Source: an uncultured Desulfosarcina sp.
GTDB lineage: Bacteria > Desulfobacterota > Desulfobacteria > Desulfobacterales > Desulfosarcinaceae
Direction: 5' to 3'
Assembly: GCA_963674945.2 (NCBI GenBank)
Contig: CAXXWQ010000004.1
Location: forward strand, 768,001-832,000
DNA length: 64,000 bases
Shown: in pieces, positions 1-64,000 of the stretch
How positions within the stretch are numbered: the stretch's first letter is position 1
How the letters are laid out: the number at the start of each line of letters is the position of its first letter
The notes under the pieces: model-generated
The model's input: the letters and a program-made list of their open reading frames with translations, nothing else
Database searches by the model: none
Told to the model about the DNA's origin: nothing
Position numbers and translations under genes: made by a program

Positions 1-918
1 GCCATCTCCAGCAGCGAATTCATGCAGCTCGACCAATTGCCGCGTCGCATCGTATTCATCGGCGGCGGCTTCATCTCCTTCGAGTTCGCCCACTTCGCCG
101 TGCGACTTGGCCCTTCACAGACACACTGCACGATTCTGGAAGCCGGCCCACGTCCTTTGGGCCCCTTCGATGAAGAGATGGTTGCCTTGCTTTCCCATGC
201 GTCAAAAGCCGAGGGTATCGATATCATCAATAATATGGCCATTTCCGCCATCGAGAAGAATGCCGGCGGCTTTTCCGTCGTAACCGAAGAAGGCCACCGG
301 TTCGATGCGGATCTCGTCGTACACGGTGCCGGCAGGGTACCTGCCATCGATGATCTCGATCTGGATCAAGGGGGTGTGAAAAGAACAAAGAGAGGCGTCG
401 CCGTCAACGAGAAAATGGAGACCTCCAATCCCGACATCTACGCCATCGGCGACTGTGCCGACACAATCCAACTGGCCCGTGTCGCCGACGCCGAGGCGCA
501 CACGGCGGCGGCCAACATCGTCGACAGATATACGGGCGATGACGTCGAAGCATCCATGGAGTACACCGCTGTACCTGCAGTGCTGTTCACCTATCCCCAG
601 TACGGCATGGTGGGGGCAACGGAGGCGCGGCTGGCGCGTGAAGATGTCGCTTACGACAAAAGCTTTTCAAAAGAACTCGGCTGGCCCACCTACCGCCGGG
701 TGGGATTGAAGTCTGCGGCATACAAGATACTCGCCGGTAAAAACGGTCAAATTTTGGGTGCCCACATCTTGTCTGACAACGCAACCGGATTGATCAACGT
801 CTTCGCACTTGCCATGCGAAATAACATCGGTGTCCACAAGCTCCATGAACAAAGCATCATGTCACCCTATCCATCCAGGGAAAGTGACATTATTTATATG
901 CTCAAGCCGCTCGTGTAA
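1..918 (+). CDS. Pyridine nucleotide-disulfide oxidoreductase (glutathione reductase/dihydrolipoamide dehydrogenase family), 5'-partial
   Basis: GGGFISFEFA NAD(P)-binding motif, TSNPDIYAIGD FAD motif, C-terminal dimerisation domain (GQILGAHIL); the frame is open from the window start. Confidence 0.85.
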   Translation, partial: AISSSEFMQLDQLPRRIVFIGGGFISFEFAHFAVRLGPSQTHCTILEAGPRPLGPFDEEMVALLSHASKAEGIDIINNMAISAIEKNAGGFSVVTEEGHRFDADLVVHGAGRVPAIDDLDLDQGGVKRTKRGVAVNEKMETSNPDIYAIGDCADTIQLARVADAEAHTAAANIVDRYTGDDVEASMEYTAVPAVLFTYPQYGMVGATEARLAREDVAYDKSFSKELGWPTYRRVGLKSAAYKILAGKNGQILGAHILSDNATGLINVFALAMRNNIGVHKLHEQSIMSPYPSRESDIIYMLKPLV

Positions 919-1398
919 CCTCACACATGCTGGGACGCAATCTCACACTGATTGTTGTGTTTGCGGCACGATTTTTCGGACCAACGGAACCGCTCATGGC
1001 TGCGGTCTATATGATGCCGGCCGTGCTCATGCTGGGTCCCATCCGCTACATGGTGAGATAAAACGCCAAAAATGATTTCACGGCCCTGTTGATCCTCGAC
1101 TTCCGGGACAAATTGGTGCGGCTGATGTAAGAAAAGGATCCATTACGATGATCCCGGAAATGTTTCATGGATATTGCCGAAGCCACCGTTTGTTTTTTAA
1201 GAAATAGTTCCAATTACTTATGGATTTGGGTGCTCAATCGCGCCCGCCTTTGCACCCTATCCGCATCCCGGAAATTGCAGAAAAACCAGGGGTGCTCTTT
1301 TTACCTCCCCCCAATGACCAAATGCCCCGCCATCCTCGTCGGGTAGCGGGGCATATTGATGTTCATAGGGGGAAAGACAGAACTATTTGTAATGAAAT

Positions 1399-1713
1399 TT
1401 AGGAAGGAACCCCACCACCCAAAACGATCATGGGCAGAATCACAAAATTCTGGGCCTGCTTGTTTGCACGATCCCACCTCTGATCCCGGACCGGGGCACA
1501 AACTTCCCTCTGATCGTTGATCTCGGCTCTTGGCGTGGTAACACCTACGACGAAGTGGTTGCCATATCCTGAAGCGTTACCGGCCATTACGACGGGGCCA
1601 AAGATTGTTGCGACAGCAGTAGGAATCTGAACAGAAAAGGCTTGCGCCGAAGACGCCATACCGAAGGATAATAGTGCCAGTAAGGCGATAAAAGTAATAA
1701 ATGTCTTTTTCAT
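1399..1713 (-). CDS. Hypothetical exported protein
   Basis: Signal-peptide-like N-terminus MKKTFITFIALLALLSFGMASSAQA; AGAGG RBS upstream. Confidence 0.6.
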   Translation of the reverse strand: MKKTFITFIALLALLSFGMASSAQAFSVQIPTAVATIFGPVVMAGNASGYGNHFVVGVTTPRAEINDQREVCAPVRDQRWDRANKQAQNFVILPMIVLGGGVPS

Positions 1714-2135
1714 AAAACAACCTCTCTTACGTGTTTTTCATTCAATCGTACCAACCGCATTATCTTTCTTGCGGCTCGAAAACAGAAGTAACCGACCTAC
1801 TTCTATTTCGGCATAAAATAGTGCTCCAAAAGTCAGTTGACAAGAAATAAATGACCGTGGACTATTTTTATATTATGAATGATATTAAGTATTTTAATGG
1901 CTCATAAGATGCTGTTTTGCACAACACCGGTTTACGCAAACCAATAAGTGAAATGACTTTCACAATTGGTGTATGTTGTACTGGAATGAACTTGACATAC
2001 AATATGTTGTGTGGGACTCTTTGAGTCGGAGATTTTCCCCTTCGAACCCAGGGATAGGGTAGCTCCCGAAAAGGCCGTAATCTCGACCGGCCCTTCCCTG
2101 GATATCATTTCGAGACGCACGACGAGAGGTGTGGT

Positions 2136-2345
2136 ATGAAAACCAACTTTATATTTAAATGTGATAGAGCAGATATTGAAAATACCATGCTCTCTGAATG
2201 CCCGCTTTGTCTATTTTTCGAAAAATGCAAATCAGATGGCTATTTGGAAGAAATGAAAATCCGGTTTCGCGTAATTCCAGAAGACAAGCACGACGAGGTG
2301 TGCAGATGGAAATCGACGATAAATCCCGCGAGCTTGAAGAAATAG
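2136..2345 (+). CDS. Small Cys-rich hypothetical protein
   Basis: 69-aa ORF with GAGGTG RBS and a CPLCLFFEKC motif. Confidence 0.5.
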   Translation: MKTNFIFKCDRADIENTMLSECPLCLFFEKCKSDGYLEEMKIRFRVIPEDKHDEVCRWKSTINPASLKK

Positions 2346-2460
2346 CTGAGAGAGGAATGATTTGAAAGACGACATTGGGTTCCGGCGAATTTTCAATCTG
2401 AAATTGACGACATTGACAACCCGCACCTTTCCGTACCCTGCCATCGCCACAGAGAGTATC

Positions 2461-3894
2461 CTACAATAATTCCAACAATCTTTCGTGGATATTGTCGAAG
2501 CCGCCGTTGGACATGATCAATATCACGTCACCGTGAATCGAAACATCTACCAGATGATCGATGATGGCGTCCGTGTCGGCGAAATGAACCGCATCTTTTC
2601 CCCGACGTTTCAAATCTTCCACGAGCCTTTCGCTGGACATGCGCTCTTTCTCGGGAACTTTCGTCAAAAGTGAGGGTTTGCGGATGCAGATGCGATCCGC
2701 CGCATCGAAAACGCCTGCATATTCGTGTTGGAAGACCTTTCGCATGCTCGAATGGGTTCTCGGCTCGAATACCGCGATGATCCGATTCTCCGAAAAATAG
2801 GATTTGACGGCTTCGATGGTCGCTTTCACGGCTGTAGGGTGATGGGCGAAATCGTCGATGACGATGATGCCGTTTCGCTCACCACGGATCTCCTGCCTTC
2901 GTCTCACGCCGGAAAAAGTCGCCAGGGCCGGGGCGATTTGATCGGCGGAAACCCCCAAATCATCAGCCACCGCAATGGCGGCCAAGGCATTTTTCAGATT
3001 ATGCACACCAATCATTCGGGTTTCGAATTGCCCATATTCCTGCCCGTTTTTCATCACCTGAAAACGAGTGACAGGCGGATTGATGGATATCGCCCCGATG
3101 TGCCAGGGTGATGACTTCTCCAAACCATAGGAAAGGCGCCTGCAAGTTGCCTGCGCCACAAGCCCGTCCACATTTGGATCGTCGTCTACATGAACCAGCA
3201 GGGCATCGGACTTGATGATCAAAAGAAATCGGCCGAAGGCATCTCGAACATGGTCCAAATCGCGATAAATATCGGCATGGTCGAATTCAACACTGGTCAA
3301 AATGGCAGCATCTGGGGTATAGTGAAGAAACTTGGGCCCCTTGTCGAAGAAAGCCGTATCGTATTCATCCGCCTCGATCACGATGCAATCCCCGGCCCCT
3401 GTTCGATAGTTGCTATTGAAATTGGGAACGATACCACCAATCACAAAAGAGGGATCACGGCCGGCGGAAAAAAGGATCCAGGCCAAGAGTGACGATGTGG
3501 TTGTCTTCCCGTGGGTTCCGGCTACCAATAACTGACGTTTGCCGGCAGCGGCAAAGCGATTGACGGCCTGGGGCATGGAACAATAGCAAAGCCCCATCTT
3601 TGCCGTCGCCACCACCTCCGCATTCTCTTTGGAAACGGCGTTTCCGACCACGACCAGTTCAGGCTGCGGGGAAAGGTGCTTTGGATCGAATCCGGTCATG
3701 ACGCGAATTTCCTTTTCCTCGAGGAAATCGCTCATTGGTGGGTATACATTGTTGTCCGATCCGGTGACCCGGTACCCCATCTCTTTCAGCATGCAGGCCA
3801 GGGCGCCCATGGCCGTTCCGCAAACGGCAATCAAATGAATCCGTTCCACCTTTTCGGGAATTCTGTTGTTTTCAGGAAGCATCATGGATCCCAT
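2461..3894 (-). CDS. mpl: UDP-N-acetylmuramate:L-alanyl-gamma-D-glutamyl-meso-DAP ligase (murein peptide ligase)
   Basis: IHLIAVCGTAMGALA, GSDNNVYPPMS, VAGTHGKTTTS, IEADEYDTAFFDK, DDFAHHPTA and MSNGGF motifs; start placed after AGAGGA. Confidence 0.92.
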   Translation of the reverse strand: MGSMMLPENNRIPEKVERIHLIAVCGTAMGALACMLKEMGYRVTGSDNNVYPPMSDFLEEKEIRVMTGFDPKHLSPQPELVVVGNAVSKENAEVVATAKMGLCYCSMPQAVNRFAAAGKRQLLVAGTHGKTTTSSLLAWILFSAGRDPSFVIGGIVPNFNSNYRTGAGDCIVIEADEYDTAFFDKGPKFLHYTPDAAILTSVEFDHADIYRDLDHVRDAFGRFLLIIKSDALLVHVDDDPNVDGLVAQATCRRLSYGLEKSSPWHIGAISINPPVTRFQVMKNGQEYGQFETRMIGVHNLKNALAAIAVADDLGVSADQIAPALATFSGVRRRQEIRGERNGIIVIDDFAHHPTAVKATIEAVKSYFSENRIIAVFEPRTHSSMRKVFQHEYAGVFDAADRICIRKPSLLTKVPEKERMSSERLVEDLKRRGKDAVHFADTDAIIDHLVDVSIHGDVILIMSNGGFDNIHERLLELL

Positions 3895-4086
3895 GTCCTC
3901 TTGCTCTTTTGTGTAGAATTGGAGGGAAGAACGCTGTAGCAAAAACCCGCTCGTTCACTATGCTCATTTTTCTATCCGTGTGCTGAAGTGGGTTGTAGAC
4001 GATTTACCGTGGAAGAACAAGGGGATTCATGGTTCCCCGTGGATGTGCTCTTCTTCCCGTATCGTGTCACAAGGGGATAAAAAGGA

Positions 4087-4947
4087 ATGATGAAGCGTCA
4101 AAAAACTGACGAGGATCCAATGCCCATGGAAACGGCTGCGGAACTTTTTTGCCAAGCAATTCAGGAAGAAGGAAATATTACTGTTCTCACCGGTGCCGGT
4201 GTATCGGCGGGAAGCGGCATTCCCACATTCAGGGGGCCGGAAGGATTCTGGACCGTCGGTTCAAGGGAGTACCATCCTCAGGAAATCGCAACGTTTTCCA
4301 TGTTTGCGAGAGACCCGGAATCGGTCTGGGTCTGGTATTTGTACCGTATGGGAATGTGCAAAAAAGCAACACCCAATGCAGGACATGAGGCCCTGGCCAG
4401 GCTCGATTCCATTTTGGGAGACCGGTTTACGCTGATCACCCAAAATGTGGACAACTTGCACATCCGCGCCGGCAGCAGTGAATCACGGACCTTTGAAATT
4501 CACGGAAACATTTTCAAGACACGTTGCGCGTCAGCTTGTTCGGAGGGCATTTTTCCCCTGCCCGAAGATCTGTCTCCCAAGCGACGCGGAGAGGCACTGA
4601 CCGACAAAGAGAAGCGGTCTCTTCGGTGTCCGTCCTGTGGCGGTTGGCTTCGCCCCCACGTCTTGTGGTTCGACGAAACCTACAACGAACGATACTTTCG
4701 ATTCGAAAGTGCCATTCATGTAGCGGAAAATACGCGACTTTTGATCACCGTCGGAACGACCGGCGCCACCACGCTGCCAAACCACATCACCAATCTTGTT
4801 TTTGGCAACCGCGGGCTAATGATCGACATCAATATTGCCGATAACCCTTTTGCCCGCTTGGCCACGCAAGCAAACCGTGGCATTTATGTTCAAGGTGAAA
4901 GCAGTCGTATCCTGCCAAAACTGGTACAAGTGGCCGACTGCGCGTAA
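4087..4947 (+). CDS. cobB: Sir2/CobB-family NAD-dependent deacylase
   Basis: LTGAGVSAGSGIPTFRG, ITQNVDNLH, HG, CxxC zinc sites, LRPHVLWFDE. Confidence 0.88.
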   Translation: MMKRQKTDEDPMPMETAAELFCQAIQEEGNITVLTGAGVSAGSGIPTFRGPEGFWTVGSREYHPQEIATFSMFARDPESVWVWYLYRMGMCKKATPNAGHEALARLDSILGDRFTLITQNVDNLHIRAGSSESRTFEIHGNIFKTRCASACSEGIFPLPEDLSPKRRGEALTDKEKRSLRCPSCGGWLRPHVLWFDETYNERYFRFESAIHVAENTRLLITVGTTGATTLPNHITNLVFGNRGLMIDINIADNPFARLATQANRGIYVQGESSRILPKLVQVADCA

Positions 4948-5026
4948 ATCGTTCCATAACGAAGACAACTGCTCGATTTTACGAACAAATTAACATCATC
5001 CGCCGTAAGGCCGGAAAATTACAATT

Positions 5027-6532
5027 ATGAAAACAGATACCTTAGAAACAAATGCCCCCATTGATCAGTTGAAGGCCATCTCCTCATGGGTTTCATCCGT
5101 GCAGGACCTGGACAAACTCCTTCATCTGATCATCGAATCGGCCACCGGCGTCGTTCGTGCAGAGGCCGCATCCTTGCTTCTAGTCGACGCCAAAACAGAC
5201 TCCCTCTTTTTCAAGGTGGCCACCGGCGCCAAAGGCGAAGCCGTCAAGGATTTCAGAGTAAAAATCGGCGAGGGTATCGCCGGGCACGTGGCCAAAACCG
5301 GTCAACCCCTTCTCATTGCAGATGCGCGCAAGGATCATCGCTGGAGCCGAAAGATCAGTGACAGCGTCGATTTCAAGACCCAATCCATGGCGTGTGTCCC
5401 CCTTACGATAAACGACAGGATTATCGGTGTTGTCCAGGTCATCAATAAAAAAGACAACTCCCAGTTCACTCCTGCAGACATGGATGTTCTTGAGGAATTT
5501 TCAAGCCTTGCGTCCCTTGCCATCGCAAGTGCAAGGAACCTGGAGGAAGTTCGCCGGGAAAATATCGATCTGAAAAAGGAGTTGGGCGAAAAGCATCAAA
5601 TCATCGGAAAAAGTCATGTATTGAAAAAGATTCTCAAAGATGCACAGAAACTCGCCCGCAGCAAAACAACCGCCCTTATTCTCGGCGAGAGTGGAACGGG
5701 GAAGGAACTGCTTGCCCGACTGATCCATCGTGAGAGCCCACGAAAGACCAAACCCCTCGTGGTGCTCAACTGCGCGGCACTGCCCGAAACGCTGTTGGAG
5801 TCGGAATTGTTCGGCTATGAAAAAGGCTCCTTTACCGGAGCGGCGGGTCGCAAATTGGGGAAATTCGAGATTGCCCACGAAGGGACTTTGTTTCTCGACG
5901 AGATCGGTGAAATGGCCCCCGCAATCCAGGCCAAACTCCTCCGCGTTCTTCAAGAGGGGGTCTTCTATCGGATCGGTGGAAACACTCCCATCACGGTTGA
6001 TGTCCGTGTCCTTTCGGCAACCAACAAGAACCTGCAAAAAGAGGTGTCGGAAGGAAGGTTCCGGGAGGATCTGTATTACCGGCTGAACGTGGTTCAACTG
6101 AACATGCCCCCGCTGCGGGAGCGGCTCGAGGATGTGCCTCTCCTCGCCCTTCACTTTTTAGAGGTTTTCAAGAAGGAGACGGGCCTTTCGGAACTGACAA
6201 TTTCGGACGTCGCCATGCAGAAAATGACCCAATACGATTGGCCGGGTAATATACGAGAGTTAAGAAACGCCATCGAGCGTGCCGTGGTGATGGGTGATGG
6301 CAAGACCATCATGGAGGAAGACTTGCCCATCGCCACCTCCAAACAGAAGATCTCAGGCCTTACGGTCGGCCTTACCCTCGATGATGCCCTCAATCGGTTC
6401 AAAAAGGAATTCATCCTGCTCAACCTGCAACACACCGGGGGAAATCGAAGCAAAGCCGCCAAAATCATGGACATCCAGCGAACATATTTGTCGCGACTGA
6501 TCACCCGGTATGAAATCCGGGATATTACGTGA
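5027..6532 (+). CDS. GAF-domain sigma54-dependent transcriptional activator
   Basis: N-terminal GAF domain, GESGTGKE Walker A, ESELFGYEKGSFTGA, FREDLYYRLNV, Fis-type HTH. Confidence 0.93.
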   Translation: MKTDTLETNAPIDQLKAISSWVSSVQDLDKLLHLIIESATGVVRAEAASLLLVDAKTDSLFFKVATGAKGEAVKDFRVKIGEGIAGHVAKTGQPLLIADARKDHRWSRKISDSVDFKTQSMACVPLTINDRIIGVVQVINKKDNSQFTPADMDVLEEFSSLASLAIASARNLEEVRRENIDLKKELGEKHQIIGKSHVLKKILKDAQKLARSKTTALILGESGTGKELLARLIHRESPRKTKPLVVLNCAALPETLLESELFGYEKGSFTGAAGRKLGKFEIAHEGTLFLDEIGEMAPAIQAKLLRVLQEGVFYRIGGNTPITVDVRVLSATNKNLQKEVSEGRFREDLYYRLNVVQLNMPPLRERLEDVPLLALHFLEVFKKETGLSELTISDVAMQKMTQYDWPGNIRELRNAIERAVVMGDGKTIMEEDLPIATSKQKISGLTVGLTLDDALNRFKKEFILLNLQHTGGNRSKAAKIMDIQRTYLSRLITRYEIRDIT

Positions 6533-6752
6533 GTCAACGACCGGCCGTACAGCGGGTGACTTGGATTTTCCCGCGATAGTGTCTCAATCGTTACGGTTAC
6601 AACCGGATGCATCGCACCCGGTTTGAGAGCAACTGATCTACCTGGAACCATTGAAGTTGAAGTCGACCAATGACGGGAAAGCCGAAAGACAGAACGTATT
6701 TTGGCACTCTACTTGCATAACCTATTAATGACAAAAAGACATATTCCGGGAG

Positions 6753-7112
6753 ATGATCATGACGAATTTGGAAATGAATACAAGCACAATCAAAAGGCTG
6801 AAAGGTTCGATGGAAACGAATGGTTATTACAGCGTGGAATTTTCGGTAGACGAGCCCCACCCTCTCTATCAGTTCAAGATATGGCGCAGCGAATCCAGTC
6901 CCATGTTTGTCGTGGTCAAGGAAACCTCCGACATCCTATCCAAACTCAAGTCGGGACGCGTATTGAATATGACCTACTACGGCAACGATGGACAGCGTCC
7001 GAAAAGACAGATCGAGACTCGAATCGGCCCCATCAACGGAAGGCATGAAGGACGATTCCAGGGACATTGCACCATTGATCTGATGCCCGTCGACAACTCA
7101 TACAGCAATTAA
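6753..7112 (+). CDS. Hypothetical protein
   Basis: 119-aa ORF with GGAG RBS, co-oriented with neighbours. Confidence 0.6.
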   Translation: MIMTNLEMNTSTIKRLKGSMETNGYYSVEFSVDEPHPLYQFKIWRSESSPMFVVVKETSDILSKLKSGRVLNMTYYGNDGQRPKRQIETRIGPINGRHEGRFQGHCTIDLMPVDNSYSN

Positions 7113-7132
7113 GCTATTTACTGCGTCCACAG

Positions 7133-8071
7133 ATGATAACCATGACGAAGAAAACGCTGACGGTACTGATTTTCGATTCAACGGGCAACAAAGTCCGGCA
7201 GGCCTCTTTACCGAAGCTTGTTTTACCTGTTTCGGTCCTTCTCTTTTTCGGGATGACCATCCTCCTCTTTCTGGGCCTTTTTAATTATCACCGGCTACAA
7301 GACGAAAACAAAATCATTCATGACCTGCGTGCCCGCCTTACGGTCAAGGAGGAACTCGTCGCGCAGCAGCAGGACCAGATTGACAATTTCTCAAATAAAA
7401 TCTGTGATTTGAATTCAAAACTGGCCGAACTTCACAACTTCGAAAAAAAGATCCGTGTCATTGCCAACCTCGACCCCAAAGACAAAGGGGAAGAACTCTT
7501 CGGCGTTGGTGGATCGAATCCTGAAGACTTGGATCCTGGAACATTTGTCGAAAAACAGCACCAGGATCTCGTCCGGGATATGCATGTCCGAATCAATGCC
7601 ATCGATCGGGCCGCCGATGACCAGCAAGCCTCTTTCTCATCCATCTTCGGCCACTTGGAAGAAAAGCGCAACCTGCTTGCGGCGACTCCGTCCATAAGAC
7701 CTGTAACAGGTTGGATTTCCTCGAGTTTTGGATACAGGTCCTCACCTTTTACCCACCGTCGGGAATTTCATCGTGGCATGGATATCGCAACACATGCGGG
7801 AGAGCCCATCGTTGCGCCGGCCGACGGAGCGATTATTTTTGCCGGAAAAAAGGGATTGATGGGCAACATGGTCACCATCGATCATGGATTCGGTATGGTA
7901 ACACGGTATGGCCATATTCAAAAATTTCTTAAAAAAAGGGGAGAACGCGTCAAACGCGGAGAAACCATCGCCCTTGTGGGAAATACGGGGCGAAGCACCG
8001 GCCCCCATCTTCACTATGAAGTGCGTTTAAACGGGGTGGCAGTGAATCCCAAGAACTATTTTTTCGATTGA
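7133..8071 (+). CDS. M23-family metallopeptidase with N-terminal TM segment and coiled coil
   Basis: HRGMD and GRSTGPHLHYEV motifs. Confidence 0.92.
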   Translation: MITMTKKTLTVLIFDSTGNKVRQASLPKLVLPVSVLLFFGMTILLFLGLFNYHRLQDENKIIHDLRARLTVKEELVAQQQDQIDNFSNKICDLNSKLAELHNFEKKIRVIANLDPKDKGEELFGVGGSNPEDLDPGTFVEKQHQDLVRDMHVRINAIDRAADDQQASFSSIFGHLEEKRNLLAATPSIRPVTGWISSSFGYRSSPFTHRREFHRGMDIATHAGEPIVAPADGAIIFAGKKGLMGNMVTIDHGFGMVTRYGHIQKFLKKRGERVKRGETIALVGNTGRSTGPHLHYEVRLNGVAVNPKNYFFD

Positions 8072-8170
8072 CGGCCTCGTCAATGAAACACAAAAATATA
8101 CAGCCAAGTTATAAAATCGTGCAAATGGAGATGTAAATCAACCGACAGGATACAAAAGAAAGCTCGAAAA

Positions 8171-8470
8171 ATGAAAAAAATAGTTTTCTTGGTACTCATC
8201 CAAACGTTGTTCTATTTGTCCGGTTGCAGCAGTATCCATTCCCTATTGCATACATCGGCGGAAACCAACAGCCACATAGCCGGCACGACCAAAGAGATGA
8301 ACGCTATAGATGATGATGGTGACTTCTACCTTCCCATTTCAACACGTACCTCCGTGAACATCGATGTGGAATGCATCCTCGATTATGTTCAGGGGACCGC
8401 TGACGTGGATAACATCACCTCCCTGCCAGTTCATGCAGCCCCTTGGATTCGCTATCAAATTCGATTCTGA
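8171..8470 (+). CDS. Hypothetical lipoprotein
   Basis: Signal peptide ending in an LSGC lipobox. Confidence 0.55.
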   Translation: MKKIVFLVLIQTLFYLSGCSSIHSLLHTSAETNSHIAGTTKEMNAIDDDGDFYLPISTRTSVNIDVECILDYVQGTADVDNITSLPVHAAPWIRYQIRF

Positions 8471-8487
8471 AACGGCGTCGTTGAACT

Positions 8488-8668
8488 AGTGTTCGTTCAG
8501 AAATAGAAAAATTTGTTCGAGATCAAGGCCTATGAAAAATTTTACCATAGGTGCCCGAAGGAAATGCCCTTGGTGTACATATGGTTGATATTTTAAGGAT
8601 AAAATTTTTCGCGCAACGCCGATATCGGCCAAAGCTAAGATTGGCTTGGCCGTTTCTGGATGGATACT
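8488..8668. repeat. Long-hairpin intergenic element (MITE/REP-like)
   Basis: Ends AGTGTTCGTTCAGAAA and TTTCTGGATGGATACT pair over 16 positions allowing G-T; inner arms GAAAAATTTTA / TAAAATTTTTC. Confidence 0.6.
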
Positions 8669-8670
8669 GA

Positions 8671-9954
8671 CTACAAGATGGAAAAAACCGCCTGAGCCGC
8701 CGAGAGTGTTTGATCGATGGCTTCACCATCGTGGGCGGCGGAAACGAAAAACGCCTCGAATTGAGACGGGGCAAGATAGACCCCGTTTTCGAGCATCCCC
8801 TTATAGTAGCGTGAGAACCGATCGAGATCGCTCGACTTGGCATCATCGAAGTTTTTAACGGGTCGTTCGGTAAAAAACATGCCCAGCATCCCTCCCACTC
8901 TCGCACAGGAAACGGGAACGCCGGCCTTTTCGGCCGATACGGCCAATCCTGAAATCAGTTTTTCCGCCTTTTCATTCAGATCTTCATAGAATCCGGGGCG
9001 TTTCAACTCTTTCAACGTGGCGATACCGGCGGCCATGGCCAGAGGATTCCCCGATAGGGTTCCGGCCTGATAAACAGGTCCTTTGGGCGCAATGTGTTCC
9101 ATAATTTGTCTCCGACCGCCATAGGCCCCAACAGGCAGGCCGCCGCCGATAACCTTTCCGAAACAGGTAAGGTCGGGAGTAATCTGGTACAATACCTGCG
9201 CCCCCCCCAAAGCGACACGGAAACCGGTCATCACCTCATCGAAGACGAGAAGGGTTCCGGATTTGTCACAGGTTTCACGCAAGGATTGGAGAAACTGTTC
9301 ATCGGGCGGTACCAATCCCATATTGCCGGCCACGGGCTCGACGATAATACAGGCCACTTTATCGCCCTCTTTTTCCATGACGTTTCGAACCGTATCCGCG
9401 TCATTATAAGGAAGGGAAAGGGTGTGTTCAACGAAGGCGGCAGGTACACCCGGACTACCGGGAATCTGAAGCGTCGCGACGCCTGACCCCGCCTCCACCA
9501 GCAGGGCGTCGGCATGTCCGTGGTAACATCCATCGAACTTGATGATTTTGTCCCTGCCAGTATACCCCCGTGCCAACCGGATAGCACTCATGGTGGCCTC
9601 CGTCCCCGAATTGACCATTCGCACCATTTCCACCGACGGAACAATCTCGACGATCATGCAGGCCAGTTCCACCTCCAGCTCGGTGGGTGCACCAAAACTG
9701 GTCCCTTGGTCCAGCACGTTTGACAATGCCGAAACGACCGAAGGATGCCGATGCCCCAGTATCATCGGCCCCCATGACCCGATATAATCGATAAAAGGAT
9801 TTCCGTCTGCATCAAACAACCGGCACCCATCTGCACGATGGATGAATAAAGGGTCGCTGCCTACAGATTTGCAGGCTCTCACCGGACTGTTCACGCCGCC
9901 GGGGATCACTTCCTGCGCCCGCCGGAATAGTTCGATGGATTTCTCCTTTTGCAT
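8671..9954 (-). CDS. hemL: Glutamate-1-semialdehyde 2,1-aminomutase
   Basis: [47 protein letters not shown]. Confidence 0.97.
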
Positions 9955-10048
9955 CGGTCCATTTCCTTTCTTGTTGAAATCTGTTAACTTTTTTATGGAT
10001 CGCGTCGAAAACTATCAGAGCGGTTTGAAGTGGTCAAGATGGACGAAG

Positions 10049-10789
10049 ATGAAACACAGCAAATCACAGCAAAAACTTTCGAAGTTACTCGCCTATGTCC
10101 TCGGGTACCGGCCCGATGAATTCGGTTTGATTCCCGATGCAAACGGGTACGTGAAGATCAAGGAATTGCTGAAGGCACTGGGCGAAGAGGAGGGGTGGCG
10201 GCACATCCGTATGAATCATGTGCGTGAGGTATGCCATGCGCTCGCCTCCCCGTCCATCGAAATAGAGGGCAATCATATACGGGCAAAGGATCGATCCAGG
10301 CTTCCTCAACCTCAAAAGCCTGATTCTCTTCCAAAACTGCTGTACCACGCCATTCGCCAACGTGCCCACCCGGTAGTTTTGGAAAAGGGCGTACGCCCCT
10401 TCCCCCCGGTCAGCCAAATCGTCCTGACAACCGACGAGGATTTTGCCAAAAGGCTCGGAAAACGAATCGATCCGGCACCGGTGATCCTGACCGTCAACAC
10501 GCATCAAGCCCAGGAAAAGGGCGTCACCCTCGAAGAATATGGAAGCCGATTGTTTCTGGCAGACGGCCTTCCCGTGGGTTGTTTTGCCTGTCCTCCGCTT
10601 CCCAAAAGAGAGCCGGAGCCGAAAAAAACGGAGCCGATCCCTCAAGTCGCAAAAACACCGGGAAGCTTCTTTCTGGACCTGACCGAAGATCCGGACGCCA
10701 AACGCCGAGACACGAAGAAGACGAAAAAATGGAAGAACGAATGGAAGCGAGAACGAAAACGTCGCAACAGAAGCAAAGGTTTTCCATGA
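10049..10789 (+). CDS. RNA 2'-phosphotransferase (KptA/Tpt1)-like protein, divergent
   Basis: LSKLLAYVL..PDEFGL..DANGYVKIKELL N-terminus, PKLLYH, AKRLGKR..PVILTVN; basic C-terminal tail. Confidence 0.7.
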   Translation: MKHSKSQQKLSKLLAYVLGYRPDEFGLIPDANGYVKIKELLKALGEEEGWRHIRMNHVREVCHALASPSIEIEGNHIRAKDRSRLPQPQKPDSLPKLLYHAIRQRAHPVVLEKGVRPFPPVSQIVLTTDEDFAKRLGKRIDPAPVILTVNTHQAQEKGVTLEEYGSRLFLADGLPVGCFACPPLPKREPEPKKTEPIPQVAKTPGSFFLDLTEDPDAKRRDTKKTKKWKNEWKRERKRRNRSKGFP

Positions 10790-10833
10790 TATGGCAGATG
10801 GCATACCGATTTTCAACGCAAACAAAAAACGAA

Positions 10834-10862
10834 TTGACAAGGCCTTTTTCGCCTGTTATTAG
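10834..10862 (+). promoter_or_regulatory. sigma70-type promoter of tRNA-Lys
   Basis: TTGACA-N17-TATTAG with an extended -10 TG, 26 bp upstream of the tRNA. Confidence 0.7.
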
Positions 10863-10888
10863 TCCCTTTTGTTTTTTACGACAACAAA

Positions 10889-10965
10889 GGGCCGTTAGCT
10901 CAACTAGGCAGAGCACCTGACTCTTAATCAGTAGGTTGAAGGTTCGATTCCTTCACGGCCCACCA
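10889..10965 (+). tRNA. tRNA-Lys(CTT)
   Basis: GGGCCGT/ACGGCCC acceptor stem, D-arm GCTC..GAGC, anticodon loop CTCTTAA, GGTTCGATTCC T-arm, encoded CCA. Confidence 0.97.
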
Positions 10966-10974
10966 GAAAATACT

Positions 10975-11017
10975 AAGCGAAATCGGTTACTTATACCGAT
11001 TTCGCTTTTTTGTTTTT
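10975..11017 (+). terminator. Rho-independent terminator after the tRNA
   Basis: 13-bp perfect stem AAGCGAAATCGGT/ACCGATTTCGCTT followed by a T-tract. Confidence 0.8.
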
Positions 11018-11035
11018 AGGGGGTTTTTATCTAAA

Positions 11036-11057
11036 AAATGACAAGGAAATGACAAGG
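11036..11057 (+). repeat. Tandem 11-bp repeat, candidate integrase arm-type sites
   Basis: AAATGACAAGG twice, ~70 bp downstream of the tRNA end. Confidence 0.5.
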
Positions 11058-11267
11058 TCGGTGGGCATATGATCGAAAAGATAAAATCAAAGCCGAATGT
11101 CCGCGCCAATACGTGACATACAAGCCATTGCGAGGGTTTTCCTGAAGAGGGTTGGCCCAAACCAAAAAGTTTCAGTGGTTAGGTGCAAGATGCGCCTTCC
11201 ATCGACAAAATATACGCAGATAAAACCATCATGATTTTGCTCAACCGTTAGTACCCATACGGAGGGC

Positions 11268-12695
11268 ATGTCCATGAACGAAACCCCCACCAAAATCAAT
11301 CCCGTTTGCCAGCAAATGTTGAACTGTCGGTTGACAGGCAACATCACGCCGATCAGCTGGTTTCGCAATATATTGACTGGATCGGGCAAGCCCGATGTTG
11401 TCGCGATCATCCTTTTATCGGATATCGTCTATTGGTACACGCCGATGATGACCCGGGACGAGCACACCGGTGATGTGATCGGTATTCAGCAAAAGTTCCA
11501 AGCCGACAAACTCCAAAAGACCTACCAGGAATATTCTGACATCTTCGGCTTTTCCAAAAACCAGATCAAAAACGCCATCGACAATCTTTGCAATCAAAAT
11601 CTGATCACCCGCGAGTTTCGCCACATCAAGACGGGAAGTGGTCTTGCCATCACCAACGTGATGTATATCGAGCCAATTATCGAAAATATCATCAATATTT
11701 CCAATAAATCCAGATCCCCCCAAAAAGTTAGGGGATATCCCCCTAAAAAGTTGGGGGATATCCCATCAAAAAGTTTGGGGGTATCCCCCCAAAAAGTTGG
11801 GGGACCTCCCCCTAAAAAGTATGGGGATATCCCCCCAAAAAATGGGGGGACGTATACAAAGACTACTACAGAGATTACTACAAAGAATACTACAGCAACT
11901 ACCGGCGAGGCGGCGGTCGCTTTTTGTAAAAATAATTTTCCAGATTCCATTCGATCCCGCATCCCCAAAATTTACCAAGACCACAAAGACGTACTGGCAA
12001 GCATTGACACGTATCTGCAATCCCACGGCAAGTCCTACGTCACCACCGAACTCGACTATGCCATTGAAAACTCGACCAAGAATGGCGGATTTCCTGGATT
12101 CTTTAAACGCTCGCTGGAAAATGGCTGGGGAACCGAGAACCTGAAAGTTCAGCAGGCAGATCAGGACGAACGACTATTACGGGAACGCCGGCAAAAAGAA
12201 AAAGAGCTTGAAGCGGCACGCACCGAGCAACAACGCCTTGCTGATATCAAAAAACAGGACCGGCAACTCGATCAGAGAGTTCAGGAAACGCTCGAGGGCC
12301 TTTCACCTCCGGAACTGGATCGCATCAAGTCCGAGGCCTGGACGCAAGCCGAACAAAAAATCCCCAGCCCCAGGGGGCACAAAAGCCAGCTGCTTACAGC
12401 CGCAAAAGAAAAACTGTCCACCCTTTCCGATTCCGAACGAGAAACCCTCTTTGAGGTTGCCAAGACATCCGTGCGTTCTTCCATCGGCAACCTGTTGGGA
12501 GAAAACCATCCCGGATTTCACCGTGCAGTCGAAAATCAGATGCTTGTGGAGATCCAGGAGAGGTACCCCCTTCATACGCCTCTATCCGACCTCCGGCAAA
12601 AACAGATTGAAGCCGAGGCTGATCGGATTTTACGGTTCATGGTCATTCGAAAATACGGTCTTTTAAATAACCAGGAAGCCAGGGATTCACCATGA
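11268..12695 (+). CDS. Phage-type replication initiator-like protein
   Basis: N-terminal GNITPISWF..GKPDVVAIILLSDIVYWY..KFQADKLQ region with winged HTH, central iteron-encoded repeat and Thr-rich linker, as in phage initiators. Confidence 0.7.
   Translation: MSMNETPTKINPVCQQMLNCRLTGNITPISWFRNILTGSGKPDVVAIILLSDIVYWYTPMMTRDEHTGDVIGIQQKFQADKLQKTYQEYSDIFGFSKNQIKNAIDNLCNQNLITREFRHIKTGSGLAITNVMYIEPIIENIINISNKSRSPQKVRGYPPKKLGDIPSKSLGVSPQKVGGPPPKKYGDIPPKNGGTYTKTTTEITTKNTTATTGEAAVAFCKNNFPDSIRSRIPKIYQDHKDVLASIDTYLQSHGKSYVTTELDYAIENSTKNGGFPGFFKRSLENGWGTENLKVQQADQDERLLRERRQKEKELEAARTEQQRLADIKKQDRQLDQRVQETLEGLSPPELDRIKSEAWTQAEQKIPSPRGHKSQLLTAAKEKLSTLSDSERETLFEVAKTSVRSSIGNLLGENHPGFHRAVENQMLVEIQERYPLHTPLSDLRQKQIEAEADRILRFMVIRKYGLLNNQEARDSP
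11714..11851. repeat. Six tandem 23-bp palindromic repeats (putative iterons/origin)
   Basis: Consensus ATCCCCCYAAAAAGTTGGGGGAT, units starting at 11714, 11737, 11760, 11783, 11806 and 11829. Confidence 0.9.
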
Positions 12696-12868
12696 AACAT
12701 ATCTTTTTTCCGATCGTGATTTTGGCAGCGCTACTCGGTTGCGGCAAACAGACAATCCCCGTCAAAGAGGATGTCTCTCTAAACATTGCCGAACCAAGGC
12801 AATTTCACGGCAGCGATATCGTCAATTGCAAAATAATCCATCAACAACATCGTCAAAAGGAGGATTGA
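12692..12868 (+). CDS. Small lipoprotein (58 aa, below the ORF-track cut-off)
   Basis: MKHIFFPIVILAALLGC lipobox; ATGA overlap with the upstream stop; ends 3 bp before the pilin start. Confidence 0.6.
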   Translation: MKHIFFPIVILAALLGCGKQTIPVKEDVSLNIAEPRQFHGSDIVNCKIIHQQHRQKED

Positions 12869-12871
12869 GTC

Positions 12872-13207
12872 ATGCAAGCCGTCAAAAAAGTAAGTATCGC
12901 CCTGTTTTTTTTGACCGTCGGATTTTGCCCGGCTGCGGCATTCGCTTTCCAGGCGCCGGCCGCTGGAAGCTTTGCATACAGCGTCTATGACCTTTTCATG
13001 AACGAGATTCTAACGGGCGCCATCGGTTTTACCATCGCCGCCGGTTTGGTTCTCTACGCTATATTCTGGGCGGTCCGCAGCAACGTATTCGGCACCATCA
13101 CCTGCGCCATCTGTGCAGGTCTCATCATCTTCATCGAGGAGGTCGTTGTCTCCTTAGGAATAACCTTTTCGGATATCGAAAGCATCGTCTCGAAATCCTT
13201 GTTTTAG
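12872..13207 (+). CDS. traA: Conjugative pilin
   Basis: Signal peptide plus two hydrophobic helices; first gene before traL/E/K/B. Confidence 0.7.
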   Translation: MQAVKKVSIALFFLTVGFCPAAAFAFQAPAAGSFAYSVYDLFMNEILTGAIGFTIAAGLVLYAIFWAVRSNVFGTITCAICAGLIIFIEEVVVSLGITFSDIESIVSKSLF

Positions 13208-13231
13208 GCCATTCACCATGGAGGATCACGG

Positions 13232-13504
13232 ATGAGATACCAGATACCCCGCTACTTGAACGAACAGGTCCGGTTTGTCGGAATGCAAAGCGATGAGTTC
13301 ATCATATGCCTGCTCTCTGTCTATTTTTGCGCGATCTTTCGGTTTCAGTGGTTGGTCGTGCTGCTCAACCTGACGATGGTCGCTTCCTTCATCTGGCTCA
13401 ATCGCAATTTCCCCAGAGGGTTCATCCGGCATCTTGCCTATTTCAGCGGATTTTTCAGATTTTCCAAATATCCTGACTTTTTTGCCAACAGGTTTATCGA
13501 ATGA
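13232..13504 (+). CDS. traL: F-type T4SS protein TraL
   Basis: YQIPRYLNE..DEF..PRGFIRHLAYFSG pattern; 90 aa; synteny. Confidence 0.85.
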   Translation: MRYQIPRYLNEQVRFVGMQSDEFIICLLSVYFCAIFRFQWLVVLLNLTMVASFIWLNRNFPRGFIRHLAYFSGFFRFSKYPDFFANRFIE

Positions 13505-14061
13505 AACTATCCATCTACGGAGATAAATTGGCCAATGCCCTAGCCGAAAACAGGCTGCTCAAGTTCTGTTTATTGCTGACCCTGGGTATTACGATCGTCA
13601 ATTCAATCGTGTCCTACCATGCGATGAACAGCCAGAAGGTGGTGATCCTGCCACCGATGGTGGATCATAAAATCGAGATCCGGGGCAACGATGCAGACGA
13701 TGAATATCTCAAACTGATGGGTCGGTATTCGATCAAGCTGCTTTTGGATTATACCCCCAGCAATGCAGAGCAGAACTTTTCCGATTTTCTTAAACTGGCG
13801 TCTCCTGGCGTTTTCAGTTCCATGCGAAGCGACCTCAACAAAATCATCGAGGAGGTGATTCGTCTGAGGGTCAGTTCATCTTTCCAGATTCATTCGATCA
13901 AAAAGCTGGGGACCACGAACCGGATCGAACTGATCGGCCTTCGAAGCAAGTATGCCGATGACGTAAGCATCGAAAAGGCCATCGAAAACCACATCATCGA
14001 ATATGAAATCGATGACGGCACCTTCAGGATCACGGGAGTATCCCAAAAAAATGATACGTAA
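13501..14061 (+). CDS. traE: F-type T4SS protein TraE
   Basis: N-terminal TM, VVILPP, EYLKLMG..LLLDYTPSN; synteny. Confidence 0.85.
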   Translation: MKLSIYGDKLANALAENRLLKFCLLLTLGITIVNSIVSYHAMNSQKVVILPPMVDHKIEIRGNDADDEYLKLMGRYSIKLLLDYTPSNAEQNFSDFLKLASPGVFSSMRSDLNKIIEEVIRLRVSSSFQIHSIKKLGTTNRIELIGLRSKYADDVSIEKAIENHIIEYEIDDGTFRITGVSQKNDT

Positions 14062-14830
14062 ACAATTACCCCGATTTTTGTTCGTCGTTTTGGCAGTTTT
14101 CCTGTTTCCAACGCTCTGCCAGGCATCTGAACAAGCCGCACAAGAGTCGATCAAGTACCAGGTATCGGAACAGGCGCCCTCGGTGGAACTGGCGCCGAAA
14201 GCCATCAATCGTATCCACTGCAGCGAGCCCATCCAAAACATCAATGCGCCCCAGGCATTACAGATGGAGGTGGAATACCAGGGAAACAACGCCTTCGTTA
14301 CGCTGGGTGAGCATTCAAAACGGGGAGTCATCTACATCATTACGAAAGGTGGGGACGTTTTCTCGATGGAAATCATTCCCAAAAGGGGCCTTAAGGCCAG
14401 GGTCCTGAAACTGGATTCACGAAAGCAAAAAGCCATTGACAACCAACTCAAGTTTGCCGGGCTGGACAAAGAGACAGCGGCCGTTGATCTGATTCGAAAC
14501 GCCTTTGCCGACACTATTCCTGAGAACTTCAATGTGACTGTTAAGGATCAACAAATCGATGAAATCGAGCGGCTAAGAATCCGCTTTCGGCGCAGTGTAA
14601 CGATCGATGGCGTGCCCCTTCAACTGAACGAATACCTGGTAACGATGGCGCCTGCATCGAAAACGGAAGAGATAACGGTGGATGAAACCAGTTTTCTGGT
14701 CCCCGAACTTACCCGCAACCCAACGGCCATCTGTCTGGGACAGGATTTGGCGCATTTTATCGACGGCAAGGCGGTCTTGCGGTCCGGTAAATACATGCGT
14801 CTTTTTATCGTCGAACAATCATCTAACTGA
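14051..14830 (+). CDS. traK: F-type T4SS protein TraK
   Basis: Signal peptide, VELAPKAINRIHC; located between traE and traB. Confidence 0.8.
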   Translation: MIRKQLPRFLFVVLAVFLFPTLCQASEQAAQESIKYQVSEQAPSVELAPKAINRIHCSEPIQNINAPQALQMEVEYQGNNAFVTLGEHSKRGVIYIITKGGDVFSMEIIPKRGLKARVLKLDSRKQKAIDNQLKFAGLDKETAAVDLIRNAFADTIPENFNVTVKDQQIDEIERLRIRFRRSVTIDGVPLQLNEYLVTMAPASKTEEITVDETSFLVPELTRNPTAICLGQDLAHFIDGKAVLRSGKYMRLFIVEQSSN

Positions 14831-14839
14831 TTGAAGCCC

Positions 14840-16114
14840 ATGAAAAAACTCAAAGAGCTGTTTCGAGACCTAAAAAGCAAAGACAAGAGCAGGATCGTAA
14901 AGACCGTCATCGGTTTGATTCTGGTCGTCGTTGTGGCAAGTGCCTACCAATTCACCAAGGATAAAGAAAGGCAGATCCCGACGCGCAGTGATGTCAAGAA
15001 AAACACCTTACAATTCGATGAGCGGACCTTCGAGAAGACGATCTATAACAAAACCCGTGCGGATGTCGAAGACCTGCGAAACGATTTGCTCCTTTTCAAA
15101 AAGGAAATGCGGGATATGCTCTCTAAAAAAATTCAAGAGGTCGACAAAAAACAGCGGTACGGAAACAAACAGGATGTGCCTAATCCCCTGCTGGATTCCG
15201 CTGCACACAAAAAGAACCTCGGTAGTGTTCCAACCAAAAACATCGCCTTTACGACACCTCCCCCATCTGTGATCGACAAAATACAGCGCAACCAGGTTCC
15301 CTCACCCAAGAAGAATCTTTATCAGGAAAGTCGGCCCCGGAGAAAACGATCCACCGGTAAAAAAACTGATCCGCCCATCAAGCAGATTTCGGTTTTTACC
15401 AATCCCCAGTCGAACGCCACCGACCCGCAAAATAACGAAGCCATCGAAGTCCATCTGCCACCTTCCTTCATGGAGGCCAATCTTCTCAATGGTGTCACCG
15501 CACCGGCTACGGATGTGGGAAGAAACAATCCCATCCCCATGCTGATCCGGGTGAACAACCTGGCAGTGCTGCCCAACAACGTAAAGAGCAATACCAAGGG
15601 TTGTTTCGTTGTGGCCGAGGGGTATGGAAGCCTTGCCGATGAAAGGGTGCACGCCCGCTTGTTGTCGCTATCCTGCATCAACCAAAAAGGAGGAACGGTG
15701 ATCGATCAGGCCATCAAAGGGTTTGTCGTCGATACCGACGGCAAGGAGGGCATGAAAGGCCATGTGTACGCAAAATTCGGGCAGCAGATCGCCCGGGTGG
15801 CGATCGCCGGATTTCTGGAAGGCTTGGGAGACGCAATGACCCTGGGACAGCAAGAATTCACCTATGGGGTCAATACAGGCGTTCGAACCGGTCAATTCAA
15901 GGATACCGATCCGGACACCCTGGCCAAGGCCGGCATCGGCCAGGGTATCGTCAACGTGGCCGAAGATCTTCGAAGATTCTATCTGGATCTGGCCGAACAG
16001 AGTCTGCCGGTCATCGAGGTCCACCCCACGAAAAACATCACCATCGTGATCAGTGAGGGTGTGGATATCTCCATAAAGAAACAAGAAACCTCAAAAGTGG
16101 AGCTGGAAGGATAA
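14840..16114 (+). CDS. traB: TraB/VirB10-family protein
   Basis: TM segment, coiled coil, Pro-rich linker, ANLLNGVTAP, GCFVVAEGYGSLADER, DGKEGMKG, YLDLAEQSLPVIEV. Confidence 0.92.
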   Translation: MKKLKELFRDLKSKDKSRIVKTVIGLILVVVVASAYQFTKDKERQIPTRSDVKKNTLQFDERTFEKTIYNKTRADVEDLRNDLLLFKKEMRDMLSKKIQEVDKKQRYGNKQDVPNPLLDSAAHKKNLGSVPTKNIAFTTPPPSVIDKIQRNQVPSPKKNLYQESRPRRKRSTGKKTDPPIKQISVFTNPQSNATDPQNNEAIEVHLPPSFMEANLLNGVTAPATDVGRNNPIPMLIRVNNLAVLPNNVKSNTKGCFVVAEGYGSLADERVHARLLSLSCINQKGGTVIDQAIKGFVVDTDGKEGMKGHVYAKFGQQIARVAIAGFLEGLGDAMTLGQQEFTYGVNTGVRTGQFKDTDPDTLAKAGIGQGIVNVAEDLRRFYLDLAEQSLPVIEVHPTKNITIVISEGVDISIKKQETSKVELEG

Positions 16115-16115
16115 A

Positions 16116-16574
16116 ATGAAAACGATATGGTTGTTTTTCCTCCTGTCCGTCGTGGTTTTGCTTACCGGCTGCGAAACCATGAACCCCTATGATGAATCCA
16201 GCGATTGCCCGGACCCGTTCAACGGCGATTGCGTTTCCATGGATACAGCCTACCGGCGATCCAAAGCGAATCCGAAAAACATGGAATCCATGAACATCGA
16301 TCCGAATCATGATTCACCTTTAATAAAGGATCGCCCCCAATCGAGCGATACCGGTGAGATTTTTAAACCACGCCAGGATCGCGTTTACAAAGAAGAGCTA
16401 TATCAGGAAATCGCCGGCCTGGTGAAAAGCCCCATCACGCCGGTCCGGATTCCTGCTAAACAAATGCGGGTTCTTATTTTGGGATACGACCGGGAAGATC
16501 GCTTCTACGGCCATCGCTACATCTTTTTCGAAAGCGATAAACCCCGCTGGATTTTGGATATCATCGAAGAGTAA
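16116..16574 (+). CDS. traV: TraV lipoprotein
   Basis: LTGC lipobox, CPDPFNGDCVS, PVRIPAKQMRVLI. Confidence 0.85.
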   Translation: MKTIWLFFLLSVVVLLTGCETMNPYDESSDCPDPFNGDCVSMDTAYRRSKANPKNMESMNIDPNHDSPLIKDRPQSSDTGEIFKPRQDRVYKEELYQEIAGLVKSPITPVRIPAKQMRVLILGYDREDRFYGHRYIFFESDKPRWILDIIEE

Positions 16575-16578
16575 GGCT

Positions 16579-19074
16579 ATGCTGATACTGGATAAAATAT
16601 TGGGTGTGGACGATGCTTTCAACGCCCAGCGATTTGTAGGTTTGGCCAATCGGGACAAACTATCTTCCTACCTACCCTACCAGGCATGGGACAGAGGCAG
16701 CAAAGTCTACCACAGTGCCGACGACACCTTTGGCTATGTGTGGGAATGCACGCCGTTGGTGTATGCTGCCGAAAAGGTATTCGAAAACCTGAAAGGATGC
16801 ATCCACAGCGGGATACCGTTCGGCAGCGTTCTCCAATTCATGATGTACGCCGATCCGGATTGCACCGGCCTTTTCGACCATTACCAAGCGTTGAAGACAC
16901 GCCATAATCCTTTTCTGGACACTCTCACCGATAACATGATTCAGCATCTCTGTGGAGCCGAGTTTGGTTTGAAAAGCACAAACAATATTCCTGTGAGAAA
17001 TTTCCGGTTGTTGGTGAGCCTCAAGTTTCCACCGGGACAACCGCTTAGCGATCGCCTCGAATTCGCGGCCCTTTCGGTGGCCGAAGCGCTCAAGGGCGCC
17101 GGCTTGCATCCCAATCCCATCGACCCCAATGGTTTGATCAGATTTTTATCCAAGATTCTCAACGCCGGTTCCAACACACCGATTTCCCCTTATGATCCGG
17201 AGAGGCAAATCCGCAAACAGATTATCCGCGCGGGTATGATCGATACCAAATTCAGCCATGTTAAGATCAACGGCGCGTGTGCCAAAAAGTTTCTGAAGGC
17301 CCAAACCGTGAAGGGATGGCCCATCGGCGAGATCGAGCCGCTCACCATGAACCATATCATGGGCGGCATCATGGGCGCCAATGACGACAACAATCAGATT
17401 ACCTGCCCGTTCTGGGTTACCGTAAACATCGTGTTCGAGGGACTTTCCAAAAGGATTCGTTCCAAAACCGAGTTGATGATCCGCCAGGAGAAAAGAGGAG
17501 TCCGCGGCCAAAAAGAAAACGAAAGGGAGGCCGAGTATCGCTGGGCTGCCAAGGAGTTGATCAGCGGCAACCTGTTTGTACGGGTCATCCCCATCATCTG
17601 GAACATCGGCCGCTCCGCAGAAGAGGTCGATACCAACTGCGCGCAGATCAGTCGGATATGGCACTCCCAGGGAGGCGGGTTCACGCTCCAGGAGGATATG
17701 GGTATCCTTACGCCGCTGTTAATCGCATCGTTGCCCCTGGGCCTTTACAACATCGGCACCAACATCGATTTCATGGAGCGGGACAAAATCATGCCGGCAG
17801 AGACCGCCCTGCGACTATTGCCTGTACAAGGCGATTTCACCGGTTCCGGACAGCCCACGGCCCTTTTTCTGGGACGAAAAGGACAAGTCGTCTCCTATGG
17901 AATGTTCAACGAAGGGTCGACCAACAACAACGCGGTCGTCACTGCAACGACCGGTGCTGGCAAATCCTACCTGATGAACTATCTTCTCAAGGAGATTTAC
18001 TCCAATGGCGGATTGATCCGGATCTTCGACTTGGGCAGGAGCTACGAAAAGCTGACCAAGATATTGGGGGGCAACTTCATCGAGTTCAACGAAAACTCCA
18101 GTGTATCGTTAAATCCATTCACTCACATTCGAAATATCGACGAATCCATCGACTCCATATCGGCAATCCTCTATCAGATGTGCTACTCGGCAACGGGCCA
18201 GATGCCCACGGAAACCAAAATGACCATCTTAAAAAACACGGCGCGGATGGCCTGGGAGCTTGAAGGAAATGATGCCGGCATCGATACGATTTACAGGTTC
18301 CTGAACCGCTTCACTGAGGTATCCAAGCGCATGGAGGCTGACATCGATCTGTCCAAGATCAAGGATATCGACTCCATTGCCGCAGAACTGGGATTCAATC
18401 TGAAGGATTTCACCACGAAGGGTCCCTATGGAAAGTGGTTTGCCGGACCGGCTACCCTGGACATCCGCAGCGATGAGTTCGTGGTCCTGGAGGTGGATTC
18501 ACTTAAGGACATGGATTCTTTGTTTCGTGTGGTTTGCATGCAGATCATCCATTACATCACCCAGAATCTCTATCTTTCCGATCGACAAAGACCGCGAGTG
18601 ATCGTCTTCGAAGAGACGGCCCAATGGGTCAGCAAGGATAGCTTCATCGCCATGGTCATCGAGGCCGGATATCGCCTGGCACGCAAATATTTCGGATCGT
18701 TCATCACGGTCCTACAATCGCCTTTGGACATCATCAATTTCGGTAAGGTTGGCCGGGTGATCAACTCCAACTCGGCTTACAAGTTCTACCTGGAGTCAAG
18801 GGACTATCCCCAGGCCATCCAAGAGAAGATCATCGAATATGACGAATTCATGGGAGCAATCTTAAGCTCGGTACGTCTTGTGAAGCCCAAGTATTCCGAA
18901 TTCTTGATGGAGACGCCCAATGGAACTGGTGTAACCCGGCTCTCCCTTGATCCGGTAGCCTACTATGCCTTTACTTCCGATCCACAGGACAACGCCCGTA
19001 TCAATGCCCTTTTAAAGGAGGGATATTTATATCATGAAGCGATTCAAAAGCTCGCCGATCAAAGGAGTTTTTAG
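16579..19074 (+). CDS. traC: TraC/VirB4-family ATPase
   Basis: NAVVTATTGAGKS Walker A, IFDLGRSY, SLNPF, IVFEE Walker B, GYRLARKYFGSF. Confidence 0.95.
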   Translation: MLILDKILGVDDAFNAQRFVGLANRDKLSSYLPYQAWDRGSKVYHSADDTFGYVWECTPLVYAAEKVFENLKGCIHSGIPFGSVLQFMMYADPDCTGLFDHYQALKTRHNPFLDTLTDNMIQHLCGAEFGLKSTNNIPVRNFRLLVSLKFPPGQPLSDRLEFAALSVAEALKGAGLHPNPIDPNGLIRFLSKILNAGSNTPISPYDPERQIRKQIIRAGMIDTKFSHVKINGACAKKFLKAQTVKGWPIGEIEPLTMNHIMGGIMGANDDNNQITCPFWVTVNIVFEGLSKRIRSKTELMIRQEKRGVRGQKENEREAEYRWAAKELISGNLFVRVIPIIWNIGRSAEEVDTNCAQISRIWHSQGGGFTLQEDMGILTPLLIASLPLGLYNIGTNIDFMERDKIMPAETALRLLPVQGDFTGSGQPTALFLGRKGQVVSYGMFNEGSTNNNAVVTATTGAGKSYLMNYLLKEIYSNGGLIRIFDLGRSYEKLTKILGGNFIEFNENSSVSLNPFTHIRNIDESIDSISAILYQMCYSATGQMPTETKMTILKNTARMAWELEGNDAGIDTIYRFLNRFTEVSKRMEADIDLSKIKDIDSIAAELGFNLKDFTTKGPYGKWFAGPATLDIRSDEFVVLEVDSLKDMDSLFRVVCMQIIHYITQNLYLSDRQRPRVIVFEETAQWVSKDSFIAMVIEAGYRLARKYFGSFITVLQSPLDIINFGKVGRVINSNSAYKFYLESRDYPQAIQEKIIEYDEFMGAILSSVRLVKPKYSEFLMETPNGTGVTRLSLDPVAYYAFTSDPQDNARINALLKEGYLYHEAIQKLADQRSF

Positions 19075-19618
19075 CATCGGTGTGTTGGTGATTTGTCTGG
19101 TCGTCATTGAAATGGATGTCCAGGCCAAGAACCTGGGCCGTGTGGGGCCAGTATATCCGATCGTTGAGAAAGCGGTAACGCCTGATCAAGACAGTTCGGA
19201 TCATCGCCCTCAACCGCCCTACCCCATGTCGCTGCCGGTCGCACTGGCCGAAACACAGGAGTTTCTGGATTTGACCTATACAGTTCCCTGGGACATCGCC
19301 GATGCGAAAGGAAATATCGTCTACCCGAAAGGGTATCGCTACAATCCTTTGGCACATCGCCGTTTTCGCACCATGATCGTCATCGATGGAAGTGAGCCGA
19401 ACCAGATCGACTGGGCACTGCATCTGGAACAGACCTCCGACCCCATGACGCGTGTGGTGATCACCCAGGGCAACCCAAAAGACGTATCCCAACGATTCAA
19501 CCGGCGCGTTTACCGATTGCATCCAAAGCTGGCTCAGCGCTTTGGGATAAAGAACGTACCCACCATCGTCCAACAGAAAGGAGAGATCCTTGCGGTTACA
19601 TCGAAGCCTGTCCATTAG
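19034..19618 (+). CDS. traW: TraW-like protein
   Basis: NLGRVGPVYPIVE, DAKGNIVYPKGYRYNPL, IVIDG, LAQRFGIKNVPTIV. Confidence 0.8.
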   Translation: MKRFKSSPIKGVFSIGVLVICLVVIEMDVQAKNLGRVGPVYPIVEKAVTPDQDSSDHRPQPPYPMSLPVALAETQEFLDLTYTVPWDIADAKGNIVYPKGYRYNPLAHRRFRTMIVIDGSEPNQIDWALHLEQTSDPMTRVVITQGNPKDVSQRFNRRVYRLHPKLAQRFGIKNVPTIVQQKGEILAVTSKPVH

Positions 19619-20519
19619 TTGGATACTGATTCTTCTGCTGCCCACGCTTGTGGGTGCGACATGAATCGAACAGGAATGGAACCCGGGTGGGTTCGACTTC
19701 GAGTTTGAAGTGCTTAGCGCCTGTGTTTGTTGTTCCAGTCCGTATGATTGCAGATATGGTGCGCTCATCGCATTTTGGGAACCTCACCGAATTATCGAGA
19801 CGGTCAAAGACCCGTATTGTTCGCCGACCGGATCGCAATCCTTTCTGCTGAGCGAAGGGGCAGGATCTTTGGATCAATTGTTTTTCAGCGGGACTCATTC
19901 CGACCATTCCAATACGGAAGACGCAACTGTTTTTGCGCAAGTACATTATCTTACTCACCCTATGCTGAATGTAATGATCACGGTCTTTGACGGTATCTGC
20001 CATGAGTTTTCGGACAGTAGAATGGAATACATCACGGAGATCGACGGTGAGTGGCAAGAAATCTACAGCTCCATGTGGTGGCCGGAAGCATCGCTGTTTG
20101 CCACGTATCCCATGGTCGAAGCCTGCATGGCCGATGCCGCTACGGCACAGTTCGGAACACCCATGGATGCATTGTACTGGTGCCTGGGCGCATGGGGGAC
20201 CCTTTTTAACATGAATGGCCATTTCAACCAGGATGAGTACACCACGGGAAATGCTGGCCTTGCTGCCCGGGCCGTCGCCCATATGGGTCGCCTGGGCTTG
20301 TTGATGGATGCCGCCTCCGTACCTTGTTACGCCGTACCGATGCCCATCTGGATAAAAAGCTATTTCAGGCTGCAGCCACTAAGGCCGAGTGAACGGCCTT
20401 TTAAGATTCCTATCGGCATGGATCCGCTATTTTGGGCCGGAGGCCTGAACCGTGTGGAATTGGGCGGCGACAACTTTGCGTGGCTTCTGTGGAGGCTTCG
20501 TATTTGCTGTGCCAGTTGA
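19590..20519 (+). CDS. traU: TraU-family protein with an in-frame TGA at codon 25 (selenocysteine or nonsense mutation)
   Basis: IAFWEP..IETVKDPYC, FAQVHY, YITEIDGEW, LYWCLGAWG, PMPIWIKS, WR.RICCA; the frame extends upstream through TGA 19662-19664 to a TTG start with AAAGGAG RBS and a signal peptide. Confidence 0.85.
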
Positions 20520-20554
20520 TTACAAATCTTTAGGGAAGTATTTCGTGAACTGAC

Positions 20555-21235
20555 ATGAAATCAATCCATTTGGCAATTTCACTATCGTTGATCGCGGGAT
20601 TGGCCCTTTTTGCCAATGCGCAGGATATTGAGAAGATCGTCGAAGGGATCGAAAAAAGCCCCTATTACGAAGCTGCCAAACAGTGCGTTAAACGAAATGA
20701 AAAGGAGATTACTCGAAACGTACAACTAAAGATTGATGAGAAGAAAGATGCTGTAGCTGCTATCAATGAACAATTAAGAGGGACATTCGTAGAATCAAAA
20801 ACGTCTGGCCCCGAGGATCCCAATGCCTGTTTTGACGCGCAATCCCGTATCTATATTTTTGTATCCCAGTCGATCCCCCTTTCAGTTCTCAAATCCTTTG
20901 CCGCTGACATCGACACCCTTGGAAGCGATAATATACGGCTTGTGTTCAAAGCATTCCCGAAGGACTTCTTGCATCGGTTTTTACAAAAAGACCACGGCTG
21001 CACGAATGAAAATTGTGTGGTCAAGGCAAAGGTTATCGTCGGCGAGAACCTTTTTAAACGGTTTGTGGTGGACAAGGTGCCGGCCGTGATCTTTGATCCC
21101 GACCCTACCAGCTCACATGAGGGCTGGCTGCTCGTTTATGGGGCAACATCCTTACATCAGGCATTGACGCTGTTTCATCGAGAGTCCGGCCGGCAAGAAC
21201 TGAAACTGGCTGCAAACCGGGCAGGTCAAAATTGA
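20555..21235 (+). CDS. trbC: TrbC-type F-pilus assembly protein
   Basis: Signal peptide, IYIFVSQSIP, LFKRFVVDKVPAVI, VYGATSL. Confidence 0.8.
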   Translation: MKSIHLAISLSLIAGLALFANAQDIEKIVEGIEKSPYYEAAKQCVKRNEKEITRNVQLKIDEKKDAVAAINEQLRGTFVESKTSGPEDPNACFDAQSRIYIFVSQSIPLSVLKSFAADIDTLGSDNIRLVFKAFPKDFLHRFLQKDHGCTNENCVVKAKVIVGENLFKRFVVDKVPAVIFDPDPTSSHEGWLLVYGATSLHQALTLFHRESGRQELKLAANRAGQN

Positions 21236-21696
21236 AATGGCCGAAACCAAACAAAAGATTATTCGGTTACATCATGCTACTTTGCATTTCGCTTGTCATC
21301 GGCATGATCATACCGACGCGTCTGACCATAACCAAAACCGATAGCGTTAAATATCATCTGTTCTGGGAGATCAATCGAAAGGCACTTGAAAAAGGAGATT
21401 ACGTGCGACTCCCCCTGTTCGAACCGGACGTGGGATGCGAACCTTGCAGCATCGTCAAGCGTGTCGGATGTCTTCCGGGAGATCGGTTGGTCAACGAGGA
21501 TATAGAGTACTTCTGCAATGATAATTATCTGGGACAGTGCAAAACAGGAAAAAATATCGTGCCATTTCGATTCTCCGGAACGGTGCCCCCAGGAATGGTT
21601 TTTCTGATAGGTGACAGGGATAACAGCTATGACTCTCGATATTTCGGGTTTAAATCGATTGCCGATATCGAAACGGTGCTGTTTCCTCTTTTTTAG
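21232..21696 (+). CDS. S26-family conjugative signal peptidase (TrhF-like)
   Basis: TDSV serine, IVKRVGCLPGD lysine, GD..NSYDSRYFG. Confidence 0.88.
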   Translation: MKWPKPNKRLFGYIMLLCISLVIGMIIPTRLTITKTDSVKYHLFWEINRKALEKGDYVRLPLFEPDVGCEPCSIVKRVGCLPGDRLVNEDIEYFCNDNYLGQCKTGKNIVPFRFSGTVPPGMVFLIGDRDNSYDSRYFGFKSIADIETVLFPLF

Positions 21697-22492
21697 TCTT
21701 CTTCTCATGGCACCTTGCGTATGGGCTGGAGAGACTTTCTGGGAGGATCGCCAAAGGGGATACTTTTGGTACGAAGACCCGCAAGAGCAGCCGACCCAAG
21801 AGCAAGAAGAAACGATCGAGGATAAACCAGTGAATAGCAACCCCCTACAAGATGAAAAGCCGGATCAATACACCTATGATGAACTTTTCGATTTGCATCC
21901 GGACCGATTTCAAGTGGTGATCGACGAAAGGCTCAAGCATGCTGTGCACCGTCCAACCGAAGTAAATGTGTTGCGGTTTTTAGAGGCTACCGACGTGGCC
22001 AAAAAGAAAAGTCGCCTTGTGGCCAATGTCGCCGGCTATGTGGCCATGCAAAACCCGCGGTTGACCGGCGAGTCCCGGTATCCCTATTCGCAGCCCGGTC
22101 GCAGCGCATACATTGAAAAGCGTAATAGCGAAGTCCAAACGACCCTGGAGGAATTCAAGGATCGATATGCCATCATCGCCTTCAACCAGATGGGGTGCGG
22201 CTATTGCCAGGCACAGGAAGAGATTCTGGCCTACTTCGAACATTTGAATGGCTGGACCGTGCGGCGGATCGACATCGCCGAAAACCCGGAACTGGCAACC
22301 AAATTTCGAGTCGAGACAACACCCACGTTGCTTCTGGTATCTCGGAGCACCCAAAAATCGCAGATCGTCTCTTCGGGTGTGATTTCGTTGGATCAGCTCA
22401 CCAAGCGCGTTTACCAGTTGATCCGTATGATGGAAGACCGTGCCGATCCGAAACAGTTCTATCAAATGGATTATCAAGAAGCCGCAAATTAA
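21659..22492 (+). CDS. traF: TraF thioredoxin-like pilus assembly protein
   Basis: RGYFWYEDP, AVHRPTEVNV, CGYC, VETTPTLLLV, GVISLDQL; start approximate. Confidence 0.88.
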   Translation: MPISKRCCFLFFSLLLMAPCVWAGETFWEDRQRGYFWYEDPQEQPTQEQEETIEDKPVNSNPLQDEKPDQYTYDELFDLHPDRFQVVIDERLKHAVHRPTEVNVLRFLEATDVAKKKSRLVANVAGYVAMQNPRLTGESRYPYSQPGRSAYIEKRNSEVQTTLEEFKDRYAIIAFNQMGCGYCQAQEEILAYFEHLNGWTVRRIDIAENPELATKFRVETTPTLLLVSRSTQKSQIVSSGVISLDQLTKRVYQLIRMMEDRADPKQFYQMDYQEAAN

Positions 22493-22505
22493 CGAGGTGA
22501 TATCC

Positions 22506-23921
22506 ATGAAAAAACGTTTGCTGATAAGCATGATCCTTGTCCTGGCGATGTCCGGAATTGCTTTCGCCGATGATTGGATCGACAACTGGATACAACAGGC
22601 GACCCATAGCGGCCCCAACATGTTTGAAAGCCAGAAACGGGGATATGCCTCGGCCGGGAGCCTGTCCCTTCGCTTTCGCAATGAAAATGATTATCTGGTG
22701 AGTGTTGCACCGCCTCGCTTTCGCGCCGGATGCGGTGGCATCGATATGTTTATGGGAAGCTTTGCCTACCTGGACGCCGAATATCTGATGGAAAAACTTG
22801 AACGTATCGCGGAAGGCGGGGTGGCGACCTTTGTCTACGATATCGCCATGTCGGTACTCTCCGAGCCAATCCAAAAATCGATGAAGTCATTGGAGGCAAT
22901 GGTGGATCGGCTCAATCAACTGCAGATCGATGACTGCCGGGCCGCCAAGGGTGTTGCGACCTATCTCAAAAGTACCTCCTCGGGAGAGGATCAATCCGAA
23001 GCCCTTCAGAAATTTCTCATCGAGAGCGGGATCCATGAATTTTACCAGGGCTCTCAGGATGAGTACAATCATGCCAACACTCAGCAGGTCATGCAGGCGA
23101 CCGGGGTTTCGGTAAACGATATGACCGCCGGCTGCCCCGAAGAGATGCGACGGGTATTTTTCAGAAACGGTTCGCTGTTGGCCAACGTCGCAATGGAAAA
23201 CAATATTCCTGAATCCCAGACCCGGATCATGTCTGCCTTTGTAGGTGACGTGCTGATCGACAACGGCAATTATTTCATGGTCGGTCCTTGCTACAACGAC
23301 CCCGGGGATGTGGATGCGCTGATCTTTGGTGACCTCATCACCCGAAATACCACCAACGAGTGCAGGCAATTGGATCACATCCGAATCAACGGCGTGAACT
23401 ATGACTCTCTCTACGATTGGTCCTATGCCATGATCGGTGAGATTATCACGGCCATCGGCACGAAAGCGGATCTATCCGCTACGGCGCAGTCCTTTATCGA
23501 AAGCATGCCCTCTCCGTTGTATATGCTGATCCTAAACGACATCATGGCCGTTGGGGATTTGAACAATGCAGAAGAGATCTCCGGCCGTCTTTCATACGTG
23601 TGTGCCCTTTCCTATGCCTACCAGATGAGCAAGTCGCTTTTGTTCAACACCTACAAACTCTATCACGATGCCATGCGCATCGCGCACAATCAGTTGGGGC
23701 CGAATGCCGGAGGAAGATGTGTCCAGCAACTCGTCGAACAGCCGGCAAGCTACATCGAAACCATACTGGGCCGATTGGACAGCATGTACGGCTATCTCGA
23801 AGAAGCCTATGGCGCTTCATTGCAGCGAATCACCAACGGCCTGGAGCAGGAAAGATTGATCCAGGCCAGAAGTGATCGTCTGGATCGTGTCTCTTTCGAC
23901 AAATCGGGGATACCCAAATGA
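22506..23921 (+). CDS. traH: TraH pilus assembly protein
   Basis: QKRGYASAGS, PPRFRAGCGGIDMFMGSF. Confidence 0.92.
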   Translation: MKKRLLISMILVLAMSGIAFADDWIDNWIQQATHSGPNMFESQKRGYASAGSLSLRFRNENDYLVSVAPPRFRAGCGGIDMFMGSFAYLDAEYLMEKLERIAEGGVATFVYDIAMSVLSEPIQKSMKSLEAMVDRLNQLQIDDCRAAKGVATYLKSTSSGEDQSEALQKFLIESGIHEFYQGSQDEYNHANTQQVMQATGVSVNDMTAGCPEEMRRVFFRNGSLLANVAMENNIPESQTRIMSAFVGDVLIDNGNYFMVGPCYNDPGDVDALIFGDLITRNTTNECRQLDHIRINGVNYDSLYDWSYAMIGEIITAIGTKADLSATAQSFIESMPSPLYMLILNDIMAVGDLNNAEEISGRLSYVCALSYAYQMSKSLLFNTYKLYHDAMRIAHNQLGPNAGGRCVQQLVEQPASYIETILGRLDSMYGYLEEAYGASLQRITNGLEQERLIQARSDRLDRVSFDKSGIPK

Positions 23922-26329
23922 AACGACTTTTCAAAATCCTTCCCCTGTTGATTGTACTCATGCCGGGCGCAGCCTTTGCTCAGGTTCCGGATACATTCAG
24001 GGAGTATGTCACCTATGGCGGTTTCCATTGCATCTATAACGCCTTGAGTCGCATCGCGCTGAGTTTTTCGGACAACTCCTATGAGGGGCTTTTCGTCGCA
24101 TTCATGGTGGTGGCCATCACCTTTTGGCTGGGTTGGGGCGCCATCGGCTATTTTAGAAATGGCAGTGCACTTGGTTTCATTTACATGGCGTTTACTATTT
24201 TATCCGGGTGTATCGTCTATTTCGCTTTAATCCGCCCCACAACATCCATGGTGGTGTATGACGAGCTTTTGAACGTTCATCAGGAGGTGGCGGACGTTCC
24301 CGAGGGTGTGGTTCTTCTGGCCGGCATGCAAAACAGTTTTACCCGCACCGTAACCGACATCATCTGGACATCTGCTAATCCGGAAGTGTACGACTATCGG
24401 CAAAACGCCAACGGGGATGTCTACAATATCGTTCGCCAGGTCTATAACGGAGAGATCGATATCTCTACCGAAAATGGAAACGGACGCTATATCAATGCCT
24501 CCTTGCGGCGCTTTTGCGAAGATTGCGTTACCTTCGAAATCCTCCGGCCCCAAAGTGATCTGAATGTCAACATGTTCGCCACCAGTTCGGATTTGACCGA
24601 ACTATTGGAAGCAGCGCAGAACCCGTCGGTATTCACGGTCTATTTCAGTGATGCCAATCGCACCGGCATAACGATGAGCTGTTCCGAAGCTTATGATCGA
24701 ATCGTCAGTGATCTGAACACCATCACCGACGTTTCCGATGAGAACATGAATTTCTGGCGAACCAAGTGCGCCGAGGCCGGGTACCATAACAGCACGGAAA
24801 TGGTTGGCCAGGACCAGATCGAACGCTGCATGGAAAGAACCACACAATTTTTATCCTACATCACCCAGGGTAACGTGGCTCCTTCGGAAGTCACCCGCAA
24901 CCTTCTGATCTCCCGTGAACTTTGGAACGCGGCTCTCAATGCCGATATCGCCACTCTCGGAGACTATAGAATCGGCACGGCCCTGTCGGGTGAAGCCATT
25001 TCTACGGATCGATGGCTGCCATTGATCAAAGAGGTCATGACCGCAATTTATTTAGGGCTGGTACCCTTTCTGGTCATTTTATTGCCGACACCGCTTTTGG
25101 ATCGAGTCGGTGGGCTGATCATCGGTTTTTTCTGTTTTCTGACGGCCTGGGAGGTCTGCGATGCCCTGATCCACAGTTTTGCCATGGATCATACCATCAA
25201 CTTCTTCGATGAAATTCGTCGCAACGGGCTCAGTTTTAAATCCATTGCCATGATGGAAAGCCACAGTCACCGATCCATGTTAATGTTCGGAAAGACCCGT
25301 GCTGCCACAATGATCCTGGCCGGCGTAATCTCTGGGGTAATCGCCAAGTTCGGTGGCGCGGCCCTGGCCCACTTTGCCAATACCATGAACTTCGGACATT
25401 TGGGTATCGAGGCGGCAACCCGAATCAATGACCCCTCTCAGCAGGCCAATGCCTTGGAGTCCTATGTCAAAACACCCGTTCCTGTTGAGACGCATCGCAA
25501 TCAGGGCTATCATGAGATGGTTCGCCTCGCCAATCTTGCATATGCCGGTAACGTATCGGGAAGTGACAATTTATTTACCGACAGTGACGGATCGTTCCCA
25601 ACCGCAGCTACCCATAAAGGCAGGGAAATGACCAATCGCACGCTCGATGGTTCGGCACGTTACTCTGCCGTCAACAAACAAGCCGGAATCAAGGACATGA
25701 ACGATCAGGACGCCCGCGAACTGATGCAGGAAAGCCAGGTGGCCAGCGGCCTGTCATCTGCGTCACGAGCCGAAAGTTTGGGTATGGAAGAGCATTACGA
25801 CCGGACAAGTACGGAAATGATCAGAAACGATTCTGCCTTGAAAGCATTTGGAAAAGATGGTGAACTAAGTGAAAGACAGGCTCAGGCGGGCACCATTCAG
25901 GGAACGCAGCAGCGCGGAACCTTGGATGCAAACCGCGCCATCGGCAATCAAGGGATATACCAGACGGCTCATACCGACACTGCCCGTCACAGCGCTCATT
26001 CCATCCTGGCAAACATTGTGGCAACGGATATTCTGCAAAATGGAGCCGTCAGCCAAAAAAACCGTGATCTTCTCAATCGATTGAATGAGGATCAGGATGT
26101 AAAGGGCTATCTTCAGACTGCCACACGTATGGATGTTTCTCCAAATGAAAATGAAGCCGATGCCCTGGCTTCCTATTTTGGTTCTCACGGTCATAGTTTT
26201 ACTTCTGGTATGCTACAAGGCTCACAGGTGAGTTTTAAAATGGCCTATGATCCGAAAAGCGGAGACATCATTCCATCTAACATCGACGTTTCGACCGGTG
26301 CTGGTTTCCACAGTTTTGGTCAATACTTT

Positions 26330-28785
26330 CAGGAAACTTGATTTCCTAATTGTTGCATATGGCAAGCAAAACATAATGTAAGTGGTTGAAAAACAGAAAG
26401 ATAGGAGTCTGAATCCAGCAGGCCGGTAAGGTATTGCAACCGGAAAATGAACATGGCACCTTTAACCTTATTATCTTGGCGGATAAATGAAAGGAAAAGG
26501 ATGCCATGCCTCAACAGATACTACCACTTATTCCTCGCGGTGCAAGACAAATCAACGGGCTTGTCAGTGTATTTCGTGACGATACGACCTGGACCTATTT
26601 TCTATCGACCGTTCCGATTTATTCTCACAGACAAGGCGATCAACGAATGTTTCGGATGATAACAGCCCAACTGGTTGAATCCGGAGCTTGCCGCCAGATC
26701 GATATCCAAAACACATTCGGCGTATCCAAGAGCAATGTCATCCGATCCGTGAACAAACTCAGGTCCGGCGGCGCCGAGGCATTTTTCGTTCAGCGGCGGG
26801 GACGACGCGGCGGCAAGGTTTTCAAACCTGAGGTGCTTGAACAAGCCCAACGTTTACTGGATCAAGGGTGCTCGAAAAAAGATGCCGCCCTGGAACTTGG
26901 CATTAAATACGATACGTTTCGCAAAGCTATAGATGATGGTCGGTTAATCGAATCAAGGATTGGTGAACCGTGTCTAACCAAATCAGATCGGGACATGGTC
27001 GACATGGCTGCTGCCGATGGTATGGGGACGGCTTGCAACCGAGTCGGGGAACGCATATTGGCATCATTGGGCAAAATGGTTGGTGCGCCGGTTCGTTTTG
27101 ACAGATGCCTGGACGTTCCCAAAGCAGGCGTTCTTTGTGCGATACCGTCATTGGTGGCAAACGGGTTGTTTACCGGCGCAAAACAGTTCCTCGGCCAAGT
27201 CAAAGGCTATTACACGATCTTTCATGTCTTGTTGCTGCTTTCGTTTATGGCCTTATGCAGGATCAAGACGACAGAAAAAATACGAGGCCATGCTCCGGGA
27301 GAATTTGGTAAGTTATTGGGCTTGGATCGTGCACCGGAGGTTCGCTGTTTGCGTTACAAGATGGATGCGTTGAGCGCAGACCACGGCGCGGAAAAGTGGG
27401 CCGCATACCTCGGTAAATACTGGATGGAACAGGCGCCCGAATCGGTTGGCGCGCTTTATGTTGACGGGCATGTACGTGTTTATCATGGAAAATTGACCCG
27501 ACTACCGCGCCGCTACGTGTCCCGGGAACGATTGTGCATGAGGGGCATTACCGACTATTGGGTTAACGATGCGATTGGCCGACCTTTTTTTGTCGTCGAA
27601 AAGCAGATCGATCCTGGATTATTGGCGGTTTTAAGAGACGATATCGTTCCCCGGTTGTTGCAAGACGTTCCGAATCAACCCGGTTTGCAGCAACTACAAG
27701 AGAACCCATGTTTATGCCGGTTCGTTCTTGTTTTCGACAGGGAAGGATATAGTCCCGCATTCTTCAAGGAAATGTGGGATCGCCATCGAATCGGCTGCAT
27801 GACGTATCATAAGCATCCTGGTGAATCATGGCCGGAGCATTGGTTCACCGAGTATGAAGTTGCGATGCCAAACAAAGAGGTGGTGAAGATGCGGCTTTGC
27901 GAAATGGGTAGTTTGGTGGGATCTGGTAAGGGTGCAACATGGATGCGACAAGTGCGAAAACTGACCGATTCCGGACACCAGACCAGCGTAATCAGCACCG
28001 CTTTCGATTTGCCGCATACTCAATTGGCAGCACGCATGTTCAGCCGGTGGTGTCAGGAAAACTTTTTCAACTATATGATGCAACATTTTGATATCGATGT
28101 GCTTTTAGATTATGGTGTCGTTGAATTTCCTGATACCGAACGGGTAATCAACCCCGTTTGGCGGCAATTGAATCAATCCCGTAATTCGTTGCAGAACAAG
28201 CTACGATATCGTCGTGCCTGTTTTGCCGAGATGACCATTCACCCTGAAAATGAAGACAAACCGGTAAAGTTTAAGAAGTGGATAGAGAAAAAGGCCGAGC
28301 TGTTAGAAGAAATCGAAAAGATGGAGTATCAACTCAGCGAGTTGAAAGAAAAACGAAAACAGACAAGTAAACACATCACGTGGGGAGAACTTGAAGCAAA
28401 AGATAAATTTTTACGTTTACAACCGGGCAGAAAACGCCTGATGGACACGGTTCGTATGATTGCATATCGTGCAGAGACGGCAATGGTTGGGTTGCTCACG
28501 GGTCCGACGGTAAACTCGTCGGATGCACGGAGTCTTCTCCAGACACTGTTCCAGACCGAAGGCGATGTACTGCCCGATATTGAAAATCAGCAATTGAATA
28601 TACGATTGCACGGCGCTTCGTTCCCAGCGGCCAATCGGGCTCTTTGCCAACTGTTTGCGCATCTGAACAGTGCGCAGGTAAAATACCCCGGTACCGAGCT
28701 GCAAATGATATTCGAACTAAATGGCTGCAGCACCTCAAATCATGCCGGAGGTGTCACATAGTTTTCCCGGAGATGCAGTGTTCTG
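26330..28785 (+). mobile_element. 2456-bp insertion sequence, family unassigned
   Basis: ACTTT target duplication (26325-26329, 28786-28790); imperfect terminal IR CAGGAAACTTGATTTCC vs CAGAACACTGCATCTCC. Confidence 0.88.
26506..28761 (+). CDS. Large DDE transposase with N-terminal HTH domains
   Basis: YVDGH, FDREG, RWCQENFF putative D-D-E; fills the element. Confidence 0.85.
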   Translation: MPQQILPLIPRGARQINGLVSVFRDDTTWTYFLSTVPIYSHRQGDQRMFRMITAQLVESGACRQIDIQNTFGVSKSNVIRSVNKLRSGGAEAFFVQRRGRRGGKVFKPEVLEQAQRLLDQGCSKKDAALELGIKYDTFRKAIDDGRLIESRIGEPCLTKSDRDMVDMAAADGMGTACNRVGERILASLGKMVGAPVRFDRCLDVPKAGVLCAIPSLVANGLFTGAKQFLGQVKGYYTIFHVLLLLSFMALCRIKTTEKIRGHAPGEFGKLLGLDRAPEVRCLRYKMDALSADHGAEKWAAYLGKYWMEQAPESVGALYVDGHVRVYHGKLTRLPRRYVSRERLCMRGITDYWVNDAIGRPFFVVEKQIDPGLLAVLRDDIVPRLLQDVPNQPGLQQLQENPCLCRFVLVFDREGYSPAFFKEMWDRHRIGCMTYHKHPGESWPEHWFTEYEVAMPNKEVVKMRLCEMGSLVGSGKGATWMRQVRKLTDSGHQTSVISTAFDLPHTQLAARMFSRWCQENFFNYMMQHFDIDVLLDYGVVEFPDTERVINPVWRQLNQSRNSLQNKLRYRRACFAEMTIHPENEDKPVKFKKWIEKKAELLEEIEKMEYQLSELKEKRKQTSKHITWGELEAKDKFLRLQPGRKRLMDTVRMIAYRAETAMVGLLTGPTVNSSDARSLLQTLFQTEGDVLPDIENQQLNIRLHGASFPAANRALCQLFAHLNSAQVKYPGTELQMIFELNGCSTSNHAGGVT

Positions 28786-29589
28786 ACTTTGAGCGACCCA
28801 TTACGCCTGCTCAACCTTATGTCCTGGCCAATCCTTCCTCGGGAGACACCGTGACCATCACATCCGGAAGGGTTTACGGGCAATCCGGTGTTTACCAGCA
28901 GGCCGAAGGATTTATGTCTGACGGCACACCGGTTAGTATGGGTTCTTCCGATGGCCATGTTATGGACCGCATGTCACTGGGTGAAAGGTTCAATGGCTTT
29001 GGGACGCCGTATGTTCTTTCTCGCCTGGGCCAGGGTATTGATACGATGGTCAGAGGGGTTGATCTTACAGATGCGTCACAACGTGCTGAAGTAGTTCCGC
29101 AAATAGCAAAGGCGGTCTCGTCTAATTTTATCTCCGCCAATCAGAACTATCTGGACCAAGTAACTTCCTCATTAGGTGGTTCTCTTGGTTTGGGGACAGG
29201 CAAAATCATCGGTGCCTCCGGCAGTGCCGGTGTAACGTTCTCCAAGCGTGATCTGACCGAACTATCCCAAAACGTGATAACCCAACGCCTTATGGATGTG
29301 ACCGCAAATGCCTCTACCAATCAGATTGCCAGAGAAGCGCTCCAATATGAAGTCAGCGCAATGACAGCCAACAACTACAGATATATGAAATCAGCCATCA
29401 AAGAGTATAGCCAGAATCACATCAAGGATATGGCCAGTGATGCTGTTGATAAAATGAAAAATGGTCCAAAGGATTTCGATAAGAATATCAAAGACATGAA
29501 CGAAAATCTAAAAGGCTGGGATGATATAGGCATGTGATTGGTTTACAGGACAAGGAGGCAAAAACAACAGATGAATTTGGAGGACTTAA

Positions 29590-29826
29590 ATGAGTGACAA
29601 TACATATTTTCTCATAATGATCCTTTTTTTGGCTATTTTCATTCTGGGTTTCATCTATCGATTGTTATTTAATCGATTTAAATCAAAAGGCGATAAAAAT
29701 GCGATAGAACCAACCTCAACTCAGGATATTGAGAAGGAATTCGATGATGATCCCGTCATAAATCCCGGCTATTCCTCTCTTAATTGCAATGTCTTTCACA
29801 AAGACCGTTACGATAGTAATGATTAA
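29590..29826 (+). CDS. Small single-TM protein downstream of traG
   Basis: GGAGG RBS, hydrophobic N-terminus, acidic tail DDDPVINPGYSSL. Confidence 0.65.
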   Translation: MSDNTYFLIMILFLAIFILGFIYRLLFNRFKSKGDKNAIEPTSTQDIEKEFDDDPVINPGYSSLNCNVFHKDRYDSND

Positions 29827-30292
29827 ACCTACTCACTCCACAGGACTTTACTGGAAAGCAGACAGCTTGTCCAACATACTGAATACAATAGTGATGATTT
29901 GTTTTCTATGTGGAGTTCTCGGTTGCGGAGGGGCTTCGGATTCCTCAATTACAGACAATATCTCTCAACCTAAAAATGGCCCACTGGCAGGTATTTGGAT
30001 TGGATCGACAAACGGAGTTACACACACAATTACCATCGACGGTCAGGGTAACATCTATGTTGCGGCATGGGATACGAGCGACGCGTGCTTTACGAGTGAC
30101 TCCGGTACAACCGTTCATTTAGACAGCCATGTTGAGATTCTTTGCAGCGGTTATGATGACGATCGACAACGCTACCTTTATTTAAGCATTTATGGTGAAT
30201 ACGACGGTGAGGATACCATCGACGGCCAAGTGTACGCCGAAGAGTGTGGTGCCCGTGATGAACCGATCATTTTAAACCGCTTGGTGGATTAG
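29819..30292 (+). CDS. Hypothetical lipoprotein
   Basis: Hydrophobic stretch ending VLGC followed by GGASDSS; start uncertain. Confidence 0.55.
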   Translation: MIKPTHSTGLYWKADSLSNILNTIVMICFLCGVLGCGGASDSSITDNISQPKNGPLAGIWIGSTNGVTHTITIDGQGNIYVAAWDTSDACFTSDSGTTVHLDSHVEILCSGYDDDRQRYLYLSIYGEYDGEDTIDGQVYAEECGARDEPIILNRLVD

Positions 30293-30329
30293 GTTCAGGC
30301 ATTATAAGGCTAACAGGATTGCTGACTTC

Positions 30330-31043
30330 ATGGATCATTTATCCAAACATCTGAACGAAACCGCAGAACGAGTGGCCTACCAGGCCGTCGAAGCTGCTAT
30401 CATCGAGTATTTTCAGGTACGAGACTGTATTGTCAATTTTGATACCCAATGTGCCTGTATCCTGTTCGATCCGTTCGTTCATAAAAAATGGATCGGTAGG
30501 TTCAATGGACATGTCGATACCTTTGGTTCAACTGAAATTCCCCTTTCGGTTCCTCTGAAACTATTACCTCCCCAAATCAGGCAAATGACACGGCCTATCT
30601 TGGAACATCTTATGGCGGGACAGGAGGTTCTGGCATCGTATCTCAAGTGGAAACCACTTGAACGCAAGATTGTACCAGGGACATTCACCGAGGAGCACCA
30701 GAATCACTATAAGATTAGTTTAAAGGGAGAAACAGGTATATTGAATCACCGGGATGGAATCAAAAGCGAAAACTATTCACTCGGCGAAACCCACCTCTTC
30801 CATGTTAAGCGAGTGCGGATGGGAAATGAACATGTCCGGATTCATCTCTCGAGAAGGTCCAAAACAATACAGGAGTATGTGCTCACGAGAGAATTCCCCA
30901 AGTACAAGTTCAAATGTTATCGGCGTTTGCCGGGTATCAAATCCTGGATTCGAACAACGGCGCCCCGTTATCGATGGGGCTTGTTTCTTTCCAAGGAGAT
31001 TCGCAAATCCCTGGCATGGGAATACCTTCAGTTTTTTTCTTGA
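30330..31043 (+). CDS. NusA-like protein (N-domain, S1 domain, partial KH)
   Basis: IVPGT..YKISL.GETGIL...DGIKSENYSLGE...FHVKRV....VRIHLSR and RRLPGIKS parallel the NusA S1-KH1 pattern. Confidence 0.7.
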   Translation: MDHLSKHLNETAERVAYQAVEAAIIEYFQVRDCIVNFDTQCACILFDPFVHKKWIGRFNGHVDTFGSTEIPLSVPLKLLPPQIRQMTRPILEHLMAGQEVLASYLKWKPLERKIVPGTFTEEHQNHYKISLKGETGILNHRDGIKSENYSLGETHLFHVKRVRMGNEHVRIHLSRRSKTIQEYVLTREFPKYKFKCYRRLPGIKSWIRTTAPRYRWGLFLSKEIRKSLAWEYLQFFS

Positions 31044-31059
31044 GAAAAAGGAGTCTGCT

Positions 31060-31425
31060 ATGACGGAAACACAAAAAGATGCCAAAAAAGGCCCGGCAAA
31101 AGGAAGGGATTATTTTATTGAAATGGCCAAGCATCCACGTTCCCGGGTCATCATGGCCAACACCTCGGACACGTATATGATGGCCGACATAACCCGCCAG
31201 GGAGACATCATCATCAGCAGGCTCAGGGACGAATTGATGCGATCGGTTACCATCGAAGATTTTTCCGGCTATATGGATGAATACTATAAAATAATATTCA
31301 GTCTCGAAGACCACCTGCAATTCATTGGGTCCAGAGTAGGCATCGATTATCGTCCATCACGCACCTACAGATCCATGCAAAAAAATAAAGATCAATCATC
31401 GATGACTCCCCTTACGGAATCTTAA
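31060..31425 (+). CDS. Hypothetical protein
   Basis: AAGGAG RBS before ATG 31060; operonic spacing. Confidence 0.65.
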   Translation: MTETQKDAKKGPAKGRDYFIEMAKHPRSRVIMANTSDTYMMADITRQGDIIISRLRDELMRSVTIEDFSGYMDEYYKIIFSLEDHLQFIGSRVGIDYRPSRTYRSMQKNKDQSSMTPLTES

Positions 31426-31437
31426 AAAGACCACGGC

Positions 31438-31992
31438 ATGTTTGGATTATTCTCAAGGAAAAAGAAATCCTACATAGCGGGTATTCGAACCATATCCATC
31501 GCAGATCTGGCAACACTGTGGCGCGATTCTGATGAAGTTCTTGCTGATGATGGCAAGGCTTCAGATATTAAACTCGAAGACACACGAGGGGGGAAATCAA
31601 AGGGAAAGGCTGCGGATAATGGCAACGATGCCTGGTTTGATGAAAAACGTTTCTTTCCCGATTTGAAGAAGCGATTAGAGAATTTTCGCACATCGGCGTT
31701 TCGATACAAGGCAAATGCATACTATACCCTCGACACCATTGCCAAGGAATTGAACCAGCAACGCAAGGTTAACAATCTCGAACCTTTGGAGCCCAACGAC
31801 GTCATCGATTTTATCCATTCGAATCAGATTCTTGATAGCGGGAAATACATGTTGCGGTTCGATGTGGGTCTGCCCACCAAAATCTATCTCTACTCTCACC
31901 CCTGTCCCGCAAATGAGAAATCAGTTCGCAATAGCCCCATCGTTGAAAACGGTCGCAGGTTGAAAAGCATAAAACTCATGAAAAAGACCTAA
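31438..31992 (+). CDS. Hypothetical protein
   Basis: 184-aa ORF in the operon; no catalytic motif recognised. Confidence 0.6.
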   Translation: MFGLFSRKKKSYIAGIRTISIADLATLWRDSDEVLADDGKASDIKLEDTRGGKSKGKAADNGNDAWFDEKRFFPDLKKRLENFRTSAFRYKANAYYTLDTIAKELNQQRKVNNLEPLEPNDVIDFIHSNQILDSGKYMLRFDVGLPTKIYLYSHPCPANEKSVRNSPIVENGRRLKSIKLMKKT

Positions 31993-32206
31993 ATTGAGCG
32001 ATTGTCGAGCTTGCCGCAGGTACAAGGAAGATGGCTTTCCGCTATAGTCGCCTATGCGGTAAGACGTTTGACGCCGTAGATGCGGTGAGATCAGCAATCC
32101 CAACGGGTTTCAAATTTTCGAGGAAATATTATGCCATCGTTCAACAAATTTAAGGTTTTCATCATATGAAAAAATTTGAAACGCTCATTTTAGGAATGAG
32201 TGGGCC

Positions 32207-32464
32207 ATGACCAGCTACCGGATAAAAGCCGCAATCGGGATAATCGCGCTGGTGGTTCTGGTAATCTGCTTTGGTTATCAGATGGAAATCAGGCAGCGAT
32301 ACCCTGAGTTTGATCCGACGTTGATGGCAACAGGCGTTTTTTTACTTGCCGGGATGATATACGCGGTCATCGATCGGAATATCATCATTGCGTTCATCAC
32401 TTTTGCCGTGACTGTCGCAATCCCTTTTTTAAATCAGTGGATAGTCGCCTACTGGCCGTACTGA
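32207..32464 (+). CDS. Small membrane protein
   Basis: 85 aa, three hydrophobic segments. Confidence 0.65.
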   Translation: MTSYRIKAAIGIIALVVLVICFGYQMEIRQRYPEFDPTLMATGVFLLAGMIYAVIDRNIIIAFITFAVTVAIPFLNQWIVAYWPY

Positions 32465-32494
32465 GGCCCCCACCCGACTCATAAAGGTTGCAAT

Positions 32495-33226
32495 GTGGTG
32501 AAGGATGAAACAAATAACGCGATTCCCATTGGGACCAACAGCGATTTTGGAACGCGCACCTATTTCAAAAATATCGTCGATGCCATCTCGCAGATTCAAC
32601 AATTCGCCGTCATGGAAAGATCGGATTACGAGATTCCAGAGGATTTTCTCACCCTTCGGGGATCATTGAACTTTTTCAGTATCGGTTTTGGTAACGGCTT
32701 TATCGAAGGAATGGTGTTTACATTGCTTCTGGCCATCATCATGCCACTTACCCACAGTGAATATCTCATGGCGATGGTCTCCGCCAGTTTTCCTTTGGCC
32801 CGATCCCGCGTCTTCTTGTGGATATTGAACCTGTTGCCCGTCATCATAGCTGTGGTGCTCTGCTCCTATCTGAGTCGATACCGGATCGGCAAGATTGCCA
32901 GGCGTGCCGTCGATGCACTGTTGGTTGGACGCATGTTCAGCCTGATCATCAAGGCAATCATCATATTCGTTTTTTTGATCCTCCTTTATAACTACAACGA
33001 AGTCATTGCCTCCAGCCTGGGAAATACGCTGGCAAAAATTAACTATGGCTTTGGCCATGGTGTATTCTTGACAATCGCGAATATGAAAGAACACCTGTTG
33101 ACCACCGCTTTTCGAATCCTGGCAATTTTCGCAGGAGCGATACTGACGCCATTTTTCACGATCTGGCTGGTTTCCCTTTACCGGGCATATCAACGGAAAA
33201 AGGCCGAACTTTTTTGGATGAGATGA
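32495..33226 (+). CDS. Multi-pass membrane protein coupled to the coupling protein gene
   Basis: About four TM segments; stop overlaps the traD start (ATGA). Confidence 0.75.
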   Translation: MVKDETNNAIPIGTNSDFGTRTYFKNIVDAISQIQQFAVMERSDYEIPEDFLTLRGSLNFFSIGFGNGFIEGMVFTLLLAIIMPLTHSEYLMAMVSASFPLARSRVFLWILNLLPVIIAVVLCSYLSRYRIGKIARRAVDALLVGRMFSLIIKAIIIFVFLILLYNYNEVIASSLGNTLAKINYGFGHGVFLTIANMKEHLLTTAFRILAIFAGAILTPFFTIWLVSLYRAYQRKKAELFWMR

Positions 33227-34557
33227 TGTTCTGGTCACCGAAACGTACCACCTTGGTTGGACGGGGTGTTCCTATCAACAACCCAAAAGGAACCATCCGC
33301 AAGATCGAAATTCCCGACAAGGACAGAATCGGTCACATCGGATGCTTCGGAACCACCCGTATCGGCAAATCCAAGCTAATCGAACACATGGTCGCCCAGG
33401 ACATTGCCAAAGGCTATAGTGTGGTAATCGTAGATCCCAAAGGGGATCTGGAGCTTTTTTCCAAAATCGTTCAAATTGCATCCGATTGTGATAGAGCTGA
33501 CGAACTGTGTCTGATCAATCCCATCTATCCTGAATTCTCGGCGACTATCAATCCCCTTGCCTACTATTTCAGTCCGGAAGAAATCGTCAATCATGTGGTC
33601 GCCGGCGTTCAGGCCAAGGATGCCTATTTTCATAATGTGGCCTATGAAACCACGCTCGTGATCGTTCTGAGTCTGTTGGCATTTAAAGAGAAAGAGAAAC
33701 CTGATCTATCCATCAATTTCGCGGAAATTGGACGACGATGCGGGGCTGAAGAGATCGAGAATTTGATGGCTGCACTAACCAGAGGCCAGGATTCCTCCAC
33801 GCAAGAAATCATTCACATTGCCAATAAAATCCTTCAGGCCAAGGAAGAATTTTTCGGCAAGGTGACCTCATCCCTTCGCACCGTCCTGACGGCCCTATCC
33901 ATTGGCAATATGGGCAAGATCATCGGCAGAGCCCGATCCAATCGCTTCGTTCAGAGACTTGAAAATGGAAAACGTGTCATTCTTGTGGTTCAGACCGGCA
34001 GTATGCTTTCCGGCAAGGTCAGCGACATGATAGCTCGGATTCTGATCTCGATGATCCAAAGCTTCATCGGTCGGCGTTTTGCGTCGGGTCAAAAGATCGA
34101 TCCACCACTTGCCATCTACATCGATGAATTTTCCAATGCATGCTACATGGGCATCGAGGATCTGTTCAATAAGGCCGGCGGCGCCGGTGCCATGGTGAGT
34201 GTATTTACCCAATCGCTGGCCGATATCAGTGCAGCCATCGGTGAACAGATGGCCCGAAAAATCCTGGACAATCTAAACACCAAAATCTTTATGCGTGTCA
34301 ACGATCCCCTGACGGCCAAATATGTAAGCGAATCCTCGGGTACGCGAAAGAAATACGACCCATTTCTTCAATTAGGCGGTGGTATCACCATGAGATGTGC
34401 ACAAGAAGCGGCCGTTCTTCCCGAGGATGTTCTCAGTTTAAGTGAACGGATCTTTTTTCTTTTCGGTATGAAAGGAAGCTACAAGGGAAAGACCGAGCTG
34501 GTAAAACCGGCAAGGATAAAAGTGGAGTACCCTGACATTATCTCCAAGGCGGTTTAA
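33223..34557 (+). CDS. traD: Type IV coupling protein (TraD/VirD4 family) without N-terminal TM segments
   Basis: GTTRIGKS Walker A, IVDPKGD, IYIDEF Walker B, LFNKAGGAG, TQSLAD, NLNTKIFMRVND. Confidence 0.9.
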   Translation: MMFWSPKRTTLVGRGVPINNPKGTIRKIEIPDKDRIGHIGCFGTTRIGKSKLIEHMVAQDIAKGYSVVIVDPKGDLELFSKIVQIASDCDRADELCLINPIYPEFSATINPLAYYFSPEEIVNHVVAGVQAKDAYFHNVAYETTLVIVLSLLAFKEKEKPDLSINFAEIGRRCGAEEIENLMAALTRGQDSSTQEIIHIANKILQAKEEFFGKVTSSLRTVLTALSIGNMGKIIGRARSNRFVQRLENGKRVILVVQTGSMLSGKVSDMIARILISMIQSFIGRRFASGQKIDPPLAIYIDEFSNACYMGIEDLFNKAGGAGAMVSVFTQSLADISAAIGEQMARKILDNLNTKIFMRVNDPLTAKYVSESSGTRKKYDPFLQLGGGITMRCAQEAAVLPEDVLSLSERIFFLFGMKGSYKGKTELVKPARIKVEYPDIISKAV

Positions 34558-34585
34558 ATATGGCTCGCTCAAAAAGGAATCCTCC

Positions 34586-35344
34586 ATGAAAAAGATCGGT
34601 ATCTGCAACAATAAGGGCGGTGTTGGCAAAACCACCATCGCCCTATGTCTGGCCGGAGCCCTGGCCGAGATGGATCTGGAAGTGCTCCTGGTGGACATGG
34701 ATCAGCAAGGATCTTTAAGTTCCTCCTTTTTGCCCGATATCAACAACCTGCCGTTGGTGGTCACGGATGTGATCCGGGATGATGGCGTATCCATCGAAGC
34801 GGCAGTTCATCAGACCCAATATGCCAACATCAAGATCCTTCCTTCCAATTTGAGTCTGGCCAAACTGGAAAGCGAACTTCAATCCGAGCGGGATGCTCAC
34901 TATTATCTGGCCGACAGGCTTGATGAGATCGATGGTCAATACGATGTGGTCATTATTGATTCTCCTCCCAATTTAGGACTGGCCACCTGGTCGGTATTAA
35001 CAGCTGTTCAAGATCTGATCATCCCTTTGGAGGCCCAGGATTACAGTGTAAAAGGCACTGGGTACGTCCACGGGTTGATCGACAAGGTAAAAAAGCGGGC
35101 CAATCCCCGGCTGGAGATTTTGGGTTACCTGATTAATAGATACGATGGCCGTCGACGTATCGAACAGGATTTTATGGCCATGATCCAAAACCATCTGGGA
35201 AAACGGGTGTTTGATCAGGTGCTGAAAGACGCTGTTGTGTATGTGGAAGCCGTCACCTTGGGAATACCCGTTACCATGCTTTATCCCAAAAGCGAGCATG
35301 CCGAGAAGTTTCGCCAGCTTGGCAGGAGGGTCATGTATGGCTAA
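34586..35344 (+). CDS. parA: ParA-family ATPase
   Basis: NNKGGVGKTT, LVDMDQQG, IIDSPPNLG. Confidence 0.93.
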   Translation: MKKIGICNNKGGVGKTTIALCLAGALAEMDLEVLLVDMDQQGSLSSSFLPDINNLPLVVTDVIRDDGVSIEAAVHQTQYANIKILPSNLSLAKLESELQSERDAHYYLADRLDEIDGQYDVVIIDSPPNLGLATWSVLTAVQDLIIPLEAQDYSVKGTGYVHGLIDKVKKRANPRLEILGYLINRYDGRRRIEQDFMAMIQNHLGKRVFDQVLKDAVVYVEAVTLGIPVTMLYPKSEHAEKFRQLGRRVMYG

Positions 35345-36221
35345 GGACTTTTCTCAAAATGCCCGGGATCGATCTACCTTCCTGGACCCTTCGACTTTGG
35401 ATACAGCAACAAAAAGGGGCGATCGGGCAGATACCCGTCCGCTCCGGACGGCAAGGTGGATTGAAATCCAGCGTATCCAGCCGGATCCGAACCAACCCAG
35501 AAAAACCTTTGTCCAGGAAACCCTTGAGTCCCTTGCCCGATCCATCCGACAGATCGGAGGGATCATCGATCCGATAACGGTCCAATTTTCTGAAAATGAA
35601 GATTGTTTCCTGATCATCAGTGGAGAGCGGCGTTATCTGGCCGCCAAGATCGCGGGCCTCGACACGCTTCCCTGTATCATCAAACAACCAGACGATAAAA
35701 CCCGCTTTCTCATGCAGTTTATTGCCAACATCCAGAGGGAAGATATCCCGCTTCTGGAAGAGGCCGCAGCCATTCGGCGCTTGGTTCAGACCTACGGGTT
35801 CACACAACACGAAATCGCAAAATTAATCAACAAATCAAAAAGTTATGTCAGTCAGGTCCTGGGCCTGGAGCGGCTTTCCGATGAGGCCAAAAAGAAGGTT
35901 CAGACGTCTGAACTTTCCAAAGAGGTTCAGATCCAGGCATCCCGGGAAACGGAGCCTGAAAAGCAAATTGAAATTCTGAAGATGGCATCCGATGAAAAAA
36001 AGACCGTCCGGGATATCCGCAATCAAACCAGACAGGTTGGAGCCCAAGATCCGGATCACAATAAGACTTTCAGCCAGTGGACCTGGCGATCGAAGAAGGG
36101 ACGGTTTACAGTGTCGGTACGGTTTACGGAAAAGCATCCTTTCGAAAACAAGACGAAAATGGTTCGGGCTGCTTTAGAGGAAGCGGTCAGTCAGATTTCT
36201 ACCAAACTCCCTGATGGCTGA
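35337..36221 (+). CDS. parB: ParB-family partition protein
   Basis: PDPNQPRKTF, IISGERRY, ANIQRED, HTH; overlaps the parA stop. Confidence 0.92.
   Translation: MAKDFSQNARDRSTFLDPSTLDTATKRGDRADTRPLRTARWIEIQRIQPDPNQPRKTFVQETLESLARSIRQIGGIIDPITVQFSENEDCFLIISGERRYLAAKIAGLDTLPCIIKQPDDKTRFLMQFIANIQREDIPLLEEAAAIRRLVQTYGFTQHEIAKLINKSKSYVSQVLGLERLSDEAKKKVQTSELSKEVQIQASRETEPEKQIEILKMASDEKKTVRDIRNQTRQVGAQDPDHNKTFSQWTWRSKKGRFTVSVRFTEKHPFENKTKMVRAALEEAVSQISTKLPDG
35898..35913. promoter_or_regulatory. Candidate parS site inside parB
   Basis: Perfect 16-bp palindrome GTTCAGACGTCTGAAC. Confidence 0.5.
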
Positions 36222-36283
36222 AACAATTATTCAATAATCATAGATGTGTTTGCTCGAGTGTGTGGCCCGAACTCCCTATTAAA

Positions 36284-37195
36284 TCATTCCGCAAAAACCA
36301 ATTCCACCAGCCTTTGTGTGGCTGACAAAGCGTCCACGAACGTAATAATCTCGTCAGGGCCGGCAAACGACACTTGCAGCACGAAGGTTTCATATTCCTT
36401 CGCCCACTTACTGTCATGGTGCAATTTGTCAAGCATGGTGGCAAAGCGCTCGACCGGGTCATGAGGCGCTCCACCTCCTCCCCGGCCAGCGTCCTTTTCC
36501 GCGATTTGCCGCACTAAGATCACGAATTCCGGCGCGCTTCCAATATGGCTTTCAAGAGCCGCCAGGTCGTAAAGGTGACGGATGACGGATGGATCGTCAT
36601 TTTCCGCCCCTCGCTTGCGCGTGCATACACGCCAAGCCAAGGCGCTCAATTTGTCGGCGGCTGTTTCTGTTGGGTCAACGCAGGGAAAACTCAGAACCTC
36701 GGGAGGCTTCTTTTCAAACTGTGCGATCAAGGACCGAATAGGCCGGCTTATTGGTTGCAGCGCCGGCGCAATGAAAGACATTTCGATACGGATATAGGGC
36801 CTCAGGCCCGGACCTGTTTGGAAATGACTGTGATAGGCCAAGTCGGCCGTGAAAAAGCGGCTTTCATTACCTTTTTTAACGGCGATCAAATTAAAATCGG
36901 CAGCAGCCAGGGCCGATAAAACCTGCTCGCGGTAACTGCTGCGATGTTTTCGCTGCTTAGCGTTACTCGCGTCGGCGGGCATGGAGACCTTGAAGTCGAT
37001 ATCTTCGGAAAAGCGCTTGATATGCCCCCATCCCTTTGATAGCGACGTGCCGCCAGAAAAAACGGGTATCGCACCTGCACCGTCGAGGGACGAAATCACA
37101 CGTATGGCTTGAACGACATGCCAATCCTTTTCGACCAGGCGTTCATCGCTCAAAAACGCGCCAGCGACTCGCTCAATAAGTTTCCGCTCAAGCAC
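36284..37195 (-). CDS. AbiEii/AbiGii-family nucleotidyltransferase toxin
   Basis: VEKDWHV, FSGGTSLSKGW..IKRFSEDIDF, ETAADKL, RHLYDL. Confidence 0.9.
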   Translation of the reverse strand: MLERKLIERVAGAFLSDERLVEKDWHVVQAIRVISSLDGAGAIPVFSGGTSLSKGWGHIKRFSEDIDFKVSMPADASNAKQRKHRSSYREQVLSALAAADFNLIAVKKGNESRFFTADLAYHSHFQTGPGLRPYIRIEMSFIAPALQPISRPIRSLIAQFEKKPPEVLSFPCVDPTETAADKLSALAWRVCTRKRGAENDDPSVIRHLYDLAALESHIGSAPEFVILVRQIAEKDAGRGGGGAPHDPVERFATMLDKLHHDSKWAKEYETFVLQVSFAGPDEIITFVDALSATQRLVELVFAE

Positions 37196-37595
37196 GTTCG
37201 AAACTCATAAAAACCCCTTTGTAACCGATCTTACGGCGTACCCTCTTTCGGGTGGCGATCACACGGCCTGCCGGGACTTGGGTTGTTTTACCGGCATTAT
37301 AGGCTTTTTCAAACCGTGTTGGGACGCTTTCTACCCCCAATCGGCTAAGCGCCTCGGCCGTCAATGAATAGAGCCCCTTGACCGGCGTCGGTGTACCGTC
37401 GAAGGGCGATGGCACGGCGCGCGTGTAAAGCCCTTGGCCTATTTTCATAAGCTTACCCTTCTTCACAAGTCCCCGAAGGGCACGACCCACCTGGTCATAT
37501 CCGCCCAGGTCTTTAAAATCGGCACGTAGAAAGACGTCACCGCGCTTGCGGTCGATACGTTTCATCATGCGTGTTTCCAAATTTTGGGTTCTCAT
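37188..37595 (-). CDS. AbiEi-like antitoxin (DUF6088-type winged HTH)
   Basis: VFLRADF.DLGGYDQVGRAL..LV..GKL.KIGQGLY, YNAGKTTQVP; overlaps the toxin start. Confidence 0.85.
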   Translation of the reverse strand: MRTQNLETRMMKRIDRKRGDVFLRADFKDLGGYDQVGRALRGLVKKGKLMKIGQGLYTRAVPSPFDGTPTPVKGLYSLTAEALSRLGVESVPTRFEKAYNAGKTTQVPAGRVIATRKRVRRKIGYKGVFMSFERA

Positions 37596-37789
37596 CTTGC
37601 ACCTCACGTTCAATGTCAATTTACGACACTTATGCGATGATTTCAATAGCTAATCAATTAGTTAAGAGAAAAAAGCGCCAGTTCCCCTTACTATTCGCTC
37701 AGGGATACCCGTGATGTTACGAAAATTGGTTTTGTCTGAAAAGCGACTATATGTGTGCTTGACGTAACTACATTATGTAGCTACTAAAA

Positions 37790-37963
37790 ACAATTGAGGA
37801 TGACCGCCTCGTTTATAGAGAGCATCGATTTATTTCATTCGGTTTTATGTACGACCACATAATTGCGGCTGTCCATACCGAAACTGAAGAAAAAATACGA
37901 ATAATATCTGCAAGGAAGGCAACGAAAAATGAGCAAAAAGAATATATCAAGCAAATCCCGTAA
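37790..37963 (+). pseudogene. 5'-truncated BrnT toxin
   Basis: Frame reads TIEDDR..EHRFISFG...AVHTETEEKIRIISARKATKNEQKEY; the N-terminal part and start codon are missing. Confidence 0.75.
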
Positions 37964-38201
37964 GGATTCTGAGATCGATCTTAGTGATCTTCCTGAAATC
38001 GTGCCGGAAAAGTTTGCTAAGGCTGTTGTTCGGAAAGGCCTGAAACCTGTGTCCAAGAAGGCTCAGATTACACTTAGAATAGATTCTGACGTGCTGGAAT
38101 GGTTTAAAGGAACAGGCAAAGGGTACCAGACTCGCATCAACACGCTACTGCGTGCCTATATGGAAGAAAGCCAAGGCACAACCCACCATAGAGAAGCTTA
38201 G
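37929..38201 (+). CDS. BrnA-family antitoxin
   Basis: IDLSDLPE, ITLRIDSDVLEWFK..GKGYQTRINTLLRAYM. Confidence 0.9.
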   Translation: MSKKNISSKSRKDSEIDLSDLPEIVPEKFAKAVVRKGLKPVSKKAQITLRIDSDVLEWFKGTGKGYQTRINTLLRAYMEESQGTTHHREA

Positions 38202-38331
38202 AGTAATTTTTCATTCCATTGGGTGGAAAGGTATAGAGATTGGAGAATGAATCCGTGAAAAAGAAAGTGATGAAAATCGGAATCCTCCATTTTCTATATC
38301 CAAAGCTTGGCATGTAGTTTTGTAATTAGCT

Positions 38332-39483
38332 GAGGGGTAGTGGAGTTTTTTCTTAGTCGAAAAAATATATAACCCATTAATATTAAACAATATTTTTGAC
38401 TAGACATAAGCCCTTAAAATTGTTATGAATAATCTCAATGATTATAACAGCAAAGGAGATTATTCATGCCCAGAAAAGCAAACAAGATCTCGACCCGCTG
38501 GATTCGTGAAAACCGTGAGGCATTCAGAGATTTTCTCGATGAAACCGACTTCCCCGATCCGGAACGGCTGGGAGAACGCGGGCCTAAGTTCAAGTATCCA
38601 GAATGGCTGATCATGTTCATTGCGATTCTGTCTGTTAAATTGAAAGTCAAAAGCTACGTTCAAATTCACAAGATGGCGGTCAAATACTGGGACATTATCG
38701 CCCAGGACATGGAACTGACACCCATCAGTGAAAAACAGCTCAGGGACCGGTTAAAAAAAATCCGTCATTTCCCTGGAAACCCAGCAGCGTTCATTTTTCA
38801 GCTATTTCCTGAGCTTGAGTAAAGACCGGATTGTCAGCGCGGACAAGATGATGAACAGGGCCAAAGGTCCGGTCTGGCACAAGAAACAAAAAGATCAGGG
38901 CATTATTCCCAAAGGGCTGCGCGGCATCGATAAAGAGGCCACCTGGTGCAAATCCCAGGCTGCCGGTTGGGTTTACGGCCACGGGTCATTTTCACTGACC
39001 TCGCACAAGCATCCGGTGCTGGGCTGCTTTGTGTGGATGCGAAACAGCGCCAATGAAGCCAAACGCATGTGGTTGGAAACGTTTCATGTCAAAGATCAGG
39101 TGGACTATATCGCCATGGACTCGAAAGCCGATGATGCTTTATTGTTCCGTGAGTTCAAGAGGCAACGTCACATGAACCTGATCACCAGTTGTCGTGCAAC
39201 CATGGATAAAACAATGCCTCGCAAGAAGATGATCGCTTTCATGAGTAAGCCGAAACACAAAAAGATCTACCGGGAACGTGCCTATAAGGTTGAGCCGATG
39301 CAAGGTCTGGTGAAAGACATCTTTGAGTTAGACCGTTGCTGGATGCGCGGTAACGATAATAATCGGTGGTTGTTTGCCGCCATGGGTCTAACCATTCAAA
39401 TGCATCAGCTTCAAGCATTTAAGCAAGGTCGATCAACTTGGAATATCAAAGAACAGGTCTTGGGATAAACTCCCCGACCCCTG
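38332..39483 (+). mobile_element. 1152-bp insertion sequence (DDE, two overlapping ORFs)
   Basis: 8-bp duplication AATTAGCT (38324-38331, 39484-39491); IR GAGGGGTAGTGGAGTTT vs CAGGGGTCGGGGAGTTT. Confidence 0.88.
38466..39468 (+). CDS. Transposase split across two frames at an A8 run (38753-38760)
   Basis: ORF 38466-38822 plus the +1 frame open from the A-run to 39468; SAD, MDSKAD, VEP putative DDE. Confidence 0.75.
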
Positions 39484-40027
39484 AATTAGCTCAAATGTGA
39501 ATTATTTCATGTTCATCAAACCAACCTTGTTCAAGAGTGAAATTTCTTACCTTCTGTGGCTCTTTGGTATAAGCAACAATAGCTAAACTTTCCTCGGCAC
39601 GGCTACAGGTGACATAAAAAAGTCTACGGGTACGATCAATGCTTGTTTCTTTTCCTTCTTCTTCATTTTTAAGGTCAGTAGAAGTAGGATCTTTAGCTCC
39701 GAATAGCTTTTCATAGTTAAACCAACGACCACGAGCTTCATCATCATCGAGAATCACCATAACACGAGGGAATTGAAGACCCTTGATGCCTTGATGGGTT
39801 CCAAAACAGGATTCAGATTCATCGGAGATGTACCTAATATATTCTTCAAACTGGCTGAATTTGCATTGTAATGCCGTATCCCATGCCTCTATAACCGGGT
39901 CATTTTCCGGTTCCTCAGAGTGTTCCTCCGAAGCGCCTTCTTGATCCTCATTTAATCTATTGGCTATTGGAAGTAATGTGTCAGGAATCAGGAAAATACC
40001 ACTATTGAATACCTCTTTTAATACATC

Positions 40028-41683
40028 CCTGAATCAGTGGCCTAATTTTTGCTGTTAGGATTGGCGCGGGGCGATTGCCTCACACACCATCATTTGTTGA
40101 TAATTTTTCTCACTATTTTCAAATTTCGAAGGAATTTTGCTCCTGTTTCTCATTCTTTAGCCATAGCAAATCACCAAGCAAATGCCTGTAAAATTGTTCT
40201 TTTAAAAATTATAGCTACTTCATAGCGGAAAGCAAATTCAGACGAAGATAAATCCGATCCATCAGTTTGGAAAATGGATTGAGTTGGCCAAAGGATATGT
40301 ACCATTTTCTACTTCTGGTTACTAATCGACCGGCCATATACATCAAGTCCTGCATGACTGTCCGGATTCGACGCCGGGTAACTTTCTTCCGGCGTATACC
40401 GGGCAATTCAGTCGGATCACTCTCTTCGATGCTGATTTGTCCGATAATCCGTAGCATGTTGTACGTCAGCATCGCCAAATGAAGAATCAAGCTATTGGTG
40501 GAAAAATGACCGCTCGGCAAGCGCTCCAGGCCCATGTCGGATTTGAGTTCGGAGTGAAACTGCTCGCTGGTACCGTGATCGTGATAAAGTCGAATCACCT
40601 CATCCGGTGGCAACTGTGCGAGGCTGCACCAATAGGTATCGATCTGATACTCGGGGAACAGCAGTACTTGGCCCTTTTTGGTATGCCTTTCGGTAACCTC
40701 AAAGATGATTGGGTAGCGCAATGGATTGCCGTTGATGTCTTCAATCGTCTTTCCGATCCATACACATTTTCCTGAGCGGCAATGCTGTTGCTTGCCGGAT
40801 TTTTTTGCCAGATCAACCCACTTTTGAACAGATTCTCTACGCAAATTGCGTTTGATGATAAAGTGGACATTCTTTCGTGAATCGTCAGGAAAGTTGTCTT
40901 GACTGTCGTTTCCTGAATCCAACCTCATCAAAATAGGCTGATCGGTAATTTGCCTGGCATAATCCAAGGTGGCGTTGATAAATTCGGGGGTGTTTTTCTG
41001 GCAGTGTTGTTTTCCTTCTCTGAACTCAAGATTCACCAGATACCCCTCGGTGCCCAGGTAGGCAAAGATCGGAGCGAAGCCATCCGTGCCTTTGTAGGTT
41101 CTGGAAACGCCTTCCTTTTGAGTCTTTGAGTTGTCAAACGGACTCACATCCATATCCAAAGGAAGGAAATCACCCGCACTGGTTTGGATGGGTGAAATCG
41201 CCGGAGCGCAGGATCGAACCAAATCAACGCCTGCATCCTTAATCAGCTTATCGGCTTGGTTGCCGATCAAATCGATTCGCTGACGCAATGTCGGGCTTGA
41301 CGGGCATGCACGATTGCCAATGGCCTTGTTGAAAAATTCTTGCTTCTCACGAAAAATCTCGATCGCATCGTAATCAGGTTTACCAATACTCATGAGAGCA
41401 ATCATCGAAGCTAAAATGTCACCATGAGAAATTTTCGGGTCTACACAATGGACGCCGTTGATCTTTTCGAAACGGAACCTGAAATTTATCGCATCAAGTA
41501 ATGCGCCGATATTGATCAATCCGCTATGACTGGCAAGTTTTTCCATCTCGTGTTTTATGGTGATCGGACGCCGCATTGATTTCACCTCCGAAGTGAGCGT
41601 TTAGTGCCCTAATATTACCATAATATATATGTTTTATCAATTGGTTATAGTGTTTTAATCAGGTTTTGTGCCACGGAAACAGG
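40028..41683 (-). mobile_element. IS1380-family element, 1656 bp
   Basis: TACATC duplication (40022-40027, 41684-41689); IR CCTGAATCAGTGGC vs CCTGTTTCCGTGGC. Confidence 0.9.
40215..41585 (-). CDS. IS1380-family transposase
   Basis: LDMDVSPFDNS, EFREGKQH, RLDSGND, YHDHGTSEQFHSELK.D..LERLPSG.F..N. Confidence 0.92.
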   Translation of the reverse strand: MKSMRRPITIKHEMEKLASHSGLINIGALLDAINFRFRFEKINGVHCVDPKISHGDILASMIALMSIGKPDYDAIEIFREKQEFFNKAIGNRACPSSPTLRQRIDLIGNQADKLIKDAGVDLVRSCAPAISPIQTSAGDFLPLDMDVSPFDNSKTQKEGVSRTYKGTDGFAPIFAYLGTEGYLVNLEFREGKQHCQKNTPEFINATLDYARQITDQPILMRLDSGNDSQDNFPDDSRKNVHFIIKRNLRRESVQKWVDLAKKSGKQQHCRSGKCVWIGKTIEDINGNPLRYPIIFEVTERHTKKGQVLLFPEYQIDTYWCSLAQLPPDEVIRLYHDHGTSEQFHSELKSDMGLERLPSGHFSTNSLILHLAMLTYNMLRIIGQISIEESDPTELPGIRRKKVTRRRIRTVMQDLMYMAGRLVTRSRKWYISFGQLNPFSKLMDRIYLRLNLLSAMK

Positions 41684-42066
41684 TACATCATTGAGAGAAG
41701 GGTCTGAATTACCGGACCAGAGAGAATATAGTGCATTAACTGCATCTTTTGCCTTGGTGATTTCCCCTAATGATTTAGTAGAATTTTTTAGTGCATCTTT
41801 TTTAATTATTGGCGAGTTCTCTCTCATTATCCTTGATACGGCGAATTCATCACCTGTTTGCTTCGCCTTTACTAAGGGCAATACTTTTTTTGAGAATAAA
41901 GAAACTCCAGATAACTTACCATCAAGCAAGCCGGTTTTTAGTCTATTGACACGATATAAAGGATCAAAAAAGTCAGAAAAACCGCCACGATTAGCAGCCA
42001 TATGATGCTCTAATGTTAATATTTTAACTGATTCTTGAGAAGTATCCTCCCAGAGTTGATCGTCAG

Positions 42067-42555
42067 TTACCGTAACCGTTTTTCGCATTCAGGAATTGGC
42101 AATCTTTTATTTACCTTCATCAACAAAGTCAGTTTCTCAAAAGCCTTTTTATGATCGATAATATTCTCTTTAACCAACTGATCCATCACCCAAAGGCTTC
42201 CATGGACACGAATTTTCTCTTCACGAGCAGTTTTTCGAAGTGGTTTATCACCGGTCAGCAGGATTGCGGACAATTCTTTGGCAAGAAACAGGCAGGAACA
42301 ATCGGGAAATGATAAAGCAGCCGAATACGTATTTTTCAATAGCACAACCTTTTCCAACTGGTCTGCGTTTAGAGGGTAAATTTCAATTTGGCCGCTTTCA
42401 AATGTTTTTTGGTAGCTTTGGAGCGTCTGATCGTCGAATTCACCCAATACGGCTTCCGTGATCATTTTCTCAAAGGGAAGTCTACAAAATTCGTCTATAA
42501 GATCAATATCGAGCAGATCGAAAAGAATATTGGCATCGTTGACGATGATTTTCAT
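42067..42555 (-). CDS. PIN-domain protein
   Basis: IIVNDANILFDL, LSFPDCS, LLTGDKPLR, VHGSLW. Confidence 0.85.
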   Translation of the reverse strand: MKIIVNDANILFDLLDIDLIDEFCRLPFEKMITEAVLGEFDDQTLQSYQKTFESGQIEIYPLNADQLEKVVLLKNTYSAALSFPDCSCLFLAKELSAILLTGDKPLRKTAREEKIRVHGSLWVMDQLVKENIIDHKKAFEKLTLLMKVNKRLPIPECEKRLR

Positions 42556-43607
42556 GCAACCAACTGAAACTTTCTGCGAAACTGCGGCAATTTAACATTC
42601 AGCAGCTCAGCTCCTTTGGACATGGTGACAATATTTTCAGCCACAGCATAATAGATCAGTTGTTTGAAACGGTTTGCCCGCTCCTTTCCAAGATATTCGC
42701 CAGGCTCGTTCTGGCGCCATCCCATGGTATTCACATGGATACAAAAACGCCTATAGCGACTGTCGGTGATTAGCTTGAGGTGGTGAGCCCGGGCCATTAT
42801 CGCGGCTAATGAAATTCCGTATATGCCCTTGAGCTTTTTTAGCTCCCATTCAACGATATTCTGACGTTTCCCGAATAATTCATTGGAAATCGCACTATTT
42901 GGCAGTAAAAATGCGCCGGCAAAAGCATGACACATCTTTTCTTTCAACCTTGGCTCCATGACTTCCCGCTTTGGGAATTTCAATAGGATATGTCCCAGTT
43001 CATGCGCCAAGGTGAACCGTTTTCGCACCAATTCGAAAGAGGCGTTTAAAATGATCACCGGAATCTTTCCGACAAAACCCGATAACCCATCGAAACGATC
43101 ATTTGCCTCGATCTCGTAAATACAAATCCCCTTATCTTCCAACAACTCCATGAGATTGGAAATGGGACTTTCGCCCAAGTCCCATTCGTCCCTTAATTTT
43201 TCCGCTGCTGCATCGACATCATTGTAAGATCTGATTTTAAAATCCTGAAGCGGATTGTTGAAGAGAGCTCGTTGACCGACTATTTCCTCAATCTCAATAT
43301 AGCGTTCCAAAAAATCGAGGGTCCGGCTCTCGATACGATCAATCTCCTTTTGGCTGAGTCTCGATTTTTTACGGAACTCGATCTTTGACAAGTTGACGGT
43401 TGATTCCCTGAAAAAATAACCGGTTCCAAGGTTCAAGGCATTCGCCAATGCCAATAGATTATTGCCATCGGGCTTCATCTGCCCCTTTTCGTACTTGCTA
43501 ATCGCCTGTTTGGTTACCCGTTTGTCGGTTGCGTCTGCGAGCGCTTGCTGGCTCATCCCGGCCATTTTTCGGGCAGCTTTTAGGCGTTGTCCGAATTTTT
43601 CGCTCAT
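42552..43607 (-). CDS. XRE HTH - ImmA/IrrE metallopeptidase fusion
   Basis: N-terminal HTH (GMSQQALA..KQAISKYEKG), RFTLAHELGH, FAGAFLLP. Confidence 0.92.
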   Translation of the reverse strand: MSEKFGQRLKAARKMAGMSQQALADATDKRVTKQAISKYEKGQMKPDGNNLLALANALNLGTGYFFRESTVNLSKIEFRKKSRLSQKEIDRIESRTLDFLERYIEIEEIVGQRALFNNPLQDFKIRSYNDVDAAAEKLRDEWDLGESPISNLMELLEDKGICIYEIEANDRFDGLSGFVGKIPVIILNASFELVRKRFTLAHELGHILLKFPKREVMEPRLKEKMCHAFAGAFLLPNSAISNELFGKRQNIVEWELKKLKGIYGISLAAIMARAHHLKLITDSRYRRFCIHVNTMGWRQNEPGEYLGKERANRFKQLIYYAVAENIVTMSKGAELLNVKLPQFRRKFQLVA

Positions 43608-43630
43608 TATTTTTCCTCCAGTGGCTTTAT

Positions 43631-43668
43631 GGTTGACATATTATGACTTTTTATTATTTTTGTCAACC
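43631..43668 (-). promoter_or_regulatory. Promoter/operator of the XRE-PIN operon
   Basis: Inverted repeat GGTTGACA-N22-TGTCAACC; the minus strand reads TTGACA then a CATAAT/TAATAT -10-like box. Confidence 0.6.
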
Positions 43669-43699
43669 TTCACAAGAGACGATTATACAAATAAAATTT

Positions 43700-44747
43700 C
43701 TGGGGTATGCACTTAAATCCAGCACATACTATATGTTGTGGCCCAGGTCATCGTCAATTGGATCGAGATTTAAATTTGCTGCCCCTTCCAAAAACGGTAA
43801 CGATGCACCTTTAAGAGTACTAGCTGGGGCAGGGTCCACCATCACGGCCTGTTGGACCAGCCTGTAAAATAGTTTTCCGCGAGACACTGATGTTCTACGG
43901 TTGAACCTGAATGTGAATTCATCCAAATAGTACATCAAATGAGACGGTCTGACCGCCCCTTGATAAGTACCAAGTAACCATCGTTTCATGAGCGACGCTA
44001 CCAAATGTACAATCTTCAAGTCATGCGATGGAATCGCAATATGCTTAAATCCTTTATCGCCAAGGCTGCTATAGCCGGGCCAATCATCCGTCCTGATGGT
44101 GCTGCCTGGCTGGGCGATTTCTTGTACAAATTGAGTCAGACTATCTCCCGATGCGTCTTCGAGGTGCCAGAGTCTAATTCGCCCAATTCCTTTTCGGCCT
44201 TTATCCTCCACGGCAATACCGACCAAAGCTTTACCTTCAGCACCCCGACCGCGTTTTCCAGACTTTTTCCCACCGACATAGGTTTCATCAACTTCAACAA
44301 TCCCGGACAATCGGTCACGTCCTGGACGAACCATTGCTCTTCGAAGTTTATGGAGCCATTGCCAGGCGGTATTATAACTCCCAAGGTTAAGTACTCTCTG
44401 AAGCCCAAGTGCATTAGCTCCGTACTTCTGACCTGTAATGTGCCACATAGCCCGAAACCAAAGAGACAAGGGCTTTCTGGTGCCGTGAAAAATTGTACCG
44501 GAAGTTATCGTAGATTGATTTCCACAATCAGTACAATGAAACTGGGATCGTTTAGTTCTCCACGAGGATGCAGAACCGCAATGAGGGCAACGGAAGCCTT
44601 CGGGCCATCTAAGAGCCATCAAATAGTCAGTGCATCCAGCTTCAGAGCTAAATCGTTTTTCAAATTCTATCAACGTTCTGGGGTAATCTTCCTCCATAGA
44701 CTGGTACACTATATGTTGTGGCCACTGGAGTCAAGTGCATACCCCAG
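43700..44747 (-). mobile_element. IS1595-family element, 1048 bp
   Basis: 8-bp duplication TAAAATTT; IR CTGGGGTATGCACTTAAATCCAG vs CTGGGGTATGCACTTGACTCCAG. Confidence 0.92.
43729..44709 (-). CDS. IS1595-family transposase
   Basis: RWPEGFRCPHC zinc ribbon, VEVDETYVGG, TDDWPGY, YLDEFTFRFNRR. Confidence 0.93.
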   Translation of the reverse strand: MYQSMEEDYPRTLIEFEKRFSSEAGCTDYLMALRWPEGFRCPHCGSASSWRTKRSQFHCTDCGNQSTITSGTIFHGTRKPLSLWFRAMWHITGQKYGANALGLQRVLNLGSYNTAWQWLHKLRRAMVRPGRDRLSGIVEVDETYVGGKKSGKRGRGAEGKALVGIAVEDKGRKGIGRIRLWHLEDASGDSLTQFVQEIAQPGSTIRTDDWPGYSSLGDKGFKHIAIPSHDLKIVHLVASLMKRWLLGTYQGAVRPSHLMYYLDEFTFRFNRRTSVSRGKLFYRLVQQAVMVDPAPASTLKGASLPFLEGAANLNLDPIDDDLGHNI

Positions 44748-44779
44748 TAAAATTTAAAGGTTTTTGAAAGAAGGAGGAT

Positions 44780-45043
44780 CTAAGGAAGGTTTTTACTTGG
44801 CTTGAACTTCACTACGCTTCGCCCTTTGATTTTAATCTTTTCACCATTCTGGGGATTATGTCCCATGCGTGTTTTCCGATAAACGTTTCTAAAAGTGCCG
44901 AATCCAACTAATGTGACCTTGCTATTCCTTTTCTTTAGTCCTTCTTTTATGCCATCGAGAGCAGAATCAAATGCCGCTTTTGCAGTGGTTTTTGGGATGT
45001 CGGCATCTTTGGCGATCTTCTCGATGAGTTCAGCTTTGGTCAT
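44780..45043 (-). CDS. HU-family DNA-binding protein
   Basis: MTKAELIEKIA, VTLVGFGTF, RMGHNPQNGE, KFKPSK. Confidence 0.92.
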   Translation of the reverse strand: MTKAELIEKIAKDADIPKTTAKAAFDSALDGIKEGLKKRNSKVTLVGFGTFRNVYRKTRMGHNPQNGEKIKIKGRSVVKFKPSKNLP

Positions 45044-45401
45044 GTGGCCTCCTTCTTGGTCTGGGATTATATTTGGCGGTTATCGGATATCCTCGTTTCT
45101 GAGGCAGGAACGCTACTTAACCTAATACAGATTGCCGAATGTCAACGATCTACTCTTTCCTTCAATTCTTTGCCCGCCTTGAAAAAGGGCAGCTTTTTCG
45201 GCGCGATTTGAACCTGCTCACCCGTTTTGGGGTTGCGTCCAGTATAGGACTTGTATTCTTTCACGAAAATAGAACACAAGCCCCGAATTTCGACGCGATC
45301 CCCTTTGGCCAATGCATCTGATATTGTGTTGAAAAACAAGTTCACAACCGCCTCAGCCTCTGTTTTGGATAGGCCATTGGCGTCCCTCAGGGCTTGGATT
45401 A

Positions 45402-46334
45402 CAAGCCATCTCAAAAAAAGTAGTATTTCGCCGATGATAAATCGCAACGTAACCGGCTGAAGTTATATGAAATACGGATGACAGCCTGTAAGTGTTTGAA
45501 AAAATTGAAAATAAATCTAGACATAACATCCTGAATATGCAATATAATCAGGATGGAACTCACAAAAGAACAATGGAAGCGGATAGAGCCTATTATAGAA
45601 GCGTCAACCCCATCCAAAGATCCCAGAGGACGACCGGCAAGGAATCCACGCGATGTTCTCAATGGGATTTTGTGGATCATGCGAACGGGTGCACCCTGGA
45701 AAGATTTGCCCCAGCGGTACCCGCCGTACCAGACATGCCATCGGCGGTTCCAGCAATGGGTTCGGCAAGGGGTGTTCCGACGCATTGCCATTGAGCTGGT
45801 CGAAGACCTCAATGAACGCGGCAAGATCGATATTCGAGAGGCGTTTATAGATGGCAGCTTCGCTCCGGCAAAAAAAGGGGTCTTGCTGTCGGCAAGACAA
45901 AGCGTGGCAAAGGCACCAAGATCATGGCAATCGCAGACGCTGCTGGTCTTCCTGTCGCCGCTCACGTGGAAAGCGCTTCGCCCCACGAGGTAAAGCTTGT
46001 TGAGGATACCATAGACGCCAGTTTTACCGAGTATGCACCCGACAAGTTGGTTGGCGACAAGGCCTACGACAGCGATAAACTTGATGACCAACTCCTTGAC
46101 GATCGTGGTGTTGAAATGATCGCCCCGCATCGTAAAGGCCGGAAAAAGCCAAAAACCCAAGACGGCAGGAAACTGAGGCGTTATCGACGCAGATGGAAGG
46201 TAGAACGCCTGTTTGCATGGCTTCAGAACTTCAGGAGGTTGATTGTACGCTACGAATACCATGTAGAGAATTTCCTGGCTATGGTCCAACTTGGTTGTAT
46301 CAAAATACTACTTCGTTTTTTTTGAGATGGCTTG
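45402..46334 (+). mobile_element. IS5-family element (IS427-like group), 933 bp
   Basis: IR CAAGCCATCTCAAAAAAA at both ends; TA duplication. Confidence 0.9.
45553..46325 (+). CDS. IS5-family transposase, two ORFs joined by a probable -1 frameshift at AAAAAAAGGGG
   Basis: [48 protein letters not shown]. Confidence 0.88.
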
Positions 46335-46517
46335 TAGTTCAATTTTGTTCATGTGTTCGGCAATCCTGTTAACTCTAAGTGTTGGTACGATAGGGTGGGA
46401 ATTGGCAAAAGGGTATACTTTGTATATATATTCTGTCAATGATTAAAATATGTTATCAATTGTCGTGAAGCCTGTTTCAGGACTCATACATACTTCTTTA
46501 GAGAAGTAAATTTTTAC

Positions 46518-46546
46518 TTGACGTTCCATGTTTGATTTCATAAAAT
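46518..46546 (+). promoter_or_regulatory. sigma70-type promoter for the ssb-primase-DUF932-radC block
   Basis: TTGACG-N17-TAAAAT. Confidence 0.65.
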
Positions 46547-46907
46547 ATGTACAATTATCTGCTCAATGAATTCCCCATTCATTGTTCCCTCCGCCACTGA
46601 GCGGACTTCGGGATGACAGGTTATCACCTGAACAATCCTTTTTTCAGATCCAATCATTTCTTCAATGGATCGGTGTTTATCGATCAGCCGCCACTCTCAA
46701 AACGGTTTTAGCCAAACCTTGAGAAGAGGCATTTCTGCAGCGGCCAAGCCAAACAGCAGAATTGTCAATCGGCAGCAGTGTCACATCCACACACACAAAT
46801 AATTAAAATATTCCATTAAAACATTCATTAACAAAGGGACCAAGGCACTTTTGCGCAATTTGGCGCCACAAGTGTTTTGTTTCCCACCAAAAGGAAAGGA
46901 GCATTTC

Positions 46908-47612
46908 ATGAACAAGTCAATCATCATCGGAAGACTGGGAAAAGAGGCCAAGTTTTTTAAAAATGGCGAGCATACCGCTTGCCGATTTCCATTGGCGGTG
47001 AAGGAGACATGGAAAAACAAAAACAATGAACTGCAAGAGCGGACCGAGTGGGTGAATGTAGCTGCCATAGGCAGTGATGCCGATCAAATGAAAGGCGTCT
47101 CCAAGGGTGCGCTCGTGTTTGTTCAGGGAACCACCAACACAGGTACCTACACAAAGGAAGATGAAACCCATTACTATTTCGAGATCCGGGCCAGAAGGCT
47201 TCGGATTCTATCGGAAAAAGGTGAGCAAACATTCAAAGATCTGGACCAGAATGAAGTCGCTTTGGTCGGTCGTCTCGGACAAAATCCGCTGACACCCAAG
47301 GAAGGGATCACTCATTTCTCCATCGCATGCAATGATTATCGCAACGGTCAAGAAACAACCCAATGGATCAGCATTGCTACATTCAACGGTTTGTCCGACA
47401 GCGCGGCCAAAATTTTAAGCAAGGGCCGGATGGTCTACGTGGAAGGGAAAATACGGACGAGAAAATACGACAAGGATGGGCAAACTCGTTACGCCACCGG
47501 TATTATCGCAAACAGGTGGCGAGCACTGGATGCCAATCCAAGAAAGCAAGAGGCGAAAGAATATCATGATTCCGCACCCCATGATTATGCGGATAGCGAT
47601 ATTCCGTTTTAA
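46908..47612 (+). CDS. ssb: Single-stranded DNA-binding protein with two OB folds
   Basis: MNKSIIIGRLG...ERTEWVNV and NEVALVGRLGQNP...VYVEGKIRTRKY; DSDIPF tail; AAGGAG RBS. Confidence 0.9.
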   Translation: MNKSIIIGRLGKEAKFFKNGEHTACRFPLAVKETWKNKNNELQERTEWVNVAAIGSDADQMKGVSKGALVFVQGTTNTGTYTKEDETHYYFEIRARRLRILSEKGEQTFKDLDQNEVALVGRLGQNPLTPKEGITHFSIACNDYRNGQETTQWISIATFNGLSDSAAKILSKGRMVYVEGKIRTRKYDKDGQTRYATGIIANRWRALDANPRKQEAKEYHDSAPHDYADSDIPF

Positions 47613-47681
47613 ACCAAGCCCCTGGACTCTAAGTTTAATGACCTCTTAGATCCAGGGGTTTAACCGACTACGAGGATATCG

Positions 47682-48461
47682 ATGGAAAAAATATTTCAAA
47701 AGCTCGAGAGGTATTTTGGCCCATGGAAAATCGGTGTCTTGAATCCGGACAGAGGACTATGGTCGCTTTCACCATCTATGAACAAAATTGGATACCTGAA
47801 GGCAATGAACGCCAGCGGCTATCACATCTTCATGAAACCTTTGAATGAACGGTACTACCTGCTTTTAGACGATATCCCGGAGACAAAGCTGAAACACCAA
47901 AAAGAGCCAAAAGGATTCAAACCCGGACGACTGGTGGTTGAAACCAGCCCCGGGAATTTCCAGGTATGGATCAAAGCCGGACGGAGTATGAGCAATCCGG
48001 AGAAAAGATACTGGATCCGATATTTCGGTGCAGATCGAGCCTGTGATCCCAATTTGCGTTGGGGCCGCTGTCCGGGATTCCGGAATTGTAAGGAAAAATA
48101 TCGAGAAAAAGGACGATTTCCCCTTGCTCGGCTCATCTGGGTGGATTGGCAAAATGTTGCTCGTATTCCGAGTGTGTCTTTACCGGAGGAATCAGCCGAC
48201 CGTAAAATCCCAGATGGAAAAGAAATACGGCGCACTCATACCAGCGAAGCCATTTTTCGCACAGACTATGAACGAGGGGATGAGTCGGCAACCGATTTTG
48301 CCTATACGCTGGCATTGCTACGGAGAGGCACTGACCCGAAAGTGATCGCCGATAGACTATTGGAAGAAAGAAAAGATTGGACCCACCACAATGGGCCAAG
48401 GCGCCAGGCCGATTACCTTGATCGGACGATCAGGCGCGCCGCCGAAATTATCAATCAATAG
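47682..48461 (+). CDS. RepB'-type (AEP superfamily) DNA primase
   Basis: LLLDDI, VVETSPGNFQVW, GRCPGFRNCK; C-terminal DESATDF helical domain, as in RSF1010 RepB'. Confidence 0.85.
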   Translation: MEKIFQKLERYFGPWKIGVLNPDRGLWSLSPSMNKIGYLKAMNASGYHIFMKPLNERYYLLLDDIPETKLKHQKEPKGFKPGRLVVETSPGNFQVWIKAGRSMSNPEKRYWIRYFGADRACDPNLRWGRCPGFRNCKEKYREKGRFPLARLIWVDWQNVARIPSVSLPEESADRKIPDGKEIRRTHTSEAIFRTDYERGDESATDFAYTLALLRRGTDPKVIADRLLEERKDWTHHNGPRRQADYLDRTIRRAAEIINQ

Positions 48462-48576
48462 AAGATATCAATCCATTTTTTAACAAACCCCGGATCCGGG
48501 GCACCGCAATGGTTCCCCGATATGGTGGGTTTCTCTCTTTGGAGGGACCATTGCGGTTTTATCCAAAGGGAGGCAA

Positions 48577-49380
48577 ATGATGAAATCACAAAACATCCCC
48601 CTCACCAATGATCAGATCGTCAAATTGGCGCCGTCTGCAGGGGCAATATCCCCACATGAAATGGTTTCGAACCGATATAGTTTTGTGCCAACCATCGAGG
48701 CCGTTGATTTGTTGAGATCGGCCGGATGGGAACCCGTTCATGTGAAGCAGTCCGGAACGAGGAAAAAGGACCGCAATGGCTATCAAAAACATATCATCCG
48801 TTTCATGCAGGGCGCCCTGTCAACCGACCAGGAACGCGTCGATCTGGTGATGACTAACTCCCATGACCGAGGCTGCGCCTTTCTGCTTTCCGCATCTATC
48901 TGGCGCAAAATATGCGGCAATGGTCTGATGGTGTCCTCAGAACTGTATAATTTTTCACACAGGCATGTAGGTTTTGAGAGAAATGTTTTCCTGGATTCTG
49001 CCTATCGGATAGCCGAAGGCGCCGGAGATATCGCCGCACAAGTGCAAAATTTAAAGGTAATCGACCTTACCCCCAATGAAAAAGGCGTATTTGCCATGGC
49101 TGCGCACAAATTGGTCTATGACGATGTCGAAAAGGCACCGATCTTGCCAGCACAACTACTGAAGGAGCGTCGCTACGACGACAACGGCAATGACCTGTGG
49201 TCGACATTCAATGTGGTTCAGGAGAACATCATGAAGGGGGGTATATATGGAAGAAAACGAAGTGCAAATGGCCATATTCGTCATGTCAAAACCCGTCCCG
49301 TGAAATCCATCGATCGAGACATCAAACTCAACAAGGCATTGTGGGTCCTGACTGAGGAGATGGCCAAATTAAAATGCTGA
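48577..49380 (+). CDS. DUF932-family protein
   Basis: SNRYSFVPT, NSHD, ICGNGL, RRYDDNGNDLWSTFNVVQEN, LNKALW. Confidence 0.9.
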   Translation: MMKSQNIPLTNDQIVKLAPSAGAISPHEMVSNRYSFVPTIEAVDLLRSAGWEPVHVKQSGTRKKDRNGYQKHIIRFMQGALSTDQERVDLVMTNSHDRGCAFLLSASIWRKICGNGLMVSSELYNFSHRHVGFERNVFLDSAYRIAEGAGDIAAQVQNLKVIDLTPNEKGVFAMAAHKLVYDDVEKAPILPAQLLKERRYDDNGNDLWSTFNVVQENIMKGGIYGRKRSANGHIRHVKTRPVKSIDRDIKLNKALWVLTEEMAKLKC

Positions 49381-49525
49381 AGGAGTAAACAGGTAACGCT
49401 ATACGGTTCTTCAAAGAATGCGTTAAATCAAACAAAAAATCCCCCGAACCGGGGAACCGTAAAGGTTTCCCGATGGGGATGTCCTCCCTTTTCTTGGGAG
49501 CCTTTGCGGCTGACAATAGGGAGGG

Positions 49526-50068
49526 ATGAAAGTGAACAAAAAAGAATATCGTTTTTATGCTTATAAGCTGCATATGGTCAAGGAACAAGAAATCCATTTG
49601 TGCAGCGGCCAAACAATCCACAGCAGTTTTTCAGGTTCCAAATTAATCAAAAAAGTGATCCGCCAACTCGGTCAGACAGATCGAGAAAACTTCGTAGTGC
49701 TGATGCTGAACGCGAAATTTAAACCCATCGGCACGAACCTTGTGTCCATCGGAACTCTTACCCGGAGTATCGTACAGCCCAGGGAGATCATCAAAGCGGC
49801 ATTGAACATGCCCTGCAAGGCCTTGATCCTTGGACACAATCACCCATCGGGAGATCCCTCGCCTTCCATGGAGGACAAGCTGATCACACTCATGGTAATG
49901 GCGTCCGCGCATCTGTTCGATCTGGAGATTCTGGATCACATTATCGTGGACATGGATTCTGATGCCTACCTTTCTTTTGCGGACGAAAAGATCATTGAGG
50001 ATACGAAACACAAAGTGTCTTCCGTATTGGATCAATTTTATAAAATGGAAAGCAGAATACGACTATGA
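49526..50068 (+). CDS. radC: RadC/JAB-domain protein
   Basis: DRENFVVLMLN, GHNHPSGDPSPSMED, LDHIIV. Confidence 0.92.
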   Translation: MKVNKKEYRFYAYKLHMVKEQEIHLCSGQTIHSSFSGSKLIKKVIRQLGQTDRENFVVLMLNAKFKPIGTNLVSIGTLTRSIVQPREIIKAALNMPCKALILGHNHPSGDPSPSMEDKLITLMVMASAHLFDLEILDHIIVDMDSDAYLSFADEKIIEDTKHKVSSVLDQFYKMESRIRL

Positions 50069-50082
50069 AATAAGGTGACATC

Positions 50083-50436
50083 ATGACCGATATTATAAGG
50101 AAGCATTCCCAAAATCCTTATGCACATGTAGTGGAATGGATCGATCGGCATGAAGGAACCGGCTCGGCCAATGGACTGGCGAAACTGATTCTCTCTTTAT
50201 GGTCTGAAGATGCCGCTTTTAGCCTACGTGAATGCATCTCTTCATTCGACGATACACGTTTGGCATGGGCCGAAGAAATGACCTCGCACTTTTTGCGTTA
50301 TCGTTCGGATCGTTTCTTGGATGATGCTGCAAAAAAAGTGGCTTTCAAATGCCCTCATATCATTGAAAAGGGGCTTGCCGGAAGCCATGCCAAATGTGAT
50401 TGGGAACGCGCTAAAATCGTTATAGAGAAAAGCTGA
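50083..50436 (+). CDS. Hypothetical protein
   Basis: 117-aa ORF with AAGGTG RBS, in the operon. Confidence 0.7.
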   Translation: MTDIIRKHSQNPYAHVVEWIDRHEGTGSANGLAKLILSLWSEDAAFSLRECISSFDDTRLAWAEEMTSHFLRYRSDRFLDDAAKKVAFKCPHIIEKGLAGSHAKCDWERAKIVIEKS

Positions 50437-50669
50437 TCAATCAAATGATCCGACCGTCTGTTTTTGAAATAAAAAAAACAGACGGTCGGAAATCATGATT
50501 GATGATGAAATATCTCAATGCCAATAACCATTTGTAATATCATATACAAATTCACGGATTCCCTTATTATTCTCCTTTATTTTGTAAGCCGAAAAAAACA
50601 AATTGTCGACTGATGACTATTTTTTTCGGCACACGAGAAGGGCAATAGGGAAAAAATCGCATTTGCCAA

Positions 50670-50860
50670 TATCCCATTCTTTGTAACCGCTGGTAATTAC
50701 ATCAGCGTCAATAATAAAGCGATTATCCTTACCCTGAACCTGTTTCTCAGGGCGTCGTCTATGGCGATGCGGGGTAAAATCGCATTAACCAATCTTTGTT
50801 ATTAATTCGGTAGCATTTCTCCGTATTAATAGATCGCTATAAGATTACAAAAAAGGGGGT
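50670..50860 (+). ncRNA. Candidate structured RNA/ssDNA element upstream of the recombinase
   Basis: Nested complementary segments forming a multibranch fold (see findings). Confidence 0.45.
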
Positions 50861-51821
50861 GATTGATTTGAGTAACTCAACGAGAACCGATACGTTGGTA
50901 ATGCAAGCGATACGAGTGATACAAAAAAACAAATCAGGATCGGCAAAAACCAGACACAACCATATCAAAGAAGCCAGAAGATTTGTTACGACGATTCGAG
51001 AGTTGGGTTACGGTGTGAAAAGATGGAAGAATGTCACCAACATTCACGTACAGAAGGCGGTCAACAGGTGGAAAGAAGAAGGCCTTCAGACGGCAACGAT
51101 CAAGGAATATTTAGCCGGCGTAAGGACGGTTTGCAGAATGTATGGAAACGACAGAATCAATCCGAACAATGCAACATTTGGCATCGCAAATCGTGTGTTC
51201 GTGGATAATCGAGATAAATCATTGCCCCAGGAAGTATTTGAAAAAGCGGTAACAGAGTTGAAGAAAAGCGATCACAGTGATGATAAAAGAGTGGCTGCCC
51301 AATTGCAATTAGAACGTTATCTTGGTTTGAGGGTGGAGGAGTCGTCAAAATTTAATGCGCATCAGGCATTGATGACAGGTGGAAGAGTGTTCATACAGCA
51401 TGGAACCAAAGGTGGAAGAGAGCGGATAATAAACGACCTCACGGAGAAAGGGAAAGAGGCGATTGAATATGCAAAAAATATATCCGGGATGAACAATCTG
51501 ATACCAAATAACCACAGTGAAAAACAGTGGATTCAAAAATATTATCGGATAACAAGATCCAAGGGAATCTCAAAAAAAGAATGCGGCGCATCGAGTCACG
51601 GATGTCGACATGCTTATGCACAGGAACGTTACGAAGAGATCACGGGATTTAAAGCCCCATGTAAATTTGAATCAAAAACAGAATTTAGACAAAATGCGGC
51701 AACAATAGCCGGAGAAAAATGGAGGAAACTAAACCAGGATGCAAGGCAGATAATAAAGGCCGAGTTGGGTCACGGCCCGGATCGTGACGATGTTGTAAGC
51801 CAATATTTGGGAGCAACATAA
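50859..51821 (+). CDS. Tyrosine recombinase (Integrase_1-like type)
   Basis: GLRVEES, GTKGGRER, HGCRHAYAQERY, ELGH, SQYLG; full catalytic set present. Confidence 0.9.
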   Translation: MIDLSNSTRTDTLVMQAIRVIQKNKSGSAKTRHNHIKEARRFVTTIRELGYGVKRWKNVTNIHVQKAVNRWKEEGLQTATIKEYLAGVRTVCRMYGNDRINPNNATFGIANRVFVDNRDKSLPQEVFEKAVTELKKSDHSDDKRVAAQLQLERYLGLRVEESSKFNAHQALMTGGRVFIQHGTKGGRERIINDLTEKGKEAIEYAKNISGMNNLIPNNHSEKQWIQKYYRITRSKGISKKECGASSHGCRHAYAQERYEEITGFKAPCKFESKTEFRQNAATIAGEKWRKLNQDARQIIKAELGHGPDRDDVVSQYLGAT

Positions 51822-51846
51822 ATTGCATCATCATAGCTTAAAGTTG

Positions 51847-51879
51847 AAAGCCCCAGCTTCTATAGCTGGGGCTTTTTTA
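51847..51879 (+). terminator. Rho-independent terminator
   Basis: AAAGCCCCAGCT/AGCTGGGGCTTT stem followed by a T-tract. Confidence 0.85.
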
Positions 51880-52045
51880 TGCAGACTAGTCAGATTAAGA
51901 AAGATGAATAAATAAAAATTACAATTGATTACAGCTATCGACTGGCATGTTGGAGAAATCATCCTGGGTCCAGTTCAGTTCAGGGTACCTCTCAGATTCG
52001 TGTGTAATTTGCCAGGTCCCTCTTCAAAATAATTTAGACGCCTTT

Positions 52046-52795
52046 TTATAACCATACAGCCCAGTCGCCGTAGTCAAATGTTCCGGCGCCATGATGCAAT
52101 TTACCCTCAGCCTTCAGTTGCCGAAAAGCGTCACGCATTCGGCCCAGAATTTTAGACTGAATATTTAGTGTGTGATGTGCAGGAAACACGTATTTCACCG
52201 GTAGAGCCGATACCCGCTCTAGGGAATTAAGATACGCCTCTGGATCAGTGGATGGGAAGTAGGCAAACAGTGTGTCTTTATAAATCAAATCGCCGGTGAA
52301 AAGATACCCGCGCTCCTTTTCCCAAAAGCACATATGGCCGGGTGTATGGACTATTTGAACAAGGCGGTCTCCAATATCAATTGTTTCATTATCCTTCAGA
52401 ACCTTTGTCGGATTCCCCTGAAAGAAAATATAGTTGTTTACGTCATAACCTTTCGGCAAGTCGCAACGGTCAACGACCATGCCTTTAATTTGCTCCATTG
52501 TCAGAGGAAATTCTCCGTTAAGCCAGTTCAGTTCAGCCCCATGAGCGTAAAAGTCCGGGAGAAATCCATGACCGCCAATATGATCCCAGTGAATGTGGGT
52601 AGCGATGGCAGTAATCGGCTTGTCAGATAGCTTTTTGACTTCATCATAGATATTAGATATTCCAAGCCCGGTATCAATTAGCAAACTGCGTTCAGAGCCA
52701 TTTAAGAGATAACAATGTGTTTCTTCCCAGTGGGAGTATTCACTTATGATATAAGTTCTCTTGTCGATTTGATCAATTGTAAACCAATTATTCAT
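52046..52795 (-). CDS. MBL-fold metallo-hydrolase
   Basis: LIDTG, THIHWDHIGG, HTPGH, LFTGD, PAHH. Confidence 0.88.
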   Translation of the reverse strand: MNNWFTIDQIDKRTYIISEYSHWEETHCYLLNGSERSLLIDTGLGISNIYDEVKKLSDKPITAIATHIHWDHIGGHGFLPDFYAHGAELNWLNGEFPLTMEQIKGMVVDRCDLPKGYDVNNYIFFQGNPTKVLKDNETIDIGDRLVQIVHTPGHMCFWEKERGYLFTGDLIYKDTLFAYFPSTDPEAYLNSLERVSALPVKYVFPAHHTLNIQSKILGRMRDAFRQLKAEGKLHHGAGTFDYGDWAVWL

Positions 52796-53278
52796 TTGAT
52801 TTTATTTTCAATGCTTTTTTCAATAAATTCTTGTCTGGCAATTTACAATTATCGTCCGCGCCGAACATTAATTCTATATAGTCAGCTTGTTTTCGTTCCT
52901 GAAATCCAAGATTCAGCCTCATTCACGATAGTCAATAAAATTGAAAGATACAAGGAAATGGCATGAATACTATAAGATGTTTAGAGCTACAGGGATTCAG
53001 TAGCTAAGCTGTTGACCGCATCCGCATCGGTTGAGTTTACATATGGAACCAAAAAGCTCTGCAATTTATCGATAGTGCCCCCGGTGAATATGCTGAGAAA
53101 GGAACACACGTCTTAGATCCTTGGATGCAATAAAAGGGACAAGGGCTCACCATTGAGGACCTTGTCCAAGAGGTTGTGAAAAAATCCGTAAACAATTTAT
53201 ATTATCGGCTGGATGCAGAAATCCCTTGACGACCTGCCTGATGTCATGGTTGACCATGACAATTAAAGGAGAAAAGGG

Positions 53279-53467
53279 GTGCTTATGGAGCAAGAATACA
53301 GAGAAATCAAGCAACAACAGTTAAGAAACAGGAAAATTTTTGCCAAATTTGGCTTAGATCAAGAGATAGCCGACAAATGTTTTGACATAAGAAAGCTTGG
53401 GCTTGGCGATGAGTTGCACCGGATCTTAAAGGAAATGATGGCGGAAAAATCGACGTCTTTGTCTTGA
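53279..53467 (+). CDS. Small hypothetical protein
   Basis: 62-aa ORF behind a purine-rich RBS. Confidence 0.35.
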   Translation: MLMEQEYREIKQQQLRNRKIFAKFGLDQEIADKCFDIRKLGLGDELHRILKEMMAEKSTSLS

Positions 53468-53747
53468 TCTTGGCATAATCGATAGGGACACACATCAACT
53501 ATGATGGATTGCCTGACTTTTCGAAATTGAATCAGAAAAATTGTCAGATTGTAATGATAGACAGGCCGTATCTGGAAAGATGGTTTTTGGGACTACGGTA
53601 TTGTAATCATCGGCGGCGGATAAGCTTCTGGCGCTTGGGATAGATCGCCTACCTGGAACTGCATTTACAACAGCCGGTACCGGCCATGGTGAGGTTAGCG
53701 GGTAGCGCGGGGGGGTAAACTGCCTATCAAACAGCATGGAGGGAGCG

Positions 53748-56183
53748 ATGAAATCGTTAAAGACCGCAATGCTATTTTTAACCACGCTTTCTATTGTGCT
53801 CTGCAGCCAGGCGGCTGCTGGGCAAAAGAGTAAAGGCGCCAACGCCATTCCCTATCCTAAAGGGGAATGGAAAGGGGTCCAGGGAAAGACCCTGGCGGAC
53901 TCGAAACCCGATTTTATCGGACAACCAAAGGCGCCCGACGGTGCTCCCAATGTCCTGGTCATCATGCTCGATGACGGCGGCTACTCGAGTGCAACATCCT
54001 ATGGCGGCGTCATGAAGACGCCCACGTTCGACCGTCTGGGTGATGAAGGCATCCGATATACCCATATGTCCGTGGCTGCGGTATGTTCCCCCACCCGGGG
54101 CTCGCTGTTGACCGGCTACAATATTCACCAAATCGGCACCGGCATCATATCGGAGTTTGCCACCGGTTATCCGGGGTACAACTCTCAAATCGACTACACC
54201 ACCCCATCCATTGCCAAGATTTTAACTGACAACGGATATGCCACGGCAGCCTTCGGCAAATGGCACAACACCCCCATGGAAGAGGCCTCGCCTGCCGGTC
54301 CGTTCGAGAGCTGGCCCACCGGTATCTGGGGTTTCGAGTATTTCTGGGGATTTCTGGGCGGTGAAACAAACCAGTTTCATCCCTTGTTGTACGAAAACAC
54401 CACGGCCATTGAAACCCCTAAAACCAATGCTGATGGATCGGAATTCCATCTTTCCCAGGGCATGGCCGACCAAGCCATAAAATGGCTGGACAACTGGAAA
54501 GGCCTGCGGGATGTTCCATTCTTTATGTACTATACACCGGGTGCCGTGCATGCTCCCATCCAGGTACCCAAAGAGTGGCGCGACAAGTACAAAGGACAGT
54601 TTGATGACGGCTGGCATGCCTACCGGGCGAATCTGCTGGAACGCCAAAAAAAAATGGGGTTGGCGCCTGAAGACGCCCAAATCGTGGACTGGCCGGAAGT
54701 CCTGCCCAAATGGGATTCCTTCAGCAAGGAGGGGAAAGCGTATCTGGCACGGCAGATGGAGGTCAATGCCGCTTTTCTGGAACATGTGGATTATCACATC
54801 GGGCGTCTCATTGAACATCTTAAGGAAATGGGCGAGCTGGACAATACCCTGGTTATTTATATGACCGCTGACAACGGCTGTACCGCGGAAGGAACCCCCA
54901 CCGGGACATTTTCCGAGCTGTTGTTTCAGAACGGGTTCCCGCCGCTGACCATGGAGCAGCAACTGGAAAAACTCGAAGAGTTCGGAGGAATGGATGCCTG
55001 GGGCGGGCCGCACATGGCCAACCATTATTCCGTCGGATGGGCGTATGCCTCATCAACCCCGTTTCAGTGGACCAAGCAGATAGCGTCCCATTTCGGCGGA
55101 ACCATGGTCGCCACGGCCGTCCGGTATCCCAAAGCTATAAAGGCCAGAGGAGAATGGCGAAGACAATTTCAGAACGTTATTGATTTAGTTCCCACGATTC
55201 TGGAAGTTACCGGGGTTCCGGCGCCCGACTATGTAAATGGTCAGAAAAGAAAAGCCTATCCGGGCAAATCGCTTACCTATGCCTGGAACGATGCGGATGC
55301 CAAAACCAATCATCCCACCCAGTATTTTGAAATGCTGGGCTTCATGGGTCTCTATCATGATGGGTGGACCATCTCCGGGAAACCCTACCGTATCCCCTGG
55401 TCAACAGATCCCGCAGCCATGGCAAACTTCGATCCCCTGAACACCGAATGGGAGTTGTACAATATCAATGAAGATCCCATCCAGCAGGTGAATGTGGCGG
55501 ACAAGTACCCGAAAAAAGTTAAAGAACTGGATAAACTGTTCTGGGAAGAGGCGGACAAGTATGATGTCTACCCTGTCGGCGGTTCCCTGGGCCGCCTGCT
55601 GCAGCCGGCATCCAATCCGCAACGGGCCGCCAAAAGACACTGGGAGCTGACACCCAATGTATACCGGGTTCCCGAACTGGCCGGACCCGAGATCAAATCC
55701 ACCAACTATGAGGTCAATGCCTATATAACGGCTGATGATACGACCCAGGGGGTGATTTATGCGGTTGGCGAACATATCGGCGGACAGGCGCTGTTTATCA
55801 AAGACGGAAAGCTAAGATACAGCTACTCCACGCTCGGCCTTTACTGGCACGATTTTGACGGGAATGTGAAAATACCGCACGGTGATATTAAAATCACATT
55901 GAAGCATACCATGAAAGAACCCCGGTTGAACGGCCCGTCCACCGTTGAATTCTTCATCAACGACGAAAAGGTAGGCGCAATGGACATTACCGCGACGGTT
56001 TATGCGGCCTTTACCGGTCACGAAACCTTTGATATCGGCCGTGATGAAGGCCTGCCGGTGAATGAGGAATATGCAGACAAAGGTAAATTCATATTTACAC
56101 CGGGACAGTTGCACAAGGTCGTGTTCGATATCAAGAATCCCGAAGAGAAAGTGGAAGCCTCCGAGTACAGCATTATTGACTAG
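53748..56183 (+). CDS. Exported arylsulfatase (Cys-type)
   Basis: PNVLVIMLDD, CSPTRGSLLTG signature, FGKWH, HAP, DNG; signal peptide. Confidence 0.93.
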   Translation: MKSLKTAMLFLTTLSIVLCSQAAAGQKSKGANAIPYPKGEWKGVQGKTLADSKPDFIGQPKAPDGAPNVLVIMLDDGGYSSATSYGGVMKTPTFDRLGDEGIRYTHMSVAAVCSPTRGSLLTGYNIHQIGTGIISEFATGYPGYNSQIDYTTPSIAKILTDNGYATAAFGKWHNTPMEEASPAGPFESWPTGIWGFEYFWGFLGGETNQFHPLLYENTTAIETPKTNADGSEFHLSQGMADQAIKWLDNWKGLRDVPFFMYYTPGAVHAPIQVPKEWRDKYKGQFDDGWHAYRANLLERQKKMGLAPEDAQIVDWPEVLPKWDSFSKEGKAYLARQMEVNAAFLEHVDYHIGRLIEHLKEMGELDNTLVIYMTADNGCTAEGTPTGTFSELLFQNGFPPLTMEQQLEKLEEFGGMDAWGGPHMANHYSVGWAYASSTPFQWTKQIASHFGGTMVATAVRYPKAIKARGEWRRQFQNVIDLVPTILEVTGVPAPDYVNGQKRKAYPGKSLTYAWNDADAKTNHPTQYFEMLGFMGLYHDGWTISGKPYRIPWSTDPAAMANFDPLNTEWELYNINEDPIQQVNVADKYPKKVKELDKLFWEEADKYDVYPVGGSLGRLLQPASNPQRAAKRHWELTPNVYRVPELAGPEIKSTNYEVNAYITADDTTQGVIYAVGEHIGGQALFIKDGKLRYSYSTLGLYWHDFDGNVKIPHGDIKITLKHTMKEPRLNGPSTVEFFINDEKVGAMDITATVYAAFTGHETFDIGRDEGLPVNEEYADKGKFIFTPGQLHKVVFDIKNPEEKVEASEYSIID

Positions 56184-56315
56184 GTTGATAATTCATCTAA
56201 AAAAAGCCGCAAGGGCTGTGGCCACGATCCGGTGGCCTCACCCTTGCGGGCCTCATCCCCGTTGCACTGGCCGGCGTATACCACCAGGCGGCGACGAATT
56301 CAAAGGAGACAGATT

Positions 56316-57125
56316 ATGAGAACGATGAATGTGGCCTTGCTGGCGATCTTCCTATCAGGGGCCTTGTTGTTGTCCTGCGCACGACAAGCCCCTGCACCAC
56401 CCGCCACCCCTGCGCAACCCGCGGTGCTTGGCGACGGCGCCGGTGCCAAGTACGATCGTGTTGAAAATGTGCACCAGGTGCGATTCATCGAAATCTTCCT
56501 TGTCGGCCGCGAGGCAAGCACGGGGAACGTAGTCGCGGCCGTCTACAACACCATGTACACCCCCCAGGGCATCCCGGCGTCGAGAGACACTGCTCCGCAA
56601 GCGCTGCTCGAGGGCCTCAACTTCGACCACATTAAGAAGGAATACGGCGTCCTCGGTGCGTCCTTGAACGGCCCGAAACTCTGCCTGCCCGGTTGGGTTG
56701 AAATCGATGTCGGGGTCGAAAGAGATTTCAACGGTCTTGCCGCCGTGTGGGTCGCCCAACTGAACATGGGCAACAACACCAGCGTCGGTGAAATCGCGCC
56801 CTACAAGCCCGTGACTATCGCCCGGCACAGTGGGTTGGGTTGGAACAAGGGCAGGACCGTGATTCTCCTTGACGATGCTGAAGGCAACACCTGGATCATG
56901 AAAGGATTCGAGTTGGGCCTCAAACCGCAACATACTTACGATGAATTTCTTGCCGCCTTGCCAAGCGTTTACCAGAAGCTCCCGGAGGGCTGGAAGGTGC
57001 GGGTCAAGACGCTGGAGGAGGATCTGATCGAAAAGCCGGAAGGCGGAGTCGCCACCATCATGTCGGACGAGTTCTTCAATGTCTATGACAAGACCGGGTC
57101 AGGCATGACCAACTACAAGCCCTAG
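56316..57125 (+). CDS. Hypothetical lipoprotein
   Basis: AAGGAG RBS, LLSC lipobox, Pro/Ala linker. Confidence 0.7.
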   Translation: MRTMNVALLAIFLSGALLLSCARQAPAPPATPAQPAVLGDGAGAKYDRVENVHQVRFIEIFLVGREASTGNVVAAVYNTMYTPQGIPASRDTAPQALLEGLNFDHIKKEYGVLGASLNGPKLCLPGWVEIDVGVERDFNGLAAVWVAQLNMGNNTSVGEIAPYKPVTIARHSGLGWNKGRTVILLDDAEGNTWIMKGFELGLKPQHTYDEFLAALPSVYQKLPEGWKVRVKTLEEDLIEKPEGGVATIMSDEFFNVYDKTGSGMTNYKP

Positions 57126-57232
57126 TCATCCGACATTGGGTCGACCTGACCACTCAGTCGTGGGTTGGCGCTCATCTCCTCCGTGATAGCTCTATTTCCG
57201 GACGTGCGGTCGTCGGAGGTGCGATTGACTCC

Positions 57233-58308
57233 TTGGGGTCGGAAGTGGGCAAGGCATTGGCTGCGTCAACTAAAACGCCGCATAATATCAGTCTTACACT
57301 GCGCAACTGGATGATCGGTTTCTACATTACCGAATATGAGCAGAACGGCGCCGACCGTGCTAATTATGGTGACCGATTACTTGGTCGACTTTCCGAGAGC
57401 TTGGCCTCCAAGGGAGTCAGTCGTATCGAAGAACGCGAATTGCGGCGCTATCGACAGTTTTATCAAACTTATCCGCAGATTCGGGAGACAGTGTCTCCCG
57501 AATTGTATCAACGCCTGCTCGGTCCGCTGGTGACGATTGATGAAAAAAAACGGGAGACAGTGACTCCCGAATTGTCTCTTCCGGGAAAGGATCTGATAGC
57601 AAGATTGTCCTTTAGCCATTTTGCTGAACTGCTCAAATTCGAAGATCATATTCAACGGGCTTTCTATGAAATAGAGTGCATCCAAGGAAATTGGTCAGTG
57701 CGGGAACTAAAACGCCAGGTTGGTAGCCTCTATTATGAACGTTCCGGGCTCTCTAAGAACAAAAAGAAGTTGTCTGAAATGGCGCGGCAATGCGCCCAGA
57801 CGATCAATCCCATGGTGACGGTTCGTGATCCTTATGTCTTTGAGTTTTAGGGCTCAAATCAAAGGAAGTGATGAGCGAATCCCACCTGGAAGACCAGTTG
57901 TTGGACAAGCTGCAAGAATTCCTGTTGGAACTTGGCCATGGTTTTTGCTTTGAGGCGCGTCAAAAACGCATATTGATCGGTGATGAGCACTTTTTTGTGG
58001 ACTTGGTCTTTTACCATAGAATACTCAAGTGCCATGTGTTGGCCGAGCTAAAACTGGAAAAATTCAACCATCAAAACATCGGACAGCCTAACACCTATGT
58101 GAGCTGGTATCGTGACAACATGATGGCTGACGGCGATAATCCGCCTGTGGGCATCTTGCTCTGTACCGGCAAGAACCTGACACTTGTCGAATATGCTCTG
58201 GCCGGCATGGACAACCACTTGTTTGTATCAAAATACATGTTGGAACTGCCCAAGAAAGAGCAGATGCAACAATTCATTGAACAGCAGATCAAAAAATCAG
58301 GCGTTTGA
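57233..58308 (+). pseudogene. YhcG/DUF1016 PD-(D/E)xK nuclease-family gene, frameshifted and probably 5'-truncated
   Basis: NWMIGFYI.EYEQ, LSFSHF, WSVRELKRQ, DPYVFEF, then -1 nt in a T-run (~57846) before LGLK; VDLVFYH, ELK, PVGILLC. Confidence 0.85.
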
Positions 58309-58391
58309 CAGAATAGATATTTAATCATTGGCCAGCCGATATTGGAAAGATGCATCTACATCATATGATATGAAAAATAGTCATTTGACCG

Positions 58392-58841
58392 ATGGCTGGA
58401 AAGATTAACGGACAAAGGAGAAAAAAGTATTTGGAATCTGAATTAACTTGGACAGTATATCTGGTTAAATGTTCCGACAATTCTCTGTATTGCGGAATCA
58501 CAAATGACTTAAAAAGACGTTTACGCGCCCATGATCTCGGGAAAGGCGCAAAATATACGAGATCAAGAAATCCTGTCGAACTAGTGGAAAAAAGCGCCAG
58601 GATGACCAAAAGTGATGCCCTCAAGCTCGAAAATCACATTAAAAGTTTACCCGCAAAACTCAAACTTTCTGAGCTTAAACATTGGGAACTTTATAATGAA
58701 ATAAAAAACCGGCAGACTGGCCAAAAAAAGATGAGAGACGCTCTCCCAATTGTTGAGACACTTCAAGATGTTTGCGACAGCCTAAAAACTCTTGCGACTT
58801 CGGTAGATAAAATTGCCAGGGGTCATAATTTTAACAGTTGA
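58392..58841 (+). CDS. GIY-YIG nuclease (YhbQ/UPF0213-like)
   Basis: VYLVKCSDNSLYCGITNDLKRRL..H..GKGAKYTR. Confidence 0.88.
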   Translation: MAGKINGQRRKKYLESELTWTVYLVKCSDNSLYCGITNDLKRRLRAHDLGKGAKYTRSRNPVELVEKSARMTKSDALKLENHIKSLPAKLKLSELKHWELYNEIKNRQTGQKKMRDALPIVETLQDVCDSLKTLATSVDKIARGHNFNS

Positions 58842-58941
58842 TTTTGGTAGGAACTATAGTCGGTAGATTGGATGGGAATTTAATCGGCGGTCGCAAACCG
58901 TCCGATTATGCGGGAATCTGAAGGGACACCCCAAAAGGCCG

Positions 58942-59028
58942 ATGGCATTGAAAATCCTCGTATATAACGGCCAAGGATTCTGGCTTTTTCAAAAACGGCT
59001 ATCGAAGGGGCGGTTTACCTGGTGGCCC
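58942..59028 (+). pseudogene. IS66 TnpB accessory protein fragment
   Basis: Reads ALKILVYNGQGFWLFQKRLSKGRFTWWP. Confidence 0.7.
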
Positions 59029-59629
59029 AAGCCATGGCACGATTCAATTCAAAGTACCACTAACATTCACGCTTAAATTGATAAGAGCAAATAGAGCAGC
59101 TTCTGTTTTTGTGGTCTATTCTGCACATAGCCTTTTCAATGAATCTATCTCGATTGATCGATCGCAGATTTTCATGTGGAATACAGAAAATAATGCTGAG
59201 TTGAAACCAGTGGCCCCGAAAAGAGCACTATTGGCAATTAGTGCTCAGCCGACATCCTAAACATACATGCAGTTTTACCTGATTTGCGATATAATCGGGC
59301 ACCCGTTAAAAGGCTCCTGTCAACAAAAAACACCCTACCATCGCAAAAAGGATACATTTTTTGCAGGGACAAATTCAATACAGCGTTCATCCTGTTTTTA
59401 CCTGCACCCGATATTTCTGAAAACTTACTGTGCAGACCTAATGAATCTGCTTACAGGCACCCATCAGGATCAAGGCCAAAGCAGACAATACCTTTGAAAA
59501 GCTGTTCCGTAGCATAGAAGCCATAACGCCTTGTAGCGGAATAACCGTATTCTCTTTTAGCTCCTGCTCCACCATCGGACCCCAGAAAAAAATCGGTGCC
59601 TTGTCAAAACCAATGGGTTGTTACAAGAT

Positions 59630-59746
59630 CTAAAGCTCCTCATGAAATGGGACCCGATCTCGCATAACGTAGTAGCAGAGATGCGGGCCAATTTGTTGCC
59701 CAGCGCTTTGATTGCCAGGCTTGAATTGGCCTGGTCAACTTTCCGG
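59630..59746 (-). pseudogene. IS110-family transposase C-terminal fragment
   Basis: Reads RK...AIKALGNKLAR then, after a frameshift, CYYVMRDRVPF. Confidence 0.55.
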
Positions 59747-60436
59747 TTATCTTTCGGGACGCGTATCTAAGGGCCTTATGTTTCCCGGCGTATTAACCTT
59801 TACTGAATTGATCTGCATAGACACTGGAACATTTTTAAGTTTTGTATATACTTGATTCTGGAGAATATTTTGGAGTAATTGGATGTCTTGGTTTTCTCGG
59901 TTAAGCCAATGAGCATAGGCCCCCGGTTTCAGAATGACCGGCATACGGTTGTGGATAGGCATTACAGATCCACTGGCTTCTCTTGTAAGAATAGTGCAAG
60001 ATCGATATGGTATTGGCTCTTTCCCCTGATTATCCCATGACTCCCATAGGCCTGCGAAAGCAAACGGATGGCCATTTGGCAATGTCAGGAACATTGGCTG
60101 TTTCTGACCCTTATCTCCCTTCCACTCGAAGAATCCATCAGCAAGGATCATGCACCTCCGCGACTTGAATGCAGTACGAAAACTTGGTTTGGTGGCCACT
60201 GTTTCAGACCTTGCGTTTATCATTCTGCTGCCTACGGTGGTATTCTTCGCCCAGAACGGAACGAATCCCCAGTGGAGTCTCTCCAAATGATTTCTCGTAT
60301 CGTGACGAACGATAGCCAGAATTTCCTGTGTGGGAGCGATATTGTAGTTGGGTGTCACCTCGACCTTGGCTAAATCTATGGGAAAGTATTTTATTAACTC
60401 TTGAAGTTGTCTGAAACCAACGAATCTTCCGCACAT
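59747..60436 (-). CDS. SOS response-associated peptidase (SRAP/YedK family)
   Basis: MCGRF N-terminus, YNIAPTQ, INARSET, DGFFEW, HNRMPVIL. Confidence 0.95.
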   Translation of the reverse strand: MCGRFVGFRQLQELIKYFPIDLAKVEVTPNYNIAPTQEILAIVRHDTRNHLERLHWGFVPFWAKNTTVGSRMINARSETVATKPSFRTAFKSRRCMILADGFFEWKGDKGQKQPMFLTLPNGHPFAFAGLWESWDNQGKEPIPYRSCTILTREASGSVMPIHNRMPVILKPGAYAHWLNRENQDIQLLQNILQNQVYTKLKNVPVSMQINSVKVNTPGNIRPLDTRPER

Positions 60437-60536
60437 GTCAGCCTCCGTTCTGCTTGTCCCGTAATTTTCCCGTAGTAAAAGTAAAAGGGCACCTCTCCAC
60501 TAATAGAGAAAATGCCCTTTTGCTGCAGGAAATTTC

Positions 60537-60737
60537 CTAAACTACGGTAACATTTTTGGCTGAAGGGCCCTTAGGTCCTTGCTCAACGTCAAAGGTAACT
60601 CGGTCACCCTCTTTGAGGGATTTAAAGCCTGTCGCATTGATCGCTGAATGATGAACAAAGACGTCGCCACCATCTTCCTGCTCAATGAATCCGAATCCTT
60701 TCTTGTCGTTAAACCACTTCACTATCCCATTGGCCAT
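60537..60737 (-). CDS. Cold-shock protein
   Basis: [29 protein letters not shown]. Confidence 0.95.
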
Positions 60738-60857
60738 GATAGCGCTTTCCTTTCTTTTTATTTTCAACGTTACAAATTGGAGGATACCATTTTGGCAAGT
60801 GAAGATGACCTTGAGTAAGGAATCTTCAATGCGTTAAAGGGCCAGAATCATAGACTT

Positions 60858-61325
60858 CTATGATTCCTTTCTCATATAAACACCTCTTGAAAGGGACTCG
60901 ATTTTTCCACTCTGCTTCAGCTTGTACAGGGCATTATTTACTTGGCGTGGCGTAAAACCTCCCTTTCCCTTTAATTCTGAAACCGTGGTACCTTTACCGC
61001 CACTGCTTATTAAGTCGTAAACATTGTCAAGTATGTTTCCAGACTCGCTTACTTCCACTTTCGGTTCAGTTTTCTTTACCTCAACTGTCTTCCCAGCTTT
61101 CTTGGGAGCCTTTTTCTTCTTGGCGGCAACCTTCTTGTTGGGTGCAACCTTCTTTTTAGCTACTTTGGAAACATCCTTTTTCCTATCGGCTGTTTTCTTG
61201 GCAGGCTTTGCTATCACAGTTTCTTTTTCAATAACTGCGGCTATCTTTTCCACTTTTACAGAAATCGCTGACAATGCTTCAGAAATCGAAATCAAGTTCT
61301 TTATTACTTTCTTCATTAAAAACAA
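60858..61325 (-). CDS. Lys/Ala-rich histone-H1-like protein with C-terminal winged HTH
   Basis: AKPAKK/VAKKK/AAKKKKAPKK repeats; QVNNALYKLKQSGKI...RGVY. Confidence 0.65.
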   Translation of the reverse strand: MFLMKKVIKNLISISEALSAISVKVEKIAAVIEKETVIAKPAKKTADRKKDVSKVAKKKVAPNKKVAAKKKKAPKKAGKTVEVKKTEPKVEVSESGNILDNVYDLISSGGKGTTVSELKGKGGFTPRQVNNALYKLKQSGKIESLSRGVYMRKES

Positions 61326-61426
61326 TCTCCTTTGAACGGGTTAATATAGCGAGCTTAACTCATAAAAATATCATTGTAACAGTTGGAAATTTTTTAGGCA
61401 GATTATTGTATTTGATTTTCTACAAC

Positions 61427-62083
61427 CTATGGTTCCCGATGGTAGCTAAGAACCTGCCCTCTAAATGGTTTTGCTAAGTAGGTAGTATTACCTGGCTTTA
61501 CTTGGCTATGTAAGTACCCAAAACGTGACATTTTTTTACTGAAGTGAGCATGATGCCCACGTCCGGGATCAACAAGAATCACATCACAAGTTTCTTTTGC
61601 ATGCTGTTCAATGAAACCAGCCAACAGCTCAACATGAGATCTCTCATATAACAGGTCACTACCAATGACGAGATCAAACTCTCCTATCCCACTATCTTTA
61701 TCTCCCCATCCTGTACAAAAGAAAGGGATTTCTTTGCCATTATTGAGTTGAACGTTTTTTCGAAGAAAACTTTCTACCTCTGGATGGTAATCCATAGCTG
61801 TTATATCCATGAAGCGATGATTAAGCACCAAACTCGCCAAAGCGATTCCACAACCAACTTCCAAAATACGTAACCCTTTACATTCATAGTCGTGCATGAG
61901 GTGGGCAAGGACTTTTCCAGAATCCCAAATGACACCAAATAAAGGCCACATTGCCGATGATATTCCCTTTTTTAAAGCCATACCATCAACATCAGAATAC
62001 TGTTGTTTGTCTCGCAGTGTTCGAACATGAATATCTGTTTTGCCAAATTCAAAGGTTTGGTAACGAACTCGTATTTTGGACAT
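61427..62083 (-). CDS. Class I SAM-dependent methyltransferase (METTL21/Methyltransf_16-like)
   Basis: WPLFGVIW, ILEVGCGIAL, MDYH, LVIGSDLLYE, DPGR. Confidence 0.85.
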   Translation of the reverse strand: MSKIRVRYQTFEFGKTDIHVRTLRDKQQYSDVDGMALKKGISSAMWPLFGVIWDSGKVLAHLMHDYECKGLRILEVGCGIALASLVLNHRFMDITAMDYHPEVESFLRKNVQLNNGKEIPFFCTGWGDKDSGIGEFDLVIGSDLLYERSHVELLAGFIEQHAKETCDVILVDPGRGHHAHFSKKMSRFGYLHSQVKPGNTTYLAKPFRGQVLSYHREP

Positions 62084-62111
62084 AAATGACCTTTAACGTG
62101 TATTTTAATCT

Positions 62112-64000
62112 AAGGGCTCGCGCAAAAATAAATTCACATTTTCATGGTGAGATCGAATAGTTCCAATTTGGCCGTTGAGTATATCGTCTCAAGTTTATTT
62201 GATGCATTTGTTGGTCGGAGACCTTTTTACCTTTACGGTAATTCTTGTTGTTAAGAAAAACGCGGATTTTCAACCCTGTCGCGGTTTTGGTCGAACGAAT
62301 GAATTTCAACACAGTTTCGTAATCAAGCAAGGGTTGTGCTGCCCAGTTGTTGCTAATGAAAGAAAACATACGGTGTTCGATGGGATTCCACTTGGAGGAA
62401 CCGGGTGGATAATGACATACTTTGACCTTCAGGCCGAAGCGGCTGCAAAGACGGATCTGCAGCTGCTGTTTCCAAAGCCGGATTCTGTAGCCATTGCTTC
62501 CACCACAATCGGCCAGAATGAGCAGACGATCGGCATCAGGATAGTGGCGAGAACCAACTTTTTGCCACCATGTACGGATAGAATCTACGGCAAACTCGGA
62601 AGTATCGCGACTGGTGCCAACACATACAAAGCCCTTGTTTTGAATAATGTCATAGATACCGTATGGGATCGCAACACCATTGGCGTCAGAGGGGAAATCA
62701 TGATCCAAGACTTTTATCGGTGCTTGGCTCCATCGACGCCCGGCCTGATGGAACGGTCCTATTAGTTCTCGGCTTTTGGTATCAACACTGATCACGGGCA
62801 TTCCGTCGGCTTTATAGCAGCGTATCTGGCTGCGAAGATAGCGAAACTGTAAATCACGCTGGTGGGGATCGGGTGGTTTACTCTGCCCGGATTCAAGACA
62901 TTTAAGATTCAAGCGTAGGGAATAGTTCATTTGCTTTAACAATCTACCCACTGTTTTGGCCGATACCCGGATGCCGGCACGTTTCAATTGTTGGGCGATT
63001 TTTCCTGTGGTCTTGCGTGTCCACTTACACCCACTTACCGGATCACCAGCGGTCTCGTGCTCCATGATGACGGCGATGGCGTCTATGATTTCGGGCGTTT
63101 TTTTTCTTGCAGAAGGCGCCCGCCTCCTGCTGCCCGAACTTTTTGGGTACTCAAATCGCCGCTGATCAGTTCTTGTCGACCACGTGCTACGGTATGAGGA
63201 TCCATGCCAAGCAGCGATGCGATGTAGGCGTCACCGCCGTGGCCCAACTTTAACGATTCAAGCCCGGCGTATAGCCGGCGTTGGCGTTCATCGAGCATAC
63301 TGCAAAAAAGAACAATTATGGCCTTGGCCTCTTCTGCGGCCAAGTCGGGATTGGTTACGATAACAGAAGCCAAGGACTTTTTTAAACGGGATTTGCGAAC
63401 TTTCTCCTGTCTGCGAGCAACAACGTTTTCAGGAGACAGATAAATGTAGACAGCCTCGAATTTTTTACGCTGAAGCCGGTTGTCGCGTACCAGTTGGGTC
63501 AACGCATGTTTGGTCTTGACGTGCAAAATATCTTTTAGTTCGGCGGCGCTGTACCCCGCCTCTGATCGGGCAACAAGGGTCTCGGCTGTTTGAAGCAAAT
63601 TACCGAAACGTGAAAACCAAACATATTTGCAAGACCAAAGGCCAAGTTTAGAAAATCGCGCAATGCATAAAAGAGTATAAAATTTACCTCGATGCGAATA
63701 ACTGCTCAGATACTTCAGCTGCGCCAATTTTCGAAACAGCGTTGCTCGAGCCGGATTTCCAAGCGCCTCTTGAAGTTGATTAAAAGTGGCGATTTTGTGA
63801 ACACCAAAGAAATCCTTTATGTCTTGGAGATGGTATTTTGTCTTATTCATAATGATACAATTAGCCCTACAGGTCGATTCTGTCAAGGCCAATGATCTCA
63901 TTATGAGCAACAGGACAATATATTGCTATTTAGCCAATTATACGGATTTGTTGCAAACAACCATAGGATAGTTAATGAGACTATTAGCCTCATAATATGT
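62112..64000 (-). mobile_element. ISAzo13-family element, partial (one end outside the window; inner end approximate)
   Basis: Transposase ORFs on the minus strand; putative terminus near AGGGCTCGCGCAAAAATAA. Confidence 0.75.
62142..63910 (-). CDS. ISAzo13-family transposase, two ORFs with a probable -1 frameshift at an A8 run (63098-63105)
   Basis: LDERQRRLYAG..TVARGRQEL..RAAGGGR then KTPEII..TAGDP, ISVDTK, ADCGGSNG, SKWNPIEHRMFS. Confidence 0.88.

Follow-up and report, generated by a model that had tools for sequence, protein, structure and literature searches.

A TraU conjugation protein whose in-frame UGA very likely encodes selenocysteine

The traU gene of an F-type transfer element from an uncultured Desulfosarcina sp. 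very probably encodes a selenoprotein, with selenocysteine (Sec) at codon 25, an in-frame TGA. The gene lies in a 64,000-nucleotide stretch of DNA (the window). The selenoprotein reading follows from conservation of the TGA, purifying selection, the selenium machinery of the host, a hairpin that tracks the TGA, and the joint loss of positions 25 and 77 within the TraU family, all shown from sequence; the actual insertion of selenium is what we infer from them. TraU would then form a new family of selenoproteins inside a conjugation family that is already known. If true, the selenoproteome gains a family from an unlisted class, a DNA-transfer machine on a mobile element, and Sec would be placed at what seems to be a structural bond, not at a catalytic site.

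Reading frame and signal peptide of TraU

The traU frame extends on the plus strand from TTG 19590 to a stop at 20519 (19590..20519) and comprises 309 codons, giving a 309-aa protein if UGA25 is read through. The sole internal stop is the TGA at 19662..19664 (codon 25, predicted Sec25, plus strand), which is followed by 284 further codons up to 20519. A Shine-Dalgarno sequence, AAAGGAG (19577..19583, plus strand), lies within the 3' end of traW ahead of the TTG, and all 14 close traU homologues have AAAGGAG and TTG with this spacing. A preliminary description of the window had already extended the frame to this TTG behind AAAGGAG, with the 309-aa length and the TGA at this position, and is confirmed on each point. 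The portion of traU past 19710 corresponds to PF06834 (200 bits against a cut-off of 26.5) and the gene sits between traW and trbC, which places it in TraU by both profile and context. Its score against the TraU equivalog PRK13737 is 92.8 bits, under the curated cut-off of 298. An AlphaFold model with Cys placed at position 25 has a mean pLDDT of 92.7.

The first 24 codons (19590..19661, plus strand) are predicted to form a signal peptide with a hydrophobic core, which takes on a helix at residues 5-16 of the model. The core is retained in all nine rows that carry TGA (maximum 10-residue Kyte-Doolittle mean 2.7-3.2). By the -3/-1 rule, signal peptidase I presumably cuts after V-G-A. The pN/pS of the signal peptide is 0.55, a value that is confounded by the overlap with traW and is not used as evidence of selection. 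A lipoprotein anchored at Sec25 would require G-A-T-U as the lipobox, which we take to be a poor match to the consensus. For F TraU, the lipoprotein idea has been proposed for Cys26 (accessible text of PMC7555446).

Codon 25 across TraU homologues

Codon 25 was read in 14 close sequences, namely the window, five homologue loci, one further locus, and seven of 11 metagenome loci. Repeated loci were counted once; of the other four metagenome loci, three fall short of the codon-25 column and the fourth is a Cys form that is only distantly related. TGA occupies the codon in nine sequences (window, L010, L011, L012, L022, L023, L024, L025, and L027) and TGT or TGC in five (L009, L013, L015, L026, and L028); after merging two near-identical pairs, TGA is found in 8 of 12. 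Further internal stops are absent from all 14, and the protein identity among TGA rows is 63-97%. The column is Cys in 108 of 128 full-length TraU proteins. The alignment of homologues hence shows either Cys or, in independent elements, a TGA that is kept (9/14), rather than Cys or Trp codons throughout, and the 9-to-5 split at a Cys column supports the earlier proposal that Sec replaces a conserved Cys of TraU. An in-frame UGA that is aligned with a conserved Cys, one of the marks by which selenoproteins are recognized, is thus present at the sequence level.

The trait is confined to one TraU subfamily among the genomes searched, as judged from sequence: no TGA stands at this column in 21 more distant TraU loci (two of them unreadable at the N-terminus) or in 16 others (one a repeat). 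Of the 52 cluster members listed, the annotated start falls directly past the codon-25 column in 31, and four have Cys; these figures point indirectly to TGA as the prevailing state of this TraU clade. The TraU of D. widdelii, a species whose strain PP31 has the TGA form (locus L011), is on record as a 287-aa form that begins after the TGA, and the present reading corrects this annotation.

The hairpin downstream of the UGA

A hairpin of bSECIS type, GAACCC[GGGT]GGGTTC (19679..19694, plus strand), is predicted from folding, shuffles, and model constraints. Its upper stem is formed by GAACCC (19679-84) and GGGTTC (19689-94) and encloses the loop GGGT (19685-88), 20 nt past the UGA. The segment 19662-19710 folds at -18.8 kcal/mol (z -3.13), and 1 of 200 shuffles folds as well. 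The upper stem, loop, and 20-nt spacing given in the preliminary description hold, and the lower stem TCGAA/TTCGA does not: its arms are complementary, but no lower stem is conserved among the homologues, and this one is not the minimum-energy pairing, in which its 5' arm pairs with 19703-19708. The bSECIS model in Fig. 2 of PMC13188914, a source accessible in part, specifies a loop of 3-9 nt, a stem of 4-16 bp, a G in the first two loop positions, a spacing of 16-37 nt, and an MFE <= -7.5. The window hairpin passes this model with a loop of 4, a stem of 6, GG, a spacing of 20, and an upper stem at -8.0.

The hairpin is found with the TGA rather than with Cys. The upper stem alone reaches <= -7.5 in five of nine TGA rows versus none of five Cys rows. 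When the first 12-15 nt, which the ribosome covers, are removed, the stem probability is >=0.55 in seven of the TGA rows (>=0.99 in five) versus <=0.03 in all five Cys rows; the stem is weak in L022 and L025. As a naked 54-mer RNA, 6/9 TGA rows reach a stem probability of 0.6. Codon 34 is GGG in 8/9 TGA rows, and both reverted rows, the nearest of the Cys relatives, have GGA, a silent change that breaks a C-G pair. L010 keeps the stem through a two-sided change that alters two residues. This single two-sided pair is equalled in 67 of 500 shuffles and by a slide of -1, and covariation of the stem is therefore not significant. Synonymous shuffling gives P values of 0.051 for the window, 0.011-0.10 for six other TGA rows, and 0.40 for L024/L027.

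By chance, an equally good hairpin follows 33 of 1291 host TGA stops (2.6%) and 95 of 3000 sampled Cys codons. The single window hairpin is thus only moderately unusual, and the case rests on conservation; given the covariation result, the synonymous-shuffle P values, and the relatedness of the rows, the tracking of the TGA is supporting rather than decisive. Host selD and genes that, by their Sec motifs, look fdhA-like and hdrA-like have similar G-loops such as GGA, AGGT, GGTC, and GGGTT at +18 to +27.

Selenium machinery of the hosts and a possible cysteine route

The preliminary description had made Sec dependent on selA, selB, and selC in the host, and all were found: the window host has selA, selB (two above the cut-off), selC (tRNA-Sec), and a selD with its own in-frame TGA, and its genome contains two UCA tRNAs. 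Three other hosts of TGA forms (G044, G033, and G440) have selA, one selB, and a tRNA-Sec each. The closest named TraU homologues come from Desulfosarcina.

The second UCA tRNA of the window host (U73, A1:U72) is located directly upstream of the second selB. This selC*/selB* pair (G000:C3:570736-572793, minus strand) adjoins what is presumably a YeeE/YedE-like cluster. With such a pair, the UGA could be read mainly as Cys via the selC* tRNA(Cys, UCA) and SelB*, yielding an ordinary TraU. The layout of tRNA and selB is the one published for the selC*/SelB* system, in which a tRNA of this kind inserted Cys at the UGA of a Sec position in E. coli (accessible text of PMC5389517). A cysS* lacking the anticodon-binding domain, however, was not found in the host, where PF01406 has two matches: one is a normal CysRS, and the other is N-terminally fused and retains its C-terminal part. 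The latter, a CysRS-like gene at G000:C1:209699-210601, lies in a 763-codon frame, apparently behind a domain that we assume to be a cysteine synthase. Moreover, G044, G033, and G440 have a single selB at E<=1e-70, so selC*/selB* is no general explanation of the TGA; in the window host, and there only, it may act as a backup that provides Cys. Cys as the main residue at codon 25 is improbable, and Sec remains the preferred assignment.

Termination and decay at the UGA

Just as improbable is a UGA that acts as a true stop or as a leaky one (read by near-cognate Trp or Cys tRNAs) and limits TraU, with or without a restart. Codon 26 is GTG or ATG in five of nine TGA rows, and gene callers start there, but the other four rows, the window included, have ATC, GTA, ATT, or GTC, and the product of a restart would be without a signal peptide. 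Nor does a stop fit with a TGA that is placed exactly on the Cys column, a hairpin that tracks it, and a Cys77 that is retained in 14 of 14 close homologues. Codon 27 is GAA in 9/9 TGA rows versus 1/5 Cys rows.

Downstream of the TGA, window traU compared with six TGA rows shows a dN/dS of 0.09-0.13 at a dS of 1.1-1.9, and a seventh row is saturated. A frame that is kept over such a distance indicates that traU is not a dead gene. The UGA is thus kept in other organisms under purifying selection, a second mark of selenoproteins. One contig, possibly from the source sample, covers the stretch and differs from it at 0 positions; over 19585-19979, a contig from a second sample of the same study likewise shows 0 differences. 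The TGA, carried by contigs of two samples, is no assembly error. The preliminary description had weighed a plain TGY>TGA mutation in a decaying element with a broken traG. TraG is indeed broken in this copy, split by a transposase at ~26328-28786, and TGY>TGA takes one base change, but a nonsense mutation or sequencing error is already refuted by conservation, with the same TGA in eight other sequences down to 63% protein identity between TGA rows, a dN/dS of ~0.1, unbroken TGA-bearing tra operons in G044 and G033, and identity of the two samples' contigs at the site.

Evolutionary history of codon 25

In a tree built with the codon-25 column masked, L009 and L015, both Cys rows, are nested in a supported TGA clade (99/98; 96), and the TGA row L025 groups with Cys rows at lower support. 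The data reject one clade of all TGA rows (p-AU 1e-8, or 0.002 when L025 is dropped), and the tree requires at least three changes of the codon-25 state. Most simply, TGA would have arisen from Cys, reverted at least once, and possibly arisen a second time. Since selA and selB are present in the hosts of L009 and L015, reversion was not forced by the loss of the machinery. Predicted Sec is optional in the TraU family. The natural Sec and Cys forms, which are 88-92% identical and come from hosts that both have the Sec machinery, provide a pair for asking what keeps Sec in place of Cys. The two elements with a reversion to Cys both show damage (L064-L068), with insertions in traG and traD of G017 and several split alignments in the G016 draft; they are too few to interpret.

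Sec25, Cys77, and the role of TraU

The predicted Se-S partner of Sec25 is Cys77 in the motif KDPYC (19818..19820, plus strand), as judged from joint presence and absence. From 173 TraU proteins, 128 are full-length and 119 of these have an N-terminus that reaches column 25. Of the 119, 105 have both Cys25 and Cys77, 13 have neither, and one is discordant; no other Cys column tracks position 25 in the 128 proteins. Over the tree, each of the two shows 9-10 changes; of five independent pairs, 4-5 agree and none is opposed (p 0.06-0.125). We infer a 25-77 disulfide in the TraU family and probably a Sec25-Cys77 Se-S bond here. No PDB match was found for TraU by sequence or fold, and the co-loss pattern offers a testable disulfide assignment for a family without a solved structure. 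In a sister TraU subfamily (P0016-P0020, P0025, and P0174-P0185), CC replaces the single Cys at the first position and a W-x-x-C or W-E motif is conserved, possibly an extra disulfide. A TraF-like thioredoxin with a CGYC motif (21611..22492, plus strand) is a candidate redox protein and a plausible partner of Sec25. DsbB is found in one of five genomes and does not track the TGA.

Synthesis of the selenoprotein would start at TTG 19590 with the signal peptide. The host SelB, acting on the hairpin 20 nt downstream, would then deliver Sec-tRNA(Sec) at codon 25. TraU would be exported and its signal cut, which would leave Sec at approximately position +2 of the mature periplasmic protein, where it may pair with Cys77 as an Se-S bond that replaces the family disulfide. 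When recoding fails, only a 24-residue peptide and no TraU would be made. The accessible text of PMC7555446 describes TraU as a periplasmic protein that transfer requires once the pilus has retracted; its cleavage near Cys26 is disputed, and it is without a structure. Failed recoding should therefore lower transfer. Sec recoding in E. coli proceeds at 30-40% and needs selenium, according to the accessible part of PMC4513850. The benefit of Sec is a matter of speculation and most likely lies in an easier formation or reshuffling of the 25-77 bond in an anoxic, sulfidic periplasm.

A further-reaching scheme, which we consider doubtful as a whole, takes the early UGA as a selected gate, so that the mating apparatus is built only where selenium and the host Sec machinery are available. 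The Sec25-Cys77 bond would then be a redox-sensitive latch that is reset by the TraF-like CGYC protein, and the mobile element would use an expansion of the genetic code to time its transfer and to set its onward hosts. Cys forms are also found in hosts with selA and selB, which does not support the tie of transfer to selenium or to Sec-competent hosts that had been suggested before.

The transfer element

The F-type transfer region (13232..34557, plus strand) has the order traL-E-K-B-V-C-W-U-trbC-S26 peptidase-traF-H-G...traD, which is the same in five relatives and in G440. An insertion sequence (26329..28785, ends approximate, plus strand) with a PF21804 transposase at 26506-28761 splits traG. 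In the TGA-bearing elements of G044 and G033, traG is unbroken with >1000 codons, and traU is the only gene with a stop in the conserved core; other stops there belong to over-extended or overlapping ends of query ORFs. The G440 element shows some split alignments.

The left attachment site is a tRNA-Lys(CTT) (10889..10965, plus strand), the last 24 nt of which recur ~157, 169, and 184 kb downstream, outside of the window; a phage-integrase gene adjoins the first repeat. The element has the features of an F-type ICE, namely attachment repeats with an integrase, and mating-pair genes with a coupling protein (traL-traG, traD). TraN was not found in the four TGA hosts, and no relaxase family was found among 61 window ORFs or among 67/74 downstream ORFs of >=170 aa; PF07514 (relaxase) gives only weak partial matches elsewhere in the genomes. 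Given this gene content, self-transfer of the element is at most putative.

Several other features of the element were observed. Candidates for the traN and relaxase roles (13232-51821) are an integrase-like conserved ORF at 50859-51821 and the unnamed ORFs located between traG and traD. A conserved 475-aa ORF at 11268-12695 is without a Pfam family, has HTH and replication-initiator clusters as its closest neighbours in the protein atlas, and contains tandem 23-nt repeats within its coding sequence (11691-11872); it resembles a Rep gene that carries iterons inside. In G000:C4 the 3' end of the tRNA-Lys recurs at ~935800, 947600, and 963150, suggesting tandem islands. The first island (~157 kb) harbors an ATP synthase operon, K+ and Na+/H+ transporters, glycolytic genes, and chaperones. 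The cargo includes an AbiEi/AbiEii toxin-antitoxin pair (36284-37646) and an HTH-IrrE and PIN pair (42067-43607). No relative was found among viral contigs, and at least 5000 records of a plasmid collection are all <60% identical.

Comparison with known systems

No report of a TraU with selenocysteine was found in the accessible literature on selenoproteins in conjugal transfer, in type IV secretion or ICEs, and on plasmids or phages with a bacterial SECIS. TraU is absent from the 119 families in Table 1 of PMC13188914, in the accessible text of which "conjug" has 0 matches and in which the families cited to Haft and Tolstoy 2025 appear. It is likewise absent from the accessible tables and supplements of deep-Sep (PMC12013277), although D. 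widdelii was analysed there, and from the text and the available part of the supplement of BSepDB (PMC13326102). No NCBIfam seleno-TraU family matches. With the predicted Sec/Cys-pair selenoproteins of these sources (119 families in the case of PMC13188914 Table 1), as far as they are accessible, window TraU shares a UGA on a conserved Cys, homologues with TGA from other organisms that use Sec, a bSECIS-like hairpin, and Desulfobacterota hosts. The selenoproteins in the accessible catalogues are mostly redox enzymes or act in metal handling and transport, and none is a conjugation or secretion subunit. Unlike them, the predicted Sec of TraU lies in no CxxU/UxxC motif and apparently takes part in a bond over a long range.

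The window host shares the layout of tRNA and second selB with the selC*/SelB* system, as far as described in the accessible text of PMC5389517, and differs in having no cysS*; the other three TGA hosts are without a second selB.

F-plasmid TraU belongs to the same family (PF06834; PRK13737) and resembles window TraU in the traW-traU-trbC position, the signal peptide, the first Cys position directly after it, and the richness in Cys. The window differs in having TGA for the first Cys, a stretch to the CxC motif that is ~20 residues shorter than in canonical TraU, an element in which no traN was found, and the low PRK13737 score (92.8 versus 298).

MccSep/ExtKL of Geobacter sulfurreducens (bioRxiv 10.1101/2025.11.18.688581, accessible in part) is likewise a periplasmic selenoprotein of the Desulfobacterota with a signal peptide, and its gene was annotated as split at the UGA. 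In contrast to TraU, it is a catalytic multiheme enzyme of unrelated sequence that is encoded on the chromosome and has its Sec at 325. As described there, MccSep/ExtKL is a precedent for the export of a Sec protein.

Follow-up and report, generated by a model that had tools for sequence, protein, structure and literature searches.

In an uncultured relative of Desulfosarcina, the folded segment directly upstream of a gene for a tyrosine-recombinase-type protein probably represents the RNA component of a conjugative transfer module of the SGI1 type. It is located between the likely origin of transfer and the gene for a likely relaxase homologous to MpsA, and we consider it probable that it acts as RNA. 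Four lines of evidence carry this reading: homology of the protein, the anatomy of the surrounding element, a conserved and strand-biased fold, and two features shared with SGI1 at matching positions. The folded stretch is probably a distant counterpart of sgm-sRNA, and by analogy the module likely works like mobSGI1, that is, as a known kind of system that appears here in a divergent form. A previous sequence-only reading of the 64,000 nucleotides analyzed here (the window) had proposed an uncharacterised recombinase plus structured nucleic acid; the combination of oriT, sgm-sRNA and mpsA from SGI1 is already published. Among the three roles then proposed for the fold, that of a recombinase-associated ncRNA is the best supported, with the correction that the protein is MpsA-like and not a site-specific recombinase. 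The features of the locus are compiled in Table 1.

Table 1. Features of the transfer module and the surrounding element (window coordinates).
Feature	Position	Strand	Remarks
tRNA-Lys, left end (attL) of the ~157-kb ICE	10889..10965	+	
F-type T4SS: TraE, K, B, V, C, U, TrbC, S26 peptidase, TraF, H, G-N	13501..26341	+	Pfam
TraD-type coupling protein	33214..34557	+	Pfam TraG-D_C, TrwB_AAD_bind
ssb, RepB primase, DUF932, RadC, 117-aa ORF without Pfam family	46851..50436	+	leading-region-type genes directly upstream
Conserved hairpin, CGTCTGTTT / AAACAGACG arms	50450..50489	.	likely counterpart of SGI1 oriT IR3
Second inverted repeat, 11-bp arms, GACTGA word in loop	50588..50630	.	sequence
Pyrimidine tract	50673..50686	+	predicted pairing with 50845-50858 over the ribosome-binding site, probability 0.64-0.97
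Hairpin P1	50688..50707	+	two-sided changes in 7/7 pairs
5' arm with two partners	50718..50724	+	50778-50783 (P2, as in the sequence-only reading) or 50832-50838 (P2')
Three-way junction	50729..50777	+	P3 (50729-50734/50772-50777) closes P4 (50739-50751) and P5 (50752-50770)
Motif CATTAACC	50783..50790	+	family CAYTNAMC; CACTTACC in SGI1
Variable hairpin P6 (50801-50830) and P2' 3' arm (50832-50838)	50801..50838	+	folding, conservation
MpsA/MOB_M-like tyrosine-recombinase-type protein (PF12835 + PF12834), likely relaxase	50868..51821	+	317 aa from TTG 50868
Intrinsic-terminator-like hairpin after the gene	51849..51880	+	mpsB does not follow

The tyrosine-recombinase-type protein is a likely MpsA-like relaxase

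The longest possible start of the gene is GTG 50859, and homologues begin at the position of TTG 50868. The catalytic set R-K-H-R-H-Y recognized in the sequence-only reading is indeed retained, as R158, K184, H247, R250, H251/H305 and Y316 are invariant in all 54 aligned homologues. SGI1 MpsA and the window protein share 27% identity over 285 aligned columns (E 2e-24), hhalign relates them with a probability of 99.9%, and the published MpsA residues R162, H247, R250, H251 and Y319 (PMC6414798) align with R158, H247, R250, H251 and Y316. The SGI1 record used for these comparisons was found via a published primer; it was absent from the E. coli genomes searched and present among plasmids. In a tree of 40 rows, the separation of 35 family members from five canonical integrases has support of 99/97. 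MpsA branches as the sister of the clade with the window protein, at 93/87, a value that falls under the mark for strong support and involves branches flagged as long. Judged from these sequence comparisons the protein is likely an MpsA-like relaxase homologue and not a site-specific recombinase. MpsA is the presumed relaxase of SGI1, its activity having been deduced from genetics (PMC6414798). A published supplement labels PF12835 'integrase + MPSA_DTR_like' (PMC10484663), and the MOB_M group, to which MpsA belongs, is reported to be overlooked by common tools and annotated as integrases (bioRxiv 10.64898/2026.01.13.699239; PMC8152469, PMC8409611, PMC13635750).

We judge it very improbable that a site-specific recombinase is encoded here, with the segment as its attC-like folded substrate or as a resolution site. 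The strand-biased fold next to a gene of the tyrosine recombinase fold does resemble integron attC, the catalytic residues are intact, the nearest solved structures are XerC-like proteins and IntI4, both matched weakly, and two broken remnants are present elsewhere in the genome. On the other hand, attC sites form a repeated array and fold as a single hairpin, whereas the segment studied here is branched and occurs in a single copy with neither array, flanking repeat nor cassettes. Moreover, the protein is not IntI-like beyond the weak PDB match and groups with MpsA instead of integrases, and the element has another integrase. The attC-like substrate put forward in the sequence-only reading is thus not borne out. 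Identity with MobI of IncC/SXT was likewise dropped, because MobI has its own Pfam family and none of the plasmid matches listed (best 40 of 230) is so annotated.

In the phylum-wide search a close protein is present in 3 of 401 genomes. A separate PF00589 integrase is found just downstream of the gene in 7 of 23 loci sampled, a neighbour scan for which 77 of 130 ORFs were submitted. When MpsB of SGI1, an essential protein there, was used as a tblastn query, the best match in the source genome had an E value of 0.47; the same query finds an Aeromonas copy at 2e-37. The source genome contains two fragments of the relaxase gene, one at C3:1042978-1043130 with 86% amino-acid identity over 51 aa and one at C4:963545-963590 with 91% identity over 46 nt, just past the last tRNA-Lys repeat. 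Among plasmid records with a match to the homologue 139 of 230 are typed non-mobilizable. Small plasmids with a homologue comprise Acinetobacter pD13-2 (L163), Francisella pF243 (L164) and an Aeromonas plasmid (L162). On pD13-2, itself typed non-mobilizable, the homologue stands in tandem before a coupling-protein gene, while on the Aeromonas plasmid it precedes an mpsB homologue.

The locus is part of an F-type integrative conjugative element

The locus lies inside an F-type ICE of about 157 kb with an integrase of its own at the far end. This PF00589 integrase (C4:934634-935686) resides beside the first tRNA 3' repeat beyond the window (attR, C4:935771), which is followed by further repeats at C4:947588 and 963120. 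As stated in the sequence-only reading, the gene is not at an att boundary. A whole-genome search with seven Pfam families did not reveal a canonical relaxase within the ICE: TraI_2, TrwC and Replic_Relax matched on other contigs only and Relaxase, MobA_MobL, Mob_Pre and Rep_trans matched nowhere in this assembly of four contigs, which is 98.7% complete.

As expected of a MOB_M relaxase, the protein is encoded on an integrative element whose integrase is a different gene and on which no further relaxase was found. The resemblance to MpsA, TcpM and MobK extends to misannotation as integrase and a likely origin upstream of the gene (bioRxiv 10.64898/2026.01.13.699239). In that survey MOB_M relaxases from six species of Pseudomonadota occurred with MPF_G or alone, whereas the MOB_M-like protein described here is associated with MPF_F in Desulfobacterota.

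Several further observations concern the element and its surroundings. A copy with 81% identity exists in D. widdelii PP31. Past the ICE, two small islands are bounded by the tRNA-Lys 3' repeats, three in tandem, behind each of which stands a degenerate copy (C4:935771-963369). A transposase-like ORF (window 26506-28761) appears to interrupt traG and has a near-identical copy at C4:936689-938944. Folded stretches with z-scores of -2.6 to -3.2 occur at window positions 46400-46850 and 47600-48600, before and among ssb, primase and DUF932. Finally, an int-alpA RNA match (42.8 bits) is present at window 2047-2115 with no obvious integrase alongside.

A likely transfer origin precedes the fold

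The conserved hairpin at 50450-50489, overlooked in the sequence-only reading, exists at one place in the source genome. Relative to the gene it is found at -413, as compared with -415 in SGI1, where the hairpin falls within the oriT that has been mapped. It likely corresponds to SGI1 IR3, the identity of which we take from the published text and primers. After de-duplication of 129 loci to 88 (27 close and 61 distant), a CGTCW...WGACG hairpin was detected in 21 of the close loci and 25 of the distant ones, as opposed to 0.1 in shuffles. Because this pattern had been derived from the close loci and was then relaxed in view of the SGI1 sequence, the matches in the close group and in SGI1 are not independent, while the other 24 distant matches are. 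No counterpart of the essential IR1 of SGI1 was identified at this locus. The second inverted repeat is a candidate protein-binding part of oriT; a loose form of GACTGA in either orientation was counted in 18 of 23 loci, a number that stands without a control. Taken as a whole, the sequence features suggest that 50450-50630 is likely the transfer origin of the element. Guide-like matching between the RNA and oriT, as an RNA-guided recombinase of the bridge-RNA kind would show, was not apparent when the longest shared word was compared with that for the oriT of others (p=0.91, 12 groups), a measure whose reach excludes split or very short guides.

The segment folds into a conserved, strand-biased structure

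Folding of 50660-50870 yields z-scores of -3.75 (plus strand) and -3.97 (minus strand) as RNA and of -4.08 and -4.23 as DNA; none of the 200 shuffles generated in each case matched the fold, for RNA or DNA and on either strand. Since the segment folds as RNA and as DNA on both strands, the window alone is silent on the folding molecule. All words quoted in the sequence-only reading exist where they had been placed, and pair probabilities computed on 50668-50870 agree with most of its pairings: 0.84-0.97 for the outer stem over the ribosome-binding site, 0.98 for CGCTGGT/ATCAGCG, 0.97 for TTACCC/GGGTAA, 0.98 for GCGTCGTC/GGCGATGC and 0.93 for ATTAAT/ATTAAT. The pairing GCGATT/AATCGC is also predicted (0.93) but is the weakest helix with respect to covariation (two-sided changes in 2 of 6 pairs). 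Three proposals had to be abandoned. AATAATAAAG/CTTTGTTATT has a probability of 0.02 and retains 4-7 of 10 pairs in the seven closest relatives; CCCTGA/TCAGGG as drawn (0.01) is poorly kept in the same relatives, the actual hairpin being formed by CCTG 50739-50742 and CAGG 50748-50751 (0.98); and the upstream repeat at 50653, suggested as an alternative partner for the GCGAT arm, has a probability of 0.00 with 2-5 of 6 pairs in relatives.

The GCGAT arm does possess a second partner, at 50832-50838, which the sequence-only reading had missed and which is kept in all eight close loci; in each of these eight both P2 and P2' are preserved. The enclosing helix P2' so formed belongs to the conserved core together with the three-way junction. 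The two conformers are near-isoenergetic, with minimum energies of -46.9 and -46.6 kcal/mol, 0.3 kcal/mol apart, and the ensemble of this particular sequence favours P2 (0.75-0.93) over P2' (0.05-0.24). A promoter scan returned six sites versus 3.8 expected, and none was assigned. No Rfam family reached its gathering threshold at the locus, where the weak hits are chance-level hairpins, nor did any do so in the sequence preceding the gene at 40 homologous loci.

Conservation was assessed with 160 homologous loci. Thirty close ones were chosen because visual inspection allowed the 3' motif, or else a variant of it, to be located; removal of six near-duplicates and addition of the window gave a set of 25, and close loci without recognisable motif (L005, L096, L098, L100, L110 and the half-replaced L087) were left out. 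Core z-scores in this set average -2.9 on the plus and -1.3 on the minus strand, values below -2 are reached in 19 of 25 loci, and in 23 of them the z-score is better on the plus strand, G-U counts being alike on the two strands (88 vs 80). Single-sequence folding places a three-way junction beside the motif in 20 of the 25. The close group shows no enrichment of RNA-type tetraloops (2/51 vs 5/46). Built on 12 sequences, a covariance model matched 22 times across 78 sources, every match being on the plus strand and upstream of a homologue. In the model-fitted alignment of these 22 homologues two-sided changes affect 24 of 31 pairs and the score is 0.499, compared with 0.222 after shuffling and at most 0.148 after sliding, with the caveat that a fitted alignment leans to its own structure and that related sequences are not independent. 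The refined model matched 7 of 101 related genomes, all seven hits being directly upstream of a homologue. RNAalifold, applied to the MAFFT alignment A4, yielded no more than 11 pairs owing to misalignment, and a hand-set structure on A7 took its place. Contigs of three sequencing runs added a single relative, which resembles L001.

That the fold arose by chance in an intergenic region is virtually excluded. Other nearby windows of 200 nt do reach z-scores of -2.5 to -3.2, but covariation, conserved topology and strand-biased z-scores contradict this explanation.

P2' is specific for its cognate partner across 14 groups, with p values of 0.00036 or 0.00016 depending on which of two sets of representatives was used, in a test for which groups were assigned by hand and five loci with a misplaced 5' arm were retained; for P2 the corresponding p value is 0.07 (14 groups). 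A rival explanation, akin to the cis-regulatory RNA switch of the sequence-only reading, is that the fold is a cis-acting mRNA leader only and switches translation of the relaxase by hiding or exposing the ribosome-binding site. The covering stem is predicted in this sequence (0.64-0.97) and exceeds a probability of 0.3 in 15 of 23 loci folded, the two near-isoenergetic conformers would suit a switch, near-cognate start codons are used (TTG here, CTG in L001), and leaders from gammaproteobacteria carry an invariant GTG/CAC complement beside the start codon (34 of 34, without covariation). However, the stem is not cognate-specific (p=0.67) and can form in both conformers, and the matching RNA of SGI1 acts in trans, extra MpsAB providing no bypass (PMC9299015). 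We therefore consider an exclusive role as cis leader unlikely.

Remnants and rearranged versions of the leader were also encountered. On the reverse strand of the source genome (C4:2651600-2650920, L183) a remnant with 77% identity over 163 nt extends up to the GCGAT arm and is followed by some 470 nt of AT-rich DNA and then by RBS-end sequence, with no relaxase gene behind; it scores 14.1 bits (E 0.85) with the covariance model. L087 is the mirror case, its 5' half being replaced by AT-rich DNA. Group II intron pieces are present near the module in three loci (L001:6199-6373, L101:1-209 and L127:3895-4167).

The fold and the sgm-sRNA of SGI1

Transfer of SGI1 requires sgm-sRNA, which is encoded between oriT and mpsA and runs towards mpsA (PMC9299015). 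It acts in trans and its loss is not bypassed by surplus MpsAB; its discoverers propose that it may bind or recruit proteins and that it is possibly the first RNA directly taking part in a conjugative complex (PMC9299015). Removing IR3's right arm causes a 40-fold loss (PMC6414798) and a 34-bp deletion abolishes transfer altogether (PMC9299015). Mapped from the primers of that paper, the 34-bp deletion begins in the middle of the motif; half of CACTTACC is lost, together with a small hairpin and with the 3' arm belonging to the helix that encloses the motif in SGI1. This order, motif, hairpin and 3' arm, is the arrangement of motif, P6 and P2' in the window. The motif CAYTNAMC occurs in the last 170 nt of 17 of 27 close and 38 of 61 distant loci, where shuffles give means of 1.0 and 2.3, as well as in SGI1; upstream controls amount to 3/26 and 3/59 and the reverse strand to 0.

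Likeness to mobSGI1 (oriT, sgm-sRNA, mpsA, mpsB; PMC6414798, PMC9299015) consists in a homologous protein with matching catalytic residues, the order of oriT-like hairpin, structured segment and gene on one strand, and CAYTNAMC in an enclosing helix close to the RNA segment's 3' end. The differences are considerable. SGI1 is an island mobilised by IncC, whereas the module studied here belongs to a self-transmissible-looking ICE; no MpsB was found, and a terminator-like hairpin follows the gene; and no ORFs resembling S021/S022 were seen. The RNA core of about 130-190 nt contains a three-way junction, whereas a single hairpin is predicted directly before the motif in SGI1. Covariance models R1/R2 gave no hit in SGI1, gammaproteobacterial or EFASI loci, so homology of the RNAs is founded on position and two short motifs. 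Among close homologues the hairpin is missing in 6 of 27 and the strict motif in 10 of 27. In view of the missing mpsB and of an RNA that does not pass tests at the level of covariance models, we do not count the module as a full member of the mobSGI1 type.

Alternatively, the fold could form in single-stranded DNA as a part of oriT that is read during transfer by the relaxase or the neighbouring primase. Folding as DNA (see above), the proximity of ssb and the RepB primase, and the position of oriT directly upstream of TR-like relaxases (PMC8152469, PMC8409611, PMC13635750) are in line with this idea, and covariation is poorly suited to separate RNA from ssDNA motifs (PMC5737381). Nevertheless, the SGI1 oriT feature maps to 50450-50489, some 180 nt upstream of the fold, the SGI1 segment adjoining mpsA is dispensable in cis as oriT and needed in trans (PMC9299015, PMC6414798), and distant members exhibit a bias for RNA-type tetraloops. 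We regard a DNA-level role as decidedly unlikely and retain the interpretation as an RNA.

Structured RNAs upstream of other PF12835 genes

On a Klebsiella plasmid (L161:7118-7829) STAXI (RF01728) and EFASI (RF02957) both occur upstream of a PF12835 homologue, EFASI with a score of 85.8 bits, which suggests that the two RNAs are part of such transfer modules. EFASI resembles the fold in its consensus, where an outer stem encloses a hairpin as well as a three-way junction and CUCAACA, a conserved linker (PMC12370729). It differs in that the window-derived covariance model has no EFASI hit and, of all family members in the tree, the Klebsiella protein is the farthest removed. Conversely, the EFASI model (threshold 51.2 bits) had no hit at the locus, its sole hit in the source genome being one of 17.7 bits on another contig.

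In L022, L025, L028 and about 50 more gammaproteobacterial loci a conserved multibranched motif of about 200 nt is situated 230 nt upstream of the homologue. It opens with AGGAGGT, a perfect SD-like sequence that no conserved start codon accompanies, ends in a possible pseudoknot at the start codon and has no Rfam match in the 20 loci scanned. In the gammaproteobacterial leaders a covarying three-way junction (two-sided changes in 11 of 20 pairs) precedes the same motif as in the window, and GNRA/UNCG loops number 28/147 on the plus and 6/147 on the minus strand. We found no description of the motif or of such a module in Desulfobacterota in the literature, of which few subscription journals were covered, nor an account of features common to sgm-sRNA, EFASI and other PF12835 leaders, some of which supplements may show.

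Proposed mechanism and implications

A working model that we consider probable can be put forward along the lines proposed for SGI1. The protein would nick the upstream origin through Y316. A transcript would pass through the origin towards the gene and be processed to an RNA of 130-190 nt, in which the three-way junction and CAYTNAMC, held by P2', would be binding sites for the relaxase or for proteins that partner it. The RNA would, as has been suggested for sgm-sRNA, be needed for assembly of the nicking complex on oriT or for handover to the coupling protein TraD. Uncut transcript might in addition damp translation of the relaxase, as the predicted covering of the ribosome-binding site faintly suggests.

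The locus offers a testable structural model for an RNA of this kind. Relatives of SGI1 are too alike to reveal which features of the RNA matter; the divergent homologues draw attention to the motif with its enclosing helix, to the junction and, at oriT, to the conserved hairpin, and the one published SGI1 deletion that is lethal for transfer falls on elements singled out in this way. In sulfate reducers, an F-type ICE that seemingly lacks a relaxase likely employs a misannotated 'integrase' in this role, and does so without MpsB. More tentatively, and with more doubt than confidence on our part, PF12835/MpsA-type relaxases may be ribonucleoproteins, each in need of its own structured RNA, such that sgm-sRNA, EFASI and the motifs of gammaproteobacteria and Desulfobacterota would form a single class of RNA, its hallmarks being an enclosing helix, a three-way junction and CAYTNAMC in exposed position. 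If this were true, relaxosomes of a widespread conjugative class would generally contain RNA as a structural component.
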